A stretch of 64,000 nt of DNA, from assembly GCA_918797485.1 (NCBI GenBank), contig CAKKNE010000002.1, positions 1,736,001 to 1,800,000 on the forward strand. The letters run 5' to 3'. Of this stretch, positions 1 to 64,000 are shown one piece after another. The first letter of the stretch is position 1, and every line of letters begins with the position of its first letter. Under the pieces are notes generated by a model. The model did not search any database, had not been told where the DNA came from, and was given only the letters and a program-made list of their open reading frames with translations. Origin of the DNA: Pelagomonas calceolata. Its lineage: Eukaryota. The position numbers and the translations under genes were made by a program.

Positions 1-926
1 GCCGGCACGTCGATCAATTTCGCCTTCTGCTTCGTGATGTCGAACGTGAACTCGGCGAGCTCCCTCCGCGTGTACTCGGCCGGCCCGCCTAGCTCCACGA
101 CCTTCCCCTGGTACTGCGATGGCTCGGTCGCGATCTTGTTGATGACCTTCGCGACGTCCGCGACGTACGTCGGTTGCACGACCGCCCGGCCGTCATCCAC
201 TAGTGGCACCACTTGGAGGGGCATGTTCGCCACCGTAGCAAACCAGTTCAATAACCTATCTTCGGGCCCGAACAACGCGCAGGGCCGGACGATCGTGGCG
301 TTCGGGAACTCCTCCAAGACCGCTTGCTCGCCTTTGGCTTTGGCCCTTGCCCAGGCTACGGGGCTATCGGGTGATTGCGCGGCACAGGAGACATGAATAA
401 AATGTTCGCAGCCCGCCTCGCGCGCCGCCTTCGCAATCGTCCGCGCGACGTCCACATTTGTTTCTTCATACGAGTAGTTGACCCTGCTTTTACTTCCATC
501 GGGTTTTTTCGTGGGCACCACGCCCTTCGTCTCGTAGTACTTGCCGACCATGTTCACGGTACACGTAGCTCTCCCGATGACGTCCTGGACCGACGCCGCG
601 TCTCTGGGAGAATAAAAGGGCGCGTGGAATTGACCGTGATCAAAGGACACCTTCAAGTGCCGCGTCTCATCATCACTCCCGCGGTTGCCCACGCGGACCC
701 TCGTGCCGACCTTGCCCATCTCCGAGCAGACGTATCTTCCTAAAAATCCCGTCGCTCCAAATAAGCTCGCTCGCACGCCGCTCACGGAGTGGCGGCCGCC
801 GAGGCCGTACTCTCCGGTTCGTAGGGACGACGCGCTCGCCTCGTGGGCGTCGACGGCGCCGACGACGGCCGACAGCGACCGCGTCGCTGTCGCGCGGGGG
901 GCCCGCCGGAGGCTTGAGGCGAGCAT
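1..926 (-). CDS. NDUFA9: NADH:ubiquinone oxidoreductase 39-kDa subunit (NDUFA9, SDR fold); 3' end lies outside the window
   Basis: Absent from the ORF track because it has no stop in the window. Manual translation from ATG at 926 gives a mitochondrial-like presequence MLASSLRRAPR, then GGRHSVSGVRASLFGATGFLGRYV, VNMVGKYYET, ATIVRPCALFGPEDRLLN and VQPTYVADVA, all typical of NDUFA9. Confidence 0.9.
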   Translation of the reverse strand, partial: MLASSLRRAPRATATRSLSAVVGAVDAHEASASSLRTGEYGLGGRHSVSGVRASLFGATGFLGRYVCSEMGKVGTRVRVGNRGSDDETRHLKVSFDHGQFHAPFYSPRDAASVQDVIGRATCTVNMVGKYYETKGVVPTKKPDGSKSRVNYSYEETNVDVARTIAKAAREAGCEHFIHVSCAAQSPDSPVAWARAKAKGEQAVLEEFPNATIVRPCALFGPEDRLLNWFATVANMPLQVVPLVDDGRAVVQPTYVADVAKVINKIATEPSQYQGKVVELGGPAEYTRRELAEFTFDITKQKAKLIDVP

Positions 927-1145
927 GCTGCTTGAGGCTTGACCTGCTCGGCGGCCGGCGCGGATCGGCTAAGAGAAACGCGGCGGGCTGGCGCGTTTGT
1001 AGGAGCTCTAAAATAGCCTCCGGCTGCGCTGCGCGGCTGGCGTAATGTGGTAAAAACTGAGCTCAAAGCCGAGAAAACCCGATTATTTTTGGGGCGGCGC
1101 CGCGCACGACGTCAACGCGCCCCACCGGAAATATCATCACCATAT

Positions 1146-2309
1146 TTAGTCATCCTCGTCATCCTCGTCGTCCTCCTCGTCGTCCTCGTCCTCGCCCTCG
1201 CCGTCCTCGCCGCCGTCGTCGCCGTCATCAGCGGAGACCTCGGTCCAGCCGTCGGCGTCGCGGTACTGCGCCAGCCCCCGCTCGGAGCCGTCGTCGCCGG
1301 CCCGCGCGAGCGCCTCGTCGGCCACGAGCGGCCGGTAGAGCTCGTACAAATACGCCTCCTCGTCGAGCGCCATGATGAGCTGCTGCGGGCCGTTCAATAA
1401 GACCTGGAAGAAGCCGTCGGCGTGGCGCGGGCCCCGCGGCAGCATGTACCACAGCACCTTCTGGAGGTAGCGCGCCGGCCGCGTTTTGAGAGCCAATGCC
1501 ACCGGCAGCAGCAGCAGCAGGAACGTCTTGCGGCCCGCGTCCTTGACGCCGACGTTCGCCGCCACCAAGAGACCGAGCGCGACCTTGGCGCCCTCTTTAT
1601 AATCCATGTCCAGAATTAATGAAGCGCGCTCGCCTATCGTGGCTTTTTTCGACACCGCGCGGCCGCTCTCGAAGAAGGCCTTGCGCGGGTCCCGCTTCGC
1701 CAGGAGGCCGCGGCCGTCCCTCACGATACCTTCCGTGACTTTCGCCTTGCGCCGCTCGAGCTCCGGTGCCAGCGACGCGAGGAGCGCGCGCTCGTGACGC
1801 CGCACGTCGTTCGCCACGCGCGCGCACACGCCCAACGCGTCGTCGTCCTCCCCCTCCTCAAGATCCTCGTCGAATTCGTCGGCCAGGACTCGTCGCATGT
1901 GGTCGAGCGCGGCGCTCTCGGCCGCGTAGGCCCGGACCCGATCTTCCAGGTCGTCCGGCGGCCGCGGCCGGCCGTCGGCGACGGGCGGCACGACGTCCAA
2001 CGTGAGCGCCGTCCGCGTTCGTTCCTCGTCGTCTTCCTCCTCATCTTCCCTCAATGACGAGGCGGGTTCGTCGTCTTTTAGTAATCGGCTCCCGAGGAAG
2101 AGCCTCTGTACCGATCTAGGTGGGCCGCCGGGGAAGCGCATGGACAACATGTCCTTGAGCTCGCCGATCGTCAAAGTTTCGTCGTCGAGGTTCACATCAA
2201 CCTTCTTATCGAGGAAGCGACTGCCGACGGCGGTGGCCACGCGCAGCTCCAGGGCTTGCGTAACGGCGCAGCAGAGCAGCAGCAGTCGTGGTGCTCGTCG
2301 TCTTTTCAT
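1146..2309 (-). CDS. Ubiquitin-like domain membrane protein with signal peptide and acidic C-terminal tail
   Basis: Within ORF 1146..2486; likely start MKRRRAPRLLLLCC. UBL-like TIGELKDMLS...PPRSVQRLFLGSRLLKDDE, two hydrophobic segments, and a D/E-rich tail. Confidence 0.6.
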   Translation of the reverse strand: MKRRRAPRLLLLCCAVTQALELRVATAVGSRFLDKKVDVNLDDETLTIGELKDMLSMRFPGGPPRSVQRLFLGSRLLKDDEPASSLREDEEEDDEERTRTALTLDVVPPVADGRPRPPDDLEDRVRAYAAESAALDHMRRVLADEFDEDLEEGEDDDALGVCARVANDVRRHERALLASLAPELERRKAKVTEGIVRDGRGLLAKRDPRKAFFESGRAVSKKATIGERASLILDMDYKEGAKVALGLLVAANVGVKDAGRKTFLLLLLPVALALKTRPARYLQKVLWYMLPRGPRHADGFFQVLLNGPQQLIMALDEEAYLYELYRPLVADEALARAGDDGSERGLAQYRDADGWTEVSADDGDDGGEDGEGEDEDDEEDDEDDEDD

Positions 2310-2683
2310 CCTTGCGATGCGTGCGCGCGCAGCGGCGGCGTGCGCACAGCGGCTTGCAAGGACAAGTGGCAAGCTTTGTGAGCACACTGCTTGCGTTACG
2401 CGAGCTTGCGCTACGAAAAATGAATCGCACGTATGGCACGATTGCTGCGCATGCACTTTTGCCCGTGCAGCCCTTTGCGCAGTCAATTAGCTCGCTATAG
2501 CATGCTGCAGCACAAAAGCGGAGGCCTCCAGCGGCACCGCAAAGTCGAAGCTACGAGGCCTTGCGAGCCTTCTCTACGCGTGACGACCGATATGGCGCCT
2601 CAAACCGACCTCGAGGCAGCCATCGAGCTCGCCGGCACTGTGAGAGCCTCGCATTATCAGGCGCGCGAAGGGCATCATCAGAC

Positions 2684-3782
2684 ATGGCTGTCCCAGACAA
2701 AGTAGCTTTGGGGTTGTTCTTCTTCTGGTGGTAACCGATCCAGCGTTTCGAGCCACGCCCAGCAGCAAAACTTGCAATGCCCCTCATGTTGCAAAATGAC
2801 GCCGCGCGCGCAACGCAGGTATGCCGGCAACACCAAGTACAACGAGTACAACAAGGGCGCGCTCGACGCCGTCGGCGGCAAGACGGCGGGCATGACGATG
2901 ACGGTGTCGACGATGCAGCTCGGGGTGTGCGCGCTCTACGCCTTGATTTTGTGGGTCGTTGGCTTGAACCCCGTCAAGCTCTGCGGCTTCCAGGCGCCCG
3001 ACAAGCAAGCCTTACCGAAGTCGACGAAGGACGACATCATCAAGACCGTGCCCGTGGGCTTCTGCGCGGCCGCGGCGCACTCTTCATCGGTATTTGCCCT
3101 GGGCGGCGACCCGCTCTTCGGCCAGATCGTCAAGGCCGGCGAGCCGGTCATGAGCGCGATCGTCAACACGCTCTTCTACGGCAAGCCGCCCTCCATCTTA
3201 AAGGCGGCGTGCCTCCCGATCATTGTGGGTGGCGTCATGTTCGCCTCGTTAAAGAAGCAGGCGGAAGGTGGCTACGCCCTCAAATTCGATATGACCGCGC
3301 TCCAGTTCGGGCTCCTCGCGAACTGCTTCGCGGCCTTCAAGGGTAGCGAATCGAAGAAGCTCATGACGGACCCGGGCATCAAGAAACGCTACGGCGGCGT
3401 CGGCAACCAGTACGCCGTCACGGAGATCCTGGCCTTCCTCATCTCGCTGCCGGTCATGTTCCTCACGGAGGGCGCCAAGTTCGGCGAGTTCGTCGAGCTC
3501 TTCAAGACGTCGTCGGACCTCCAGTTCAACCTCGTGATGTCCGGCATGATGTTCTACCTCTACAACGAGCTCGCGACGATGACAATCAAGGCGACGGGCG
3601 CCGTCACGGCGTCGGTGGCCAACACCGCGAAGCGGGTCATCGTGCTGGTGTACATGGCCATGGTCACGGGCAAGGCCCTGACGGACGAGCAGAAGATCGG
3701 CGCCGCCGTGGCCATCGGCGGCGTGCTCCTCTACTCGGTCATCGACGACCTGTTCAGCTCGAAGAAGACTAAAACGAAGTGA
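2684..3782 (+). CDS. Triose-phosphate/sugar-phosphate translocator (TPT, DMT superfamily); intron 2731-2818
   Basis: Exon 1 MAVPDKVALGLFFFW joins through a GT..AG intron to WYAGNTKYNEYNK. TPT motifs FGQIVKAGEPV, FYLYNE and SVANTAKRVIV; multiple TM helices. Confidence 0.88.
2731..2818 (+). other. Spliceosomal intron (GT-AG) in the TPT gene
   Basis: TG|GTAACC...ACGCAG|G; removal restores the FFFWWYAGN reading frame. Confidence 0.8.
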
Positions 3783-3845
3783 GCAGGCTGTGGCGAGGCG
3801 CGGTTGCGTGTCTAGGGACAGTAACATTCTTATTTCAACAAACTC

Positions 3846-6095
3846 TCAGGGCCGCCGTAACCCGCAGACCCAGCACTCCATGGCCTCGGCCTTGTTGACG
3901 CTCGTGCAGAAGCACGTCCAGGCGCCGGGGTCGACCGGTGCCGGCGCCGGCGCCGGCGCCCTGGCTACGGGTGGGGGCGGCGGCGTCGGTCGCGGGCGCT
4001 TCGGAGCAGGTGGCGCGTCGTCGGCGGGCGTCCAGACGCCGCTGCCCACGGTGACCTCGTGGTAGCGAGGCCGCGCGATTCTCGTGAGCCAGTGCGCGAG
4101 CTCCTGCTCGCCCAGGTTGTAGCCGCGGCTGCGGTCCTGCAGATTGTCCGCGACGATCGTGACGCCCTTCGCCGTCGCCGCCTCCAGTAAACGGTACGCG
4201 GCCGAGAGCGCGCCGTTCTGGAGGAGCGCCACGCGCCCGGCGGTCTGGCCGTTCACGGAGACGAAGACGCGGTCGAGCGGCGAGTAGCGCGCCTTGTTCG
4301 CAAGATCTCCCGCTGCCAGCCGATATTTTTCCGTCGAGGAGCCGGCCTTGCCGCGTCCGATAAAGCACGTCGCGTCGCGAGCCTTGCGCAGGTCCTTCTC
4401 GAGGGAGCGGTGGGCGTCCGCGTCGCGCAGCGTCGCGAGGCGGCCGTGGAGCGAGGCCGGCACAGGAGCGGCCGGGGGCGGTGGCGGCGGCGGCGGCGGC
4501 GCGGGCGCGACCGTCGGCTTCGGCGCCTTGGCGCGCGGCGGCGCGGCCTCGTCGTCCGACGAGGTGTCGAGGATGGGCTTCTTCCGCTTCTTGGGCGCGG
4601 GCGCCGTCTCGGCCTTCACCGTCGGCGCGGGCGCGGGCGCAGGCGCAGGCGCCGGCGCGGGCGGCGGCGCGGGCGCGGCGGCGCGCTCCGGCTTGATGCG
4701 CTTGATCTGGAGGACAGTGCCCTTGCCCTGGACCTCGCGACTCGCCGTCGTGAAGCCACCTCTGGATTCCGCCCAGCGGTGCACGGCCATGCGCGACGCC
4801 TTGTCTAGGCCCCGCACGTCGACGCGGCCGCGCGAGCCGTTGGCGAACGTGAGGATGGCCCCGGCCCGCTGCTCGCCGAGCGCGGTCGTTAACGCTTCGT
4901 CCGCGTCCGGCGGCGGCGGCGCAGCAACGGGCGCCTCGACCGCCCGGCCGTCGATCGTCGCGCCGCTCTGCGACCCGAGCACGACCAACGACTCGCCACC
5001 GCCACCGAGGACCAGCCGCAGCGGGCAGTGGTCCGAGCCCATGAAGCCGATGCGCTCCGCGCCGCGGCCCAGCAGCTCGCACGCCGCCACGCCCAGCTTC
5101 ACGGAGACGAGCGCGTGGTCGATGCGCATGCCCTTGCCGTAGTAGCGCCCTCGACCACCGTCGCCCGCCGCGCCCCGATAGCTGAAGTTCGGGCCGTCTA
5201 TGTCGACGTCCGAGTTCTTCGCGCGGAACGCGTCGACCAGCGCGCCCTCGCTGAGCAATTCGCGGAACATGCGGCACTCGCGTTCCGAGCAGCCGGGCTG
5301 GCCCTCGTCGTCGGGGTCCAAGCGCTCCGTGACCCAGCCGCCCGCCGGCGGCCGTCCCAATCTTCTTTTATTTACGTTGTTCTCCCGCTTGAACCACGAC
5401 GGGTGGCTCAGGTCCTCGTCGCGCGGCGCTACATTTAAATCGCCGACGTAGACGAGGGGCTTGCGGCCCCACTCTTTGATATCCCGGGCGAAGGTCCGTA
5501 TCCTCTCTTCCCAGGCTGCTCGCTTCGCGAAATGGGGGCCGTCCACGCCGTTGTTCGGGCTGTACGTGTGCAGCAGGAGCAGCGTCTCGTATTCTAACAG
5601 TATAATCCGTCCATCAAGCTCGTGGCGCGTCCCGAACCGGGGCGACTCCTCGTCCAGCTCGCCGACGCGGGGCAGGTCGAACCAGACGCGCTTCGGGGAC
5701 GCGCCGCCTCGTTTCAACAAAACCGCGGAGCCGGCGTACTTCGTGTCGCTCAGCGAGTAGACGGGCGCGTGCCAGGCGTCGCGATCGAACAACGCCCGGA
5801 CGCGATCTAATTCCTCGTCCTTCGCTTGTGGCCTCCGCCGGTCCCGCTCATGGCCGTCGCCCTTTTTGTGTTTCGGCACGCCACAATAGGCCTTGAGCCG
5901 CACCTCGCTCAAGAACACGCAGTCGGCGCCGCACGTCGCCAGGAACCGTCGTACCTCGTCCGCGTTCTTCTCGCTGCGCGGCACGACGCCATTGATGTTC
6001 CACGAGACGATGGCGGTCGGGTCTCCTGATGGTGTTGTCTCAGTGAGCTTCGCGAGTTTACGCGAGGCGCCCTCCCCGCCGAGGAAGCGCTTCAT
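3846..6095 (-). CDS. AP endonuclease/ExoIII (EEP) fused to an R3H-like domain, an unassigned domain and a RanBP2-like Zn finger
   Basis: EEP motifs SWNING, FLSE, YSPN, GDLNVA, DAFR, RIDH and GSDHCP. RMAVH in an R3H-like context. C-terminal WTCFCTSVN...CWVCG. Confidence 0.88.
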   Translation of the reverse strand: MKRFLGGEGASRKLAKLTETTPSGDPTAIVSWNINGVVPRSEKNADEVRRFLATCGADCVFLSEVRLKAYCGVPKHKKGDGHERDRRRPQAKDEELDRVRALFDRDAWHAPVYSLSDTKYAGSAVLLKRGGASPKRVWFDLPRVGELDEESPRFGTRHELDGRIILLEYETLLLLHTYSPNNGVDGPHFAKRAAWEERIRTFARDIKEWGRKPLVYVGDLNVAPRDEDLSHPSWFKRENNVNKRRLGRPPAGGWVTERLDPDDEGQPGCSERECRMFRELLSEGALVDAFRAKNSDVDIDGPNFSYRGAAGDGGRGRYYGKGMRIDHALVSVKLGVAACELLGRGAERIGFMGSDHCPLRLVLGGGGESLVVLGSQSGATIDGRAVEAPVAAPPPPDADEALTTALGEQRAGAILTFANGSRGRVDVRGLDKASRMAVHRWAESRGGFTTASREVQGKGTVLQIKRIKPERAAAPAPPPAPAPAPAPAPAPTVKAETAPAPKKRKKPILDTSSDDEAAPPRAKAPKPTVAPAPPPPPPPPPAAPVPASLHGRLATLRDADAHRSLEKDLRKARDATCFIGRGKAGSSTEKYRLAAGDLANKARYSPLDRVFVSVNGQTAGRVALLQNGALSAAYRLLEAATAKGVTIVADNLQDRSRGYNLGEQELAHWLTRIARPRYHEVTVGSGVWTPADDAPPAPKRPRPTPPPPPVARAPAPAPAPVDPGAWTCFCTSVNKAEAMECWVCGLRRP

Positions 6096-6525
6096 TGTCG
6101 CATGCGCGCTGGCTGCTTGTGAGAGTGCTTGTGTCTGCGGGTGAAGGCTTTCCAAGCAGCAATGCGGCACAAAAACACGAGCTGCGAGGGGCCCATGCGA
6201 TGTATACTTATGGTACCTTATGGTACCTTACTGGCACGGGACCCTTTGGCTGCCTAGGTATCTAGAAACGATGGGAAACGGGCACCTGGTATTTTACTGA
6301 TTATGTCACGCACGTAAGGGGGTGGGATAGACTACGACGCCAATCTTACTGGGGCGGGGGATTAAATTTATGATCAACCGACTATTCTCCAGACGTGCGA
6401 ACGACGCGGTTATTAAATTTATGAGCGACCGACGGCTTCGCGGCGGGACCCCCGAAAAAGCGTGGTTCAATGTGTGCAGCGATTAATAAACCCCCGCGCT
6501 CGCGCGCAGAAGCCCACAACAGGGA

Positions 6526-7836
6526 CTACTCGTCGCCGCCGCCCTCGCGGTCCAGGGACTGCGTCGAGCCCGACGTCGGGAGGTGGCCGTTCGCGGGCGG
6601 CGCGTGGCCGTTCGAGGCCTCGCCGCCGCCGCCCTTGCCCTTGTACGCGTGCGCGCCGAGGCCGTAGATCTCGCCCCGGTACTTGTCGTCGACCAGGGCG
6701 TAGCGGTCCTCGGGCATCGCCGAGGCGAAGGCCAGGTCGACCACCCGGAAGAAGGTGGCGTTCGTCAGCATGCTGTCGGACCCCGCCTGGTGCATGGGCC
6801 CGACGCGCTCGACCTTGAGCTCCTCCGCGATGCGCTGGAGGCCGCCGTGCAGCCCGTCGACCTGCGTCACCACGAGCTTGACGTCGAAGATCCGCGGGAA
6901 GTAGATGTGGAGCAGCTCGAAGAACTGCTCCTCCGTCGACGGCAGCGCGGAGCACGTCAGGATCTTCAGCAGGTAGCCGAAGTCGTAGCCCGAGTGGAAC
7001 GAGATCCATTTCACTTCGTCAACCAAGACGAGCCCGGACATCATGATCAGCTCCCCGAAGCGCTGCACGTCGATGCCCTCGGCCGCGTGGCGGTCAAAAT
7101 CAATCCCCGACTGCTTCAGGAGCTCGATGGAGTCCTCGGCGTACATGTCCTCGTTGAGATCAAATCTAAAGTTGAACTGGTAGCAGTAGCAGCCCTCGGC
7201 GGGCGTCTCGCCGTTCTCGCCGCAGAAGCTGATGCCGAGCTGGATGATCTTCAGCAGGTCCACGTTGCACTGCAGCGTCTGGTACGCGAAGCCGTTCGAG
7301 CTCAGGTCGCCGACGGGCTTCGCCACGACGCCGGGGAACTCCGTGTCCATGGCGACGTAGGGGTACCGCTCGACGAGCTCGCGGATGACGGCCATCTCGG
7401 CGTCGAGCGTCGACGCCCAGACGTCCTTGATCTCGACCTGCGTTTTTGTGGGGGGTGAGAGGGCGTGCTTTCACGGTCGCGCGAGCCCCGCGGCGATGGC
7501 GTGGGGGCCGCGAGAGCACAGCTCGTGCGCCAGCGCGGAGAACCTCGGCCTCCCCTCGGCCCGGACGCGAGGAGCCCCTCTCGGCGCGGGCGGCGCGAGC
7601 GAAAGCGTACTCCTCGTATCGCGCGCCACGCGACGGCGAGCTGGCGCCCGCGGCCCGTGGTTCGAAGTGATTTCCTGGCGGCGCCGGTATCTCGCCATCT
7701 TTCCGTCGGGCCCGGGGTACCTCTGCACATCCTTCGAGGGCGCTGCATCTTTTTTATCTATCGACAGGCCCTGCAGGGCCTCGCTCGCGCCCCCATCCGG
7801 GGGTGCCGCTTCTCTAGCAGGCTCGTCGCTGCTCAT
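6526..7836 (-). CDS. CAF1: CCR4-associated factor 1 deadenylase (CAF1/CNOT7); GC-AG intron 7438-7695
   Basis: Motifs YVAMDTEFPG, CNVDLLKIIQLG, FHSGYDFGYL and HQAGSDS. Exon 1 (7836-7696, ending YPGPDGKM) joins in phase 0 to VEIKDVWA. Confidence 0.92.
7438..7695 (-). other. Spliceosomal intron (GC-AG) in CAF1
   Basis: ATG|GCGAGA...ACGCAG|GTC; frame-preserving. The donor position is inferred. Confidence 0.65.
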
Positions 7837-8329
7837 GCGGCACTAACATAAAGCGCAGGGCGCGGCCTCTTCTGTCGAGTTGTGAGGAACTGGCTATCGT
7901 TGGCTATCATCTCTGCGTCCTCTGGGCGTACCGGAAGGCGTCGCCGGGCGTCCCTAGGGACTGCGCGGCGAGCTCGATGGCGGCACGGCGCCCAGGCTAG
8001 AGGAGGCGGACCTCGCGCCCTGTAACAGGCTTCCCACGGGTGGTTTCAGCCTTGTGCGGGAGGTCAGAATGAAGCAGGGACGGGTCTGGAAAAAGGCTAG
8101 AGTGTCTTTTGGCACGCTAGAACGAGCGCGGGATAGTTTTGCCCGAGGTAGTTTGCCCTGATACTGGTTGAAAAACCAAGCGCGTTCGCCGCAGCGTTAG
8201 CTCCGCGCTGCGTTCGTGCTGTCACCGCGCCACTGGTAAAAAACGGTACGCCTGCGCGCCCCACGTACGCGCCAAACGCCACCTGAAGCATCCAGCCGCG
8301 CAGCCACCGCGCGGACGCAAGCACCACCA

Positions 8330-11300
8330 ATGGACGACTCCAGCGACGACGACCTCGAGATCGGCCCGCAGAAGTCCGCCGAGGAGCTCCTCCGGGAGCG
8401 CGAGCGCCTCGCGGAGGCGCGCGGCGACGTCGTCGACGTCGGCGCGGACGACGCCGACGCCGCGATGCCGCCGCCGGTCGCGGTCAAGCCCGAGGCCGTA
8501 AAGCCGGAGCGCAAGCCCCACCTCGCCTACGAGGACGAGGGAATGGAGGCCAACGACGCGGAGCCGGAGCACGCGCCCGAGCCGTGGTGGAAGAAGCTGC
8601 AGGGCAAGAAGCGGCCGTCCAAGGCGCCCGAGGCCCTCGCGGCCGAGCTGAAGGAGCTCTCCATCGCGGCGGCGGCGCGCGCGCCGCGGCCCGCCGCCGC
8701 GCCGCTCCCGCCGGCGCCGCCGGGCGCGTCGCGCTTCGAGGCCTTCGCGCACCGCGAGGGCAGCGCGCCGAGCGCGCCGCCGAGCGGGCCGCCGGTGCCC
8801 ATGGGCCGCGCCGAGGCCATGATCGCGCAAGCCGCCCCGCCCGAGGCCCCCGAGCTCTGCGACGTCCCTTGCACGGTAGATGCGGCGCGGACCAAGTGCA
8901 CGCGGAGCTTCCACGGCGTCAAGGTCGCGTTTGCCTTCGACACGCCGCTCACGCCCCAGCAGAACGTCATGCAGCGCGTCGTGAAGGCCATTCTTAAAAG
9001 AGAGACGGCCTTACTGGAGTCGCCGACGGGGACGGGCAAGACGCAGGCCCTCCTATCGTCGTGTCTGGCGGCCCAGCGCCACTTGATGCTCCAGGGCCAG
9101 AAGGTGGGCAAGATCATCTACGCGACGCGGACGATCGGCCAGGTCAAGCAGCTGCCGGGCGAACTAAGGAGGAACCCCTACCGGGCGCTGGCCGCGCCGC
9201 TCGCGTCGCGCGCCCACTACTGCACGAACGACGCCGTCAAAGCCAGGGAGGGCGACAACGCGAGGTTAAGCCAGGCCTGCCGCAAGATGGCGAAAGCGGT
9301 AGAGAAGTTTAGGGGCGGCGGCGGCGACGTGATCTGGGACGACCAGAACCCCCATCATGAGCGCCAGCAGACCGTGGGCTGCCCCCACTACCGGGCGCTG
9401 TCCTCGCCCCAGACGGCGACGACACTGCACGCGACGCGGCCCGGGTGCTGCACGTCATCATCCCAAGACATCGAGGACTTGGCGGGGGTCGTGAACATGG
9501 ACGACCTGCGCCGCCTCGCGCGGGGCGACGAGCCGGGCCACGAGGGCGCCTGCGCCTACCACTCGGCGACGGCGTTGGCCAAACGGTCCCACATCATCTT
9601 CTGCCCCTACCAGTACCTCATGAACCCCAGTATTAGGCAGGCCATGGGCATCGAGAACTACCTCGAGGACGCCATCGCCATCGTCGACGAGGCGCACAAC
9701 GTCGAGAGCGTCGCGCGCGACGGCGGCTCCTTCGACAAATCATTATTTGACCTGGCGCAGCTCGAGGACTACTGTACGAGAAGGCAATCTGTAAGAGGGA
9801 ATTCCGTGAGCGCGCTGGGCGACGTCGTGAGACGGTTGCGGACGGGGCTCCTCGCGGCCCAGGAGGTCTGGTGCGGGCCGGCCCGCGATGACGATGATGA
9901 CGAGGACGATTCAACAAAGTACCCATGCGATATATCAATGGCGAAGCGCCAGAGATTTCGCGTGTCGCCGGACGAGCGCGACGTCGTGCCGGGCTTCGAC
10001 TGGGGCGCCGCGGACCGGCGGCCGACCACAGTAGGGTTCTTCGAGAAGTTCCAGCTGTCTCCCGATTTACTGAACCGGGCCGCGGGCGAGGCTTCGGTGG
10101 TTGCAGAGGAAGCTAGGAACGCGGACGGCGACGAGTTTATTATTGGCGACCAGCTGGAAGGCTTGGCGGGCTGCTTGTTATTGGCCTACCAGCAGCGGAC
10201 GCACTACGCCATCTGCTGCCGCGCGTGGCCGAACCAGAGTTGTGAAAGGCCCAAGCGCTTTAGGGATTCGCTCCACAGCCAGGACTTGCAGCGACTCTCG
10301 GGCACGGAGCCGGCCTGGGGGTTTGAATTATGTGTCTGGCTGCTGCACCCGGGCGTTGTTCTAGATGACCTCGCGAAGAAGGTCCGGTGTTTGGTGCTGG
10401 CGTCGGGGACGTTGGCACCCCTAGATCAGACGGAACGGGAATTGGGCATCGAGTTTAGTAGGAGGATGGCCACGAAGGCTTTGGAGGCGAAGCACGTCGT
10501 CTGTACCAAAAGGCAGGTTCTTGTTAGAGCGGTAGGAAGCGCCGCCTTTGAAAGTAGGCCGCCCGTGCAACTCATGGGGAATGCTGCCAATCTAAAAAAG
10601 GACGAGTATCGATTGGCGCTGGGTGCGGCCGTCGTGAAACTTGTATCAAGGTGCCCCGGCGGCGCGCTCGTGTTTTTACCGTCCTACAAAGTCCTTTCGT
10701 CGCTACGATGGACGTGGCGCGACGACCGGCTCCATTTGAGGTACGGCGCCGAGCGACAAGGTCGAGAGGTCAATACCATCCTAAGACGACTAGAAAGGGC
10801 CAAGGGCACGGTGCTCTTCGAGGGGAAGGGTGATGGTGGTGACGCTACTCATGAAGAAACGATAGCGGACTATAAAAGGGCCGTCGCGCGGCGCGGCTCG
10901 GCCCTGCTGTTTTGCGTTTATAGAGGAAAATGCTCCGAGGGCATCTCATACAACGACGACGCCTGCCGTTTAGTAATAACGGTGGGGATCCCCTACGCGC
11001 CGGCGTTCGACCACCTCGTGATGCGGAAGCGGGCTTATAATGATGCGAAGATCAAGGGCGGGCTTGCCTTAGGCATGGCGCCGGGCGCCTGTGATCGCGG
11101 CGTCATGTCGGGCCAGGCCTGGTACGCCACGCAGGCCTTCCGCGCGCTCAACCAGGCGCTCGGGCGGAGTGCGCGGCCGCGTTTGAATTTGCGTTGTTGT
11201 GGCGTTTATGTTTCCACGCAGGCATCCGCCACCTCCACGACTACGGCGCTCTGGTATTACTGGACGCGCGCTTCGCCGACGACCCCGCGGCGCGGCGCGG

Positions 11301-12036
11301 CGTCGCGGCGTGGCTCCGCGGCGCGATCGAGGCCGCCTCGCTGCGCGACTGCGCGCGCGACTGCGCGGCGCACTTCGCCCCAAACGGCGCCGCCGCCTTT
11401 GTGGCGCGCGACTACCGCGAGCGCATGGGGCTTAGAGCACTGAAGCCTGCCAACGTCGTCAAGCCTGAGGCCAAGCCGGACGTGAAGCCCGACGTCAAAC
11501 CCGACGTCAAGCCGGCCGTCCCGCCGGCGCCTACGGTCGGCGAGCTCAAGGCGCGGCTCCGGGCCCGGGGCATTCCGGAGCAGAAGATATCTGCATGCCT
11601 CGAAAAGCGCGAGCTGGTCGCGCTCCTGGCGGAGGCCGAGGCACCCTCGCCGCCGGCCGCGTCGATGGCGCCGCCAGCGCCGCCGGCGGCGCCGCCGTCG
11701 CAGGCGTCGGCCGCGTCGCAGCCGTTCGTCTACGACCTCGCCGGCTCGTCGAGCGACGAGGAGGACGGCGGCGCGGCCCGCGACGCGAAGCGGGCGCGCT
11801 TGTCGGAGGAGTCGTCGCGGTCGCTGCCGAGCTCCTTCTTCTGCGCTATTTCCCACTCCGTGATGCGCGACCCGGTCGTCTGCGCCGACGGCATGACGTA
11901 CGAGCGGGCTTACATCGAATCTTGGCTCCTCGCGCACGACACGTCGCCGCTGACCAACCAGCCGCTGCCGCACAAGCTGCTCGTGCCGAACATCGCCCTC
12001 AAGCAGGCCATCGACGAGATGCTGGAGCGCGTGTGA
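8330..12036 (+). CDS. XPD-family Fe-S DNA helicase (FANCJ/RTEL1-like) with C-terminal SAP-like motif and U-box; intron 11169-11221
   Basis: Motifs ESPTGTGKT, YATRT, LASRAHYC, FCPYQYL, IVDEAHN, LASGTL, RGKCSEGI and RALNQALGR. Splicing gives ALGRSIRHLHDYGALVLLDARF and continues to a U-box, FFCAISHSVMRDPVVCADGMTYERAYIESWL..TSPLTNQPL..LVPNIALK. Confidence 0.88.
11169..11221 (+). other. Spliceosomal intron (GT-AG, 53 nt) joining the two helicase ORFs
   Basis: A|GTGCGC...TTTCCACGCAG|GC; removal restores helicase motif VI (GRSIRH). Confidence 0.85.
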
Positions 12037-12421
12037 GTGTAAAGAAATGTGCGCATGATGCAGCCCCCGGGGCGCCCACCACAGGGTGATTGCCTACGCC
12101 CCGGCCCGTGCCCCGCGAGAAGAATGGCACCACTCGTGTGAAGATTCGCGCGCGCATCCGCGGCGGCGCCTACCACTACGCCGGCGCAGGACGTACCGAG
12201 CGCGAAGGATAGCTCGGCACCCCCAATCTAAGAGCACCTCCGCGGAAAGCTGGAAAGCGTGGCGCGCCAACGGCTAGCGAGTTTTGGGTTTCACACCCTC
12301 AACGACAGCCCGCTTACCTCGCCGCGTGTGGGCCCGCAATCCCGCGCCCACGGCTCGCAGACCACCGCCTCGTTTGTGTGGTGGAAACTCGCGGCGGACC
12401 GCCACCGGGGCAGCCGCAAAG

Positions 12422-14114
12422 ATGGCGCGCCGCCGCCAGTGTCGCGGCAGCCTGGCCTGCCGTAAGGCCAGGGGCAAGGGCATGCTGGGCTTTTGCGCCG
12501 CCCTCGCTATGGCTGGGGTGGCCATCGAGTCGAAGCGCTACTTCGCGGGCGAGCTGCACGTGGAGGTGGAGCAGGAGGGCCAGACGCATCGGCGCCTCCA
12601 GATGGTCGAGGACCGCGCATGAATCACATTGTCGCGCCGCGTCGCCACGCCTCCGACGCGGCGCCGGCTCGATCGCGCGACTCACCGGTTGACTCCACGC
12701 ACAGGCCAGCGACGCCTTCATCGAGAACAAGTCGCGGTGCAAGGCCAAGAACCAGCGCCGGGCCAAGCTCAAGGAGTCCCACAGCAACCACAAGAAGAAC
12801 GCCGACTGCAACCGGGGCATGGTCATCTTCCACATCCTGGGCGTGATCTACATGTTCCTGGGGCTCATGATCGTCTGCGACAACTTCTTCGGGCCGGCGC
12901 TCGACGTCATGGTCGACAAGTGGTCCATCGACGACGACGTCGCCGGCGCGACGTTCATGGCGGCCGGCGGCAGCGCGCCCGAGCTCGCGACGTCGTTCAT
13001 GGGCCGCTTCGTCTCGAAGTCGGACGTGGGCTTCGGGACGATCGTGGGCAGCGCAGTCTTCAACGTGCTCTTCGTGATTGGGCTGTGCGCCCTGGTCGTG
13101 CCCGGCGGCGAGGTGCCGCTCACGTGGTGGCCGCTCTTCCGCGACTGCTCGTATTATATCGTCGGGCTCGCGGTTTTGGCGGTTCTCGTGAAGGGCGCGG
13201 ACTCGATGAACTGGTGGGAGGCCTGTGTGCTGTTCCTCATGTACATCGGCTACGTGACGATCATGTTCTTCAACGAGAAGCTGGAGACCTTCTTCACGAA
13301 GCTCTTCAAGATGGAGAAGAACGCGAAGGTGCGCGACGACCCGAAGCCCGTGGAGGGGGAGAAGCTCGAGAAGGGCGAGGGCGGCCCCGACGGCGCCGAG
13401 GAGGAGGGCGGCGGCGATGGCGGCGACGACGACGACGACGACGAGTGGGACGACCCCTGGGAGATGCCCGACGAGAAGCCGGCCTGCGTGCTCTGGGTCG
13501 TGTGCCTGCCGCTGAACGCGATGCTGTACGGCACGCTGCCGGACGTCGCGCGGCCGGTCGACGACAAGCCCGGGCGGACCGTGCCGTGGATGCCGGCGGG
13601 CGAGGACTACTTCATCGTCACCTTCTTCGCCTGCCTGCTGTGGCTCATCGTCTTCAGCTACTGCATGGTCGTCTGGGTCACGATCATCGGCGCGGTCTTC
13701 GGCATCTCCGACTACATCATGGGCCTGACGATCCTGGCGAGCGGCACGTCCATCCCCGACGCGCTCAGCTCCATGTACATGGCCAAGGAGGGCCGCGGCG
13801 ACATGGCCATCTCGTCCTCCATCGGCTCGAACGTCTTCGACATCCTCGTCGGCCTGCCCGTGCCGACGATCATCAAGTACATCGTGGTCGCGGCCCAGGG
13901 CAACAACCTCGACAAGCTCGCGCGCTGGAACTTCGACACGGCGGGCATCGTCTTCGACACGGTCCTCCTGCTGATGATGGTCGCGCTCATCGTTACGAGC
14001 ATCATGCTCACGAACTGGGTACTGAACATCAAGCTGGGGACGATGATGTTCTTGCTGTACTTCATCTTCCTGGTCGTGTGCATCCTCAACAAGGTGACGG
14101 GCGTGGCCGCGTGA
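12422..14114 (+). CDS. K+-dependent Na+/Ca2+ exchanger (NCKX/SLC24-like); probable GC-AG intron 12617-12704; start codon uncertain (12422 or 12482)
   Basis: Alpha repeats AGATFMAAGGSAPELATS and GLTILASGTSIPDALSS..GDMAISSSIGSNVFDIL, plus an acidic loop. The upstream hydrophobic exon joins in phase 0. Confidence 0.85.
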
Positions 14115-14181
14115 GCGCGCCGCCCCGGTTCACCCCCAGCTTCCCCCCGTCGGCGGACGCGCCTAGTAAATGCTTATAGTA

Positions 14182-14967
14182 CTACCTACCGAGCCGCCGT
14201 CGCAGGGCCTCGGCGGCGCCCGAGTTCGAAGATCCCGCGGGCCGGTCGTCGGGCGGCGGCCGAGGCGCCGGCGGCGGTGCGTCGTCGTCGCCGCCGCGCC
14301 GCCGCCATCCGCGGTCGAAGGACGACGATCCGCCGCCGAGAGTGGTCCGCGCCGAGATGCCGACCCAGCCGTCGCCGCCGGCGCGGTCCGCCGACGACTG
14401 CGGCGCGGCGGGGGCGGCGGGCGCCGCGGGCCGCGCGCCCTTGAGGCCCTTGACGCCCTTCATTGCCGCCCCGAATTGCGTCTCGAGCTTCTGGGAATAG
14501 CTCCGCAGCAGGTCAGCGTCGGTCTGCTCGCCGTGCAACCGCACCTTCGGCGCGCGCTCGGCCGGCGGCGCGGGAGCCGCGCGGCCACGGCCGCGGCCGC
14601 GCGGCCGTCGTGGCGCGCGCCGGGCCGCGGCGTCCGCGGCGCGCAAAAACGCCTCCGGCGCCTGTCCGCCCGTCAGCTCGCGCACGCTGCCCCACCGCTC
14701 GCGCACGCAGTCCTCGAGGCTCCGTTTCGTCCGCTCGCTCTCCGCCATCGCCCGTTTCAGCGCGGCGGCCCGCCACTGCAGCCCGCCGTCGCCGGTGGCC
14801 GCGCCGGGCGCCGCGGTGCCGTCCGCGGGCCGCGCGCGCTTGAGGCCGGCCTTGGGCTCAGCCGGAGGCGCCGCTGCTGCTGCAGGGACGGCGGTGGTCG
14901 TGTCGCCGCCGTCGTCTTCGTCTTTGTCTCCGGACCAGATTATGCCCAGGAGGATTGGGGTGGCCAT
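14182..14967 (-). CDS. Hypothetical protein with a CWF19L2-N-terminus-like motif
   Basis: GDGGLQWRAAALKRAMAESERTKRSLEDCVRERWGSV resembles the conserved N-terminal segment of CWF19-like 2 proteins (recalled, not searched). The rest is low complexity. Confidence 0.5.
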   Translation of the reverse strand: MATPILLGIIWSGDKDEDDGGDTTTAVPAAAAAPPAEPKAGLKRARPADGTAAPGAATGDGGLQWRAAALKRAMAESERTKRSLEDCVRERWGSVRELTGGQAPEAFLRAADAAARRAPRRPRGRGRGRAAPAPPAERAPKVRLHGEQTDADLLRSYSQKLETQFGAAMKGVKGLKGARPAAPAAPAAPQSSADRAGGDGWVGISARTTLGGGSSSFDRGWRRRGGDDDAPPPAPRPPPDDRPAGSSNSGAAEALRRRLGR

Positions 14968-15266
14968 GTGTTGTCTGTGCCAGGCTCTGTTACAGCAGGC
15001 AGTGCTGGTGTGGCAGCACGGATCAAATGCTAGTTTTGCACAGTAAACGCAAAGCTGTGTGAGCCTGCATCGCGCCTGCTGCGAGTCTCCTCGTGAGAGC
15101 TAGCTAGCTAGAGAGCTACTAGTATTTCTAAGCGTCGTCCGGGAGGAGTCGTCGGCGGGCGGCGCAAGGGGAGAGGTCGGTGCCATCCTTGCTCGCGAAG
15201 CGCCCGCGAAGCTGCGAGAGGCTGGCGCTGCATGGCAAAGAGGCTGCCCCGCAGCATAAAACCAGC

Positions 15267-15965
15267 ATGGTGCTCGTCCACGTGAAGTACGGCGAGGCCT
15301 CCATGGCGCCGGCGGTCTTTAACCCCGACTGCGACAGCGCGACGCTGCTCGACTATGTAAGAAGGCGCGCTGTGAAGGACACGGAGGCCTACGCGCGGCA
15401 GGCCGACGCGCGCGTGTCGGCCTTCGTGGGCGAGGTCGCGAACGACCTCGCCCGGGCGCGGGCCTCCTTTGATAGAATCAATCGCGGTCTGGAGGGCGAG
15501 GTCGACGCCGAGGACGAGGCGGCCGTCGCGGAGCGCGCCGAGGCGACGGCCGCGGCGGAGGCCGCGGCGGCGAAGGTCGCGCGGCTCGAGGAACTTGAAA
15601 AGGTGCGGACGGCCCAGAAGGACGCTTTGATAAATGGCGTGGGCCTCTTCAAGGGTTTGGACGCCGTCGATCTCCAGGAGGAGGGCGGCGCGGCTCTGAA
15701 TTTGAGGGGCGACCCGAAGCGGAACGCGAAGGACGTCCTCGGCCACCGGAAGACGTACGTCGTCGTGCGCGTGGGCGAGCCGCCGAGGCCGCCGCGCGAG
15801 CCGACGGACGAGGAGGCGGGCGAGGAGGGCGAGGAGGCGGCAGAGCCCGAGGCGGGGCCGGACCCCGACGCGCTCGTCCCGCTTACTTTCGAACTTCCGC
15901 CGGATCCCGTGGAGCCGGTCGAGGAGCCCGCCGCGGAGCCTGCTGCCGAGGAGGGGGCGGAGTAA
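15267..15965 (+). CDS. Hypothetical protein, C22orf15/CXorf65-like, with an inserted coiled coil
   Basis: MVLVHVKYG..VFNPDCDSATLLDYVRRR and VDLQEEGG..NL..P..AKDVL..RKTYVVV flank an Ala/Glu helical segment; acidic tail. Confidence 0.5.
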   Translation: MVLVHVKYGEASMAPAVFNPDCDSATLLDYVRRRAVKDTEAYARQADARVSAFVGEVANDLARARASFDRINRGLEGEVDAEDEAAVAERAEATAAAEAAAAKVARLEELEKVRTAQKDALINGVGLFKGLDAVDLQEEGGAALNLRGDPKRNAKDVLGHRKTYVVVRVGEPPRPPREPTDEEAGEEGEEAAEPEAGPDPDALVPLTFELPPDPVEPVEEPAAEPAAEEGAE

Positions 15966-16156
15966 GAGGCGTTCTCTATGTACCCCCTACCAGGTATAAG
16001 TACCATGGTACCTCGCGTCGCGTGCGCTGGCGCCTTGTAAATCGCCCTTGCTCGCGGCGTCGTTGCAAGACGTTGCAACCTGACTTGCAATTACTGCACC
16101 TCTGTCCCAGCACTCGACCTTTGGAGGCGTAACCCATTCTTTGGCAAGCGCTAATC

Positions 16157-17737
16157 ATGCCTAGGCTGCTGGATCTGCTCGTCCTGTGCACAGCTGCACA
16201 GGGCTTCGTGGTGCCGCTTCGAAGGCTGCGCGCGACGCAGCACCGATGTCGTGTCGATTTGCAAGCGGCCGACCTGGACGACTTCGAGCCGTACATGAGC
16301 CCGGCGGCGCGCGCCGCCGCGCGGGCCGCTGCGCGGGCCGACGAGCCAAACGCGCTGCTGGCGGCGGCCGGCATCGTGGCGTTCCTCTTCCTGGCGGCGA
16401 CGGTCTTCACGGTCGAGGAAGACAACGCGACGCCGCCGCCGCTCGGCGCGACCTATCCCCGCCTCGACGTCTGGACCGGAGCCGAGGAGCCGCGGCGCGG
16501 CGCGGCGCCGACGGAGACGACGTTCACGCTCGCCCCGGTCGTGACGCCGGGCCAGCTCTGGTCAGCGACGATCTTCCAGTGGCGCGTCTTCTCGCTCGAG
16601 ACCAACGTGCCGACGGGCTTCCAGCGCGGCCCCGGCGACCCGGCCGCCATCGAGCTGCTGCGCGCCGTCGTCGAGTTCTTCACGCGGGGCCTCCCGAACG
16701 CGAAGCGCTACGAGGGCCGCGTCGAGGACGAGTTCGCCGCGGGGCCCGACGGCACGCATGGACGGCCGCCGGCGCCCGGCACCTTTCGCGCCGCCGACCG
16801 ACCCGACGCCGTCGTCCGCCGCTGCTCGGATTTTGTTGATGGGTTCGGCCTGTCCGTGACGGCCGACGCGGCGGACGGCGAGCGCCTGGGCCTGGCGAGC
16901 TTGCGGTTGCGGCGCCTGCCGCCGCGCGAGGCGCTGTGGCCCCGCGAGGGCGAGGACGATCACGGCGACGGGCACGACTACCGCTACGCGGCCTACATCA
17001 CGGGCCTCGCCGTGGCGAAGTCCGCGCGGCGGCGCGGCGTCGCGTCGACGCTAGTCGATTACGCCGAAAGGAAGGGCGCGGCCTGGGGCGCCGCCGGCCT
17101 CTGCCTCCACGTGAATCGGTTGAACACGCCGGCGCTGCGGCTCTACGACCGGCTCGGCTTCTCCGTCGTGCCGGACTGGTACGGCTACAACAACCAGCGG
17201 TTCCTGCTCTTCAAGCCGCTGAACGGCGAGGCGGCGGAGACGCCGCCTCCGGCGCCACCGCCGCGGAACGCGCTGTCGCCGCTCCAGAAGGAGATTCTCG
17301 TCGACGGCGAGACGGAACCTCCGGGCGCGTCTGCCAGACCAGGCGGCCTCGATTATGACCTCAGGCAGGCGTACGGCACCGCGTTTCCCGCGGAGGGTGC
17401 GTACCGCTGCGTCCGATGTTCCGCCAAGGTCTACTGGGCCCGCACCAAAATGGGGTGCGGCTGCGGGTGGCCGGCGTTCTACGACTGCGTCGAGGGCGCC
17501 GTCGACGAGCGGCCCGAGTACAACGACCCGCTCTCGTCGGCCCCGCCGAAGTACGGCGTCGAGGCGGTCTGCAAAGCGTGCGGCGGCCACCTCGGGCACG
17601 TCATCAGGGGAGAGGGCCTCGGGACGCCGACGGACGCGCGGCATTGTATCAACGGGGCCGTGCTCCGTTATGATCCTGCCGCGGAGGGGCAGCCCGACGA
17701 CGTCGCGCAGATGGCGGAGGAATTGTTGGGGGAGTGA
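16157..17737 (+). CDS. GNAT acetyltransferase - methionine-R-sulfoxide reductase (MsrB) fusion, putatively plastid-targeted
   Basis: Signal peptide ending AQG-FVV. GNAT motifs YITGLAV..ARRRGVA and N..ALRLYDRLGF. MsrB motifs CxxC, GCGWPAF, CxxCGGHLGHV and RHCIN. Confidence 0.85.
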   Translation: MPRLLDLLVLCTAAQGFVVPLRRLRATQHRCRVDLQAADLDDFEPYMSPAARAAARAAARADEPNALLAAAGIVAFLFLAATVFTVEEDNATPPPLGATYPRLDVWTGAEEPRRGAAPTETTFTLAPVVTPGQLWSATIFQWRVFSLETNVPTGFQRGPGDPAAIELLRAVVEFFTRGLPNAKRYEGRVEDEFAAGPDGTHGRPPAPGTFRAADRPDAVVRRCSDFVDGFGLSVTADAADGERLGLASLRLRRLPPREALWPREGEDDHGDGHDYRYAAYITGLAVAKSARRRGVASTLVDYAERKGAAWGAAGLCLHVNRLNTPALRLYDRLGFSVVPDWYGYNNQRFLLFKPLNGEAAETPPPAPPPRNALSPLQKEILVDGETEPPGASARPGGLDYDLRQAYGTAFPAEGAYRCVRCSAKVYWARTKMGCGCGWPAFYDCVEGAVDERPEYNDPLSSAPPKYGVEAVCKACGGHLGHVIRGEGLGTPTDARHCINGAVLRYDPAAEGQPDDVAQMAEELLGE

Positions 17738-17794
17738 ACGTCGTGTGTTAACTTGTGTCTTCTAATTTCGCAGGGTGTGCAGAGGGGATGGGGG

Positions 17795-18757
17795 CTACAG
17801 AGGCTTCTGCCCGGACGAGACCACCGCCGGCATGCGCAGAGCTCCGCGCCGCTCACGGAAGCGTCGCCTCAGCTCCTCTCGGACGGCCTCCGCCTCCGTC
17901 TCGGTTTGGCCGCGCAGGAGCTCCCGCGTCCGCGCCGTGCCCTCGAGGAATATCTCGTACAGCTCGTCGGCGGAGTCCACGTGCCACTCCATCCAATCCA
18001 CGGTCGTCACGTCGACGTCGACGAAGCCGGCCTTTGCCAGGGCCCGGCGCACCGTCGCGGGATCCGCGTACTGGAAGAACGGCGGCCCGGCCGGCAGCGG
18101 GACGTTCGGATTGCCCGCGGCGTTCACGGCGCCCAGGACCAGGTCGAAGCCCTCGGTGGCCGGCGGCGCCGCCCAGGCCGAAAAGGCCAGCCGCCCGCCC
18201 GGCTTGAGAACGCGGTAGCTCTCCGCCAGAAAGGCGTCCGGGTCGGAGAGGTGCAGGATGCCGAAGTTGCTCGTCACGGCATCGAACGCGGCGGCGCGCA
18301 GCGGCATGGCCTGGGCGTCGCCCAGCGCGAACTTCAAGGTCACCCGGTCCGGCGTGTTTGGGTATTTGGCGCTGAGACGTTCCTGGGCGAGTCGGAGAAA
18401 GTTGGGGGAGAAGTCGAGCGCGGTGTAGGCGCCGCCACTGCCGGCTAGAGCTATCGCGGCGTCGAGGACCTGGCCGGGGCCGCACGCGACGTCCAGCAGG
18501 CTGCCAACCTCCTTCAACATGCCGCTCAATAGCACACCGTCTTTTTGAAATCCGGCCCGGTCGAGGAGGGTCGGCACCGCCTGCGACGTGAGCGGGCCGA
18601 AGCCCTTGTCGTACGCGTCGACGGCGCGTTGCCAGTTTACGTACTCGAGGTCCGTAAACGCGTCTTTCTCCTGACCACACGATGCCGACGTGGATAATGC
18701 TATGGCGGGCCACGCCGCCGTCACGACGAGGGCAAATTTAAGCGCGAGACGTGTCAT
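17795..18757 (-). CDS. Class I SAM-dependent methyltransferase (UbiE/type 11-like) with signal peptide
   Basis: Motifs LLDVACGPG, LDFS, GDAQAMP, FDAV and RVLKPGGRLAF. Confidence 0.85.
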   Translation of the reverse strand: MTRLALKFALVVTAAWPAIALSTSASCGQEKDAFTDLEYVNWQRAVDAYDKGFGPLTSQAVPTLLDRAGFQKDGVLLSGMLKEVGSLLDVACGPGQVLDAAIALAGSGGAYTALDFSPNFLRLAQERLSAKYPNTPDRVTLKFALGDAQAMPLRAAAFDAVTSNFGILHLSDPDAFLAESYRVLKPGGRLAFSAWAAPPATEGFDLVLGAVNAAGNPNVPLPAGPPFFQYADPATVRRALAKAGFVDVDVTTVDWMEWHVDSADELYEIFLEGTARTRELLRGQTETEAEAVREELRRRFRERRGALRMPAVVSSGQKPL

Positions 18758-19215
18758 TGCAGCGGCTGCGTTAAATGCCAGGTGCCAAATGCAGCAAGGT
18801 AAGGTTTCAACTTTCAAGGCTTTCAGAGGGGCCAAGACTCACTTTCAATCTCTTCAGGTCGAAGCAAGGGTAAATTATTTGACTACCTCCGTGTCTGAAA
18901 CGCGGGTCGTCCACTACCACGCGGACTGTGCCTCTCGATAAAATGAGGCTAGTACCTTTGCGCTAGGCGCGCCCTGCTGTAGTCGGGCCCGCTGGGCGCA
19001 TTTATCGAAATTGTTACTGTCGATAGTGACTGCGGCGGCTCAAACCGCGGCTGCAGAGATTGGCCTTAGACTAGCAGCGATCCAGGCCTTAGACGCTGCG
19101 TTGATCAGTCGCGCGAGTTGCTCTCGCGTAGGCCGCCGCTACAGCTCGCAGAGCATAGCACCTATTGCGTCGGAGTCTGGTAAGAGCCAGCAGCACACAG
19201 TGCACAAAGAGAGCC

Positions 19216-19935
19216 ATGGGCGCCGTGCACGGCGTCGCCTACAAGTACGTCGCAATAGCGGCCGCGGCCTCGTACGGCGCCTACCTGAGCCAGCCGCACT
19301 CCTACGCGCGCCTCGGCCTGGGACTCGTCGGCGCCACGAACTCGGTCATCGTCGTCCTCTTCGTGGCGGACCGCGGGACGCAGCTGCTGGGCAAGGACGC
19401 GGTCACGGGCAAGGCGCCGTGGTACCGCGCGCTGCCCTGGGCGGGCTTTCTCCTCCCGACGTGGCTCTACACGTACGTGCACACGCTCGTGGGCCGCGTC
19501 GACACGGCGACCGAGGTCGCACCGGGCTGGTGGCTGGGCGGCCGCTACGCCGACAGGGCGCCCGGCCGGCCGGAGCGCTGGGCGGGCGTTTTGGACCTGA
19601 CGGTGGAGCTGCCGGAGCGGTGCCTGGACCTGTGCGACGACTACCTCTTGGTGAGATGCTGGGACGGCGCGCCGCCTCATTTGCATGATCTCGAGCGCGC
19701 CGCGGCCTTTTGTGCGACGGCGCGGCGGCGCGGGCCCGTTTTAGTACACTGCGCGCACGGTCGCGGCCGGTCGACGACGGCCATGTGCGCGGCGCTCGTG
19801 CGCGCGGGCGTCTGCCGCGACTGGCGCAGCGCCTTCGAGAAGTGTAGGCGTGCCCGACCGTGCGTCCGGCTCAACAAACGCATGCGCGCCGCGCTCGACG
19901 CGTGGGCCGAGGAGTATCCTTCACCAGTCTCCTAA
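19216..19935 (+). CDS. Dual-specificity phosphatase family protein with N-terminal TM segments
   Basis: Cx5R active site VLVHCAHGRGRS, plus DLTVELPE and CWDG motifs. Confidence 0.85.
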   Translation: MGAVHGVAYKYVAIAAAASYGAYLSQPHSYARLGLGLVGATNSVIVVLFVADRGTQLLGKDAVTGKAPWYRALPWAGFLLPTWLYTYVHTLVGRVDTATEVAPGWWLGGRYADRAPGRPERWAGVLDLTVELPERCLDLCDDYLLVRCWDGAPPHLHDLERAAAFCATARRRGPVLVHCAHGRGRSTTAMCAALVRAGVCRDWRSAFEKCRRARPCVRLNKRMRAALDAWAEEYPSPVS

Positions 19936-19951
19936 TATTTGTGAACACAAT

Positions 19952-20569
19952 TTACACACCTATGGCTTCGAGCTCGCCGCTCTGGGCGTTTCGGTTCTTC
20001 CAGAGCCCGCCGTACTGGTAGTGCGGATGACTGGCGTCGCCGTCGGGGACGCCGCCGGACACGCCCTTCCAGCACCGGCCGCAGACCATCCGCCACTTTT
20101 TCGTCGTGTCGGTACGGCACCTCACCAAGAGGTTGACGCTCGCGTCGCAGAGGTCGCACTGCTTCTGGCCCGTCGCCTCGTCGGCGACGCCGGCGCGCTT
20201 CGCCCGCCGCAGCGCCTTCGTCGCCTTCTTCGCGGCCTTGCGCAACGAGGGCGCTTCGTCGTCGACGACGACGGCGTCTGGCGCGGGAGCGCCTCCCCTT
20301 TTCCGCTCGGCGTTGCACCGTTTACTACAGCACGTCACTTCGTCCCAGCAGCGTTCCCACTTCTTGCGCCAGGTGAATGGTCTCTGGCACACGACGCATA
20401 CTTTGGTGGGTAGGTTTTCCTTCGATACGCCGTTTGGCATTCTGCCACCTCTGCCGCCTCGACCACCGCGGGCCGCGAGTGTCAACGATCTACCGCGTAG
20501 CGTGCTTACGCGAGTAAAGCTTGTCACGCTGCGAATCGTCGATGCTGCGAGAACGATTGCAACGCGCAT
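19952..20569 (-). CDS. DUF2256-like Zn-binding protein with a second Cys-rich domain; putative organelle targeting
   Basis: [36 protein letters not shown], followed by CDLC...CGRCW...YQYGGLWK. Confidence 0.75.
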
Positions 20570-20881
20570 CGAGTCAGCTCTGTGATGCTGCTCTCTGGTG
20601 CTAACTTTGCAAATGTCTGCCGTTGCTTGCAAACAGTCGTGCAGCGCCGAGATCAGATAGGCTATGCTCGCATGCAATGGATAATATAACGTGAGCGGTC
20701 GCGTGTGTGACGGTCAAGGCCCTACAGCTGCGCTGGCAGATTAACTAGTGTATTGAGATACTAGCGTCACGCTAGGCCGCGGGGAGGGGTCCCGCAAACC
20801 CGTTGGGTTGAGAGTGGCTTAGCCAGGCTTCACTCTAGGAAATTAGGAGACGAGTTCAAATTACGCGTTGCGCGCGCGCGT

Positions 20882-21700
20882 TTAGTTACACGCCTTGCAC
20901 TCGCTCATTTCGTAGCTTTCCAATTTGTGGCAAATGCAACGGTGCGACCTGGCCTTGCACTCGCTTCGCTCGTAGCTCTCGAGTCTGGGACAAAGGCAAT
21001 GGTGAGTCGTCGCCTTGCAGTCGCTTCGTTCGTAACTCTCGAGTTGGGGGCAGAGGCACGCGTGCGTCGTGGCCTTGCAGTCGCTTCGTTCGTAGCTTTC
21101 GAGATGGGGGCAAAGGCAGTCGTGCGTCGTGGCCTTGCAATTGCCGCGCTCGTAGCTTTCAACGTGGCGGCAGCAGCAAGCGTGATGAGACGTCGCCTTG
21201 CACTTTCCGGGGTCGCCCAGGCGGCACGAGCATTTGTGCGCGCGCCGCGACACGCAATCGTCCGGGCCCGCGCGCAGGCACTCGCAGGGGCCGTCGAGCT
21301 TGCGCGCAAATTCCGCGACCTGCTGTTCGATGTAGCCTTCGGGGGGATTTTTAAGAATCCGCGTCAGCCACATGCGCTGGTGGCCGACGGGGTCGTGGAT
21401 CTTGCGCCACATCTCCTCGTCCGAGCCGTGGATGTCCGTCGACGTGCCATATCCGAGCGCATCGCTTTTGGCAAATAAGTTTTTCAGGAGACCCATCACC
21501 GGGCTTTCGCGCTTCTTCGCGCAGTGCGCCTGCCACTCGGGCGTCTCCCAGGGCATGGTCGTGGGGCTCGGCGCCTCCTCGTCGTCGTCGTCAGACTCGA
21601 TCTCGATGACGCGACGCCGCCGTTTCGGAGCCTCGCCTTCGGAGTCGGACCGCGTCAAATCGATCGTGGCTTTGCGCTTGACGGGTGAGGGAGTCTCCAT
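20882..21700 (-). CDS. Hypothetical protein with C-terminal 20-aa Cys/His tandem repeats
   Basis: 272-aa ORF with NLS-like and SIM-like N-terminal motifs; repeats of CKATTHxCLCPxLESYERSD. Confidence 0.65.
   Translation of the reverse strand: METPSPVKRKATIDLTRSDSEGEAPKRRRRVIEIESDDDDEEAPSPTTMPWETPEWQAHCAKKRESPVMGLLKNLFAKSDALGYGTSTDIHGSDEEMWRKIHDPVGHQRMWLTRILKNPPEGYIEQQVAEFARKLDGPCECLRAGPDDCVSRRAHKCSCRLGDPGKCKATSHHACCCRHVESYERGNCKATTHDCLCPHLESYERSDCKATTHACLCPQLESYERSDCKATTHHCLCPRLESYERSECKARSHRCICHKLESYEMSECKACN
20891..21203. repeat. Coding tandem repeat, 60-bp unit, about 5 copies
   Basis: GCCTTGCA...CGTAGCT recurs at about 20892, 20952, 21012, 21072 and 21132, with a partial GCCTTGCA at about 21194. 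Confidence 0.9.
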
Positions 21701-22062
21701 GGTTGACGAGCCTAGATCACGGCTCGGCTGAGTGACGTGCCTCTATGTTGCCTTGTGGCAACTCAATGTAGGGCCAGTTACGTCGCACGCTGCTAACGCA
21801 GTACGTAGCGGCTGAATATTGAAGCGTATCCCCAGCGCCCGGTGTCGCAGAACGATTTATCCGCTGAGCTTTGCCGCCTCCAAAAAGCCAGCCAGCGAGG
21901 TGCCCACAGCACCGTGCGGAGAGTATGCGCACCTTACTCTGTCCTAGCCCGACGGATGGGTCCAGGAGGAGCGGGAGCGCCTGGAGGGCGCGCGCGTCGT
22001 AACCTTAAGACCCGGAAGTGACGGAAACTAAGTTACGCGCGGAAAGGAGGACCAAACGACAC

Positions 22063-24585
22063 TCAGGAGTTGAGGATGTCGTCGAGGTCGTCGTCGTCGT
22101 CCCAGGCGGCCGCGTCCGTGAGGTCCGTGAGCGGCGGCGACGTGGCCGCGGGCGGCGGCGGCGGCGGCGGCGCGGGAGCGGCCCGCGGCGGCGGCGGTTT
22201 CGGCCGCGGCGGCGGCGCGCGGCGCGGCGGCGCCGCCGGCCGCGACTGCGAGGAGGGCGCCGGCCGCGGCGCCGAGAGCGCGCGGCCGGACGCGTCGAAC
22301 TTGGGCTTCGCCTCGAGGCCCAGGCTCGCAAAAGGGTCGTCGCCGCCGTCGGCGCTCGGCTTGCGCGCGGGCGGCGGCCGCTTCGCGGGCGTCGACGCCT
22401 CGGCGGGCCGCGGCGGGCCCGGCGCCGCCGCCGGCTTGGAGGCGCGCGCGGCCTTGCGCGCCTCGCGCTTCGCCGCGAGCTCCTTGCGCCGCTCCTCTCT
22501 TCTGATCTCCGCGGGCGACGGCTCCTTCTTCTCCGGTTTTGCGGGAGAGGCCTTCTTCTGCGGCGGCTGCGGCGGGCTCTTCTTGAGCGAGATTGCGGCC
22601 TTCGGCGGCGGCGGCGCGTCCTCCTTGTCGCCCCAGGCGTCATCGTCATCATCGTCGTCGTCGTCATCATCGTCGTCCACGAGGGGCTTCTTCTCCTCGC
22701 CCCGCTCGACGTCTGGCGTGGAAGTCAGCTCGACGGACGTCGGGACCTTCGCGTAGGCCGGCCCGCCGCCGCCGAACGCGCCCTTGACCTTCGTGACGAC
22801 CTTCTTGCACATGGCCACGAGGAGCCCGGCGAGCACCGCCACAATCACCAGAGGAAAGATGCGCTTGGCCTCCGCCGCGGGCCCATCGTCGTCGGACGCC
22901 GTCATGGAGCCGAAGAAGGCACTAATACGTTCCACGGGCGACGGCTGGATGTGCGAGTCGTCGTCGACGACCTCGTCGTCCTCCTCCGCCGCCGGCGCCG
23001 GCGCCGGCGCCTCGCGTGGCTCCGAGACGGCGTCGCGGATCGCCGACTCCGCTTCGGATTCAGGCGCCGGCGCCGGCGCCGGCTCGGCGTCGTCGGTCCG
23101 GTCGTCGGTGCTCGTCGGCGCCTCGTCGTGCGCTGGCTCTTCGGGCTCCGGCTCCGGTTCTCTCGCACAGGAGCCGCCCTCGCCATTGGCCGTCGCCGCG
23201 TCGACGCACGCATCATTCACCCAGGCGCAGACGGGCTCCGCCGCGCCGCCTCGTTGTAAACCCCGCTGGAAGCTCCCATAGTTCATGTCGCCGCCGTAGC
23301 CGTCTTCGCTGCCGAACTGGCGCCCGCCGCCGTAGCCGTCCCCGCCGCCGAACTGGCGCCGGCCGCGGCCGCGCCGGCCGCCCCGCGGCGCCTCGAGGCC
23401 GTCGTAGGCGCCGCCGCTACTTCCGTACTGCAATAACGTGCGGCGGCCGCCGCCGGGCCGTTTGCGCTTGCGGCCGCCGCCGCCGCCGCGGCCGCCGCCG
23501 CCCCTGCCTGCCAACGACGCGCGCTTCGCGAGGCACGCGTCGCAGGTCGTCGCGTCCGCGCAGATGTTCTCCTCGCACGTGTCGCCGGTCCAGACGCCCT
23601 GGCAGCGGCAGCGCTTCATGCCGTTGCGCTTCATGCACTTGCCGTGGTCGTTGCAGTAGCCGTCGTCGCAGGGGCAGGGCTGGTCCTCCTCGCAGTCCTC
23701 CTCTTCTTCTTGTGCGGGCGCCGGTGCGGGCTCTTCCGCTGCGGGCGCCGGCGCGGGGTCCTCGGCGGGCGCTGGCGCAGGCACGGGCTCCGGCTCGGGT
23801 GCCGGGGCCGGCGCCGGCGCAGGCTCCGGCTCCGGCTCGGGTGCCGGGGCCGGCGCAGGCTCCGGCTCGGGCGCGGGCGCCGGCACGGGCTCGGCCGCCC
23901 GCTCCTTCGCCCCGGAGTGGTCGATGTCGAGCACGGGCTTGTCGTCGTCGGCCGGCGCCGGCGCGGGAGCCGGCTCCGCCTCGGCGGGCGCCGGCTCCGG
24001 CGCCGGCGCGGGAGCCGGCTCCGCCTCGGCGGGCGCCGGGGCTGGGACGGGCTCGGGCTTCGGCGCAGGAGCCGGCTCCGGCTCCGGCGCGGGCGCGGGC
24101 TCGTCCTGCTCGCCGATCGCGGCGACGGGCGTGCTCGTCGGCGGCGGCGACACGGGCTTGGGCGTCGGCGCCCGCGTGGGCTTCTGCGTCGGCGCCTCCA
24201 CGGGCTTCTTCGTCGGTTCTTTGGAGGGCTTGTCCGTCTCGGGCGCCGGCGCGGGCGCGGGCGCGGGCTCCGCCGCCGGGGCCGCCTCCGCCGCGTCCGC
24301 GTCCGCGTCCTTCTTCTTCTTCTTTTTCTTCTCCTCGCCGCCCGGCTTGTCCGACGAGATGTCCACGACGGCGTCGGAGTCCGCGTCCGGTTTGGCTTCC
24401 TCGGCCGCGGCGCCGTCGGATTCGCTCGCTCTCCGGAGCGTCGCCTCGAGGCTGTCGAAGAGGGTCTTCTTGTTGTCGACGAGCGCCTGGAGCTTGTCGA
24501 TTTCGTATTTCGTGTCCTGGCTGCTCTCGGTTTTTTTGGCGGCGGCGAGCGCCGCCGCCAGCGCCAGCGCGGCCCAGAGCCGCAT
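22063..24585 (-). CDS. Type I membrane/cell-surface protein with Pro/Ala/Glu stalk, EGF-like domain and split PSI-like domain
   Basis: Signal peptide, many PAPAPE repeats, EGF CNDHGKC...CRCQGVWTGDTC, TM FPLVIVAVLAGLLVAMC, and a Pro-rich cytosolic tail. Confidence 0.75.
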   Translation of the reverse strand: MRLWAALALAAALAAAKKTESSQDTKYEIDKLQALVDNKKTLFDSLEATLRRASESDGAAAEEAKPDADSDAVVDISSDKPGGEEKKKKKKKDADADAAEAAPAAEPAPAPAPAPETDKPSKEPTKKPVEAPTQKPTRAPTPKPVSPPPTSTPVAAIGEQDEPAPAPEPEPAPAPKPEPVPAPAPAEAEPAPAPAPEPAPAEAEPAPAPAPADDDKPVLDIDHSGAKERAAEPVPAPAPEPEPAPAPAPEPEPEPAPAPAPAPEPEPVPAPAPAEDPAPAPAAEEPAPAPAQEEEEDCEEDQPCPCDDGYCNDHGKCMKRNGMKRCRCQGVWTGDTCEENICADATTCDACLAKRASLAGRGGGGRGGGGGRKRKRPGGGRRTLLQYGSSGGAYDGLEAPRGGRRGRGRRQFGGGDGYGGGRQFGSEDGYGGDMNYGSFQRGLQRGGAAEPVCAWVNDACVDAATANGEGGSCAREPEPEPEEPAHDEAPTSTDDRTDDAEPAPAPAPESEAESAIRDAVSEPREAPAPAPAAEEDDEVVDDDSHIQPSPVERISAFFGSMTASDDDGPAAEAKRIFPLVIVAVLAGLLVAMCKKVVTKVKGAFGGGGPAYAKVPTSVELTSTPDVERGEEKKPLVDDDDDDDDDDDDDAWGDKEDAPPPPKAAISLKKSPPQPPQKKASPAKPEKKEPSPAEIRREERRKELAAKREARKAARASKPAAAPGPPRPAEASTPAKRPPPARKPSADGGDDPFASLGLEAKPKFDASGRALSAPRPAPSSQSRPAAPPRRAPPPRPKPPPPRAAPAPPPPPPPAATSPPLTDLTDAAAWDDDDDLDDILNS

Positions 24586-24928
24586 CGCCGCAATGGCTGC
24601 TGTGCTGAGGCTACGGACTAGGCACTATAACGCCCCCGTCGCAAGTCCGGACCGCCTCCGCAATTTATTTGAGGAAGTGTGGCAGCCAAAAATAAAATTG
24701 GCTGGGAGTTGTCCGCGGCGCTTCACCGTGCTTGCTCCGGAGGCCGACAGAGACGACGACAGAGCGTTGCGCAAACGGCCTTTGCCCGGATTTGAGGCTG
24801 TCGGCAGTGGTTTTTGCTACGAGGACGATCAGTGCTAGCTGCAAGACACTAGCAAGGACGCGTCCTAGTCCAGCCGGACGGGTGGGCCCGGGGGGAGCGG
24901 GAGGGACGGGGGACCCCGCGACGTAACT

Positions 24929-24970
<42 letters not shown>
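24929..24970. repeat. (AGCCTG)7 microsatellite
   Basis: Perfect hexamer array read directly from the sequence. Confidence 0.95.
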
Positions 24971-25009
24971 GTCGAAGGCACGTCGAGAAAAACAACAACA
25001 AGACTTACA

Positions 25010-26284
25010 CTAGACGCTCTGAATGCGCTTCACCCGGTTCCGGCGGAAGAAAGCACAGAACTTGAGCGACGCGACCCGCACGACGAGGCACGACAGCGTC
25101 GTCAGCGACAGCGACACGAACAAGCGGAAGAGGCCCCGCGCCTCGGCCTTCGCCACGCGCCGCCGCTCCCGGTACACGCGCTTCTGCCGCCGGTCCCGCG
25201 CGCGGCTGATCCAGCCGAAGGAGAACAACGTCGCGTCCTTGACCTCGAACTTCAGGACGCACCGGTCCGGGATGGGCTCCGCGGCGCCCTTCCACTGGAC
25301 CTCCTCGTCCACGGCGTCCAGGAGCATGGGCAGCGAATCTTCGAGAGAGCGCCCTTGTACCAGGTCGCCGCGCTCGTCGTGGACCGCCACGCGCAGCGAC
25401 CCCGTGATGGCCGCGGTCACGACGGGCGCGCGGCCCTTGCACGGCAGGACGCGCGACGTTATGATGGAGGTCGACGGGCTCCGCAGCCCCGCGAAGCCGT
25501 CGGCGTGGAACCGATACAACGTGAGGGACGCGTTCTTTTTGCCGTCGAACGCGTAGACGCGCAGCTCGCCCGTCGCCGGGTCGCGCAGCGGATTCAAAGG
25601 TGTGTGGCACTCTTCGATAACTCCTCCCGCCAACACGGTCCACTCGAGCGCGTCGCCCGACCACGCGAAGCGGCACGCGTCCGTGATCCCGACGTAGATG
25701 GAGTAGTACGGGATGACGATTGCCGGCGCGTCGTGCAGCAGCTTCGACGCGTAGGGCCCCGGCCAGACCTCGCTCTCGTATCTCACAGACGTGGCATTAC
25801 CTAATTCTTTGTACGCGACGTAGCTCCTCCTTCTCGAATCGTAGAACGCGCTCCGTATGGACGAAGGCGCGCGGCCGTCCTTCGCTCGCGTGAAGTGCAG
25901 GCCGTCGGACGACGAGAGCGCCTCGCCGTTAGCAAAGGCCTTATAGCGCCTCTTTCGCTCGCGCCTACTGGGGTCCTCGAAGACGTGTCCCTTCACATCG
26001 AGGCGCGTCTGCTTCCAGGCGACGCCGTCCAAACTCTCCGCGTGAAAGCCCTCGGACCAGAGCCGCCAGGCGTGGCGCTTGCGGTCGTGGATCATGCTCG
26101 GGGCCCGCGGCTCCGTTTGGTGCAGCACGACTTGCGCGTGCTGCGGCGCGCCGACCTTCACCGTGGCGCCGCCGGCGTCGGCCACGGCGCGTTCCGTGTC
26201 GACGGCCGCGTACTTTTCGCGGTTGAGGAAGCCGCTGCGGGCTGCCGCTGCGGCGTGCAGGAGGCAGCAGAGTTGGAGGCGCAT
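25010..26284 (-). CDS. Secreted/membrane-anchored glycosidase-like beta-propeller protein (degenerate)
   Basis: Signal peptide, S.DG..W/F repeats, C-terminal DGFAGL...GSLRVAV..G.S.ED..P...V.W...LKF...ATLFSF, and a TM segment. Confidence 0.55.
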   Translation of the reverse strand: MRLQLCCLLHAAAAARSGFLNREKYAAVDTERAVADAGGATVKVGAPQHAQVVLHQTEPRAPSMIHDRKRHAWRLWSEGFHAESLDGVAWKQTRLDVKGHVFEDPSRRERKRRYKAFANGEALSSSDGLHFTRAKDGRAPSSIRSAFYDSRRRSYVAYKELGNATSVRYESEVWPGPYASKLLHDAPAIVIPYYSIYVGITDACRFAWSGDALEWTVLAGGVIEECHTPLNPLRDPATGELRVYAFDGKKNASLTLYRFHADGFAGLRSPSTSIITSRVLPCKGRAPVVTAAITGSLRVAVHDERGDLVQGRSLEDSLPMLLDAVDEEVQWKGAAEPIPDRCVLKFEVKDATLFSFGWISRARDRRQKRVYRERRRVAKAEARGLFRLFVSLSLTTLSCLVVRVASLKFCAFFRRNRVKRIQSV

Positions 26285-26768
26285 GGCTGCACTGCTGCAG
26301 CGCCGCCCGTCGAGCAAAATAGTTGGTTCGAGGAGCTGCGCAAGGGTGCTTGCAGCGCACAACGACCGTTTCGAGCACAGCAGCTATCAATAAGTCCGCC
26401 GTCCGAGGCTTTTTGAGCACAAAAAAACGAGTCTAGTATGTTCGACGCTAGCTACCCGTGCGCAAACCGGGACTATTCTTCGGGGCAGCGCCTGCTGCGA
26501 CCGATAGCGGCGGATCTAGGAGGCTTACGTGACCTCTTTTTCCAAGGCTGTCAAAAAGACGAAATCGGCCAGGGCAGTCAGCACGCTGAAGCGGCGCTAC
26601 CCAGAGCGAGCTGAACAGCGCCGCCCGGTACAAAGCCTCCTCGCAGTGGGTGGGCGCCCTGAGCGAAAGCGCAGCCGATAAGAAAACCTTTGAGAGCTCA
26701 GAGCAACTCAAAAGTGCAGCAGCTGTTGTCGGCGCTGTTGTCGGCGCCCCCGCGGATATCCGGATATC

Positions 26769-27191
26769 ATGGCCTCCCTCGCCCAGCGCGGCATGGACGA
26801 GAGCCCCACGAGCGTCCTCGAGCCAACCGACAAGAGGAAACCGGATCAAAAGCCGGCGCGGAGCCTCTGGTCCCTCTCGGTCTTCGACTACGGCTCGCCA
26901 CCACCAGCAAAGGCCCTCCCGCGGCGCGACTCCTTCGAGGAGCTCGGCCAGGACCCGGCCTCGCCGCGGACGCCGCCGGCCGTCGCCCTGAGCCCCGTCG
27001 CGCAGCAGCCCTTTAACCCCTTATCCTGTTACAAAAAGCAATGGGGCACACGGCCGTCGCCGGAGCAGCAGCGCGCCACGGCCTTCCGGCGGGCCGTCGC
27101 GCCGCTCGCCGCCGAGCTCGGGCCGCGGCTCCGGAAGCGGTCGCTCAGTTGCCCCGAGCTCATCCCCGAGGAAGGGTCTGATGAAGACTGA
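26769..27191 (+). CDS. Small hypothetical protein
   Basis: 140-aa ORF with coding-like GC3 that fills an intergenic gap; no recognisable domain. Confidence 0.4.
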   Translation: MASLAQRGMDESPTSVLEPTDKRKPDQKPARSLWSLSVFDYGSPPPAKALPRRDSFEELGQDPASPRTPPAVALSPVAQQPFNPLSCYKKQWGTRPSPEQQRATAFRRAVAPLAAELGPRLRKRSLSCPELIPEEGSDED

Positions 27192-27336
27192 CCTCCTGAA
27201 TTCGCTCCCTACACGCGGCCACCAAGAAGGCGCCGCCCCCCTCACCCCTCCGATATCGCTGTTGTGTGCGTGCCCTGCGGCTTCTCGCTGTCTGTACATA
27301 CTAAGTCGCATTGCACAATATCACATCGTTAATTCT

Positions 27337-29994
27337 CTAGGATCGCCGCAGCTCGACGCGCGTGAAGGCGTCGCCGCCGTCGTCGTGGGCCGCGGGCGAC
27401 GCGCTCTTGACGCGCGCATCCGCCTTGAGGAAGCGCCGGAGGCCCGTCTTGAGCGCGCCCGTGCCGTGGCCGTGCAGGATGTAGCACGGGCCGCCGCTCC
27501 GCGTCATGCGGTCGAGGAAGTAGTCCGTCTCGCGCTCGGCGTCGTCGTAGCGCTGGCCCCGCAAGTCGAGGGTGTTCTGCGCCGTGCGCATCTGGGGCGT
27601 CTTCTCGGCCGCCTTCCCGTTGTTCGACGATGGTTCAGTCCCGTCGAGGCCGACGAGCTGCTTGGGCACCTTGCGGCCCTTGCGCTGCTGCGGAGACGCT
27701 TGTTGTTTTTGTGCTGGCATTCCGGCCGGTGCCCTTGCTAAATCCTTGCGCTTGAGCTTCAGGGCGCCGCCCATCTCGGTGGCGACGCCGTCGACGTGTA
27801 CCAATACTACACCCTTGTTCAGCAGAGCTTCGACCTTCGCGGTCCGCGCGAAGAACGGCCCACGTTTCAGGACCGCGACGGCGTCGCCCGCGCTCAACGA
27901 AGCGTCGCTCGCGAGCGGCTCCAGGCCCTTGGCCTCGACGGCGGCGGTCTGCGCCTCCTTGACCGCCGCGGCCTTGGCTTCCTCGATGACCTTGCTGCTC
28001 CCGAAGGCGTCTGATGCCCCTCTGCGCATGTCCCGCTGCAGCTCCTTCTCCAAAGCAGCGACGCGCGCCTCGTAGTCCTGCGCTTGGAGCGCCGCCTTCT
28101 TCTTCGCCTCGGCCTCGACGGCGAGGAAGCGCTCTTCCGCGCGAGCCTCAGCTTCGCGGGCGGAAGCTAAAGCCTCGTTCGCCCGGGCTTCGGCCGCCTC
28201 GGCGCTCTCTCTAGCTTTATCCAAATCCCGCGCCAAGGTAGCCAGTCGCCGCTCGTCGTCGCCGAGCAACACTTCGGCCCGCTCCAGCAACTCGGGCGGA
28301 AAGTCGGCCTTCGTCCGCGCGGCCTCGAGCGCGTCGGACTCGCCCGCGCGGCCCTCGATGCACTTGAAGCCCGGCGCCATCGCCGCAGCTCTGAATCTTG
28401 AATCGTCCTCCTGGAGCCCTAGGGCCTTCAGAGGTCTCGCATGTGTGGTACACACGACTAACGCGCCGTGCTCAACAAGATCTTCCAGGACCGCCCGTCC
28501 CAACGCCGCGCCCTGGGCCGCGTCCGTGCCCGAGCCGAGCTCGTCCAGTAAAACCAGAGGCGTCAGCGTTGCGGAAGATCGAGCCTCGGCGACCGCCGCC
28601 GCCGCGACCCGCAGATGCCCGACGTACGTCGACACGTTGCCCTCGGCCGACTGCGCGTCGCCGACGTCGGCGAAGACCGGGTCGAAGACGCCTATGGTCG
28701 GTTCGCCCCTGCAAGGGATGGGCGCGCCGAGCCGCACGAGCGCGGCACATAATCCTAATGTCTTGAGCCAGACGCTCTTGCCCCCGGCGTTCGCGCCCGA
28801 GATGACTAAACAGCGCGCGTGGTCCTGCCCGAGCGCCGCGTCGTTGCCCTTGGGTTCGGGGCCGCCGGCGGCGCTCCGCAACGCGAGCACGGCGTGGCGC
28901 GCGTCGCGCACCTCAATTGAGTCGCCCTCGTCGACGAGCGGGAGGCTGCCTTCCACGTCCAACCCAAACCGATGCCGGGCCCGACACGCGTCCACCCTCC
29001 CAACGGCTTCTAACGCACATCTCAATTCATCGGCGTGGCGCGCGAGGACCGTGCCGCACTCCCTCAAGGCCGCGGCCTCCTCGGCGCGCACGGCGCCCTC
29101 GGCCGCGCGCCACTCGTTCGTCGGCGCGACGAGGGGCGCCGGCTCGACGTACTGCGTCCGGCCCGTCCGCGACGCGCCGTGGACCAGGGCCCCGGGCGGC
29201 GCGGAGCCGGCGCGCTGCGACACGACCCAGCGGCCCTCGTGGAGGAAGAAGCCGCCCTCCTTTTCCGCGGCTTTCAGGCCTCCATCTAGAGCGTCCTTCT
29301 TGCTGGACTCGACGGCTTGTCTCGCTCGCTTGGCTCTGTCGCGCGCGGCGCCGAGGTCGGGAAAGGCGACGCCGGACAGGATCGTGCCGTCGTCGGTCTC
29401 CTCCAGCGCGAAGCGGATCGGGTGGCAGTCCAACCGGGCTTTGTACGCGTCCTCGTCTTCGAGGGAGAGGGCCGAGCCCGCGACCATACTGGACAAGGCG
29501 GCGGCCTCGGCGCCGTCGAGGCGCCTTCTGGAAAGCCAGGCGTAGAGCGCGTCGAGCTCGCGCAGCGCGTCCGCGGCGAGCGCCACATCTGAAACTTCCG
29601 GGATCGTCGCCTTCTCGCAAGTGTCTAACAACGCGTCGAGGTTCGCCGTCAGGGCCGTCGCGAGGCTGTGGTTCGCCAGCGCGAGGCACGTCTCGTCGTG
29701 CGTGCGCTCGGCCTTGAGGAGCCACCGTATTTCGTCGTAGCGGCGCGTCGCGTCCTCGACGGTGTTTGCGAGATCGAGTCTTCGGAAGGATTCAGCGCCT
29801 CTGTATGTTGCTGTCCTTTGTTGAAGGGCTTCTAGCACTTGTGCGATGCCTAGGGCGTCGTACGCATTTGCTGTGGCGGCTGTGTCAGGGGCTGCAGAGC
29901 TTCTTGTGGGGGCTCGGAGCTGTGCAGATCGTGGCGGCGTGAAGGCATAGGTGCATAGCAGTGTTATTGTATGTAGGATGTGCATTTTGGGCAT
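27337..29994 (-). CDS. mutS2: MutS2 family protein with C-terminal Smr domain, putatively plastid-targeted
   Basis: Motifs VHGASRTGRTQYVEP, Walker A ISGANAGGKS, DVGDAQS, LLDELGSGTD and CTTH; Smr motifs LDLRGQR and ILHGHGTGALK; N-terminal YA-FTP. Confidence 0.92.
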   Translation of the reverse strand: MPKMHILHTITLLCTYAFTPPRSAQLRAPTRSSAAPDTAATANAYDALGIAQVLEALQQRTATYRGAESFRRLDLANTVEDATRRYDEIRWLLKAERTHDETCLALANHSLATALTANLDALLDTCEKATIPEVSDVALAADALRELDALYAWLSRRRLDGAEAAALSSMVAGSALSLEDEDAYKARLDCHPIRFALEETDDGTILSGVAFPDLGAARDRAKRARQAVESSKKDALDGGLKAAEKEGGFFLHEGRWVVSQRAGSAPPGALVHGASRTGRTQYVEPAPLVAPTNEWRAAEGAVRAEEAAALRECGTVLARHADELRCALEAVGRVDACRARHRFGLDVEGSLPLVDEGDSIEVRDARHAVLALRSAAGGPEPKGNDAALGQDHARCLVISGANAGGKSVWLKTLGLCAALVRLGAPIPCRGEPTIGVFDPVFADVGDAQSAEGNVSTYVGHLRVAAAAVAEARSSATLTPLVLLDELGSGTDAAQGAALGRAVLEDLVEHGALVVCTTHARPLKALGLQEDDSRFRAAAMAPGFKCIEGRAGESDALEAARTKADFPPELLERAEVLLGDDERRLATLARDLDKARESAEAAEARANEALASAREAEARAEERFLAVEAEAKKKAALQAQDYEARVAALEKELQRDMRRGASDAFGSSKVIEEAKAAAVKEAQTAAVEAKGLEPLASDASLSAGDAVAVLKRGPFFARTAKVEALLNKGVVLVHVDGVATEMGGALKLKRKDLARAPAGMPAQKQQASPQQRKGRKVPKQLVGLDGTEPSSNNGKAAEKTPQMRTAQNTLDLRGQRYDDAERETDYFLDRMTRSGGPCYILHGHGTGALKTGLRRFLKADARVKSASPAAHDDGGDAFTRVELRRS

Positions 29995-30678
29995 CTCTAC
30001 GCGCGTTTTGCAAGTTGACTGTGTGATGGGCTGATGAGACCCGCACGCTTAGGGGGGTGCACAGACCTAAAAAAAAAGAAGGTGAAAAATATCACTGCTC
30101 GACGCCGACTCCAGCAAGAGTCCTATTAGGGCCCCCTTTTACACAGCCGCGAATTTCACCAGTACAAGTGCCTGCGCAAAGCAAACTGAAAACGACTTAA
30201 AAGTACAGCGCGGCGCACCGCTAACGTGGAGACTTCGCACAGTGCACCGCTTACACCTCCTCGACCGATAACCGCCGCGCGCGGCGCTTGCGCGCCTCGC
30301 GCGCGCGAGTTACAAGCCCTGCGACTCAAACCGCACTTTGTGGCTTTTTGAGCCGACGGGCGGCGCGCGCGCCCGCGGGGAGCGCAGCGCGGCATCCGCG
30401 CAGCCCCTGGAGCGCCGCTGCTGCGCCCGCGCGCGCCGCGCCGCCGCGGCCGCAAAATTCTTGCGCCGTGACGGCGAACTGTCAAAGAAGGCGTGCACAG
30501 GAACGCGACCGCGGCGCCGCGCAGCCGGCCGCGCCGCCTCCCAAGCCCTCTTGGATCGCAGCGCGGCGGCGCGGCGGGTCTCGCGACCGCACACACACCA
30601 AAACCCCACACACCGCTCGCTTTTCGAAGTACCCTCACCGAACGCGCGCCCCACCGCAGCTAACTCACCTACTCAACC

Positions 30679-31089
30679 ATGTCTGGCAAAGGAGGCAAAG
30701 GCGGCAAGGGCGGCAAGGGCGGCAAGGCCCCCACGTCCAAGAAGGCGCCCCAGACCAAGTCGCTCAAGGCGGGCCTCCAGTTCCCGGTCGGTCGGCTCCA
30801 CCGCTTCCTCAAGCTCCGCGTGACGGCCTCGCAGCGCGTCGGCGCGACGGCCGCCGTGTACACGGCCGCCATCCTCGAGTACCTCACGGCCGAGGTGCTC
30901 GAGCTCGCGGGCAACGCGTGCAAGGACCTCAAGATGAAGCGCATCACGCCGCGCCACCTCCAGCTCGCCATCCGCGGCGACGAGGAGCTCGACACGCTCA
31001 TCAAGGCCACGATCGCGGGCGGCGGCGTGATCCCGCACATCCACAAGTCGCTGATCAACAAGACGTCCAAGAAGAAGAAGGCGGCCTAA
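30679..31089 (+). CDS. H2AZ: Histone H2A.Z
   Basis: [21 protein letters not shown] and [25 protein letters not shown] are H2A.Z signatures. Confidence 0.96.
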
Positions 31090-31344
31090 GTCCGCGGTGG
31101 CGTTGGCGCTCACGCGCTACGTCCTCGCCCGCCCGTTCTTTCTCGGCGGTCGGGGCGCGGGTGGCGACCTGCCCTGTGCAGTGCGCGCCGCCGGCCCCTC
31201 TCGTCGAAAGTCCTCTCCACATCCCGCGTAAATACTTTATAAACTAGAGCGCCTCACGCCATCGCCGCGACGGTCGCATGCACTGTCACGGCGACGGGCG
31301 TCCCAACCCAGGCATTGTTTAATTGTTTTTTACGCCCCCCCAGC

Positions 31345-32310
31345 TCAGTAGTCCGCCTTCTTCGCCGGCGCCTCCTCTTCTTCCTCCTCGGACTCATCTT
31401 CGTCCTCCTCCTCCTCCATCGCGGCCTTCTTCGCCTCGACGCGCGCCTTGCGCTCCTCGTACGTCAGCTTCTTGGCCTTCTTGTACGTCGTCCGGTCCGT
31501 AACCTCGAACTCGCTCTTCTCGGCCGGCGAGGGATCCTCCCGGATCGCTTCATGGACCGACGTATACAAGTCCTCGAGACCGTCCGGTTCCACGCCCTCC
31601 TCGATGTACTTGCTGAACAGCTGCTGGTACTTCGCGTTATCCTCGTCCATGAGCTTCTCCATGTACTCACTGACATGAGCACCCTTGATCCGGTCGGCCA
31701 TGGCCTCGGCATCATATTCCTTGGCCTCCTTGTCGTAACCGGCGAAGCGCTTGTGGTTGTGCGGGACGTCGAGGCCGCCGTCCGACGCGCCCTTCAAAGC
31801 CGCGAAGACGCGGTGGCCCGTCGTCGTCGTCGTGACGCCCACATCTAGTAAACATTTGAAGGGCCGCTTGTCATCATCGAGCTCCTCGACGAAGTACGTC
31901 TTCTTGCCCGCTTCGGTGGACACGACCTCGCCGTCCGGGTCGTCGTTGCCCTCGTAGAGCTCATCTAAGCCCACTTTCTGGAGGAGTCTCCTAGCACATA
32001 GTAAACCAGTGGCGTACGCAGCGGCAAAGTTCTTCAGGCCATTTTTCAGCCCGTATCTAGGTAACTCCTTGGACGTCGCCGTGCAGATGCACTTGTCTCC
32101 CACAACTTCGGCGCAGTGGACGGAGACAGTCACGAAGCGGTTCGAGAACCGCACGACGAGCCGGTACTTGGCCGTGCCGTACTTGTTCTTGTCCTGCGTA
32201 ATTAAACGCTTGCGCGCGCGGTAGTCGGTCTTGCCCTCGCGCCTTCTTTTATATTTCACCTGGTAGCGCTTGAAGTAGGCCTTGTTCTTGATGAGCTTGA
32301 CGAACGGCAT
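31345..32310 (-). CDS. RPL5: 60S ribosomal protein L5 (uL18); probable 5'-UTR intron at about 32335-32505
   Basis: MPFVKLIKNKAYFKRYQVKYKRRREGKTDY and LKGASDGGLDVPH. Confidence 0.96.
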   Translation of the reverse strand: MPFVKLIKNKAYFKRYQVKYKRRREGKTDYRARKRLITQDKNKYGTAKYRLVVRFSNRFVTVSVHCAEVVGDKCICTATSKELPRYGLKNGLKNFAAAYATGLLCARRLLQKVGLDELYEGNDDPDGEVVSTEAGKKTYFVEELDDDKRPFKCLLDVGVTTTTTGHRVFAALKGASDGGLDVPHNHKRFAGYDKEAKEYDAEAMADRIKGAHVSEYMEKLMDEDNAKYQQLFSKYIEEGVEPDGLEDLYTSVHEAIREDPSPAEKSEFEVTDRTTYKKAKKLTYEERKARVEAKKAAMEEEEDEDESEEEEEEAPAKKADY

Positions 32311-32922
32311 CGTGCCGTCGGCGCGTCGCGGGACCTGTGTGGCTCTAGCGTTGAGCGCTTGCGCGGCGACGGCGTATAGGGGGTCGTAGGCGTGCGGCGG
32401 AGGCTCTCGCCGAGCCGCAGCGGCGCCGCGGCGGCTCCTCTGGGCAAATCGCCGTCTGCACTTGGCGTCGCTGTAGCGTCGCCGCGGCGCGTCGAGACGC
32501 AATACCGCTTGCGCAGGGCTTTCACAAGGTCCGTTCCGGCACGTCTGTTGCCTCGTTTGTGATCGACGCTGCGTTGCACCTCGTCCACAGCCGCTGCTCG
32601 CCTACACTGAGGGCATCGCAAAATGGACCAGGCAAAAACGCGACTAACCCCGCCGCCTTTTTTTAGCCTCCTTTGCGCCTCAGAGACGTCCTCCAAGTCG
32701 AATGGAACCGTGTTCACGGCCGTTTCGCAATTCCCGATAAGCCGACTCACATTTTCACAGCTTATGCTTTGGCTGCGGATAACGCAACTCGTAAGGCATC
32801 TCAGCACTCGAAAGCACGCTCAGTACTGCCGACTACAACATATAAACAACATATAAAGCAGCGGCCTCCAGAAAAAGCGTAAGGCTGCGCACCCAAGCAG
32901 GCATCCTCAGCAGCCAAAAAAA

Positions 32923-34413
32923 ATGCGAGGCCTCCTCCTCGCAGTCCTCCTCACGACAACAACCGCCGCAACGGAAACGCTCTTCGACCTCTTCGGCATC
33001 AGCCAGGTCGAACTCCCGGGCCTCGACGACTCGCAACTCAAAAAGCTCTACAAGCGGCGCGCGCTGGAGCTCCACCCCGACAAGAGCGACCACCCCGACG
33101 CCGAGGATCGGTTTAGGAGGTTGCAAGAAGCCTACGAAGGTTTGAAGGACCCCTCGACGCGGTCTTACTTCGCGAGATTTGGCCAGTACGATGTTTGGAG
33201 GAATGTGAAAGAATATGCGGACGAGAAACTCCACCATACGAGGAGAGGCTGGGTCCGCACGAGGAGAGGCGTGCAGATGGCGTCGGAGCGCGTCGACATC
33301 CGGGACGAGTTCGTCCGAGGCGACGGGCGGGTACTACCCCTCCATAAAGATTACTACGACCGAGCCTTTGGTTTTGATGGAGTCACCGTGCTCCTCGTGG
33401 CGGACCACGACGAACCCCACGTGACCCAAAAACCGGCGAACGCGCTCCGGGCCTTCGCGTCGCGGGTGACCAGCAACCAAATCCGGGTCGCTTCCTTAAA
33501 TGCGGCGGCGCTGGGCAACGGCGACTTGGCCATGAACCTCTGGGATGCGTTCGACATGCGGCGCGGCGCGGCGCTCTGCGTCGTCGTGCCGCCTTTCTCG
33601 AAGCCGACCAGCGGCGTCCGCGTGCCCTGCGACCCCTCGGCGTCGTTACCTCTACGTTTATCAAGGGTGGCCAAGTGGCTCAAGGACGACACGCTGGAGG
33701 CCGTCGCTTTTGCTGATGGCGGCTACTGCCTCTCCGACGCGGTGTCGAAGACCTGCAAACGCGTCGAGGGGCCTAGAGCCGCGCTCGTGGTGTCGACGCA
33801 TTCACCTGCATTGTCAAAGGCCGCGCGAAACGCGCGTTTGAAATTTAGACCCTTCGCCGAGGTCGTTATGATTAAATGTGACAAAGACTGCGCGAACACG
33901 CCTCGACTGCGCGTCGATATTGATGATAAATCCGTGGACCTGCCCTTAAACGACAAGCACCAGGCCGACGACGAGCGCCTGGCGGTGACCTTCACGCACC
34001 TGCTCGACGGGTTGCTGCACGGGCTGATCCCGCAAGAGAGGGCGCCGTCGTCCCTGGTCGTGGGAGGCCTCGGCGACCTCGAGGGCAATTGCAAATTACC
34101 GGGCCTCGACGGCCGCTTCGCGTTCGACGGCTATAGATTAGGCAGGCCGTCGTGGCGCAAGCGCAACGTGTACCTGCGGTGGCAGCCCGCGGCCTCCCGG
34201 AGCCGCGGCGTCGGCGCATGGTTGTTAACAGATATGGCCGACGAAGATAGAGCGTGGGGCTTCCTCGAGATCGATACGCTGACGCCGCTCGACGCCGCGG
34301 CGGCGTGCTGGACCTTCTACTGCCGGGGCCGGGCCGTCGAGTGGGAGTGCTCGCCCCACGTCAGTGTCGTGAACGGCGAGACGCCGGCGCCGAACCCGTC
34401 AAACTCTGTGTAA
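32923..34413 (+). CDS. Secretory-pathway DnaJ-domain protein
   Basis: Signal peptide, then J-domain LKKLYKRRALELHPDK...FRRLQEAYEGLKDP. Confidence 0.8.
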   Translation: MRGLLLAVLLTTTTAATETLFDLFGISQVELPGLDDSQLKKLYKRRALELHPDKSDHPDAEDRFRRLQEAYEGLKDPSTRSYFARFGQYDVWRNVKEYADEKLHHTRRGWVRTRRGVQMASERVDIRDEFVRGDGRVLPLHKDYYDRAFGFDGVTVLLVADHDEPHVTQKPANALRAFASRVTSNQIRVASLNAAALGNGDLAMNLWDAFDMRRGAALCVVVPPFSKPTSGVRVPCDPSASLPLRLSRVAKWLKDDTLEAVAFADGGYCLSDAVSKTCKRVEGPRAALVVSTHSPALSKAARNARLKFRPFAEVVMIKCDKDCANTPRLRVDIDDKSVDLPLNDKHQADDERLAVTFTHLLDGLLHGLIPQERAPSSLVVGGLGDLEGNCKLPGLDGRFAFDGYRLGRPSWRKRNVYLRWQPAASRSRGVGAWLLTDMADEDRAWGFLEIDTLTPLDAAAACWTFYCRGRAVEWECSPHVSVVNGETPAPNPSNSV

Positions 34414-34417
34414 GTGA

Positions 34418-35634
34418 CTATGTTAATTCTTCTAGCAGCTCCGGGAAGGTCGACCGTTTCTCTGGGTCCGGCGCGAGCATGCGCTTTATCATAGCTCGAA
34501 GCGCGTCGGCGGCCGCCTTCGACGCGGAGAGCGCGGCGACGCGCGGCAGGAGCCACTCCCGGGCCGCCGCGTCCCAGACGTGCACCCTGCCGTCGAAGGC
34601 GCCGCACCTATTGGAGATACATCGGGACAACTCCGGCGCGCCAGTAAAATTGCCGGCGCAGCGCGTGTGCTGGTCGACGTCGCAGGCGTGCCACCAGTAG
34701 GTCCGCGACGAGCAGCCCCGCTCACAAACTTCGCCGCCGCGCCCCGGCCGGAAGTCTCGCAATAGCGTGTCGAGGTAGGGATTTTCGCGGCGCCGCTCCA
34801 GGCCCTCCGGGTGGCCCGTTCTCAACAAAGGGTCGTCCGCCGCGTAGCTGTCGCGCAGAAAGTCGACCAATAGACCGGTGTTCGGCGACGGCCCGTCGAC
34901 GAGAAAGATGTCCTCGCCTGTGTGAAATCAAATCTCAGTTCGAGGCTGACGAGTAAAATGTCACACAGGCGATCGCCGTCGAACGCGAACTGGTCGATCT
35001 TGAAGTCGGTGAGCACGAAGCCGCCCTCCACGATTGACTGAAAACAGCGGAACCAGGCCCTCGCTATGTCCAGAGGGCGGTCGCGGCACGCCTGTTGATA
35101 CGCGTCGCTCAGCGTGGACAACCTTCCGGCGCGGTCCTTGCCCTGGCCGACGATCTCGCCGGCGTGCTGCACGACCCAGACCAGCCCATGCTCCGTGCGC
35201 CAGCCGCCGTACAGCTCGGGCACGCCCGGCTCGCCCCGGAGCACTTCCAAGTACAGAATTTCGAAGAGCACCGCGGCGCGCGACCGCAGGTCCTGGCCGT
35301 GGCGCGTGTGGCCCTCGTTGAGGGCCTTGACGACGACGTCGTAGGTCTCTCCTCTATACGCGAAGGCCGACGCGTTGACTTCCTTCTGCCAGTGGCCGGC
35401 GATGCGTCGCGAGTCGGCGAACGCTCGCGGCGGCACCCACCACATGCTCGTCGCCGGCACGCCGGGCCGCACGCGCCAGAACTTGGGCGCCGGGCCGCCG
35501 TGGAACCAGTCGTTCACCGCCTTCAGGCGCGCGAGCGGCGGCGTCCACTTTTGTTGGGCGCGGACGTAGTCGAAGCGCGGCGGCGTTGCGGCGCGCGCCG
35601 CGGCGGCGACGACGAGTAGAGCTTGGATGCTCAT
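34418..35634 (-). CDS. Secreted atypical kinase-like protein (PKDCC/FAM69-like); GC-AG intron 34918-34976
   Basis: Signal peptide, VVVK, EILYLEVLRGEPGVPELYG and TDFKIDQF. After splicing: IFLVDGP, a Cys-rich segment and MLAPDPEKRSTF. Confidence 0.65.
34918..34976 (-). mobile_element. Introner-like GC-AG intron with a 12-bp terminal inverted repeat
   Basis: TCGCCTGTGTGA (34914-34925) and TCACACAGGCGA (34961-34972) are perfect inverted repeats. GGCGA is duplicated at both junctions, and splicing joins two ORFs in phase 1. Confidence 0.6.
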
Positions 35635-35902
35635 CCGTGCGGCCGCCGCCGTCCGCTGACGAGCCGTGCCGGTCCCGTCGCGCCGCTTAGCTTAGAGTCA
35701 CTAAAAAAGTGCTTGACTGCTCTCTCTTGAAACTGCTCTAATCGATCCCGTTTCTCTCTTGGCCGACTTTTGGACCACTGATGCGTGATCGAGCGAGGTT
35801 ACTGAGACCACGCGGCCGCGTCTTGCGCGATTGCGAGCGGCTAAATTGTCCCTTGTGGTATCAGTCTATATCACTCTCAGGAGCAGCAATCAACTGGGAT
35901 CA

Positions 35903-36538
35903 ATGAAGCCTCTCAGGGCGCTGGCGGCGCTCGCGTACCTGGCGCTCGCGACGGTGACCTGGTCCTCATTTATCGCACTGATGGTCCGCATGCGCGCGCG
36001 CCGACACAAACGACCTGAATATTGGCCAAGTAATGAGCCTTGGCCAGCACCAGACGGTCCAATCAACGGGCACACGGATTCAAAACCCCCGACGTACGTG
36101 CTATGGTCCGGAAGGTGTGTGCACGGAACGACGCGTTTGGATGATTTCGACGACGGCGCTTTACTGAGCAAGCCCGAGAAGTGGAACCATTATACGTTGG
36201 GGAAGGGTGACACGTCGCACTACGCGGTCTTGGGCGTCGCGCGCGACGCGACGGCCCAACAGATCAAACGAGCCTATAGGGAAAAAACCAAGACGTGCCA
36301 TCCCGACGTCGACCCGTCCGACGAGGGACGTGCCCACTTCCATCAGGTGACATTCGCCTACGAAACGCTAAGAGATGATAGGAACGCCTACGACGGCGCC
36401 TTGCAAGTCAAAGAACTACAATGGTTCTGTTCCATGCTTCGACGTCTTAACCCGGGGTTGTGCGAATCCAACTGGGTCTTGGCAAGTTGGTTGGCCAAGT
36501 TACGGCGCACCAGGAAATACTCGATTATTGGTCTGTAG
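35903..36538 (+). CDS. DnaJ-domain protein with N-terminal TM segment
   Basis: HYAVLGV...IKRAYREKTKTCHPD...VTFAYETLRD. Confidence 0.8.
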   Translation: MKPLRALAALAYLALATVTWSSFIALMVRMRARRHKRPEYWPSNEPWPAPDGPINGHTDSKPPTYVLWSGRCVHGTTRLDDFDDGALLSKPEKWNHYTLGKGDTSHYAVLGVARDATAQQIKRAYREKTKTCHPDVDPSDEGRAHFHQVTFAYETLRDDRNAYDGALQVKELQWFCSMLRRLNPGLCESNWVLASWLAKLRRTRKYSIIGL

Positions 36539-36875
36539 GGCTCCAACGGCGCCAGCAATTCAAACCGCGACGGCGCCGCCGCGCGCCGCCGACCGACGCG
36601 CGCTTCTACGACCGCCTGCCAGCCAACGTCCCCGCCCGCGAGGGATAGCTGCTTCCCACCCCCATCCATCCCCTAGACCCCAAAACCCGAGAACTATGCT
36701 AGCAGCTCGTAAGATACTAGCCAAATCTGAGTTTTTTTGAGCTCGAGCGCCCGCGCCGCGCCCGCGCGAACGCAATAAACCGCAGCCCGTGACACACGAG
36801 CATCGCATTCCTGCGAAGGGGGGCTGACACACGAGCATCGCATCCCTGGGCCGGGGGCTGCCCCAAGCAAAAACG

Positions 36876-38879
36876 ATGGCCACAACACAACAGAAACACA
36901 ACCAAGAGCACCAGCTCCAGTGCGAGCGCGACTCAAAACGATGGGCCGCCTGGATCAACAGCCGCCTGCGCAAGGCTATTAAGCGCGGCGACCTCGCACC
37001 CTTGGAAGGAGCAGACTTCGCGGAGCGACTGCGGAGCGGCGTCGTCTTGTGGCGGCTGCTCGGCACGTGCGCCGACGATTTGCCGCAGACGCCGCGCGGG
37101 CTCCGCCTGACGCGGCCGCTGTCGCGGATCGAGTGTTTGGACAACTTGGCGTTTGTGTTCAAGGCACTCGACAGGATAGGAGTGGACCACACGGGCATCG
37201 GGCCGCTCGACGTCGCCGACGCTAGGTTGGAGCTAGTACTGGGTTTAGTGTGGAGCCTGATGGCCCACGTCGCTTCGAGAGAACGGGACAACGTCTTCAA
37301 GTGGGCCGCCATCACGCACGCGAAGGCTGATGTCGTTGTACCACATACAATAAGGAAGATCGACGCGGCCGCGTCCGACGCCTTACCGGCTTCAAATGAT
37401 GCAAGACGGGACCTCGCGGACGCACTCACGTACGCGGAGCGACGCTTCGGCGTGGCGCCCCTCTTCGACGCCGACGAGCCCTCTGTGGATGAGCGGTGCG
37501 TCGTGGCCTACCTCGCGGAATTGAGAAGGAAGGTCATCGACCCCTCGCCGCCGCCCTCTCCCATTAAACAACGGGAGGCGCCCTGGCTCGCGACCTTAAA
37601 GGCGTGGCGCGACCGCGCAGCATCAAAGACAAACGGCGAGGGCCGCGCCTGGGCGGCAGCTTTACATGACGCGCTCGACTTGTGCGACGCCCCTCCTTCC
37701 AAAGCTTGGGACGCGTTAAGGGCGGACGCCGACACATTATCGAGGCGAAGCGCGGCGGAGGATGATAGTGAGGCGGCCGCGCTCGCCGCCGGGAAAGCGA
37801 TGGGCGCGGCCGAGGGCCGCGCCGAGGCACGAGCGGCACAAGCTGTCTCCAGAGCCATCGAGGGCAAGGAGGCCGCCGCGGCGCGCATGAACGTGCAGGC
37901 GCGCGCGGCGCTCAAGGCCGCGACAAAAGCGGACGCCGCGGCGGCGGCTGTTGTCGCCGAGGCCGCGGCGAGGCTACAAGACGTCGAAGAGAAGCGCCGC
38001 GCGGCCTTCGAGGAGGGGTGCCGGACGGCCCTGAAAGATGCCGCCGCCACGAACGCTTCGACAATAGTCGACGCGGACGCCACGCTCGCCGCGGCGACGG
38101 CGGCGACGGCGCACGCTGTCGCAAAGGCGCGACAAGACGCCGACGCCCAGCACGCGGCGGCCAAGCGCAGCGCCATCGAAGAGCAGGTCAAGCGCCTCGG
38201 CGAGCGCCACGGTCATGCGATTAGAGCCCTGCAGGAGCACGCCGAGGCCGCCATCGTCGAAGCTCAAGCCGCGGCGAAGACTGAAACCGTCATCGAGGCG
38301 CAGATTGACAATCTACAAGCGGCCTTCGACCCGGAGACGGCCTTCCAAGCATTGAGTGCGACGCTCGAGTTCGTCAGGGGCCACGCCGTGTCGCTGCATA
38401 GACGGGACGCGGGCAAACTTATTAGAGCGGTCGACGCGGCCTACGACCGGGATCAGAGACTAGCGCTCGTCAAGAAGGCGCATTTAAAAATCAAGGAGGT
38501 CGTGGTCCGGTTGACGCGGACGGAATTTCAGAGAGAGGCGCGGTGGACGCCGCGGCCCTCCGACGACGAGCTTGCGCGTTTGATCGAGCCCCACGAGCGA
38601 GCTCTATTATTATCACATCTGCGGAATTTTGTGGTGGCCTTTGATAACATGCCGGCGGCGGAGCGGCAGACGCTGTCGACGATGCGCGAGGTCGTCGTGA
38701 ATTTAGATTGGCTCTGCGCGCTGGCGAAGCTGGGCGTCGCAAGCGACCGGCGGCGGCGCTCGTCGCAAGGGTCGCCGTCCGCGGCTCCTCCCGACGCTTC
38801 TCCTCGGCGGCGTGCCGATTGGGCTGCGACGCCGCCGCGGCCGCCGATGCCCCTGGCGCTGTCGGCGGACGAGCGGTAA
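36876..38879 (+). CDS. Calponin-homology (actinin/filamin-type) domain protein with coiled coil
   Basis: WAAWINSRL, LRSGVVLWRLL, IGPLDVADARLELVLGLVWSL, and a second CH-like AERRFGVAPLFD...DERCVVAYL. Confidence 0.75.
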   Translation: MATTQQKHNQEHQLQCERDSKRWAAWINSRLRKAIKRGDLAPLEGADFAERLRSGVVLWRLLGTCADDLPQTPRGLRLTRPLSRIECLDNLAFVFKALDRIGVDHTGIGPLDVADARLELVLGLVWSLMAHVASRERDNVFKWAAITHAKADVVVPHTIRKIDAAASDALPASNDARRDLADALTYAERRFGVAPLFDADEPSVDERCVVAYLAELRRKVIDPSPPPSPIKQREAPWLATLKAWRDRAASKTNGEGRAWAAALHDALDLCDAPPSKAWDALRADADTLSRRSAAEDDSEAAALAAGKAMGAAEGRAEARAAQAVSRAIEGKEAAAARMNVQARAALKAATKADAAAAAVVAEAAARLQDVEEKRRAAFEEGCRTALKDAAATNASTIVDADATLAAATAATAHAVAKARQDADAQHAAAKRSAIEEQVKRLGERHGHAIRALQEHAEAAIVEAQAAAKTETVIEAQIDNLQAAFDPETAFQALSATLEFVRGHAVSLHRRDAGKLIRAVDAAYDRDQRLALVKKAHLKIKEVVVRLTRTEFQREARWTPRPSDDELARLIEPHERALLLSHLRNFVVAFDNMPAAERQTLSTMREVVVNLDWLCALAKLGVASDRRRRSSQGSPSAAPPDASPRRRADWAATPPRPPMPLALSADER

Positions 38880-40016
38880 GTTTCTGTTTGTTGTTGTTCT
38901 TTTTCTTCGGTGCTTTGCGATTTGTGGTGCTCCCGTCGCGTTCGTCCGCGAGTGTCGGAGGTGTCTTGCGATCGCTCGGAGGCGTCGAGGACGGTTCCAT
39001 GGACGGGTCTTGTGTTTGCCTTGCGTCCTTTCGTGGGCCGCCTTGCGCATAACTTGCCTGAGGAGAGCGCTCTATGGGGCTTTTGTTGTCTCGTAAGCGC
39101 GACGTCATCGACGAGAGTACTTGCTTGGCGTTTCAAATAGCCTTCATAAACGTGACAAGTCGACTTCGCAAGCAATCGTTGATAACGCTTACTCTACAAA
39201 TAGTTACACAGAGCACTGTCATCTCCCCGGCGGGACCGTCGCCGACCAACGGCCCACGTTCCGCCCCCCTCAGTTTTGCGCTTTTGGATGTAAGTGCTAT
39301 GTTAATAATATGAGTGCACCATGCACCAGCCCGACTCGCGGCGATGGCGTGCTGATTTATGACTCCGAGATTCGCGGACGGGCCACGGACGCGAGCAGCC
39401 AAGGGGCCCTACTCACGACGAAGCGCCACCAGAGGCCTCCAGCTCCCCGTAAAGAAGCTCCCCCGACGCGTGCGTGGCGTTTGGACGAAAAACCTCGGGT
39501 CAGGCCGGTTGCTTCAGGCCAAAGACTTCACCCAGCCATCGCTGTCAAAACAGCTCGATTTAGGCACCGCGCAGCGTACCACCGACAGACACACTTCGCC
39601 ATCTTGCCGTCTGACACGGGGCCTTGGCCGCTGCCAGATTGTTTCGCAGCGCTGCGCCCCTCCGCGCGCGCAAACACAAAAGCAACCACACTCGCTGAAG
39701 AGTTGCCGCAGCGATGCAACGCCGCGCGCGCGCGCCCCACACATCGCCCGCGCGCGCTGCGGCAACGCCGCGGCGCGCGCTGCGGCAAGCAAAAGCGCGT
39801 AAACCCACAACTTCACCACGAGCGCTTCAACCGACTCACACGACAAAACCGCGCAGGCCCTCTTCCGCACGAAGCAGGGCAACCACGTCCAAGCTGAGAC
39901 GATAGCACCACATCCTACACCGCGCGCGGGAGTACCACGGTACTCTCTGAGAAGCAGCGCCAAGACCCGGACCACGGTAATTCGTGCGGCGGGGAGCGTG
40001 TAGTTTATCAACAACG

Positions 40017-42763
40017 ATGATTCATCGTTTGTTACAAGAGGAGCGGCCCTACGACATCCCCGTCGATGCGGCCTATGGCGTGCTGTTCGGCGTGCTCGGA
40101 GCGACGTTCCTCCTCACGGTCGCCGGTTTGTTCATGAAGAAGGGTTCTGGACTAGCAGGTGTCCTGCGGCCGACCGACGACTTCCTGTCGGCGCGGAACC
40201 GCTACAAGTGGCCTACTTTGGCTTTGTCGTTCTTCGCGTCGGGCATGGGCGCGTGGGTCATCTACGGCTCTCCGGAAATGGGCGCGATTCGCACTACCAG
40301 CTGGTGGGGCGTCCTCGGCTACTCTTCCGCCTCGGCGGCGGGCGGCTGGGTGCTCATGTGGCTCGGGCCCGTCGTGAAGCGCAAGGTTGGGGAAGACCAG
40401 GGGTTTTCGGCCGTCGACTTTGCGTTGAAGCGCTATGGTCGACTCATGCAGTTGCTCGTGATGGGCGTCTCGACCTTCTACATGTTCATCTATGTCGTGG
40501 CGGAACTGACGACGATCGCGAACGTGTATGCTACCTTTGTTGGTAAGAGTACGGTCGGGACCGACTCGGAGCATTACACGACCAAGATCAGTAGCATAGT
40601 GGTCATCTTCACCTGGGCTTACACGGCGCTAGCGGGTTTACCGGCGTCGATCCTCACGGACAAGTTCCAGGGCGTGACCATTTCTATTTTCGTCATCATG
40701 CTCCTCATTGCGACGACGACGCTCAAGTCGAACGAGGTACCGGCGCGGCGTCCCTATTCAATATTTATGGGAAGGGGGTGTAGCTCAGTGGCAGAGCGTC
40801 CGCTTTGCATGCGGAAAGCCCAGGGTTCAAACCCCTGCTCCTCCAAATCCCTTTATACACAAAAAACAACTCCGTGGCGCAATGGATAGCGTATCAGACT
40901 TCGAATCTGGGGGTTGCGGGTTCGAGTCCCGTCGGAGTTGTTTTGTATCATCGCTGTGACTGATCGCGCGGCGGCCGTTCAGTATCCGTGGCCGAGTTGG
41001 TCTTTCGTCGTTTGACGAGCCAAAAAGGCGTTGGATTTAAGCCCCAATCTCTTCGGAGGCGTGGGTTCGAACCCCACCGGATGCACATGAACGCCGTCGA
41101 CGCGATACCGGACGGACTGGAAATCTGAAGGCTACGGGTTCGACTCCCGTGTCGGTCTACCGCGGTTTGGACTTGTGATAGTGTGGCCGAGTGGTTAAGG
41201 CGGTAGACTTGAAATCTACTCCCGCAAGGGTCGCAGGATCGATTCTTTGACCAAGATCGATGCGCGTTCGAACCCTGTCACTATCGCACACGTTGATGAT
41301 GTGGCCGAGTGGTCTAAGCTCTTCTGAGCGACCAGAGGCGCTGGTTTTAGGCACCAGTCTTCGGGCGTGGGTTCGAACCCCACCATCATCACTTGAGTTC
41401 CATTCCGCCCATTTGTATCCGTGGCCGAGTTGGTCTAAGGCGTTGGATTTAAGCCCCAATCTCTTCGGAGGCGTGGGTTCGAACCCCACCGGATGCATTT
41501 GGACCGATTGGCGCAACGGCAGCGCGTCAGATTCCAGTCCTGAAGGTTACGTGTTCGAATCACGTATCGGTCACACTTTATCGTGTCGTATCCGTGGCCG
41601 AGTTGGTCTAAGGCGTTGGATTTAAGCCCCAATCTCTTCGGAGGCGTGGGTTCGAACCCCACCGGATGCACACGAACCGCGTGGCGCAATGGATAGCGCA
41701 TCAGACTTCTAATCTGGGGGTTGCGGGTTCGAGTCCCGCCGTGGTTAGCTCGCTAGACCGGTACATCTCCACACAGGTCTCGCAGAAGCAGTTAGACAAC
41801 GCGTCGGGCTGGTTCTCGGAAGGCTTCGAAGCCTTGGTGACGCTCTGGATCGCGATCATCTCCGCCGAGTTGTTTAATCAAGGCGCGTGGCAGCGGGTTT
41901 TTGCCGCCAAGACCGACCGCGACATGCGCATCGGCTTCGGCGTGGGCGGCTTCATGATCTTCCTGCTCATGCTGTTCTTTGGCATCATGGGCATGATCGC
42001 CTATGCGAGAGATCGGGAAAGTTACGATAACTTCATGAAGCTCGGGTACTTGTCGATCTTTGATTTGATCCGCAATTTGCCGCAGTTCTGGCATTATGTT
42101 ACTCTCATATTGTTGACGACCTTAGCGGCGTCGTCCATTGATACGCTCCAGAACGCTTTGGCTTCGGTCCTGTCGCACGACTTGATCAAGCACAAGCTCT
42201 CGCCGAACTGGTCTCGACTCGTCGTGATTGCTTTGAATATCGGCGCGGTCATCATGGCTAATAGACGCTACGAGGTCGTTCCCTTATTCTTAGTTGCTGA
42301 TTTAGTATGTGCGACGTGCGTCTTCCCCCTGTTCCTGGGGATCAGGACCGAAGACTGGGAGATTGGATCCATCAAAATCCCGGCGCCGACGGAGCTAGGA
42401 GCCTTCTTAGGAGCCATCAGCGCCATGGTCGCCGTCATTATTAATGGTGAAGTGAACAATGTCAACAAGGCCATCAACCCCTACACGGGCAAGGTCTACG
42501 ACCGCTCGGCTCTCGCCTACTTCTGGCTCATCCAGAACCCGACCGAGGAGTGCGCGTTGTGTGGTACGAAGACCATGGTGACCTTTATCATCGTGCCCCT
42601 CGTTGGGTTGTTTTTTACGTTCTTCTGGTCTTGTCTAGATGTGCTCGTCAGTGGCAAGTACGCGCGCAAGCCCTTCTGCTTCATTCCCCGGTTGGATGAT
42701 GTGGATGAGGAGGTGCCCCTCGTCAAGGATGATGAAAAGAAGGACGAGCCGCTCGAGGCCTAG
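40017..42763 (+). CDS. Sodium:solute symporter family transporter (DUR3/PutP-like); exons 40017-40736 and 41777-42763
   Basis: Exon 1 has DDFLSARN, SFFASGMGAW and YTALAGLPASILTDKFQG. Exon 2 has ELFNQGAWQRVFAAK and ASSIDTLQNA. A phase-0 GT..AG join gives KSNE|VSQKQL. Confidence 0.88.
40774..40845 (+). tRNA. tRNA-Ala(UGC)
   Basis: Cloverleaf with G3:U70, anticodon arm TCCGC-TTTGCAT-GCGGA, and T-loop TTCAAAC. Confidence 0.93.
40868..40940 (+). tRNA. tRNA-Arg(UCG)
   Basis: Acceptor AACTCCG/CGGAGTT; anticodon arm TCAGA-CTTCGAA-TCTGG; T-loop TTCGAGT. Confidence 0.93.
40982..41085 (+). tRNA. tRNA-Leu(UAA) with a 21-nt D-loop intron (41004-41024)
   Basis: Identical to the copies at 41415 and 41588 once TTCGTCGTTTGACGAGCCAAA is removed; BHB fold at the junctions. 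Confidence 0.88.
41112..41158 (+). pseudogene. Orphan tRNA 3' half (Trp-like)
   Basis: TCTGA-AGGCT-ACGGG-TTCGACT-CCCGT-GTCGGTC parallels the 3' half of tRNA-Trp at 41502; no adjacent D-arm or 5' acceptor strand. Confidence 0.6.
41177..41286 (+). tRNA. tRNA-Ser(UGA) with a 29-nt intron at the T-stem/T-loop boundary (41238-41266)
   Basis: Acceptor GATAGTG/CACTATC; anticodon arm GTAGA-CTTGAAA-TCTAC; long variable arm. Intron removal gives GCAGG-TTCGAAC-CCTGT. Confidence 0.88.
41295..41391 (+). tRNA. tRNA-Leu(UAG) with a 19-nt D-loop intron (41317-41335)
   Basis: Acceptor GATGATG/CATCATC; anticodon arm CTGGT-TTTAGGC-ACCAG. Intron removal gives D-arm GCCGAGTGGTCTAAGGC. Confidence 0.88.
41415..41497 (+). 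tRNA. tRNA-Leu(UAA), intronless
   Basis: 83-nt cloverleaf with variable arm; anticodon loop TTTAAGC. Confidence 0.93.
41502..41573 (+). tRNA. tRNA-Trp(CCA)
   Basis: Acceptor GACCGAT/ATCGGTC; anticodon arm TCAGA-TTCCAGT-CCTGA; T-loop TTCGAAT. Confidence 0.9.
41588..41670 (+). tRNA. tRNA-Leu(UAA), intronless
   Basis: Identical to 41415-41497. Confidence 0.93.
41675..41747 (+). tRNA. tRNA-Arg(UCU)
   Basis: Acceptor AACCGCG/CGTGGTT; anticodon arm TCAGA-CTTCTAA-TCTGG. Confidence 0.93.
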
Positions 42764-42876
42764 TGCCTCCCTTCGCGACGAAGGGACACTACCCACCTTT
42801 TGTCGTGTTGTTTCCCCTCCCCTCCCCCGGCGTCGACCCAACGGGGTCCGCTAACACGTTTACGTTTATACATTCA

Positions 42877-45831
42877 CTAGTACGTCCCTGCGGGCAGCGC
42901 GACGCGCGCCTTCTTCCGGCAGAGGGGGCAGGCGACCGACACACCGCTCCGTCGGCTCATCGACCGCTCCGCCTCGACCTTGGCGTAGGTCTCCGAGCAC
43001 GAGGCGCAGAGGGCGTGCGCGCAGTCGAAGACCGTCGCATCCGCCGCGAGCAGCTCATAACATATGGGGCACTCACCCGACGGCGCGACGACGGGCGTGG
43101 CCGGCGGCGTGACAGGCGCCACCGGTTCGACCGGCGCCGCGGCCGGTGGCCGGCGGCGGGCGCGCTTGCGCGCGGACGGTTTCGGCCGCGGCGTCGTCGG
43201 CTCGCGCTTCGACGGCGTCGCCTTGGGCGAGAGTGCCTTTTCGACGGCCGCCCGCGCCTGGGCGTTGGGCCCCCGCGCACCTACCTTCGCGCCGCTCGGC
43301 GGGTTTTCGAAGACGTCGCGCAGCCACATGCTCTGCCGCACACCGTCGTCGAAGACGATCGAGTAGCACCGCGCGTGCGCGACGCCGCTAACGCTGATGA
43401 CGGTGCCGCACCACCACACGTCCGGCTCAAATAACGCCCACACGCGGCGTCCGACAGCGTCCTGCTCTGAGTCGCTCTGTGGCGCGGAGCGCCGCCGCGC
43501 ACTCCCGTCCGAGGGCTCCCGCGGCGACGCCTTGACGCGCGGCGGGCCGTCAGCCTTCCGCAGGAACTTCGGCCGGATGAACTTGGCGCCTTCGGCGTCG
43601 AGATTAACGATGTTCCAGCCGTGCTTTTCTCCCGCGACGACGCCCGTCTGCCCAGCGAAGCGCGGGTCCTCGACGCGGACGCGCGTGCCCCTAGGCAAGC
43701 AGCTCGTCGACGGCACGGACGGCGTCGGTGCGGCCACCGACGAATCCGCCACGAACTCGCTCGCGTAACGGAAGACGTTTTGTCTGCCGTCCGCCTCGAC
43801 GCGACAGCATTGATCTACAAGGGACTTCGACATGCCGTTTATGGCTCCGGCGCCTCGAGGCGAGCAGTAGTGCGCGAGAACGTCTCCGGTCGGCGAGACG
43901 AGCAAGACCTGTCCGTTCCAGTCTCGCTGGTGACACTCGCAGTCCGGATCGTCGCCGGCCGAGCACGCCATCTTCGAGCACGTGATGCCGCCGTCGGTGC
44001 AGGTCCACGGGGACGAGGCCGCCAACGCAGCCGTATCCGCGTCGACGACGCGCCACTTGTCGCACGCCACGCACTGGACCCAGGAAGCCGGCTCCGGCTC
44101 CGGCTCGGGTCTTGGCGCCGGTGCCGGCGCCGGCTTCGGTTCTGGCGCCGGCGTCGGCTCGGTCCTCGGCCGCGACTGCGTGCCGCGCGCCACCGACGGC
44201 GCGAGGACCAGCGGCGCGCGGAAATCAGCCACGTCCAGCGCTTCGGTTCCGTCGGGCGACTCCGATCCGTCGCTATGCGACGCCTCCGCGTCGGACTCGT
44301 CGGAGAAGACCGCCCCGTCGGCGCGACTCCACTCGTTGCCGTGATCGGCTGGTTCGGAGTCAGACGCGTCGTTGTCGTCCCACTCGTCGGTTCGTCGGAC
44401 GCGTCGTCTTCGGTTCCGACTCCGCGGCTGCCGACCCCCCACAGAATAAGCTTGACCGGACCGGGCCCCCTTTATGTATAAGCCGCAACCGCTTTGGCCG
44501 GGCGCCTCGTCGTTCGGCACCAGCGACGTCTTCCAGATCTGCACGAGAGACACGCTGGCGGTCAGGTCTATGGACCCGCCCTTCTGCCGCGCATCAGAGC
44601 GCTGGACGAGCTTGAACTCGCGGCCCCAGTAGCCGTGGTTGTCCTCCGTGGAGATCTCGGTGCCGTTCAAACGGAACCGCGACATCGTCCTTGCGTTGAC
44701 GCCGCGCGTCGGGTCCTGAGGATCCCACCAAAACGCCCCGGGCTGGAAGCGAACCCTGATGGCGTCTTCGGGTAGCACTCGATATTCGCGAACCGCCTTC
44801 GACACGAAGAAAGCTAGATGGGGGGTCGTAAATGGCTCGAACGCTATGGCAGAGCCGTGAACGGCAAAACCCACGGGAAACGCCGAAGCGTCGTGCGCTA
44901 ACGCGAGCCGCCGCAGCAAATTATAGGCGCCGTCGGGCTTGACGAACTCACCCGCATTGAGGCGCCGCACCGCGTCGAGCTCGGCGGGCGTCGCCGGCGC
45001 TGCGGTCAGGGCTACGTCCGCCCGTCGAGGCGCAGAGAGCGCCACACTCGCCGCACCGCCATAATTTGACTTAGGCGCGATCTGTCGTCGCGCCGCCTCT
45101 TCTCCCACGGCCTTGGGTGCGACGTATCCGCGAGCGGCGCGCCAGCGGGTCTTGCGGTCGGCCAGCCACGCTTCGAAGTCGGCGCGCGCGACGCGTTTTA
45201 AGCTTCTCCCGAGTTGCGGCGCCGCTGCCGCGTCCACCTCTTCCGTCATGCTGCGACAGAGCGCCCGAATCTCGTGCCGCGCTAATTGCGGCGAGACCAA
45301 CAAATCGACCGCTTCCGTCATTTCGTGACAGAGCGAGGTGATTTCTCGTGTGCTCTTCGCGCGCTCACGGAGATCGTCGAGGTCCACTTCCGAAAAATCT
45401 GAATCGTACTCGTACCCCCGCTCGGCGCGCCAGCGGGTCTTGCGGTCGGCCAGCCACGCTTCGAAGTCGGCGCGCGCGACGCGTTTTAAGCTTCTCCCGA
45501 GTTGCGGCGCCGCTGCCGCGTCCACCTCTTCCGTCATGCTGCGACAGAGCGCCCGAATCTCGTGCCGCGCTAATTGCGGCGAGACCAACAAATCGACCGC
45601 TTCCGTCATTTCGTCCAGCGCCTCCCGGATGGTGTCGTCCAGCAAGTGTGGTCGTCGCGCCTCTTGTCGCAGCGCCGGCGCCGCGACGGCCTTGGCGGGC
45701 GCCGCGACGACGGCCTCGAGCGGCGGCGCCTCCCTCTGCGCAGACCTCTTCGCAGCCGCGTGTCGTCCAGCGCGCTCACGGATGGTGTCGAGGTCTACAT
45801 CAGAAAAGTCCGAGTCGTCTTCTGCAGCCAT
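42877..45831 (-). CDS. Mosaic chromatin protein A: internal repeat, zf-CW, NUMOD1-like HTH, KOW-like, Tudor-like, C-terminal RING
   Basis: WVQCVACDKWR..WTC (CW); VGRRVWALF..WW.GTV...YSIVFDDG (Tudor-like); CPIC..CAHALCASC..CPLCR (RING). Confidence 0.75.
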   Translation of the reverse strand: MAAEDDSDFSDVDLDTIRERAGRHAAAKRSAQREAPPLEAVVAAPAKAVAAPALRQEARRPHLLDDTIREALDEMTEAVDLLVSPQLARHEIRALCRSMTEEVDAAAAPQLGRSLKRVARADFEAWLADRKTRWRAERGYEYDSDFSEVDLDDLRERAKSTREITSLCHEMTEAVDLLVSPQLARHEIRALCRSMTEEVDAAAAPQLGRSLKRVARADFEAWLADRKTRWRAARGYVAPKAVGEEAARRQIAPKSNYGGAASVALSAPRRADVALTAAPATPAELDAVRRLNAGEFVKPDGAYNLLRRLALAHDASAFPVGFAVHGSAIAFEPFTTPHLAFFVSKAVREYRVLPEDAIRVRFQPGAFWWDPQDPTRGVNARTMSRFRLNGTEISTEDNHGYWGREFKLVQRSDARQKGGSIDLTASVSLVQIWKTSLVPNDEAPGQSGCGLYIKGARSGQAYSVGGRQPRSRNRRRRVRRTDEWDDNDASDSEPADHGNEWSRADGAVFSDESDAEASHSDGSESPDGTEALDVADFRAPLVLAPSVARGTQSRPRTEPTPAPEPKPAPAPAPRPEPEPEPASWVQCVACDKWRVVDADTAALAASSPWTCTDGGITCSKMACSAGDDPDCECHQRDWNGQVLLVSPTGDVLAHYCSPRGAGAINGMSKSLVDQCCRVEADGRQNVFRYASEFVADSSVAAPTPSVPSTSCLPRGTRVRVEDPRFAGQTGVVAGEKHGWNIVNLDAEGAKFIRPKFLRKADGPPRVKASPREPSDGSARRRSAPQSDSEQDAVGRRVWALFEPDVWWCGTVISVSGVAHARCYSIVFDDGVRQSMWLRDVFENPPSGAKVGARGPNAQARAAVEKALSPKATPSKREPTTPRPKPSARKRARRRPPAAAPVEPVAPVTPPATPVVAPSGECPICYELLAADATVFDCAHALCASCSETYAKVEAERSMSRRSGVSVACPLCRKKARVALPAGTY
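45135..45614. repeat. Near-identical direct repeat of about 192 bp (45135-45326 and 45423-45614); partial third copy at about 47424-47537
   Basis: Encodes EMTEAVDLLVSPQLARHEIRALCRSMTEEVD... twice in gene A (288-nt offset) and a close variant once in gene B. Confidence 0.9.
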
Positions 45832-46048
45832 CAGTGCGCGTTTGCGGCTGTCGGCTGTCAGAGCGACGCCGAGTGATGGTGCGTTACGCGTGCTGTGAGA
45901 AGCTGCAAGCAGTGAATGTTTGCGCGCACTGCGAGAAATGTTGCAGCAAGCCTACCTACCAATGCGTACCGTTGCCGTGCGCTTTGAACCTGCACAGCGC
46001 GAGAGCAAAAGGGAGAGCTTGCTAGTGTCTTACAGGTCCTAGCAGAAG

Positions 46049-49000
46049 TTACTCGTCCGAGCTCCGGCGGCGGCGTTTCGTCGGGCCCAGGGACAGCGAC
46101 GTATGCATCTCCTCGGGTAGGACGACCTTCGACGGCGCGCGACAGAGCGGACACGTGACCGACACGCCGCTCCGCCGGCTCATCGACCGCTCCACTTCGG
46201 ACTTTGCGTACGAGTCCGAGCACGAAGCGCACATCGCGTGGGAGCACTCGAAGACCGTCGCGTCCACCGTGAATCTATCGTAACAAATGGGGCAGTTCCC
46301 TGACGGCGCGACGGGCTTCTTTTTCCGTCGTGGCGCTGGTCTCGGCGCCGGCTCGGAGCTCTCTGCGTAGGCGGCATAGAAGCCCCTTTTCGGGCGCTTC
46401 CGCGGTTTCGGGCGCACCGGCGTCGTTGCCTTGGCCGAGAGGGCCCTCGTGACCGCAGTCCGCGCCTGGGCGTTGGGCCCCTGCGCGCCGACTTTGCCGC
46501 CTGCCGGCGGGCTAGACCACACGTCTCTCGCGTAGAAGGTTTGCGGAATGCCGTCGTCAAAAATGATGCTGCACATGCGCTTGTCCTCGACACCACGAAT
46601 ACCAACGACCGTCCCGCCCCACCACACGTCCGGCTCGAATAACGCCCACACACGGCTGTTTCGTCCCAGCGACGCCCGCCACCCGACCACGCGTCCGACG
46701 GCCGCCGCCTCGTCGTCGGCTGATTCGTCAGGCACCGGCGTGCCCGCGGCCGGCCTAAGCGCGTCGGCGGCGGCGTCGTCGGGCTCCGGCGCCGCGGCCG
46801 CGTCGGGCTCGGTCGGCGCGTCATCGTCGTCGGACTCGGTCTCGGACCGCGGTCGCTTCGCCTCGAAGGCCCGTAGTTTTCTTCTAAAATCAATCGGCAA
46901 GTCGTGGGAGCCGCGACCAATCCTTCTAGCTCGCATCGCCTTTTGCAGCTGCGACGATGATAAATCGGAGAATTCGTCCTGAATGTGCGCGTCCGCAGCC
47001 AATTCATCCCATTTATCCTCGACGTCCCGGGCAGACCGGCTAGTCCCGAGGAGCTCCGCTATCTGCCTCCACTCGTTTGACCCAGTCGGGTGGTGCTCCT
47101 CGACCAGCTCCCGGAGCTCGTCCTGCTCCTCGGCGCCCCAGCGCTTCCCCGTAACTGACACTGATAAATCGGAACATTCGTCCTCCTGAATCGCGTCCGC
47201 GGTCAGTTCTTTCCATTTATTCTTGACGGCCGACGTTGACCGGCCGTTCCCGTGCAGTTCCACTATTTTCCTCCAATCTTCTGAGCTCTCCGGGCGGTGC
47301 TCCTCAACAAGCTCCCGGAGCTCGGCCTCCTCCTCAGCGTCCCAGCGCGTAATGACTATACGTGAGACTATACGTGAAACCGGTGGTGCCACAGAAGCCG
47401 GGCGTGCCGCTGCGACCCGCTCATCCACCTCTTCCGTCATGCTGCGACAGAGCGCCCGAATCTCTTGCCGCGCTAAATGCGGCGAGACCAACAAGTCGAC
47501 TGCTTCGGTCATCTCGTGACAAAGCGAGGTGATTTCCCGCATCACTGCCGCGTTGACCGCACGCGACACGCCACGCGTCGTCGCACGGGTCATCGCGGCC
47601 GGCGGGTTCTGTCGGCGCGGCGGCGGCGGCACCTCTTCTCGTAATGAGGCGGGCAGCGGCGGCAGCGCGGCCAGCGTCATTGTGGACGGCGCCTCGTCGG
47701 GAAAGTTCAGGGGCACCCTGGCGCTCTTCATCAACGCCTTCCACTTCGTGCGCGCCGCGTCATAGGCCCGCGCGGCGTCGGCCTCGTCCTCGAAGTCGCC
47801 GAGCGGGATGCGGTAGCCCTTGACTTGTATGTTCGCGCGCCACCTTCTAATCCTCGCGTCCCAGCAGCAGCCCGCAAACCTAGAAGCCCGGTAGGTCGCA
47901 CCCATGGGCGGGTCCGCGGTCAATGTCGGGGGCGACGGCGGCGACGCCGTCACGGCCGTCGGGGGCGGCGACGGCGCCGGCCAGGCGACGGGCGACGGCG
48001 GCGCCGGCGGCACGACGGGCTTGGCCGGCCGCCGCGCCGCCTGCTCGCGCCGGTACGCGGCGCGGATCTCCGCGACGCTCGGCGCCGGCGCCAGCGTCGG
48101 CGGGGCCACAGGGACGACCTTCGGCGCGACGCGGCTCGCCCGGTAGGTGGCGCCTGTGTTGAGAAATAGCATGGACCTTCGTGAACCTCCACGCCATCGT
48201 GGGGCGCCCGAAATTTGATTTCCACACAAAGGCACGTGCCGGTGGGAGGGTCCGCAGTCAGTGAAGGGGGCGATGGCGGCGACGCCGTCACGGCCGTGGG
48301 AGGCGGCGACTGCGCCGCCAGCGGCAGGTCGCGGGCCTCAGCGTCGGCGAGCGGCGTTTCGGGCGGCGACGTGAAGGGTGCAGGCGGCGACGCCTCTTGG
48401 GCGAAGGCCCTTTCCCGCGCGGCCTTCTGCTTCGCGGCGCACGTCTTCCCGTGCTGCACCGCAGCCGGTGCGTGCGTGAAGAAGCGGTCGCAGCCGGCCG
48501 GGCAGGGGAACCGTTTTTGAGAGACGGCGCGCGGCGAGTCCGAGGAAGGAGGCGTCGGCGTCGGCGACGCCGACGAGGCGATGTCGTCGTCCGACGCCGC
48601 GAGCGCGCGCGCTGCCGCCTCGGCGGCCGCGAAGGCGCGCCCCGCCTCGCAGTAGCGGTGGTGGTTCGACCGGCCCGAGAGCGTCGTGAAGGCGCGGTCG
48701 CAGCCGCCACATTTATAAGTTTCGGGCTTCTCGAGCTTGGGCCTCGAGCCGCCTCTGAGCCATCGCGACGGCTCAGCGGCGGCGTCGTCGGACTCGGACT
48801 CGGCGCGCTGTCGCTTGGCGGCGGGTGGTAGCTTGCCGCAGCTCTTGCCGTGCGACACCGCCGCCGGGCCGTGGGCGAATGATCTGCCGCACCCCGCCGG
48901 GCACAAGTAGCGGCCCGAGCTATCGTTCACCCGCGCTGGCGCGTGCGCCCGCCGCCGCGGCGGCGCGTTCATGTTCGCGGCGGGCTCCGGCACTGGGGCG

Positions 49001-49308
49001 GGTTCCGACCTCGGCTCCGGCGCGGACTCGACCACGGGCTCCGCTACGGGCTCCGGCGTATCGACGGCCATCGGCGCGGGCGCTGCACCCTCGCCCTTCA
49101 GCTCGCGCCAGGCGTCGACGAATCGTCGCCGCGTCAGGACCGGCCACGAGTTGAGTGCCAGCAGCGATTCGAGCTCGTCCAGGTCGGAGCAGCGGAGGTC
49201 TTCGAGCGTGTCGGCCACGGCCGAAACCGGCGCGCGGTAGGCCTCGCTCACGTTCGCACCGAGCCACATTTGGAGCTCCCTCGAGCCCTCGGCCATCTTT
49301 CTCCTCAT
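46049..49308 (-). CDS. Mosaic protein B: SAM-like, 3x C2HC Zn finger, AP2, 2x Myb/SANT, Tudor-like, RING; GC-AG intron 48154-48239
   Basis: CPAGC.R.F.H....V.HGK.C fingers; AP2 SRFAGCCW..RRWRANI..LGDFEDEADAARAYD; Myb W..EE..EL..LV..W..I..RS..V..KW twice; RING. The two ORFs join in phase 1 as PPT-G-ATYRASR, matching a duplicate of that segment downstream. Confidence 0.78.
48154..48239 (-). mobile_element. Introner-like GC-AG intron with imperfect terminal inverted repeats
   Basis: Starts GCACGTGCCTTTGTGTGGAAATCAAATT and ends ATTTCTCAACACAG. Its 5' motif is nearly the reverse complement of the 3' end of the intron at 34918-34976. Confidence 0.6.
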
Positions 49309-49612
49309 TCTCGTCGTTCGTGTGGCTTATATTTTCAGCTAAATATCGGAGCCTTCACTACTCGCAAGCCGTGCGCGTCTGGACGAGCTGTGGAAACTCG
49401 TACCTTGGTACTTTATCGGTATAGGTATAGGTATAGAGGCCTAGCCAAAACGGGTTCCGGATTCGCTAGTATGCCTCCGTGGGGGGAGAAAGCAAACCCA
49501 CCCACCAATCAGGACTCCCAAAACATAGATAAAGAAACGTAGTATTAATACCTCACAACACCCCCTCGGGCAGCGCGAGGCGCTCGGGCCGGCGGCAGAT
49601 GGGGCACGCCAC

Positions 49613-52600
49613 CTACACACTACGGAGGATGGTGATCCGTCGTTCACTCTCGCCTGGATCCCGCCCAACAGTAGCGCTGGTACGCAGTCGGGCCCGCTTC
49701 GGCGAGGGCAGCGGCGGCGCCGCGTCGGCGCGGGGCCGCTTCGACTTGCCTTCGGACTCGGCGACGATGGCCCGGGCACGGGCGTTGGGCCCGTCGGCAC
49801 CAACTGTCGCCCCGGGCGGAGGCGAGCTGCGGACGTCCGCCGCCCAAACGCTCCGGCACTCGCCGTCGTCAAACACGACGTGGTAGCGCGTCTCGGCCAC
49901 GGGGCCGCTGCGAGACAGGACCGTCCCGCCCCACCATAGATCCGTATCGAAGTGGGCGAAGATTCGGTCTCCTGGTTCACTCTCCGTGCGGCCCGCGCCG
50001 ACGCGTCGCCGCCGCCGCAATTCCCACGTCAGGTCATGCGCGTATCGGAAGACGTTCTGCCTCCGGTCGGGATCGGGCTTGAGGCAAGCGTCGTGCACAG
50101 TCTTGCGCGATAAACGGTGACACGCCGCGGCGCCCTGCGGCGAGCAGTAGCGCATTTCGACGTCGTTCGCGGGCGAGACCAGCACGACCTCGCAGTTCGA
50201 CGTGTGGCACTCGCAAGTTGCGCACTCCGTCAGCGAGCACTCGACCGACTCGCAGGTCTTGATGCCATCGCGACAGGTCCACTCCTCCGGGAGATCGGCA
50301 AGGTCCGTTCCGGGGGGCAGCACGCGCCATTTTTCGCAGCGCGCGCACTGCGCCCAGGACGCCGATTCCGGTGGTGGTATTATTGGTATGGCCGCGTCGC
50401 GCTCCAGGCGAGGCATGTTGTGGTCCGGCGGTCTGGAGGCCGCCGCGCGTCCCGCCTCGCAGACGAGCGCCGCCGCGCCTTCACTATCGAAGTTCCCAAG
50501 GAACCCATCGCGCTCGCCGAGCTGCGCGCGGAACCGACCTTCGGTCCCCAGGCGGTAGACGCCGCGCCGCCGCGTCGCCACGGCGTGCGCAGGCAACAGC
50601 CAGTCCGTCTGCCAGCGGAAACACACGCCGTCAGCGTCCTTGGCCCGCCCCTCGAGGCAGTCGAACACGGCCTTTTCTGCCAGGCCGAACTCGGCGGCCG
50701 CGGCGGCCGGCGTCTCGTACGCGTAGAGCTCCTCCACCGAATTCGCCGGATCAAACCACGCCACCGTCGCGACGGCGTCGCCGACGGGCGCGGCGGCCGA
50801 CGGGCGCACGACGTGCTGGAATCTCTCGAGTAAGCGCAAGTCGCACGACAGCAGCCGCGTGATGGACCGCCGGCCCTGGATCTCGGACACCGCGCCGCTG
50901 CGCATCGACTTGAGGATGTCTTTGAACAGGTGGCATACGGGGCCCGGCTGGCGCCTCAGGGCGGCCTGGAACGCGTACAGGGCGGACGCGTCCCAGCTCG
51001 CCCGCGTTCCCGCCGCGACGTGGACTGATGAGATCATCTCCCTGCCAAGCTCGCCGAGCACCGCAGCGACGGGCCGCTCCCTGGCATAGGCCTCGCGGAT
51101 AGCCTCCAGGTCGGCCGCGGCGAGGGCCCGCGCTTCCGCCGCGGCCGCTTCGGCGACGCGCACCGCTTCGTTCATTAACCGGTTGAGCTCCTGCTCGAAC
51201 GCGCCCTTCGGCTCGCGCTCTCCGTCCCGCAGCTTGGACCAAGTCGAGAAGCGCATGGTAGCGAACCATCTGTAGACTTGTTCCGGGGTCTTGCCCGTCT
51301 GTCGCACGAGCGTCGCCCACTCGGCCTTGTTAGGATATGGGTGCGCCGCGTGCGCCAAGGTCCACTTCTGGAGCAACTCGAGCCAGTCGTCAGCCAGGGG
51401 AGGCGCGGCTGGAGCCGCCGTCACTACGGCGTCCACCGAGTCGTCGTCCGGCTCCGAGTCAGAAGAGGAGAAGCCCGCCGTCGGCGGCGCGGCCTTTGGT
51501 CGCGGAGGCGGCGGCGCGTCCTCTGGCACCGCGTCCTGTCGCGTCGGCGCGGGCTCTTGTGGGGGAGGCGACCCCTCCGTGGGCAGGACCGGCACGCCCG
51601 GCGGCGCGGCCTCGGCAGTCGCCGCCGCCGGTGCGAGGACAGCGGCCGTCGCGGCGGGCTGCTTTGGTCCGTCCGCCCGCATCGCCTTCATGAGGGACGC
51701 GCAAGTGACCTTGGGAGCGGGAGGGATGTCCAGGACTGTGACATCTCCGTTCCAGTGATGAGGTTTGGCGGCTGCGGGCTCGTCTTCTTCGTCGAAGAAC
51801 GCCTCGTCCGTCACGCAGTCCCCGTCGCCGTACCGCACGTGCCACAATATCGCGCCGTCCTCCTCGACACAGTGGACGTCCAGAAGCGTGCCCGTGAACG
51901 TCTCGCCGGCGTGGTCCGCGGCGAAAGCCTCGCCGAACGCCGTTGCCGGGACTTCGACGACCATGCCGGGCCGATACTCGGACTCGTCCGGCCAACTCAC
52001 TTGGGTCACCACGTGCTCCATCGTCTCGCGGAGCGCCGCCTGTGAAGCGGGCCCGGTACCGGCAAGCGCCGGCGCGGGGTGCTCGAGCCGGCGCGCTAGG
52101 AGCTGCTGGACGTGCCTCTTGCTGTGGGTCGCCCGATAGGTGACGCCGTAACGATCGCACATCTCGAGGACGTGCTGGTGGTCGTTCGGGACGAGGCGCC
52201 GTCTAACCTCGGCAGCACTCCGTTCGTGCGCCGTCGGCGACGGGAACTGGAGTGGCGCCGCGGCCGCGGCCAGGTCGGCCGTGGCCCACGCCACGGCGAC
52301 GGCCGCCTTGGCCTCGTCCTGCTGTCGGAGCAACAACACCCGGCGTTCTCTCCTCGTCTCGAGCGCGTCCCGAGCGGCGGCGCCGGCCCGCACGCGTGCC
52401 TCCCACGCGCCCCGAAACGCCGTGGGGCCGCGCCTGATGTCATCGTCGTCCTCGTCATCGTCGGTTTCGATTGTCTGGACCTTTGTATCCATTGTGCCAT
52501 CGGGGTAGGTCGTGCCGCGCGGCAGCGCGCGCGGCGGCCGGCGCTCGCGTTCGATCTGGCGAGACGCCACGCCGCGCGTGGGTGGCGACGGTAGCGCGTC

Positions 52601-53647
52601 CAGCACATCGGCGCGCGGCGCTTCCCCGGGGAAATTGAGCGTCCTCCCAGAAAGCTCGTACTTTACTACCGCTGCGTCGTAGTTCCGCGCGGCGTCCTCC
52701 TCGACGTCGAAGAGGCCGAGTTCTACTGTAGACCCTCGCACGTAGATCTGCGCCTTCCACTTACTGTAACTGTCGTGCCACGAAACGCCCGTAAAGCGAC
52801 TGGTCTTGGCGCGACCGTTATAGGCGCGGCCAGACACCGGCGCCGCGGGAGGCGGCCGCGCGCCGCGCGCCGCGCAGAACCTGCCGTGCTGAATGGCCGC
52901 CGGCGCGTACGTGAAGGTCCGCGCGCAGCCAGCCGGGCACCGGAAGCAGCCCCGCGTGCTGCGCGTGCTGCGGTCGTGCTTGTACTCGGCATCGGTTCGG
53001 TAGGCACCACCGGTTCCCGCGAGGGCGAGGGCGCCGTCCAGGTACTTCCTCAACGTGGCCAGCCCAAACACGTAGTCGCGGGCTGCGTATTCCTTGCCGA
53101 CGATGTCGTAGTAGCACGGGAAGTCCGGCGGCACCGTGATGGCATAATAATCACCTGATCTCCCCTGTTCCGGACCGCAGCGGAAGCCGCAGCTCGTCAG
53201 CGATTTGCGGAGGCCCCTCATGTTCGTGAGGTCCTTCGCGGCCTCGAGCAGGTCCGCGCACGCGGCGACCCAGGGCGACGCCGCGGACGCGACGTGGGGC
53301 AGCTCGCACGGCCGCTCCGCGTCCGCGTCCGCATCTGCGACGGGCGCGGCGGCGCCCTCCGCGCGGCGCCCTTTGAGCGTGCTCGCCGCCGACGCCGTCA
53401 GCGCGCCCGCGCCCCGCGCCGCGTCGTCTGCGTCGTCCGCGTCCACGTCGTCGTTTAGGACCTCGCAGATGACCTCGCACATCTCATCGCATATCTTCTC
53501 GCCGAGGAGGCACCAAAAAAGCGCCTCGCCCGCGCTGGCGCGCGCCGCCCCTGAGCTAGGTGAGCTAGGTGAGCTATGCTGCCCGCTGCCGGCCCGCGGC
53601 GCCGCCGCGGTTGCTTTGCGCTGTTCGGTGGGTCTGCTGGGGACCAT
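49613..53647 (-). CDS. Mosaic protein C: C2HC finger, AP2, TALE-type homeodomain, NUMOD1-like HTH x2, degenerate AP2, zf-CW, Tudor-like
   Basis: TSRFTGVSW...LGLFDVEEDAARNYD (AP2); LQKW..H..HPYP..E...L...TG....QV..WF (TALE homeobox); WAQCARCEKWR..WTC (CW). Start codon uncertain. Confidence 0.78.
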   Translation of the reverse strand: MVPSRPTEQRKATAAAPRAGSGQHSSPSSPSSGAARASAGEALFWCLLGEKICDEMCEVICEVLNDDVDADDADDAARGAGALTASAASTLKGRRAEGAAAPVADADADAERPCELPHVASAASPWVAACADLLEAAKDLTNMRGLRKSLTSCGFRCGPEQGRSGDYYAITVPPDFPCYYDIVGKEYAARDYVFGLATLRKYLDGALALAGTGGAYRTDAEYKHDRSTRSTRGCFRCPAGCARTFTYAPAAIQHGRFCAARGARPPPAAPVSGRAYNGRAKTSRFTGVSWHDSYSKWKAQIYVRGSTVELGLFDVEEDAARNYDAAVVKYELSGRTLNFPGEAPRADVLDALPSPPTRGVASRQIERERRPPRALPRGTTYPDGTMDTKVQTIETDDDEDDDDIRRGPTAFRGAWEARVRAGAAARDALETRRERRVLLLRQQDEAKAAVAVAWATADLAAAAAPLQFPSPTAHERSAAEVRRRLVPNDHQHVLEMCDRYGVTYRATHSKRHVQQLLARRLEHPAPALAGTGPASQAALRETMEHVVTQVSWPDESEYRPGMVVEVPATAFGEAFAADHAGETFTGTLLDVHCVEEDGAILWHVRYGDGDCVTDEAFFDEEDEPAAAKPHHWNGDVTVLDIPPAPKVTCASLMKAMRADGPKQPAATAAVLAPAAATAEAAPPGVPVLPTEGSPPPQEPAPTRQDAVPEDAPPPPRPKAAPPTAGFSSSDSEPDDDSVDAVVTAAPAAPPLADDWLELLQKWTLAHAAHPYPNKAEWATLVRQTGKTPEQVYRWFATMRFSTWSKLRDGEREPKGAFEQELNRLMNEAVRVAEAAAAEARALAAADLEAIREAYARERPVAAVLGELGREMISSVHVAAGTRASWDASALYAFQAALRRQPGPVCHLFKDILKSMRSGAVSEIQGRRSITRLLSCDLRLLERFQHVVRPSAAAPVGDAVATVAWFDPANSVEELYAYETPAAAAAEFGLAEKAVFDCLEGRAKDADGVCFRWQTDWLLPAHAVATRRRGVYRLGTEGRFRAQLGERDGFLGNFDSEGAAALVCEAGRAAASRPPDHNMPRLERDAAIPIIPPPESASWAQCARCEKWRVLPPGTDLADLPEEWTCRDGIKTCESVECSLTECATCECHTSNCEVVLVSPANDVEMRYCSPQGAAACHRLSRKTVHDACLKPDPDRRQNVFRYAHDLTWELRRRRRVGAGRTESEPGDRIFAHFDTDLWWGGTVLSRSGPVAETRYHVVFDDGECRSVWAADVRSSPPPGATVGADGPNARARAIVAESEGKSKRPRADAAPPLPSPKRARLRTSATVGRDPGESERRITILRSV

Positions 53648-53985
53648 GTAAGCTCAAGCTGCCCCTGCGGGTCCGTATCGCGCGAGCGCGCGCAACCTAC
53701 ATAGGAGGCGAGAAGGCCACCCCTTTGCCAGAGAGCGAGCTAGCGCTGCGCAATTGAGGCATCGGACGCCTCCGTCGTAGGCAGAGAGACGTCGCAGCGA
53801 CGCCTAGCCTCTTTTTTTGCGCGCCCTAGTGGGCATCTGCCGCTAGCTAGCTGCGACACGGACGAAGGACAAGAGCGACAAAATCCCGGCATCGATCGCT
53901 TCAGTCGACAAAACAAGGCAGAAAGTGCTGCCAGTTGCGGGCAGCATCGATTCTGCATCGCTGCGCATCACTGCTGGACTACAAG

Positions 53986-55653
53986 ATGGCCAGCCTGCAG
54001 CACCTCCACGCCCAGTCGGCCGACTACGCCAACGCCGCGGACCGGTCGGATATAGTAGAGACGCTCGCCGCCGCGTGGTCGCGGCGGGGCGCGCCGCGCA
54101 TGGCCAAAGACGCGCCCGACGAGGACGCGCTCGGCGGCGCGAGAGCCGCGCTCGGCGAGGTCGAGAGCAGTTCGCTCAAGGCGGCCCGCGCCCGGGCGAA
54201 CGCCTGGGAGACGCTGGGCAAGGGTATGTTTGTTTGCCGCTCGGCCCTGAAGCTCGCGGCGCTCGACGCCGCGTTCCGCTTTAAAAAAGATGGCTTCGTC
54301 GACGCGTGCGCGGCGCCGGGCGGCTTCTGCCAGTACCTGAGCGCGAAGGGGAGCCGCGGCGCGGCGCTGTCGCTCGTCGGATGTAATACTGATGGCAAGG
54401 GCGCCAGATGGGAGGCGCCGGCCGACGACCGCGTGGTTGTTGTGGAGGGGGACGTCTACGAGAAGGGCAGGCGGGACGCCCTGGTGGACGCGGCCCCGCC
54501 GTCGGTCATGCTGTGTCTCGGCGACGGCGCGCACGATTCGTCGAGCGGCGCGCCGGACCAGGACGCCGCCATCGCTCGGCTGGCGCTCGCCGAGCTCGCC
54601 GTGGCCGTAGCTTGCCTGAGTGAAAAGGGCGACTTTGTCGTGAAATTATTTCTGCCGCTCCGGTGCGCCGCGACGGTCGCGCTCGTCCACGTCGCCTCGC
54701 GGCTCTTCGACACCATATCGCTCGCCAAGCCGGTCACGAGCCGGGCGTCGTCGGGCGAGGTGTATCTCGTCGGGCGCGGCTTCGGGGCGCTGAGCGAGGC
54801 GGAGCGGGGCGGCGTCGTGCGCGCGCTCGACGCGGCCGTCGCCGACACGACGCCCGTGGACCGAGAGCTACCGCAGACCGTCGCGCGGACGCTCGACTTC
54901 CTCGCCGGCGCGCGCCGCCTCTTCGTGCGCGAGCAGCTGAACGCCTGCACGAACGTCGCCGCGCTCGCGGCGGGGCTGCCCGGTACGAATGGGGAGAAGG
55001 TCGACGCGGAGGCCTACGAGCGGGCCTGGGGCCTCGCCCCGGGGAGCCTCGGGAAGCGGCGGCGGCCCTTCGTCGTCGGGCTGGCCGGGCCCTCGGGCTC
55101 GGGCAAGTCGACGCTCGCCGGTCGCCTCGCCGCGGCCTTGGACGGTCGAGTCGTCCACGAAGAACGGTCCTGGTTCAAAGCGAGCGCTGCGCCATCGTAC
55201 GCGTTCCGCGACCCGATCTCGGAAGCGCCTTGTCACGTCGACTGGTCTTTGGCGAAGGCGGCGGTGCGCGACGCGATCGCGGCGCCAGGACCGGTTGTTG
55301 TCGTTGAGAACTATCTGTTGCTTGCCCCGGACGGCGGCGGGCGCCACCTCGAGCCGGAGGTCGACGTCGTCTTATTGCTGGATGGACACGGCGCGTCGTC
55401 GCGCCTGCGAGAGAAGTGCCGCGAGCGCCGCGTCGCGCGGAACCTGGAGCGGCCGGAGGCCGAGAAGACCGCGCTGCGCACCTACTACGACGAGCACGTC
55501 TTCCCTGCGTATCAGAAGTACACGCGCGGGCCCTTCGATCGAAGGACCGGTCCGAAGGTCGAGCTCGACGCGATGGCGTCCGCAGACGACGTCCTGGCCG
55601 CGGCGGTTGCGGCCGTTTCTAACGCGCGGGCGAAGCGCCGGCGAGTAGTGTGA
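53986..55653 (+). CDS. FtsJ/CMTR1-like RNA 2'-O-methyltransferase fused to a nucleoside-kinase-like P-loop domain
   Basis: RSALKL, DACAAPGGF, LGDGA, VVKLF and KPVTSRASSGEVY give the K-D-K-E tetrad; then VVGLAGPSGSGKSTLA, CRERR and YYDEHVFPAY. Confidence 0.82.
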   Translation: MASLQHLHAQSADYANAADRSDIVETLAAAWSRRGAPRMAKDAPDEDALGGARAALGEVESSSLKAARARANAWETLGKGMFVCRSALKLAALDAAFRFKKDGFVDACAAPGGFCQYLSAKGSRGAALSLVGCNTDGKGARWEAPADDRVVVVEGDVYEKGRRDALVDAAPPSVMLCLGDGAHDSSSGAPDQDAAIARLALAELAVAVACLSEKGDFVVKLFLPLRCAATVALVHVASRLFDTISLAKPVTSRASSGEVYLVGRGFGALSEAERGGVVRALDAAVADTTPVDRELPQTVARTLDFLAGARRLFVREQLNACTNVAALAAGLPGTNGEKVDAEAYERAWGLAPGSLGKRRRPFVVGLAGPSGSGKSTLAGRLAAALDGRVVHEERSWFKASAAPSYAFRDPISEAPCHVDWSLAKAAVRDAIAAPGPVVVVENYLLLAPDGGGRHLEPEVDVVLLLDGHGASSRLREKCRERRVARNLERPEAEKTALRTYYDEHVFPAYQKYTRGPFDRRTGPKVELDAMASADDVLAAAVAAVSNARAKRRRVV

Positions 55654-55749
55654 GGCGCTATGTTGTTATTTTGTACTTGAATTAGCTGTTAATATACATA
55701 ATACCTGAACGCTCGACGTGACCAACGTTGCAACACCGAAGCCGTCGCC

Positions 55750-56814
55750 CTAGAAGTACCGCCGCCCAAATACTCTCTCGTCGAACTCTATCTTCCAGGA
55801 TTCGCGCGGCTTCGGCTCTACGGCGTTTCCGTCGTCGTCTAAGCACACCCGATTCATGCGCGGGTGATAAGGCGCGGCGCAGACCGCGCGCTGCGCCTCG
55901 CTCATACCGGCAAGCATCTCCGCGGGCCATTCGACGTAGCCGCGACCATAAGCGCTCCCGGCCGGCGCGAAGCGGTAGATGACCGTGCGGCGCTGGTGGT
56001 CCGCGGTCCACGGCAAAGTACCGTGCAAGGTCGCCTCAGAGAAAATCAGGACATCGCCCGCGTCCAGCGCGGGCTGCTGCACGTACTGGGCCAATTCCTC
56101 GTCCGCCAGGTCCGCCAACGCCGGCGGGATCGGGAAGTTCGACTTGTGGCTTCCGGGAACGGCGCAAAAGCCGCCTGCGCCCGCTGGCGCCGGCGTCAGC
56201 TGCAGGCACACCGTGAGAAGCTGGTTGCGCATCTGGCCGCCGACGCACTCGTACCGCAAGGGCCAAGCGGGCTCACCAGCCTCCGTCACGGCGCCGCCGT
56301 GGAGCGTGTGGCCCTCGGCACCTTTTTCCATCGCCAGCAAGAGGGGCGAGTGGTCCAGGCGGTAGCCGGCGCCCATCAGGTCCGTCATCGCGCCGACTAG
56401 TTTGGGGTGCGCAAGCGTGTTCCGGAACGGTTCTCTGTGTGGAGCCGCCCATCCTAACATGCCGCCGCCGTCGATGCGGCCCGTCTCGCCGTCGCCCGCC
56501 AGCGCGCTCGACTCGCGGCCGTAGAGCGCCGACGTCCGGAGCTGGCCCTTGCGCTCGTGCAACTTATCACTATTCGCGTCGATGGCCTCGTTGGCCGCCT
56601 TCACTTCGTCCGGCGACAGCGCGCCCTTGAGCACGAGGAAGCCGTTCAGGTCAAACAGGTAGCGCTGCTTGGCGCTGAGACCTGCCGTCGTCGTGTCCGG
56701 CGCGTCGTGCTGGTTCTTGAGATTGTCCGCGGATAAATGACCGCTGTGGCCGACGCCAGCTCGCGTCGAGAGCAATCGGCTTGTTGCGATGACGCGTCGA
56801 GTTGCAAGGAGCAT
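55750..56814 (-). CDS. Phytanoyl-CoA dioxygenase-family Fe(II)/2OG enzyme with mitochondrial-like presequence
   Basis: YLFDLNGFLVL, YRLDH, LHGG, GGFCAVPGSHKSNF and AGDVLIFSEATLHGTLPW..RR. Confidence 0.85.
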   Translation of the reverse strand: MLLATRRVIATSRLLSTRAGVGHSGHLSADNLKNQHDAPDTTTAGLSAKQRYLFDLNGFLVLKGALSPDEVKAANEAIDANSDKLHERKGQLRTSALYGRESSALAGDGETGRIDGGGMLGWAAPHREPFRNTLAHPKLVGAMTDLMGAGYRLDHSPLLLAMEKGAEGHTLHGGAVTEAGEPAWPLRYECVGGQMRNQLLTVCLQLTPAPAGAGGFCAVPGSHKSNFPIPPALADLADEELAQYVQQPALDAGDVLIFSEATLHGTLPWTADHQRRTVIYRFAPAGSAYGRGYVEWPAEMLAGMSEAQRAVCAAPYHPRMNRVCLDDDGNAVEPKPRESWKIEFDERVFGRRYF

Positions 56815-57061
56815 GATTGATGCGCTAACGGGTAAACGTTGATCGCTGCGATTAGTGACGCACTGCTGCTGGCCTGTAGTGCACCACACAGCGAACTGCG
56901 AGCACGGTTGACAAAACACGCCAGTGGCAAAAAACGGGTTTTTCGGCGCGCGGCGACGCGCTCGGGAAATTACTAATATGGAAGGCACAATGGCCCTCTA
57001 TAAAAGTAAGCTAAGAAAATTTAGAGAAGAACGAATGGCGCGGTACTGCTTGAAAGCAGAA

Positions 57062-58678
57062 CTACGCCTCCGGAATAAAGTGCGCGACGACGATCGAGAG
57101 GAGTGTCGCCGCCGTCATGCCGCACTGAAATATCAAATTGAGGAGATGTGACGCCTCCTCCTTGCGGGCTGCGTTTTGCGTGGGGCCGCCGGCCTCCGCT
57201 CCTGCGAGTTCGATGGTGAGCGTGTTGATATAACCGCTTCCGAACGAGAAGTAGGCCACGACGGCTACGACGGCCAGGTCGGAGCGCGGGATGAAATATA
57301 CGGGCCCGAAGACGTAGACGAAGTAGAAGGCCATCCACACGATGCGCTGTAAGGTATATATCAACACACCGCCGCCGCCCTCCTTGACGATCCAGCCCGG
57401 CTTATATATCTTGGCGAGAGGCCTCCCGAGGAAATCGCCGTAGAGCCGTGCGAAATAGAGAATCTCGTTGATGTCTCTACCCTCCGCCGACTTGGCGTAA
57501 GCGTAAAACGGCGCCTGAAAGACTGAACAGAAGAGCGACACCCCGAGGGCGATAAGGTAGGTCCGAATCGTTTTTGATACTGGATCCGCCGGCTCCTCTG
57601 CCGCCTCGAACGTCGACTCGCGTGCCTTCGAGCGTGGCGTCTTGTCGGCCTTGGCTCGTTCTAGGTTCTCGAGGCGGCGCGCGCCGTGCGCGCTGCCGAG
57701 GATGTAAATCCAGCACACGAGGCCGCCCGCGGAGAGAAGCGCCGAGCACCAGAGGAATAAACTAACATCACGAAGGCTCGAGGCGGGCCCGATGTGCAGG
57801 GCGATGGCGAGCGGCAGGGCCGCGAGCTCCGGCGCGCGGAAGCCCGTCTGGAGGGCAACGTTTGCGTCTGGAGGGAAGAGAAGTGTGACAACGCTCGCCG
57901 TTCCGTGCGACCACCAGGTCAGTACCCCGGAGAGGAACATCATCATGAGCGGCGGCCCGCGCCCGCCGCCCACAAACGACGCCGGGAAGGCCAGCATAGC
58001 TATCGCGAGGCCGCCCATACAGAGCGTGCTCCGCACCACAAAACTCGACCGCACCCCCAGGCGTTCGTCGAGGAACGTGTCCAGCCGCTTCTGGATATAC
58101 GAGACGCCGATGCCGGGCATATAGAATGCGGCCGAGAGCACGACGAAGAAGCTCGGACCGTAGTGGGCGTTGAAATAGGAGATGAGGACGCCCACCATGG
58201 TGAAAGAACTCATATATCCCAGCGACGTCAGGAAGAACAGGCCGTAGAACCAGCCTGGAGGCTCCGGCAGCGGCCGCCGCGAGAGCTGTTCCTGGTACGC
58301 CTCTAGCAGCCACGCGTCGACGCCGCGCGCCATCGCCGACGAGTAGGCCGACGACTTCCGGCGCTGCTGGCCGTAGAGCCGTCGCGTGTCGCTGTAGAGA
58401 CGGTCGCCGACCGATGGTGCGGCAAAGTGCGCGGTAGGTTGCGAGCCCGACACTGATGTTGGCCGCGGGCCTCCTTCCTCGTCGATGACCGGCTCATAAT
58501 GAGTGCGATCACCAAACAGCCGCCCGTAGAGGCGGTCGCTCAGTGAGCTTGCGACGACATGTTGCAGAGGCTGCGAGCCCGACACCGACGCACTACGCGT
58601 CAATCTGTTGTCAGTGCCCGCCGGCCGCAGATCAATGGGCGGCGCGCTCCGCGCCCGCTCCATGCTCTCCCTCTCCAT
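57062..58678 (-). CDS. Equilibrative nucleoside transporter (ENT/SLC29)-like
   Basis: About 11 hydrophobic segments, GDFLGR and FSFGSGYINT; disordered N-terminus with duplicated SVSGSQP..DRLY. Confidence 0.75.
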   Translation of the reverse strand: MERESMERARSAPPIDLRPAGTDNRLTRSASVSGSQPLQHVVASSLSDRLYGRLFGDRTHYEPVIDEEGGPRPTSVSGSQPTAHFAAPSVGDRLYSDTRRLYGQQRRKSSAYSSAMARGVDAWLLEAYQEQLSRRPLPEPPGWFYGLFFLTSLGYMSSFTMVGVLISYFNAHYGPSFFVVLSAAFYMPGIGVSYIQKRLDTFLDERLGVRSSFVVRSTLCMGGLAIAMLAFPASFVGGGRGPPLMMMFLSGVLTWWSHGTASVVTLLFPPDANVALQTGFRAPELAALPLAIALHIGPASSLRDVSLFLWCSALLSAGGLVCWIYILGSAHGARRLENLERAKADKTPRSKARESTFEAAEEPADPVSKTIRTYLIALGVSLFCSVFQAPFYAYAKSAEGRDINEILYFARLYGDFLGRPLAKIYKPGWIVKEGGGGVLIYTLQRIVWMAFYFVYVFGPVYFIPRSDLAVVAVVAYFSFGSGYINTLTIELAGAEAGGPTQNAARKEEASHLLNLIFQCGMTAATLLSIVVAHFIPEA

Positions 58679-59109
58679 GCTGTGAGCCTCCAATTGCCCT
58701 ACGAGCACCCGAGGCTGCCTCGCTGCGGTGGAGGGCAAAAGGATTCGATCAGTGGTTTGCACGCTGCCCAGCCGTGCCCGCCCCACGGGGCTCAGCTCCA
58801 GAACGCGCAATCCTTCTTGGAAGGATTGCTAGTGTGTCAATCAATACGCTAGGTTTCAGGGAGTTGCCGAGAGGTCTGGCTCTGGTGCTAGGGAGCAACG
58901 GACCAATCAACTTTGCTTTCTGATCGTTGCGCTGCAGTGTGGTGCAAAGCCGCCCGCAATTTTTGCTGCGGCGCCGCGTAAAAACCGACGCTCTCAGCCA
59001 CCACTTGCAACACAGACCGGGGCGCCGGCGCCGCGCAAGACACCGATCTCCACAGCCACCACAGAGCAACAAATAGACCAGGGCGCAGGACGACGGGCGC
59101 CCGCCACGC

Positions 59110-60573
59110 ATGCGCATCCTCACCTTCATCGCACCGCTGCTCGGCAGCAGGAAGATGACGAAACTCCAGGGCCACGAGGAGGAGGCGCTCGGCGACGCCG
59201 TCGCCTGGTGCGTCGCAAACGGCGGCTGCTACGCGGACCCCAATGATCCCAAGTTGTATGGGCACGCGCCGTTTGCCCTCGAACCATTTCCGTTCCCTCG
59301 TGCTGAGTACGATCGGGTCGTTGCTCTGCAGCCGGCCTTCGGCCGATTGGTTGATTGTGTCGCGCGCGACGCGGCCTGGCTCGAGGAGACGCTCAAGGAG
59401 ACTGCCGCGTCCGACGAGTTTACACGGAAATTACTCGAGTTACGCCGAGAAACCGACGCGAAAGGTCTCAAGCAGACCTGCTCGTTAGGTCTACTCAGGA
59501 GCGACTACATGCTCGACGCCCCCGGTTCGAATGCGGAAGACGGCTCCGGGCGAGCGTTGCAGGTCGAGCTGAACACGATCGCCTCGTCCTTTGGGTGCCT
59601 CTCGACGGTCATTTCCGGTCTGCATTCATATATAGCGCAGAAGTACGAGGGGGCATCAAATGGCGTGTTACCGCCTAATAAAGCCAAGGATGGACTGTGC
59701 GCCGGTCTAGCGGCGGCCCACGCCGAGTTCCTGCGCCAGTTTCCGTCGTCGGACGTACCGAGGCGCGTCGCCATGGTCGTCCAACCGGGCGAGCGGAACC
59801 AGATGGACCAGCGCATGCTCGAGCACGGGCTCTGGGAGGGGCACGGGGTGGATTTGCGGCGCGTCACTTTACTAGATGTCGAAGAGAATGAGGGGAAGTT
59901 GATTTTTGGTGAGGGTGATGATAAATGGGAGGCGTCCGTCGTCTACTTCCGCGCGGGCTACGCGCCCGACGACTATGCGTCGGACAAGGAGTGGCAGGCT
60001 CGCGCTGTTATTGAGGAGTCGAAGGCGATCAAGTGCCCGACGGTCGCCTATCAACTCGCCGGCACGAAGAAGGTGCAACAAGCATTGGCGGCGCCCGGGG
60101 TGATCGAGAAGTGGCTGCCCGACGACGCGGAGTCGTTACGAGGCGTCTTCGCGGGGCTGTATTCTCTAGACGTGGCCGACGGTGCTTCAGTCGACGCCAT
60201 CGTCGCCGAAGCTATTGACAACCCTGCAAAATTCGTGTGCAAGCCGCAGCGCGAGGGCGGCGGCAACAACCTGTACGGCGACGAGCTGAAGGAGAGTTTG
60301 ATGAAGTTCTCTCCCCAAGAACGGGCCGCCTACGTGCTCATGGACCGCATCCAGCCTCCGTCAAAAACGGCGACGCTCGTCCGAGGCGGCGAGTCTATTG
60401 TAGGTGCCTGCGTCTGCGAGCTTGGTATTTATGGGACGATCCTGACGAATGGTGAAGGCGCTACTATCTTCGAGAACACGCCGGGCCATCTGCTGAGGCA
60501 GAAGTCGCTGGGGGTGGACGAGGGCGGCGTCGCCGCGGGCTTCGCGTGCCTGTCGTCGCCGGCACTTGTGTAA
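59110..60573 (+). CDS. GSS: Glutathione synthetase (eukaryotic type)
   Basis: LGLLRSDYML, QVELNTIASSF, VVYFRAGY, KCP..YQLAGTKKVQQ, KPQREGGGNN and EGGVAAG. Confidence 0.95.
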   Translation: MRILTFIAPLLGSRKMTKLQGHEEEALGDAVAWCVANGGCYADPNDPKLYGHAPFALEPFPFPRAEYDRVVALQPAFGRLVDCVARDAAWLEETLKETAASDEFTRKLLELRRETDAKGLKQTCSLGLLRSDYMLDAPGSNAEDGSGRALQVELNTIASSFGCLSTVISGLHSYIAQKYEGASNGVLPPNKAKDGLCAGLAAAHAEFLRQFPSSDVPRRVAMVVQPGERNQMDQRMLEHGLWEGHGVDLRRVTLLDVEENEGKLIFGEGDDKWEASVVYFRAGYAPDDYASDKEWQARAVIEESKAIKCPTVAYQLAGTKKVQQALAAPGVIEKWLPDDAESLRGVFAGLYSLDVADGASVDAIVAEAIDNPAKFVCKPQREGGGNNLYGDELKESLMKFSPQERAAYVLMDRIQPPSKTATLVRGGESIVGACVCELGIYGTILTNGEGATIFENTPGHLLRQKSLGVDEGGVAAGFACLSSPALV

Positions 60574-60590
60574 CTACTAAGCTTATGAAC

Positions 60591-62831
60591 CTAGGCCTTT
60601 TTGGCGAAGAAGCTCATCATGGACGTCTGCTTCTTCCCGTCGGGCTTGCTCTGGAAGAGGTGCTTCGCCGCCTTCGGCGGCTTGGGCTCCTTGGGCTCCT
60701 TGGGCTCCTTGGGCGCCTTCTTCGCCTTGACCTCGACCATGGGCGCGTCGTCCTTGTACTTCTGCTTCGCGGCATCATCCAAAGCACCCCACATCTCGGC
60801 GAGCTTCTTCATGACGGCCTGGTTCGCTTCCTTGGCCGGCAGGTCCGGCTCCGCCGCCGCGACAGCAGCCTTGGCCGCCTCCCGGTTCTGGGCGTTGTGG
60901 TACATGTAGCCGCTCTGCTTCTTCATCTTCGGCTCGCAGTCGTCCTCGGCCGGCTCCGCCTCGCTCTTCATCTTCTCGGCCGTCGCGGCGGCCTTCGCTT
61001 CCTTCTTAGCGCCCTTGGGCGTGCCTCCCGTACTCTTTTTCTTCTTCTTCTTGACCGTGGTCTCCTTCTCGGGCGCCTCGTCCTTCCACTTTTGTTTGTC
61101 GGCGTCGGAGAGCGCCTTCCAGAGCGCGCCGATGCGCGCCAGCACCTCGCGGTTCCGCTCCTGGGGCGTGGCCTCGGCGTCGATCGACGCCTCGACCTCG
61201 GCCTTGACGGCGGCGCGCTTCTGCTGCGAGAAGTAGATGAAGGGGTTCATCTTGCGCATGACGACCTCCGTCTCGACGGGCTCCTCCTCCTCGTCCTTGG
61301 GCGCGGCGGCCTTGGTCTTCTTCGGCTTCGGCGGCGGCGCGTCCTCGAAGTCCTCGTCCGAGGCGTCGCCGGGCGCGTCCTCGTCCTCATCAGACTCCGC
61401 GTCCTCGGACGCGTCCGCCTTCGCGGCCTTGCGCGCCGCCGCGGCCTCGGCCCTCGCTGCGGCCTTCGCGTCCTGCTCCTCGCGCTTCTTCTGGCGCCGC
61501 GCCTCGTCCTCGGCGTCCAGCGCCGCGAAGCGCTCCTTGGCCTTGGCCTCCATCTCGGCGAGGCGCGCGAGCGCGTCGGTCGGCGTGACGACGGGCGCCG
61601 CGGCCGCCGGCGCCGCGGGCGCCGTCTCCACGGCGAGGGCCGGCCGCGCGGCCGCCGGCGCCGGCGCCGGCGCGTCGGGCGCCGGCGGCGCCTCCGCGGC
61701 CTCGGGCTCCGCGAGGACGCGGCGCTCGGCGTCGAGCAGCGACGCGGGCTCGACGGCCATGGGCGCCGGCTCGGCGGCCACGGGCTCGGCCGGCGCCGTC
61801 GGCTCCGCGTCCATCGCGTCCGCGGCGCCGGCGCCGGCACCGAAGGGCTCGGCCGGCGGCGCGGCCGTCGCGTGCTCGCCCGTCGCGACGGTGGTCACCT
61901 TGGCACCCTCCGCGGTCGCTTCCTTCGTGGATTCCGCGGTCGTCGCCTCGCGGTCCAACGCCAGCGGCGGCATGAGCTTCTCGAGCTCGCCTTGTTCCAA
62001 GTCCGCCAACGGCACGTTCGAAAAGGCCTGTTCGGTCACTAATAAAGCCTGGTAGGCCTTGAGTTTGCCCAGCGCGTGCGTGTAGGCCCAGCCGTTCGAC
62101 GTGTCCTCGCCGTGGACGACCTCTAATCTTTTCCCGCAGTACTTGAGCAGCTCCGTGTCGCTCCCGAGCGTCAACGGACTTTGATGATCACAAAGCCGCG
62201 CGCGGTCGGGCCAGTGCGGCAGCGTCAGCCCAATACCCGCCGCGCACCGCTCCAAGACGACCATGACCTTGTCGGTGTGCGTCGCGTTCTTCGTGGCGAG
62301 CACGGGCGACCTCTCGAGCGACGCGAGCCAGGGCGGCCGCCGCAGACCAGGCATGGCCGCCATGACCCTCCGACAGTCGCTCGCGCGGTTCCACTCTCCT
62401 TCTAACCGGCTTCGCGCTTGCTGCGCCGCCTCCCTTTCAGCCTCGGTCAACGACCCCGTCTCGCCGCAGACATTATCCAGGGACGTCGACGCGTCTGCGG
62501 TGAGGCGCGAGCCGCGCGGCACGCGGAAGTGGGCGCAGCGCCGCGCGGGCGCCTCGGCGTCGGCCTCGGCGAGCGCGTCGCGCCGCACGTCGAACAAATC
62601 GGGGGCCGGCTCGCCGGCGAGGCGGCTCGACTTGCGCTCGCCCTCGCGCGGCTCCCAGTCGCGCGGGCGCTTGGGCCGCGGCGCCGCGGCCGGCCGTCTG
62701 AGTTGGGGCACGACGACGCCGAGGCCGCCGCCGAGGCCGAGCGACCGCATGAACGCCTCGTTCCGCGCGATGCGCTCGTCGCGCTCGATCTCGTACTGGG
62801 ACTTGGGGGGCGGGACGTAGTTTGACGACAT
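60591..62831 (-). CDS. Protein with two C-terminal HMG boxes
   Basis: RKMNPFIYFSQQKR...IGALWKALSDADKQKW and KKQSGYMY...LAEMWGALDDAAKQKY; N-terminal YEIERDERIARNEAFMRSLGL helix; PIP-like QTSMMSFF end. Confidence 0.75.
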   Translation of the reverse strand: MSSNYVPPPKSQYEIERDERIARNEAFMRSLGLGGGLGVVVPQLRRPAAAPRPKRPRDWEPREGERKSSRLAGEPAPDLFDVRRDALAEADAEAPARRCAHFRVPRGSRLTADASTSLDNVCGETGSLTEAEREAAQQARSRLEGEWNRASDCRRVMAAMPGLRRPPWLASLERSPVLATKNATHTDKVMVVLERCAAGIGLTLPHWPDRARLCDHQSPLTLGSDTELLKYCGKRLEVVHGEDTSNGWAYTHALGKLKAYQALLVTEQAFSNVPLADLEQGELEKLMPPLALDREATTAESTKEATAEGAKVTTVATGEHATAAPPAEPFGAGAGAADAMDAEPTAPAEPVAAEPAPMAVEPASLLDAERRVLAEPEAAEAPPAPDAPAPAPAAARPALAVETAPAAPAAAAPVVTPTDALARLAEMEAKAKERFAALDAEDEARRQKKREEQDAKAAARAEAAAARKAAKADASEDAESDEDEDAPGDASDEDFEDAPPPKPKKTKAAAPKDEEEEPVETEVVMRKMNPFIYFSQQKRAAVKAEVEASIDAEATPQERNREVLARIGALWKALSDADKQKWKDEAPEKETTVKKKKKKSTGGTPKGAKKEAKAAATAEKMKSEAEPAEDDCEPKMKKQSGYMYHNAQNREAAKAAVAAAEPDLPAKEANQAVMKKLAEMWGALDDAAKQKYKDDAPMVEVKAKKAPKEPKEPKEPKPPKAAKHLFQSKPDGKKQTSMMSFFAKKA

Positions 62832-63198
62832 CTTACTTGGCGATACGGCGCGGCGCGGCGCCCTTAGGCTGTGAGAGGCTTTGGTATTTTTGAGCTTATT
62901 GGCTGCTGCGCGGCGTTTCAGCCAACAATCACGCGCGCAGTGGAAGATACCGACGCGCTGCTGCGTTAAAGCCTGCTGGCTCGTGTGCTATTTGCTGCAC
63001 AGCGGCGTCGCGCGGGCGTTTGGTTTGCCTTGGCTCGCATCCCGCCAATAAGCTGAGCCCCCCCCCGGCCCTCGACCGCATGGACCATTCCCTGGAAGGC
63101 ATTTGGCGTGCAGGTGACGGATCCCCCGATCATGCGTCGCTTCAGGGGCGCTCCCACGCGACGCGCCCCGACGCGACCACAAAAACATATATGGATAC

Positions 63199-64000
63199 TT
63201 ACTTCAGCGAGTTCCCGCTCCCGCTGAAGGCCGCTTTATTGGTTTTGGCCCACTTGTTGGTGGCCGGTCTTCTAAAAGCGGGCTTCTTCTTCGCGGGCGC
63301 GGCTGCCTCCACGGAACCGGACGCGACGGTCTGGCCCGACGACGCCCAGGCCTTGGACTGTTCAGAAGCCGTCGGCGGCTTGGGCATGGCTTCGAGCTGC
63401 GACGCTTGGGTAGCCTTCAGTTCCTTCCCATCTAGGCGTTGCCCACCCCCAGCAAAGGCCTTGAAACTTTCCGTAGGCTTGTTCTCCTCCTCCTCGCGGG
63501 CCTGGGACTTGGCCTTCTGGGGCGCGGGCACGTTCGCCTTCGGGGCCTGGGCTTGAGCCTTGTAGTCGGGCTCTTTATAACCGACAGGCGCGTCGAAGTC
63601 GACGTTACAGTCGCACTCGATGATGCACGCTGCATCTCTTGGCTTCACCTCTTGGACCTCCAGGTAATATCTCCGGTTGTTGTATGGTAAACAAATTTGA
63701 TCACCAACAGTAACGCACGAGAACATCCTTAGTTGTTTCTCTAAGACTGCTCTTGGATTGGAAATGTCCAGAAAGTCGACGTGCTGGGGCTTGAACTTGA
63801 CGAACTTGGCCTTTGGCAGGGAGACGTTTCTTACCGACAGTACTGAACCTTCTTCCAGTAACAGGTTGTTCATCATCCAGTGGGGCAGATACACGTTCCC
63901 TTCCGCGGCCGTGAACTCGAGCACGCCGCAGTGCGTCCGTTTTCCACTCTGGGTCCGTAACTCAAAGAGCATGGGGTAGCTGATCTGTAATCTCGCGAGT
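63199..64000 (-). CDS. UFD1: Ubiquitin fusion degradation protein 1; 5' part lies outside the window
   Basis: YPMLFEL, THCGVLEFTA.EG, FLDISNPRAVLE and VDFDAPVGYKEP; SHP boxes FAGGGQRLDG and FSGSGNSL. Confidence 0.95.
   Translation of the reverse strand, partial: LARLQISYPMLFELRTQSGKRTHCGVLEFTAAEGNVYLPHWMMNNLLLEEGSVLSVRNVSLPKAKFVKFKPQHVDFLDISNPRAVLEKQLRMFSCVTVGDQICLPYNNRRYYLEVQEVKPRDAACIIECDCNVDFDAPVGYKEPDYKAQAQAPKANVPAPQKAKSQAREEEENKPTESFKAFAGGGQRLDGKELKATQASQLEAMPKPPTASEQSKAWASSGQTVASGSVEAAAPAKKKPAFRRPATNKWAKTNKAAFSGSGNSLK

What the first reader, a model, noticed from the sequence alone, without database searches (positions are those of the whole stretch)
40737..41776. Packed array of nine tRNA genes nested inside one spliceosomal intron of a solute transporter
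Seen: the SSS transporter ORF is split by a 1040-nt GT-AG intron, whereas the other introns inferred here are about 50-260 nt. It is almost entirely filled by sense-strand tRNAs: Ala-UGC, Arg-UCG, Leu-UAA x3, Ser-UGA, Leu-UAG, Trp-CCA and Arg-UCU. Spacers are as short as 4 nt (41498-41501, 41671-41674) and 8 nt (41287-41294). The only spacer with a T4 run follows Arg-UCG, and none follows the last tRNA. Established: eukaryotic tRNA genes are normally monocistronic Pol III units with upstream flank and oligo-T terminators. Inference: this is a polycistronic tRNA operon, transcribed either by Pol III read-through or released from the host Pol II intron in the manner of snoRNAs. The latter would couple tRNA supply to expression of a nutrient transporter.
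Basis: partly seen in the sequence, partly recalled or inferred. Interest (0 to 1): 0.9.

Follow-up and report, generated by a model that had tools for sequence, protein, structure and literature searches.

The report
tRNA operons hosted inside gene introns
In a small marine alga, nine tRNA genes are packed into one spliced intron of a transporter gene, and related DNA holds similar same-strand tRNA rows in predicted introns of about 19 genes, so these tRNAs are likely cut out of ordinary messenger-RNA precursors rather than made from their own promoters.

Summary
Real, and larger than reported. The 1040-nt intron is spliced (77 raw poly(A) reads; a contig from a second study), and all nine tRNA genes are there. 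An ortholog at 78-80% protein identity keeps the intron and a near-identical array. In 64 of 64 assessable metagenome loci of this Pelagomonas-like lineage, the Arg-TCG gene lies just behind a splice donor on the same strand: 29 intron sites in about 19 unrelated genes. Terminators are almost absent (2 of 83 arrays), one intron of the same type hosts snoRNA SNORD24, and tRNA-bearing introns sit at different positions of the same gene in close relatives. The P. calceolata annotation (88% seen) lists Pol III but no TFIIIC. Best reading (0.65): tRNAs are released from Pol II host introns, snoRNA-style; the polymerase and mature tRNAs were not tested. Special coupling to the transporter is weak. 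The scan earlier noted a Thr array in a Perkinsus intron; my ten paper searches found no report of this system.

The parts
39564..39856 (+). GC-AG intron in the 5' UTR of a minor, longer transcript; holds no tRNA
   Evidence: joint skipping 293 nt in 11 reads of X21; GC..AG register read from the sequence
40017..40736 (+). SSS-family (sodium:solute symporter) gene, coding exon 1 (240 aa)
   Evidence: RNA depth about 55-110 in X21
40737..41776 (+). 1040-nt phase-0 GT-AG spliceosomal intron holding the array
   Evidence: spliced reads, homolog alignment, same intron in ortholog L048
40737..40753 (+). donor plus shared donor-proximal motif (5-nt core at +11); its first 7 nt are complementary to 41758-41764
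   Evidence: motif in 26 of 26 curated introns at offset 9-13 from the donor; end pairing
40774..40845 (+). tRNA-Ala(UGC)
   Evidence: 72/72 identical in L048
40868..40940 (+). tRNA-Arg(UCG), followed by the only spacer T4 (40941-40944; T3 in ortholog L048)
   Evidence: 72/73 identical in L048
40982..41085 (+). tRNA-Leu(UAA) copy 1 with a 21-nt BHB intron in the D-loop (41004-41024, position 20b/21)
   Evidence: removing the intron gives exactly copy 2; BHB geometry in 6 of 6 distinct variants
41114..41165 (+). conserved tRNA 3' half (positions 38-73 at 41123-41158, U73), with a leader complementary to the Trp anticodon loop and a conserved 6-nt palindrome behind it; function unexplained
   Evidence: six different T-stems, all 5/5 paired, in 26 instances; duplex with the downstream Trp gene; 5' half of Trp plus this half scores as tRNA-Trp
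41177..41286 (+). tRNA-Ser(UGA) with a 29-nt BHB intron in the T-arm (41238-41266, position 53/54)
   Evidence: BHB geometry in 10 of 10 distinct variants
41295..41391 (+). tRNA-Leu(UAG) with a 19-nt BHB intron in the D-arm (41317-41335, position 21/22)
   Evidence: BHB geometry in 14 of 15 distinct variants
41415..41497 (+). tRNA-Leu(UAA) copy 2, intron-less
41502..41573 (+). tRNA-Trp(CCA), A31:C39 mismatch
   Evidence: 69/72 identical in L048
41588..41670 (+). tRNA-Leu(UAA) copy 3, identical to copy 2
41675..41747 (+). tRNA-Arg(UCU)
   Evidence: 72/73 identical in L048
41748..41776 (+). 29-nt trailer: inferred branch region, 7-nt complement of the donor end, C-rich acceptor; no T-run
41777..42763 (+). 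SSS-family gene, coding exon 2 (328 aa + stop)

Best explanation
The nine tRNA genes lie on the sense strand of a spliced intron and are likely made by RNA polymerase II as part of the transporter pre-mRNA, then likely cut out of the intron RNA much as intronic snoRNAs are. Shown: splicing of the intron; the tRNA genes; precursor reads joining exon to tRNA and tRNA to tRNA; the same layout at many other sites in the lineage. Inferred: RNase P and RNase Z release each tRNA from the excised intron (or from the nascent transcript); the tRNA splicing endonuclease and RtcB remove the three BHB introns; no Pol III start or stop is needed. The tRNA-bearing introns appear to be gained and lost as whole units, so cassettes are likely copied between introns of well-expressed genes. 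The transporter is one host among many.
For: (1) Of 78 loci found by an Arg-TCG pattern searched on both strands, 64 have a GT/GC donor plus motif just upstream on the tRNA strand, against a 19% background. Eleven end too close to judge, and the 3 without the motif carry a different Arg gene body. (2) There are 29 distinct donor sites in about 19 genes (30 clusters, one a mis-registered duplicate). For 8 introns in 6 genes one Pfam domain stops at the donor and resumes after the acceptor. C. elegans intronic tRNAs are at chance level and only 56% same-strand (PMC4999229). (3) T4 follows the last tRNA in 2 of 83 arrays, one of them cut by a contig end; the Arg genes of other organisms in L008 and L017 have T6-T10. 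(4) The first tRNA starts 18-37 nt after the donor in 24 of 26 introns, so the usual upstream promoter zone is coding exon. The shared motif is fixed to the donor (SD 0.75 nt), not to the tRNA (SD 10.6 nt). (5) An intron with the same donor motif hosts SNORD24 (L047). (6) Poly(A) sense reads: 121 and 94 reads join Arg to Ala with the spacer of the alpha-tubulin intron, and 36 run from that exon into the tRNA; an X2 contig runs from SSS exon 1 into Ala (matched by eye to L013). (7) D- and T-arm introns split the A and B boxes. In the P. calceolata annotation (14,639 of 16,667 genes seen) 12 TFIIIC terms and ids gave no TFIIIC gene, while Pol III subunits, Brf1, Bdp1, Maf1, La, RNase P subunits, RNase Z, Sen subunits and RtcB are listed. 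(8) tRNA bodies are 96-100% identical to the ortholog while exon third positions are 55% identical.
Against: No call tests the polymerase or shows mature tRNA from these loci; any intron appears in pre-mRNA reads, so (6) is expected under the rivals too. If the cassette spreads as part of a mobile intron, same-strand orientation follows from the splice signals and says nothing about the polymerase. A and B boxes are intact in six genes, many leaders end in an A/T-rich stretch or CAA, and a T4 follows Arg-TCG in this array. The annotation table is cut, and it also shows no SNAPc or TFIIIA hit, so a missing TFIIIC may reflect weak annotation. That the window's organism is P. calceolata or close to it is inferred, not shown. 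Only 8 anticodon types were sampled, all through one Arg gene. Many loci are the same site from different samples, and some contigs are chimeric across the repeats (e.g. L039, L052, L053, L076). End pairing beats shuffles (z < -2) in only 11 of 26 introns.
Confidence: 0.65

Rival explanations
1. The genes are Pol III units that happen to sit in introns: Pol III starts at the first tRNA and reads through the row as a polycistronic precursor, as in Chlamydomonas, and the intronic sense position reflects spread inside a mobile intron.
For: Intact A/B boxes in six genes. Pol III, Brf1, Bdp1, Maf1 and La are annotated in P. calceolata. A T4 follows Arg-TCG, and many leaders end A/T-rich or in CAA. 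Polycistronic tRNAs lacking poly(T) are reported in Chlamydomonas (PMC3531208). C. merolae transcribes BHB-split genes without TFIIIC (PMC3728597).
Against: No terminator after 81 of 83 arrays. C. merolae uses an upstream TATA and a T-stretch, and here the upstream zone is coding exon. A conserved T4 lies inside Leu-TAG. The shared motif tracks the donor, not the tRNA. A snoRNA shares the intron type.
Confidence: 0.25
2. The arrays are passengers of a selfish introner-like element and add little to the tRNA pool; working tRNA genes lie elsewhere.
For: Shared, partly complementary intron ends. Exact presence/absence of tRNA-bearing introns at four sites of the eEF3-like gene and three sites of a cold-shock gene among close relatives. 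Decayed copies exist (L027, L028, L018). P. calceolata has 956 putative introner elements with TIRs (PMC9481584 supplement 2).
Against: tRNA bodies are near-invariant while spacers and third codon positions diverge. BHB introns and the T-stem of the half tRNA change in compensating pairs. There is no family-wide target-site duplication. No Arg-TCG copy of the lineage was found outside such introns, and no intron-less Ser-TGA or Leu-TAG copy in 78 loci.
Confidence: 0.07
3. The array is a mis-assembly or a recent insertion of organellar, bacterial or giant-virus DNA.
For: Repeated tRNAs cause chimeric contigs in several loci; packed tRNA rows are typical of organelles and giant viruses (recalled; PMC7589089 seen as a search listing only).
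Against: An independent DNA contig crosses exon 1 into Ala. L026, L062, L072 and ortholog L048 hold the same junction. Two tRNA patterns had 0 hits in viral contigs. None of the genes encodes a 3' CCA beyond the discriminator except by chance in Ala.
Confidence: 0.02

Closest known systems
Intron-encoded snoRNAs released from Pol II host pre-mRNA (72 of 131 snoRNAs in Ostreococcus tauri, PMC7671301, passages seen)
   Same: Same-strand small RNAs in introns of well-expressed genes, several introns of one host used, no promoter or terminator of their own; one intron of this type hosts SNORD24.
   Different: The cargo is tRNA, up to nine per intron; ends would be made by RNase P/Z rather than by exonucleases.
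Intronic tRNA genes of C. elegans (PMC4999229, passages seen)
   Same: tRNA genes inside introns, with host-tRNA pairs conserved between species.
   Different: There 44% are intronic (chance level), 56% same-strand and Pol III-bound, and release by splicing is called a theoretical possibility. Here every assessable locus is intronic and same-strand in a lineage with about 0.45 intron per gene (P. calceolata, PMC9481584), in packed rows without terminators.
Polycistronic tRNA islands of Chlamydomonas reinhardtii (PMC3531208 and PMC13578239, passages seen)
   Same: Mixed-family clusters, short spacers, missing poly(T).
   Different: Those are described as Pol III islands, often of variable orientation, not as contents of spliceosomal introns.
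BHB-disrupted and permuted tRNA genes of Cyanidioschyzon merolae and archaea (PMC3728597, passages seen)
   Same: Introns in D- and T-arms with a 4-bp helix and 3-nt bulges (53/54 also occurs there); no TFIIIC identified.
   Different: C. merolae genes have an upstream TATA and a T-stretch. The review passages seen (PMC13578239) name red algae and a cryptophyte nucleomorph for such introns, not stramenopile nuclei. The half tRNA here has no strict BHB at its leader.
Introner elements of pelagophytes (PMC9860276, PMC11282704, PMC9481584 supplement; passages seen; Huff 2016 not held)
   Same: GT/GC-AG introns with shared, partly inverted ends and presence/absence between close relatives.
   Different: No consistent target-site duplication and no added codons; the interior is tRNA genes. 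The passages searched do not mention tRNA cargo.

Membership tests
Spliceosomal intron | GT-AG ends removed from mRNA, restoring the frame | tested here: met
Cytosolic tRNA genes under selection | Cloverleaf and conservation above neutral sites | tested here: met
Cytosolic tRNA genes under selection | Mature, CCA-ended, charged tRNA from these loci | not testable with these tools
   only poly(A) reads and contigs were available
Standard Pol III type-2 tRNA gene | Uninterrupted A and B boxes | tested here: inconclusive
   intact in 6 of 9 genes, split by introns in 3
Standard Pol III type-2 tRNA gene | Oligo-T terminator after the transcription unit | tested here: not met
   none after the array; 2 of 83 arrays overall
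Standard Pol III type-2 tRNA gene | TFIIIC and Pol III occupancy | not testable with these tools
   no TFIIIC term in the 88% of a relative's annotation seen; no profile search of the proteome was possible
Intron-hosted small RNA (snoRNA-like) | Same strand as host, wholly inside the intron, clear of splice signals | tested here: met
   64 of 64 assessable loci; 26 curated introns with leaders of 18-65 nt and trailers of 17-109 nt
Intron-hosted small RNA (snoRNA-like) | Present in the host pre-mRNA | tested here: met
   exon-to-tRNA and tRNA-to-tRNA sense reads and contigs
Intron-hosted small RNA (snoRNA-like) | Mature product depends on host transcription and splicing | not testable with these tools
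   needs inhibitor or knock-down data
BHB tRNA intron | 4-bp central helix between two 3-nt bulges whose cut sites give the mature tRNA | tested here: met
   30 of 31 distinct variants have a 4/4 central helix and a paired inner stem; the outer flank pairs 1 of 2; spliced forms score as tRNAs
BHB tRNA intron | Removal seen in RNA | tested here: inconclusive
   the reads over Leu-TAA copy 1 (22 in X21, 8 in X23) show no removal of the intron; most carry a variant of it
Introner (non-autonomous DNA transposon intron) | Terminal inverted repeat | tested here: inconclusive
   end duplex z < -2 in 11 of 26 introns, mean z -1.9 against base shuffles
Introner (non-autonomous DNA transposon intron) | Target-site duplication | tested here: not met
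   at most 5 nt shared across junctions, mostly splice consensus; about half of TIR families also lack TSDs (PMC9860276)
Introner (non-autonomous DNA transposon intron) | Similar introns at unrelated sites with presence/absence polymorphism | tested here: met
Introner (non-autonomous DNA transposon intron) | Mobilising transposase | not tested
   no genome held
Circularly permuted tRNA gene | 3' half upstream of a matching 5' half | tested here: met
   a Trp 5' half lies downstream in 18 of 26 instances, the other 8 ending at a contig edge; the join scores as tRNA-Trp
Circularly permuted tRNA gene | BHB formed by leader and trailer | tested here: not met
   the bulge before the anticodon stem varies from 0 to 5 nt and the 5' strand has no bulge

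The most novel reading that the evidence does not exclude
This algal lineage has lost TFIIIC and moved its tRNA genes into spliceosomal introns, so that Pol II and the spliceosome make its tRNA pool. tRNA cassettes hop between introns of well-expressed genes as mobile introns, and the array also encodes a permuted tRNA whose two halves enclose three other tRNA genes.
Probability: 0.3. Interest if true: 0.95.

Novelty: new variant of a known kind. Interest (0 to 1): 0.85.

Why it matters
Nuclear tRNA genes are taken to be Pol III units with internal promoters. A widespread ocean alga that supplies tRNAs from Pol II introns would be a natural exception. It would tie translation capacity to mRNA synthesis and splicing, give young introns a function that makes them hard to lose, and explain how A/B-box-splitting BHB introns can persist. 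It is directly testable, because cultures, a chromosome-scale genome and deep RNA runs exist for this group.

Tried and rejected
Whole-genome census: no genome is held. Reads on the 3' part of the intron: not obtained; only 39500-41040 was laid. Viral origin: 0 hits for two tRNA patterns. The shared motif as a Pol III upstream element: rejected, because it is fixed to the donor and also starts tRNA-free introns. A codon-bias intron finder meant to sample tRNA-free introns was too noisy to use (crashed), and a stricter motif scan returned no rows, so how common the motif is in ordinary introns is unmeasured. The half tRNA as a Ser-GGA or Pro gene: rejected, because the loop upstream varies in sequence and length. 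ARAGORN's Pro-GGG at 33504-33594 and Asp at L051:920 have no Rfam support and were dropped. The ARAGORN intron mode gave 64 mostly spurious calls. The Patatin hit on exon 2 is below cutoff. Rows dropped before counts: L008, L017, L022 and L023 (other organisms) were left out of the intron models, terminator count and site clustering; P0026 (990 aa) was left out of the alignment; four acceptors were set by hand. In one search the eEF3 L002 query was out of frame, so intron presence was read from the L045 query and. Literature: ten searches found no report of intron-hosted tRNA arrays in pelagophytes; the library lacks most subscription papers, and Huff 2016 and Cognat 2008 were not held. Figure S3 and the cut part of supplement 4 of PMC9481584 could not be seen and may bear on the introner and TFIIIC points.
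Full report
Observation. The window is GC-rich eukaryotic DNA. The host protein's best named relatives are pelagophyte algae (Chrysophaeum taylorii, Pelagophyceae CCMP2097, Aureococcus). Single-exon window proteins lie on a 6.1-Mb contig and have many close relatives from JGI and ENA assemblies, and runs holding the stretch include marine metatranscriptomes. I infer a Pelagomonas-like alga and use P. calceolata data only as those of a likely close relative. Joining 40017-40736 to 41777-42763 gives a 568-aa SSS-family protein with no insertion at the joint against 59 homologs. In RNA, 77 poly(A) reads of X21 and a contig of X2 continue from exon 1 into exon 2; X2 has no coverage of the silent stretch 39500-39863, so it behaves as RNA. 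A DNA contig of X6 crosses from exon 1 into tRNA-Ala. Reads were laid on 39500-41040 only.

The array. Nine tRNA genes fill the intron on the sense strand, with spacers of 4-41 nt between elements. Applying the BHB rule (cut after the second base of each 3-nt bulge flanking a 4-bp helix) removes 41004-41024, 41238-41266 and 41317-41335. This yields clean Leu-TAA, Ser-TGA and Leu-TAG, the first identical to its intron-less neighbours. Across the fetched loci 30 of 31 distinct versions of these introns keep the central helix while their inner hairpins change in pairs. No intron-less Ser-TGA or Leu-TAG was found in 78 loci. Such introns are described from archaea, red algae and a cryptophyte nucleomorph (PMC3728597 and PMC13578239, passages). 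The anticodons read A-ending codons that make up 4-9% of their families in 22 window ORFs; whether they also read the common G-ending codons is unknown.

A tenth element. At 41123-41158 lies a tRNA 3' half with no 5' half before it. Six different T-stems are all fully paired in 26 instances. Its acceptor strand, anticodon-stem strand and leader are complementary to the 5' half and loop of the Trp gene further down, and the join scores as tRNA-Trp. In L018 the Trp gene has lost its own 3' half while the pairing remains. There is no strict BHB, and U73 is a poor Trp discriminator (recalled), so a permuted gene with nested tRNAs is a lead, not a result.

Conservation and spread. One scan of metagenome contigs with the Arg-TCG gene returned 78 loci (the scan lists at most 80 rows). 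L048 is an ortholog at 78-80% protein identity with the intron at the same codon; it holds Ala, Arg-TCG, the half tRNA, Ser, Leu-TAG, Trp and Arg-TCT and lacks the three Leu-TAA copies. tRNA bodies are 69/72 to 72/72 identical, exon third positions 55%. Of the 78 loci, 64 have a donor and shared motif just upstream of the array on the tRNA strand (background 19%), 11 are cut by contig ends, and 3 lack it and have different Arg bodies. The 82 intron instances fall into 29 sites in about 19 genes. These include cyclophilin (three introns), an eEF3-like ABC protein, alpha-tubulin, histone H2A, methionine synthase, ClpP, DJ-1, a triose-phosphate transporter, a bile-acid symporter and two cold-shock genes. 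For 8 introns one Pfam domain is continuous across the intron; 12 of 49 exon pieces had no hit. Apart from SSS these introns are predictions. Loose ends in the window organism's own runs match the introns of L013, L059 and L060, so those sites are in the same organism (by eye). In the eEF3-like gene, L002 and L036 have introns at sites A and B, L052 at A and D, and L045 at C only. The cold-shock gene carries Arg-CCT introns at different codons in L046 and L060. Some contigs are chimeric across the repeats, which could inflate pairings of 5' and 3' flanks but not donor sites.

Mechanism. For release from Pol II introns: all assessable cases are same-strand; T4 follows 2 of 83 arrays while other organisms' copies have T6-T10; the first tRNA is 18-37 nt from the donor in 24 of 26 introns; and the shared motif tracks the donor. 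An intron of this type hosts SNORD24, and poly(A) reads hold exon-tRNA and tRNA-tRNA joints. The P. calceolata table lists Pol III, TFIIIB parts, RNase P and Z, splicing endonuclease and RtcB but no TFIIIC in the 14,639 of 16,667 rows held (PMC9481584 supplement 4, searched). Against: none of this tests the polymerase; pre-mRNA reads are expected of any intron; orientation may be set by a mobile intron; SNAPc and TFIIIA are also unlisted; and only 8 anticodon types were sampled. I put Pol II release at 0.65, Pol III read-through at 0.25, passive cargo at 0.07 and artefact at 0.02.

Comparison. It works like intronic snoRNA hosting (PMC7671301, passages). It differs from C. elegans intronic tRNAs, which are at chance frequency and 56% same-strand, and for which release by splicing was only raised as a possibility (PMC4999229, passages). 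It also differs from Chlamydomonas polycistronic islands (PMC3531208, passages). A 2026 review states that tRNA genes in protists are almost exclusively dispersed singletons (PMC13578239, section 23 read). The introns resemble introners in shared ends and polymorphism but fail the duplication test (PMC9860276 and PMC11282704, passages; PMC12130899 had no hit for six terms), so I do not file them as introners. Pol II-made tRNA-Sec in trypanosomes, mascRNA, and engineered intronic tRNA-guide arrays are recalled precedents that RNase P/Z can cut tRNAs out of Pol II RNA; I did not read them here. PMC8450103, PMC11237714 and PMC2888827 (passages) added nothing on this system. Ten searches found no report of it (listed under Tried and rejected).

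Verdict. The feature is real, conserved and lineage-wide. The architecture is shown; the polymerase is inferred. Interest 0.85.

Noticed in passing
L022 1-1681 and L023 1-2204: A different eukaryote (different Trp and Arg bodies) with very dense head-to-tail arrays of many tRNA families interleaved with 5S rRNA and one U6 gene; some tRNAs abut the 5S gene with 0-3 nt between.
   Followed up: partly
L047:1558-1640 (-): SNORD24 box C/D snoRNA inside an intron with the same donor motif, upstream of a tRNA-bearing intron.
   Followed up: partly
window 39564-39856: 293-nt GC-AG intron in the 5' UTR of a minor upstream-starting isoform of the transporter; the main start is near 39860-39880.
   Followed up: partly
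window 41502-41573, 41415-41497: Trp and Leu-TAA both keep an A31:C39 mismatch in the copies viewed, across two lineages for Trp; editing or tolerated mispairing is untested.
   Followed up: no
L004 and L031, about 4522-4828 on the tRNA strand: A 300-nt intron with the family donor motif and many GC-rich hairpin-like segments but no Rfam hit at E 0.5; may host an unknown RNA.
   Followed up: partly
window 40774-40940 in runs X21 and X23: The alpha-tubulin intron with its Arg-Ala pair is abundant in poly(A) RNA (121 and 94 joint reads), suggesting slow splicing or retention of tRNA-bearing introns.
   Followed up: no
window 42880-45951 (-): Neighbouring 984-aa ORF with CW and RING zinc fingers and an internal duplicated block of about 80 aa.
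   Followed up: no
window 33504-33594: ARAGORN tRNA-Pro(GGG) call inside a coding ORF with no Rfam support; likely false.
   Followed up: yes
P0017: A full-length 592-aa transporter relative called on a 25.8-kb contig, which suggests an intron-less ortholog in a more distant relative; DNA not seen.
   Followed up: no

What the first reader, a model, noticed from the sequence alone, without database searches (positions are those of the whole stretch)
40982..41391. Three tRNAs with archaeal-type bulge-helix-bulge introns at non-canonical positions (D-loop x2, T-loop boundary)
Seen: each insertion folds as a 4-bp helix flanked by two 3-nt bulges plus an intron hairpin. Cutting after the second bulge nucleotide restores a normal tRNA in every case. 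Leu-UAA: helix TGGT/GCCA, cuts CT|T and AA|A, intron 41004-41024. Ser-UGA: helix CGCA/TGCG, cuts GG|A and CG|T, intron 41238-41266, restoring TTCGAAC. Leu-UAG: helix GGTC/GACC, cuts TA|A and AG|A, intron 41317-41335. The three intron sequences are unrelated, so the structure rather than the sequence is shared. Established: nuclear tRNA introns are normally at 37/38; BHB introns elsewhere are typical of archaea and known from a few algae such as Cyanidioschyzon. Inference: this apparently stramenopile genome has a TSEN that recognises BHB motifs independent of position. I am not aware of that being described for this lineage, and standard eukaryotic tRNA scans could miss these genes.
Basis: partly seen in the sequence, partly recalled or inferred. 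Interest (0 to 1): 0.92.

Follow-up and report, generated by a model that had tools for sequence, protein, structure and literature searches.

The report
tRNA arrays riding inside mobile introns
In a marine pelagophyte alga, three tRNA genes carry archaeal-style hairpin inserts that are likely spliced out, and they sit in a nine-gene tRNA array packed inside what is predicted to be an ordinary mRNA intron whose near-copies interrupt many unrelated genes and likely move between them, while one of the interrupted tRNA genes also occurs almost unchanged in giant viruses.

Summary
Confirmed and extended. The three inserts (Leu-UAA 20b/21, Leu-UAG 21/22, Ser-UGA 53/54) are relaxed BHB (HBh') introns. 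In related loci 40 of 40 distinct intron sequences keep the motif, with compensatory changes, while the exons are nearly invariant. Splicing itself was not seen (0 joints in 279 polyA reads). The host is a pelagophyte; nine paper searches found no report of such introns in stramenopiles.

(1) The nine-tRNA array fills a 1,040-nt GT-AG intron of a transporter gene. Introns with the same ends and similar arrays occur at 15 sites in 10 host genes, alternate present/absent at three sites of one gene, and several alleles are transcribed in one culture: a likely mobile tRNA-cassette intron family. (2) An orphan tRNA 3' half, conserved with stem covariation, pairs with the downstream Trp 5' half into a permuted cloverleaf enclosing three tRNAs; its junction is not a BHB. 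(3) AT-rich giant-virus contigs carry the same Leu-UAA gene, its upstream spacer and host-type intron alleles.

The scan's earlier notes held no match on other DNA.

The parts
39981..40736 (+). Exon 1 frame of a sodium:solute symporter (SSF) gene (stop-to-donor; start codon not fixed)
   Evidence: Pfam SSF E=9.8e-5; open frame
40737..41776 (+). 1,040-nt GT-AG spliceosomal intron (predicted) that holds the whole tRNA array
   Evidence: Removal gives one uninterrupted frame of 252+328 codons; same site occupied in L093 and L113
40737..40753 (+). Conserved 5' end motif of the cassette-intron family; its first 7 nt are complementary to 41758-41764
   Evidence: 23 of 23 motif hits in 118 kb of loci have a tRNA within 220 nt
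40774..40845 (+). tRNA-Ala(UGC), intronless
40868..40940 (+). tRNA-Arg(UCG), intronless
40982..41085 (+). tRNA-Leu(UAA) with D-loop intron
41004..41024 (+). HBh' intron at 20b/21 (H 4 bp with one G-U, h' 5 bp)
41114..41122 (+). Leader of the orphan half, complementary to the Trp anticodon loop and following bases (41532-41540)
   Evidence: Unconstrained fold of 41088-41580
41123..41158 (+). Orphan tRNA 3' half (positions 38-73, U73); pairs with Trp 5' half 41502-41537 into a circularly permuted cloverleaf
41162..41175 (+). Spacer predicted to pair with spacer 41392-41408, clamping Ser-UGA and Leu-UAG
41177..41286 (+). tRNA-Ser(UGA) with intron at the T-stem/T-loop boundary, which splits the B box
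41238..41266 (+). HBh' intron at 53/54 (H 4 bp, h' at least 6 bp)
41295..41391 (+). tRNA-Leu(UAG) with D-loop intron
41317..41335 (+). HBh' intron at 21/22 (H 4 bp, h' 4 bp)
41415..41497 (+). tRNA-Leu(UAA), intronless, same exon sequence as the intron-bearing copy
41502..41573 (+). tRNA-Trp(CCA), linear form has an A31-C39 mismatch; its 5' half is the partner of the orphan 3' half
41588..41670 (+). tRNA-Leu(UAA), second intronless copy
41675..41747 (+). tRNA-Arg(UCU), intronless
41777..42763 (+). Exon 2 of the SSF gene

Best explanation
The three inserts are likely functional tRNA introns, predicted to be cut at their HBh' motifs by the tRNA splicing endonuclease and rejoined by RtcB, and their genes belong to a polycistronic tRNA cassette carried by a multi-copy, likely mobile family of spliceosomal introns in pelagophyte algae. 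SHOWN: motif conservation with covariation; the array fills a GT-AG interruption of an open frame; related cassettes sit at many unrelated gene sites, always in the sense direction; one-strand polycistronic precursors that still hold the tRNA introns exist, from several paralogues in one culture. INFERRED: the cassette is mostly transcribed as part of the host pre-mRNA (about 55%; otherwise by TFIIIC-independent Pol III from the AT-rich stretch after the donor), released by RNase P and tRNase Z, then spliced at the BHB motifs. Freedom from the internal A/B-box promoter would explain why an intron can split the Ser B box. The orphan 3' half pairs with the Trp 5' half and likely acts as a permuted, tRNA-shaped clamp and processing site around the inner tRNAs. 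Copies likely spread by intron transposition without a long target duplication. The Leu-UAA gene with its intron has likely been exchanged more than once with an AT-rich giant virus, host to virus.
For: BHB motif kept in 10 of 10 Leu-UAA, 17 of 17 Leu-UAG and 13 of 13 Ser-UGA distinct introns; shuffle rates 0-0.005. Exons differ from the window by 0.4-1.0 nt on average over 9, 27 and 24 complete copies, while hairpin positions show up to four different pair types. No intronless Ser-UGA or Leu-UAG among the window and 33 host-type loci. 16 curated complete introns at 15 sites in 10 host genes; three sites of one ABC/EF-3-like gene are alternately filled or empty among orthologues 84-93% identical. 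No run of 5 or more T beyond the first 40 nt in 16 of 16 introns. 279 reads of one culture sample, all of one strand, show intron and spacer alleles identical to loci in other host genes. The published Pelagomonas calceolata annotation lists two TSEN catalytic-domain proteins, Sen54 and RtcB, Brf1 and Bdp1, but no TFIIIC term in the stored part, about 14,640 of 16,667 genes. Viral copies: 79 of 83 and 77 of 83 exon bases identical, all differences compensatory, same upstream spacer, one intron identical to host locus L120.
Against: No read skipped a tRNA intron (0 joints in 279 reads), although polyA libraries and the tool's silent removal of human-like reads make this a weak negative. The outer helix of a strict BHB is absent. 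Leu-UAA has intronless twins, so its intron copy is dispensable. The metagenome scan required a Leu D-loop insert, so absence of intronless Leu-UAG is biased. Terminal pairing beats shuffles (p<0.05) in only 9 of 16 introns and no target duplication over 4 nt exists. At least one contig (L132) is chimeric, and presence/absence could reflect loss as well as gain. No transposase or genome-wide census was possible. The window's own allele is a minority of reads (8 of 180 at 41288; 6 of 90 at 41322). Absence of TFIIIC from an annotation table is weak evidence.
Confidence: 0.72

Rival explanations
1. The tRNA introns are real, but the cassettes are not mobile elements: an older intron family with shared ends was filled and homogenised by ectopic gene conversion, and the tRNAs are made by upstream-promoter Pol III as in Cyanidioschyzon.
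For: AT- or T-rich stretch between donor and first tRNA in every cassette; TATA-dependent, TFIIIC-independent transcription is proposed for C. merolae (PMC3978253, PMC3728597, passages); near-identical paralogues and a chimeric contig show recombination-prone repeats; no long TSD.
Against: 23 of 23 end-motif hits carry tRNAs, so empty family members were not seen in the sampled flanks; empty sites in orthologues are clean exon junctions at three separate positions; no T-run terminator.
Confidence: 0.2
2. The inserts are hairpin insertions that inactivate redundant copies (pseudogenes); mature Ser-UGA, Leu-UAG and Leu-UAA come from intronless genes elsewhere.
For: Intronless Leu-UAA twins exist; no spliced reads; whole genome not searchable.
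Against: Exons nearly invariant while introns diverge with compensation, and helix spacing is exact in 40 of 40 variants; 24 of 24 Ser-UGA copies carry the intron; viral relatives keep the same geometry.
Confidence: 0.05
3. Sub-question: the orphan 3' half and the Trp 5' half are spliced into a real circularly permuted tRNA whose intervening segment holds other tRNA genes, a stage in the duplication-and-loss origin of permuted genes.
For: T-stem fully paired in 10 of 10 variants with five different stem sequences; 21 of 26 orphan copies have a Trp 5' half 135-362 nt downstream, 4 others run off the contig and 1 has a degenerate Trp; acceptor stem 7 of 7 pairs in 20 of 21; in L091 and L127 the Trp has lost its own 3' half; the model is described in PMC3978253 (passages).
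Against: The junction has no conserved 3-nt bulge (0 to 5 unpaired nt across loci); discriminator is U in 10 of 10 variants whereas A73 is the eukaryotic Trp determinant (PMC9976931, passages); most cassettes keep an intact linear Trp; some cassettes lack the orphan.
Confidence: 0.3

Closest known systems
Ectopic BHB tRNA introns of Cyanidioschyzon merolae (PMC3728597, passages) and Chondrus crispus (10.1101/2021.12.21.473619, whole text)
   Same: Short nuclear tRNA introns in the D-loop (20/21 in Chondrus) and at 53/54 (C. merolae Ile-UAU); HBh' class described; A/B boxes interrupted; TFIIIC not found in C. merolae.
   Different: Those are red algae, with genes flanked by TATA-like and T-stretch signals in C. 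merolae and splicing verified by RT-PCR. Here: a stramenopile, multi-copy polycistronic arrays inside mRNA introns, no T-run terminator, splicing unverified.
Introner elements of Aureococcus and Pelagomonas (PMC9860276 passages; PMC9481584 main text and supplement passages; Huff 2016 not held, known only through these)
   Same: Repeated introns with shared ends at unrelated exon sites, GT or GC donors, partly complementary termini, presence/absence between relatives, same algal class.
   Different: No 8-bp target duplication; length 153-1,040 nt rather than about 210; interior is a cargo of conserved tRNA genes. The word tRNA does not occur in the main text of either paper. Whether these ends match the published logo could not be seen (figure).
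Circularly permuted tRNA genes of C. merolae, Mamiellophyceae and the Bigelowiella nucleomorph (PMC3978253, parts 1-2 of 11 and passages)
   Same: 3' half upstream of 5' half, junction at 37/38, leader pairs with trailer.
   Different: Known intervening segments are 1-74 nt; here 135-362 nt holding one to three other tRNA genes. No conserved BHB at the junction, U73, and the 5' half usually keeps its own 3' half.
Intron-bearing tRNA genes of giant viruses (PMC11946776, passages)
   Same: Giant viruses carry tRNA genes, Leu most often, some with introns.
   Different: That survey used ARAGORN calls in the anticodon arm of amoeba viruses. Here the viral genes have D-loop and T-loop BHB-type introns, up to three per gene, and share intron alleles with an algal nuclear gene.
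Intron-hosted snoRNA clusters (recalled, no call)
   Same: Small stable RNAs arrayed in the sense direction inside host-gene introns.
   Different: Cargo is tRNA, the carrier intron is repeated across unrelated genes, and co-transcription is inferred, not shown.

Membership tests
Non-canonical BHB-type tRNA introns | 4-bp central helix between exon and intron | tested here: met
   40 of 40 distinct introns
Non-canonical BHB-type tRNA introns | Cuts after the second base of each 3-nt bulge restore a standard tRNA | tested here: met
   Leu-UAA product equals intronless twins
Non-canonical BHB-type tRNA introns | Inner helix h' with covariation | tested here: met
   3-6+ bp in all; up to four pair types per position
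Non-canonical BHB-type tRNA introns | Outer helix h of more than 2 bp (strict hBHBh' subclass only) | tested here: not met
   h = 0-1 bp, so the recognised relaxed HBh' subclass applies
Non-canonical BHB-type tRNA introns | Spliced mature tRNA detected | tested here: inconclusive
   0 joints in 279 polyA reads over Ser-UGA and Leu-UAG introns; library type unsuited
Non-canonical BHB-type tRNA introns | Cleavage by the organism's TSEN | not testable with these tools
   Subunits annotated in a pelagophyte genome paper; own genome not held
Introner elements (Aureococcus/Pelagomonas type) | Similar introns repeated at unrelated sites | tested here: met
   16 introns, 15 sites, 10 genes
Introner elements (Aureococcus/Pelagomonas type) | Presence/absence between close relatives | tested here: met
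   Three sites of one gene among orthologues 84-93% identical
Introner elements (Aureococcus/Pelagomonas type) | Terminal inverted repeats | tested here: inconclusive
   End pairing beats 500 shuffles at p<0.05 in 9 of 16; 3' arm lies about 12 nt inside the acceptor
Introner elements (Aureococcus/Pelagomonas type) | 8-bp target site duplication | tested here: not met
   Longest junction repeat 4 nt; empty sites differ only by the intron
Introner elements (Aureococcus/Pelagomonas type) | Autonomous transposase partner | not testable with these tools
   No genome
Circularly permuted tRNA genes | 3' half upstream of a 5' half, forming a cloverleaf | tested here: met
Circularly permuted tRNA genes | BHB motif at the leader/trailer junction | tested here: not met
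   Unpaired stretch before position 39 varies from 0 to 5 nt; no 5' bulge
Circularly permuted tRNA genes | Short intervening segment (1-74 nt in known cases) | tested here: not met
   135-362 nt with nested tRNAs (known range)
Circularly permuted tRNA genes | Circular intermediate and charged product | not testable with these tools
   Reads were laid on 41206-41357 only

The most novel reading that the evidence does not exclude
Pelagophyte algae keep their rare-codon tRNA genes on a dedicated mobile spliceosomal intron: a self-removing tRNA operon that hops between protein genes, is expressed from whichever host pre-mRNA it lands in, is cut up by a BHB-reading endonuclease and a permuted tRNA that encloses other tRNA genes, and trades intron-bearing tRNA genes with AT-rich giant viruses whose preferred codons it decodes.
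Probability: 0.4. Interest if true: 0.94.

Novelty: new variant of a known kind. Interest (0 to 1): 0.86.

Why it matters
It extends archaeal-style tRNA splicing to a culturable stramenopile with an apparently ordinary TSEN subunit set, which makes the open question of how a eukaryotic endonuclease reaches D- and T-loop introns testable. Intron-bearing and intronless twins of one tRNA, many natural intron alleles and viral copies give a rare system for watching tRNA introns arrive, spread and vanish. If the carrier intron is mobile, it is an introner-like element with useful cargo, linking intron gain, tRNA gene dosage and host-gene transcription. The cassette serves A-ending codons that are rare in the host (UUA 9.7% of Leu, UCA 8.7% of Ser, AGA 7.5% of Arg) and common in the viral contigs (52%, 31%, 62%), which points to a role at the alga-virus interface.

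Tried and rejected
Whole-genome census: no genome held. Relaxed ARAGORN (-ps85, introns) gave 155 mostly spurious calls and was discarded. The ARAGORN tRNA-Pro call at 33504 has no Rfam support and was rejected. In the 54 metagenome loci, 4 were chance non-tRNA matches and were dropped; 15 tRNA-like loci of other, unassigned lineages were kept apart; 1 was viral-type; 34 were host-type, of which L123 was missed by my annotation script and is absent from the counts. The automatic intron-boundary script misplaced several junctions; only 16 hand-checked introns were used, and the L095 acceptor was set 2 nt short. A strict BHB at the orphan/Trp junction was sought in every register and not found. 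An Aureococcus-type 8-bp TSD was not found. The idea that the 5' end motif is a general intron feature was not supported: no closer match than three edits elsewhere in the window. Lineage of the other D-loop-intron loci: atlas unavailable twice. Huff 2016 not held. Earlier scan notes: no match by words or place. Literature searches without a hit for this arrangement; Maruyama 2010 and subscription papers were not readable, and one supplement of PMC9481584 (scanned) and its introner logo figure could not be seen.
Full report
1. Observation. The positions are 20b/21, 53/54 and 21/22. Each has a 4-bp exon-intron helix, two exon bases plus one intron base before an intron hairpin, and two intron bases plus one exon base after the helix. 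The outer helix is 0-1 bp, so the motif is the relaxed HBh' class named in PMC3728597 (passages). Shuffled introns meet the same test in 0.03-0.5% of 20,000 trials, and slid registers fail. Two intronless Leu-UAA copies with the same exon sequence lie in the same array.

2. Host. The window is about 65% GC with eukaryotic genes. Ribosomal protein L5 has its closest named homologues in Pelagophyceae at 76-82% identity, and an unnamed marine cluster at 98%. Public runs holding the region come from one cultured organism and from marine metatranscriptomes. No whole genome is held.

3. Conservation. A metagenome scan for Leu tRNAs with a D-loop insert returned 54 loci: 34 host-type, 1 viral-type, 15 tRNA-like loci of other lineages and 4 chance matches. 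Host-type assignment rests on near-identical tRNA exons, GC content and a shared SSF site, not on a tree. Over the window, 33 host-type loci and 2 viral loci, the BHB test is met by 10 of 10 Leu-UAA, 17 of 17 Leu-UAG and 13 of 13 Ser-UGA distinct introns. Exons differ from the window by 0.44, 0.37 and 1.0 nt on average in 9, 27 and 24 complete copies, while the hairpins show many double changes. No intronless Ser-UGA or Leu-UAG was seen; for Leu-UAG this is biased by the search pattern. This pattern is what selection on a spliced, working tRNA predicts and is hard to square with pseudogenes.

4. The carrier intron. The array (Ala-UGC, Arg-UCG, Leu-UAA with intron, orphan half, Ser-UGA, Leu-UAG, Leu-UAA, Trp-CCA, Leu-UAA, Arg-UCU) interrupts a sodium:solute symporter frame. 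Removing 40737-41776 (GT...AG) gives one open frame. Related arrays sit, in the sense direction, in introns with the same 5' end and similar 3' end at other genes: an ABC/EF-3-like gene (4 sites), a cyclophilin, a cold-shock-domain gene, a bile-acid symporter, a methyltransferase, a TPR protein and unnamed genes. I checked 16 complete introns at 15 sites in 10 genes, 153-1,040 nt long. In the ABC gene, three sites are alternately filled or cleanly empty among orthologues 84-93% identical. All 23 hits to the 5' motif in 118 kb of loci have a tRNA within 220 nt; the loci were chosen around tRNAs, so this is not a genome-wide figure. End pairing beats shuffles in 9 of 16, and no junction repeat exceeds 4 nt. 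So it behaves like an introner but fails the 8-bp TSD of the Aureococcus type (PMC9860276, passages). L132 joins exons of two genes and is likely a misassembly through the repeat.

5. RNA. Four polyA runs of one culture sample were laid on 41206-41357. 279 reads were laid, all with the first mate on the minus strand, which in most stranded libraries means plus-strand RNA. They keep the tRNA introns and run across genes and spacers. No joint was found. This shows polycistronic precursors but not splicing; mature tRNAs are not expected in such libraries and the tool drops human-like reads without notice. The reads carry several alleles identical to loci in other host genes (types L125, L135, L091, and close to L094 and L120), and the window's allele is a minority (8 of 180 at 41288). 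The cassette is therefore multi-copy within one culture, though strain mixture or heterozygosity could add alleles. The host splice junction and the orphan/Trp junction lie outside the stretch laid and remain untested by reads.

6. Transcription route (inferred). None of the 16 introns has a run of five T beyond its first 40 nt, the Ser intron splits the B box, and the stored part of the P. calceolata annotation (about 14,640 of 16,667 genes) lists Brf1 and Bdp1 but no TFIIIC term. It also lists two TSEN catalytic-domain proteins, Sen54 and RtcB. I favour co-transcription with the host pre-mRNA and release by RNase P and tRNase Z (about 55%) over upstream-promoter Pol III as proposed for C. 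merolae.

7. Orphan half. 41123-41158 is a tRNA 3' half without a 5' half. It occurs in 26 copies; the T-stem is fully paired in 10 of 10 variants with five different sequences, and position 73 is U in all. With its leader it folds with the Trp 5' half into a permuted cloverleaf (-45.6 kcal/mol as a two-strand fold including the leader helix, against -23.2 for linear Trp), and leader and anticodon-stem pairing also appear in the unconstrained fold of 41088-41580. 21 of 26 copies have the partner 135-362 nt downstream; in L091 and L127 the Trp has lost its own 3' half. Against a true permuted gene: no conserved bulge at the junction, and U73 where eukaryotic Trp uses A73. I read it as a tRNA-shaped clamp, with 30% on a spliced product.

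8. Viruses. Three AT-rich contigs (30-32% GC; two from giant-virus MAGs by name, one metagenome contig with the same flanks) carry the same Leu-UAA gene. Exon identity is 79 of 83 (L081) and 77 of 83 (L109), all changes compensatory, and the upstream spacer resembles the host spacer. L109's D-loop intron is identical to that of host locus L120, L081's resembles the window's, and L137 lacks it. All three add a T-loop intron at 55/56 with a 3-of-4 helix; neighbouring viral Tyr, Ile and Asn genes show further inserts, read by eye. Host-to-virus transfer is inferred from the spacer; the virus's host is unknown. The cassette's codons are rare in window genes and common in the viral genes (11,197 and 1,983 codons; host frames were stop-to-stop, so rare codons are overcounted).

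9. Novelty. A 2026 review names only red algae, O. tauri and nucleomorphs for atypical tRNA architectures (PMC13578239, passages); PlantRNA 2.0 includes two heterokonts and reports non-canonical introns only in red algae (whole text). Two pelagophyte genome papers do not mention tRNA in their main text. Nine searches found no stramenopile case, no tRNA-carrying introner and no BHB introns in giant-virus tRNAs; the library lacks most subscription papers. The BHB introns alone are a new member of a known kind. The carrier intron family, the nested permuted module and the viral exchange make the whole a new variant with no close precedent that I could find.

10. Verdict. Observation confirmed; interpretation partly supported and incomplete. 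Confidence 0.72 in the combined explanation (about 0.9 for functional BHB-type introns, about 0.7 for mobility of the carrier). Interest 0.86.

Noticed in passing
window 41019-41085, 41415-41497, 41502-41573; L081, L109, L137: An A31-C39 mismatch closes the anticodon stem in both Leu-UAA and Trp-CCA and is kept in all relatives and in the viral copies, even where a neighbouring pair changes compensatorily (L137). Could be tolerated, edited or a lineage identity feature.
   Followed up: no
L109 oriented 3130-3282; L081 2758-2865; L137: Viral tRNA-Ile(UAU) with three inserts (D-loop, 37/38, 55/56); the 55/56 intron is nearly the same sequence in the viral Leu and Ile genes, suggesting intron copying between tRNA genes. 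Viral Tyr has or lacks a D-loop insert between relatives.
   Followed up: partly
L085, L089, L090, L106, L108, L121, L130, L131, L133: A second, unassigned GC-rich eukaryote group with Leu-AAG and Leu-UAG D-loop introns at 20b/21 (4-bp helix, short hairpin), as single genes rather than intronic arrays.
   Followed up: partly
L112, L115, L124, L101, L092: Further unassigned loci with D-loop inserts; L112 and L115 have both a 21/22 and a 53/54 insert in one Leu-UAG gene, L124 has two inserts. Such introns may be widespread in protists.
   Followed up: partly
L019, L080, L065, L010, L045, L011, L052: Other viral contigs, three from giant-virus MAGs, with D-loop inserts in Leu or Ser tRNA genes unrelated to the host sequence.
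   Followed up: no
L083 2890-2990; L091 2110-2250: A conserved structured stretch before Leu-UAA in some cassettes, possibly a degenerate Arg-CCU gene or another small RNA.
   Followed up: no
window 40957-40982: Spacer loosely resembling a decayed Trp 5' half; conserved in several paralogues.
   Followed up: no
window 42877-53653 (-): Tandem set of long frames with RING, Myb, AP2, CW-zinc-finger, homeobox and Tudor domains, with repeated segments.
   Followed up: no
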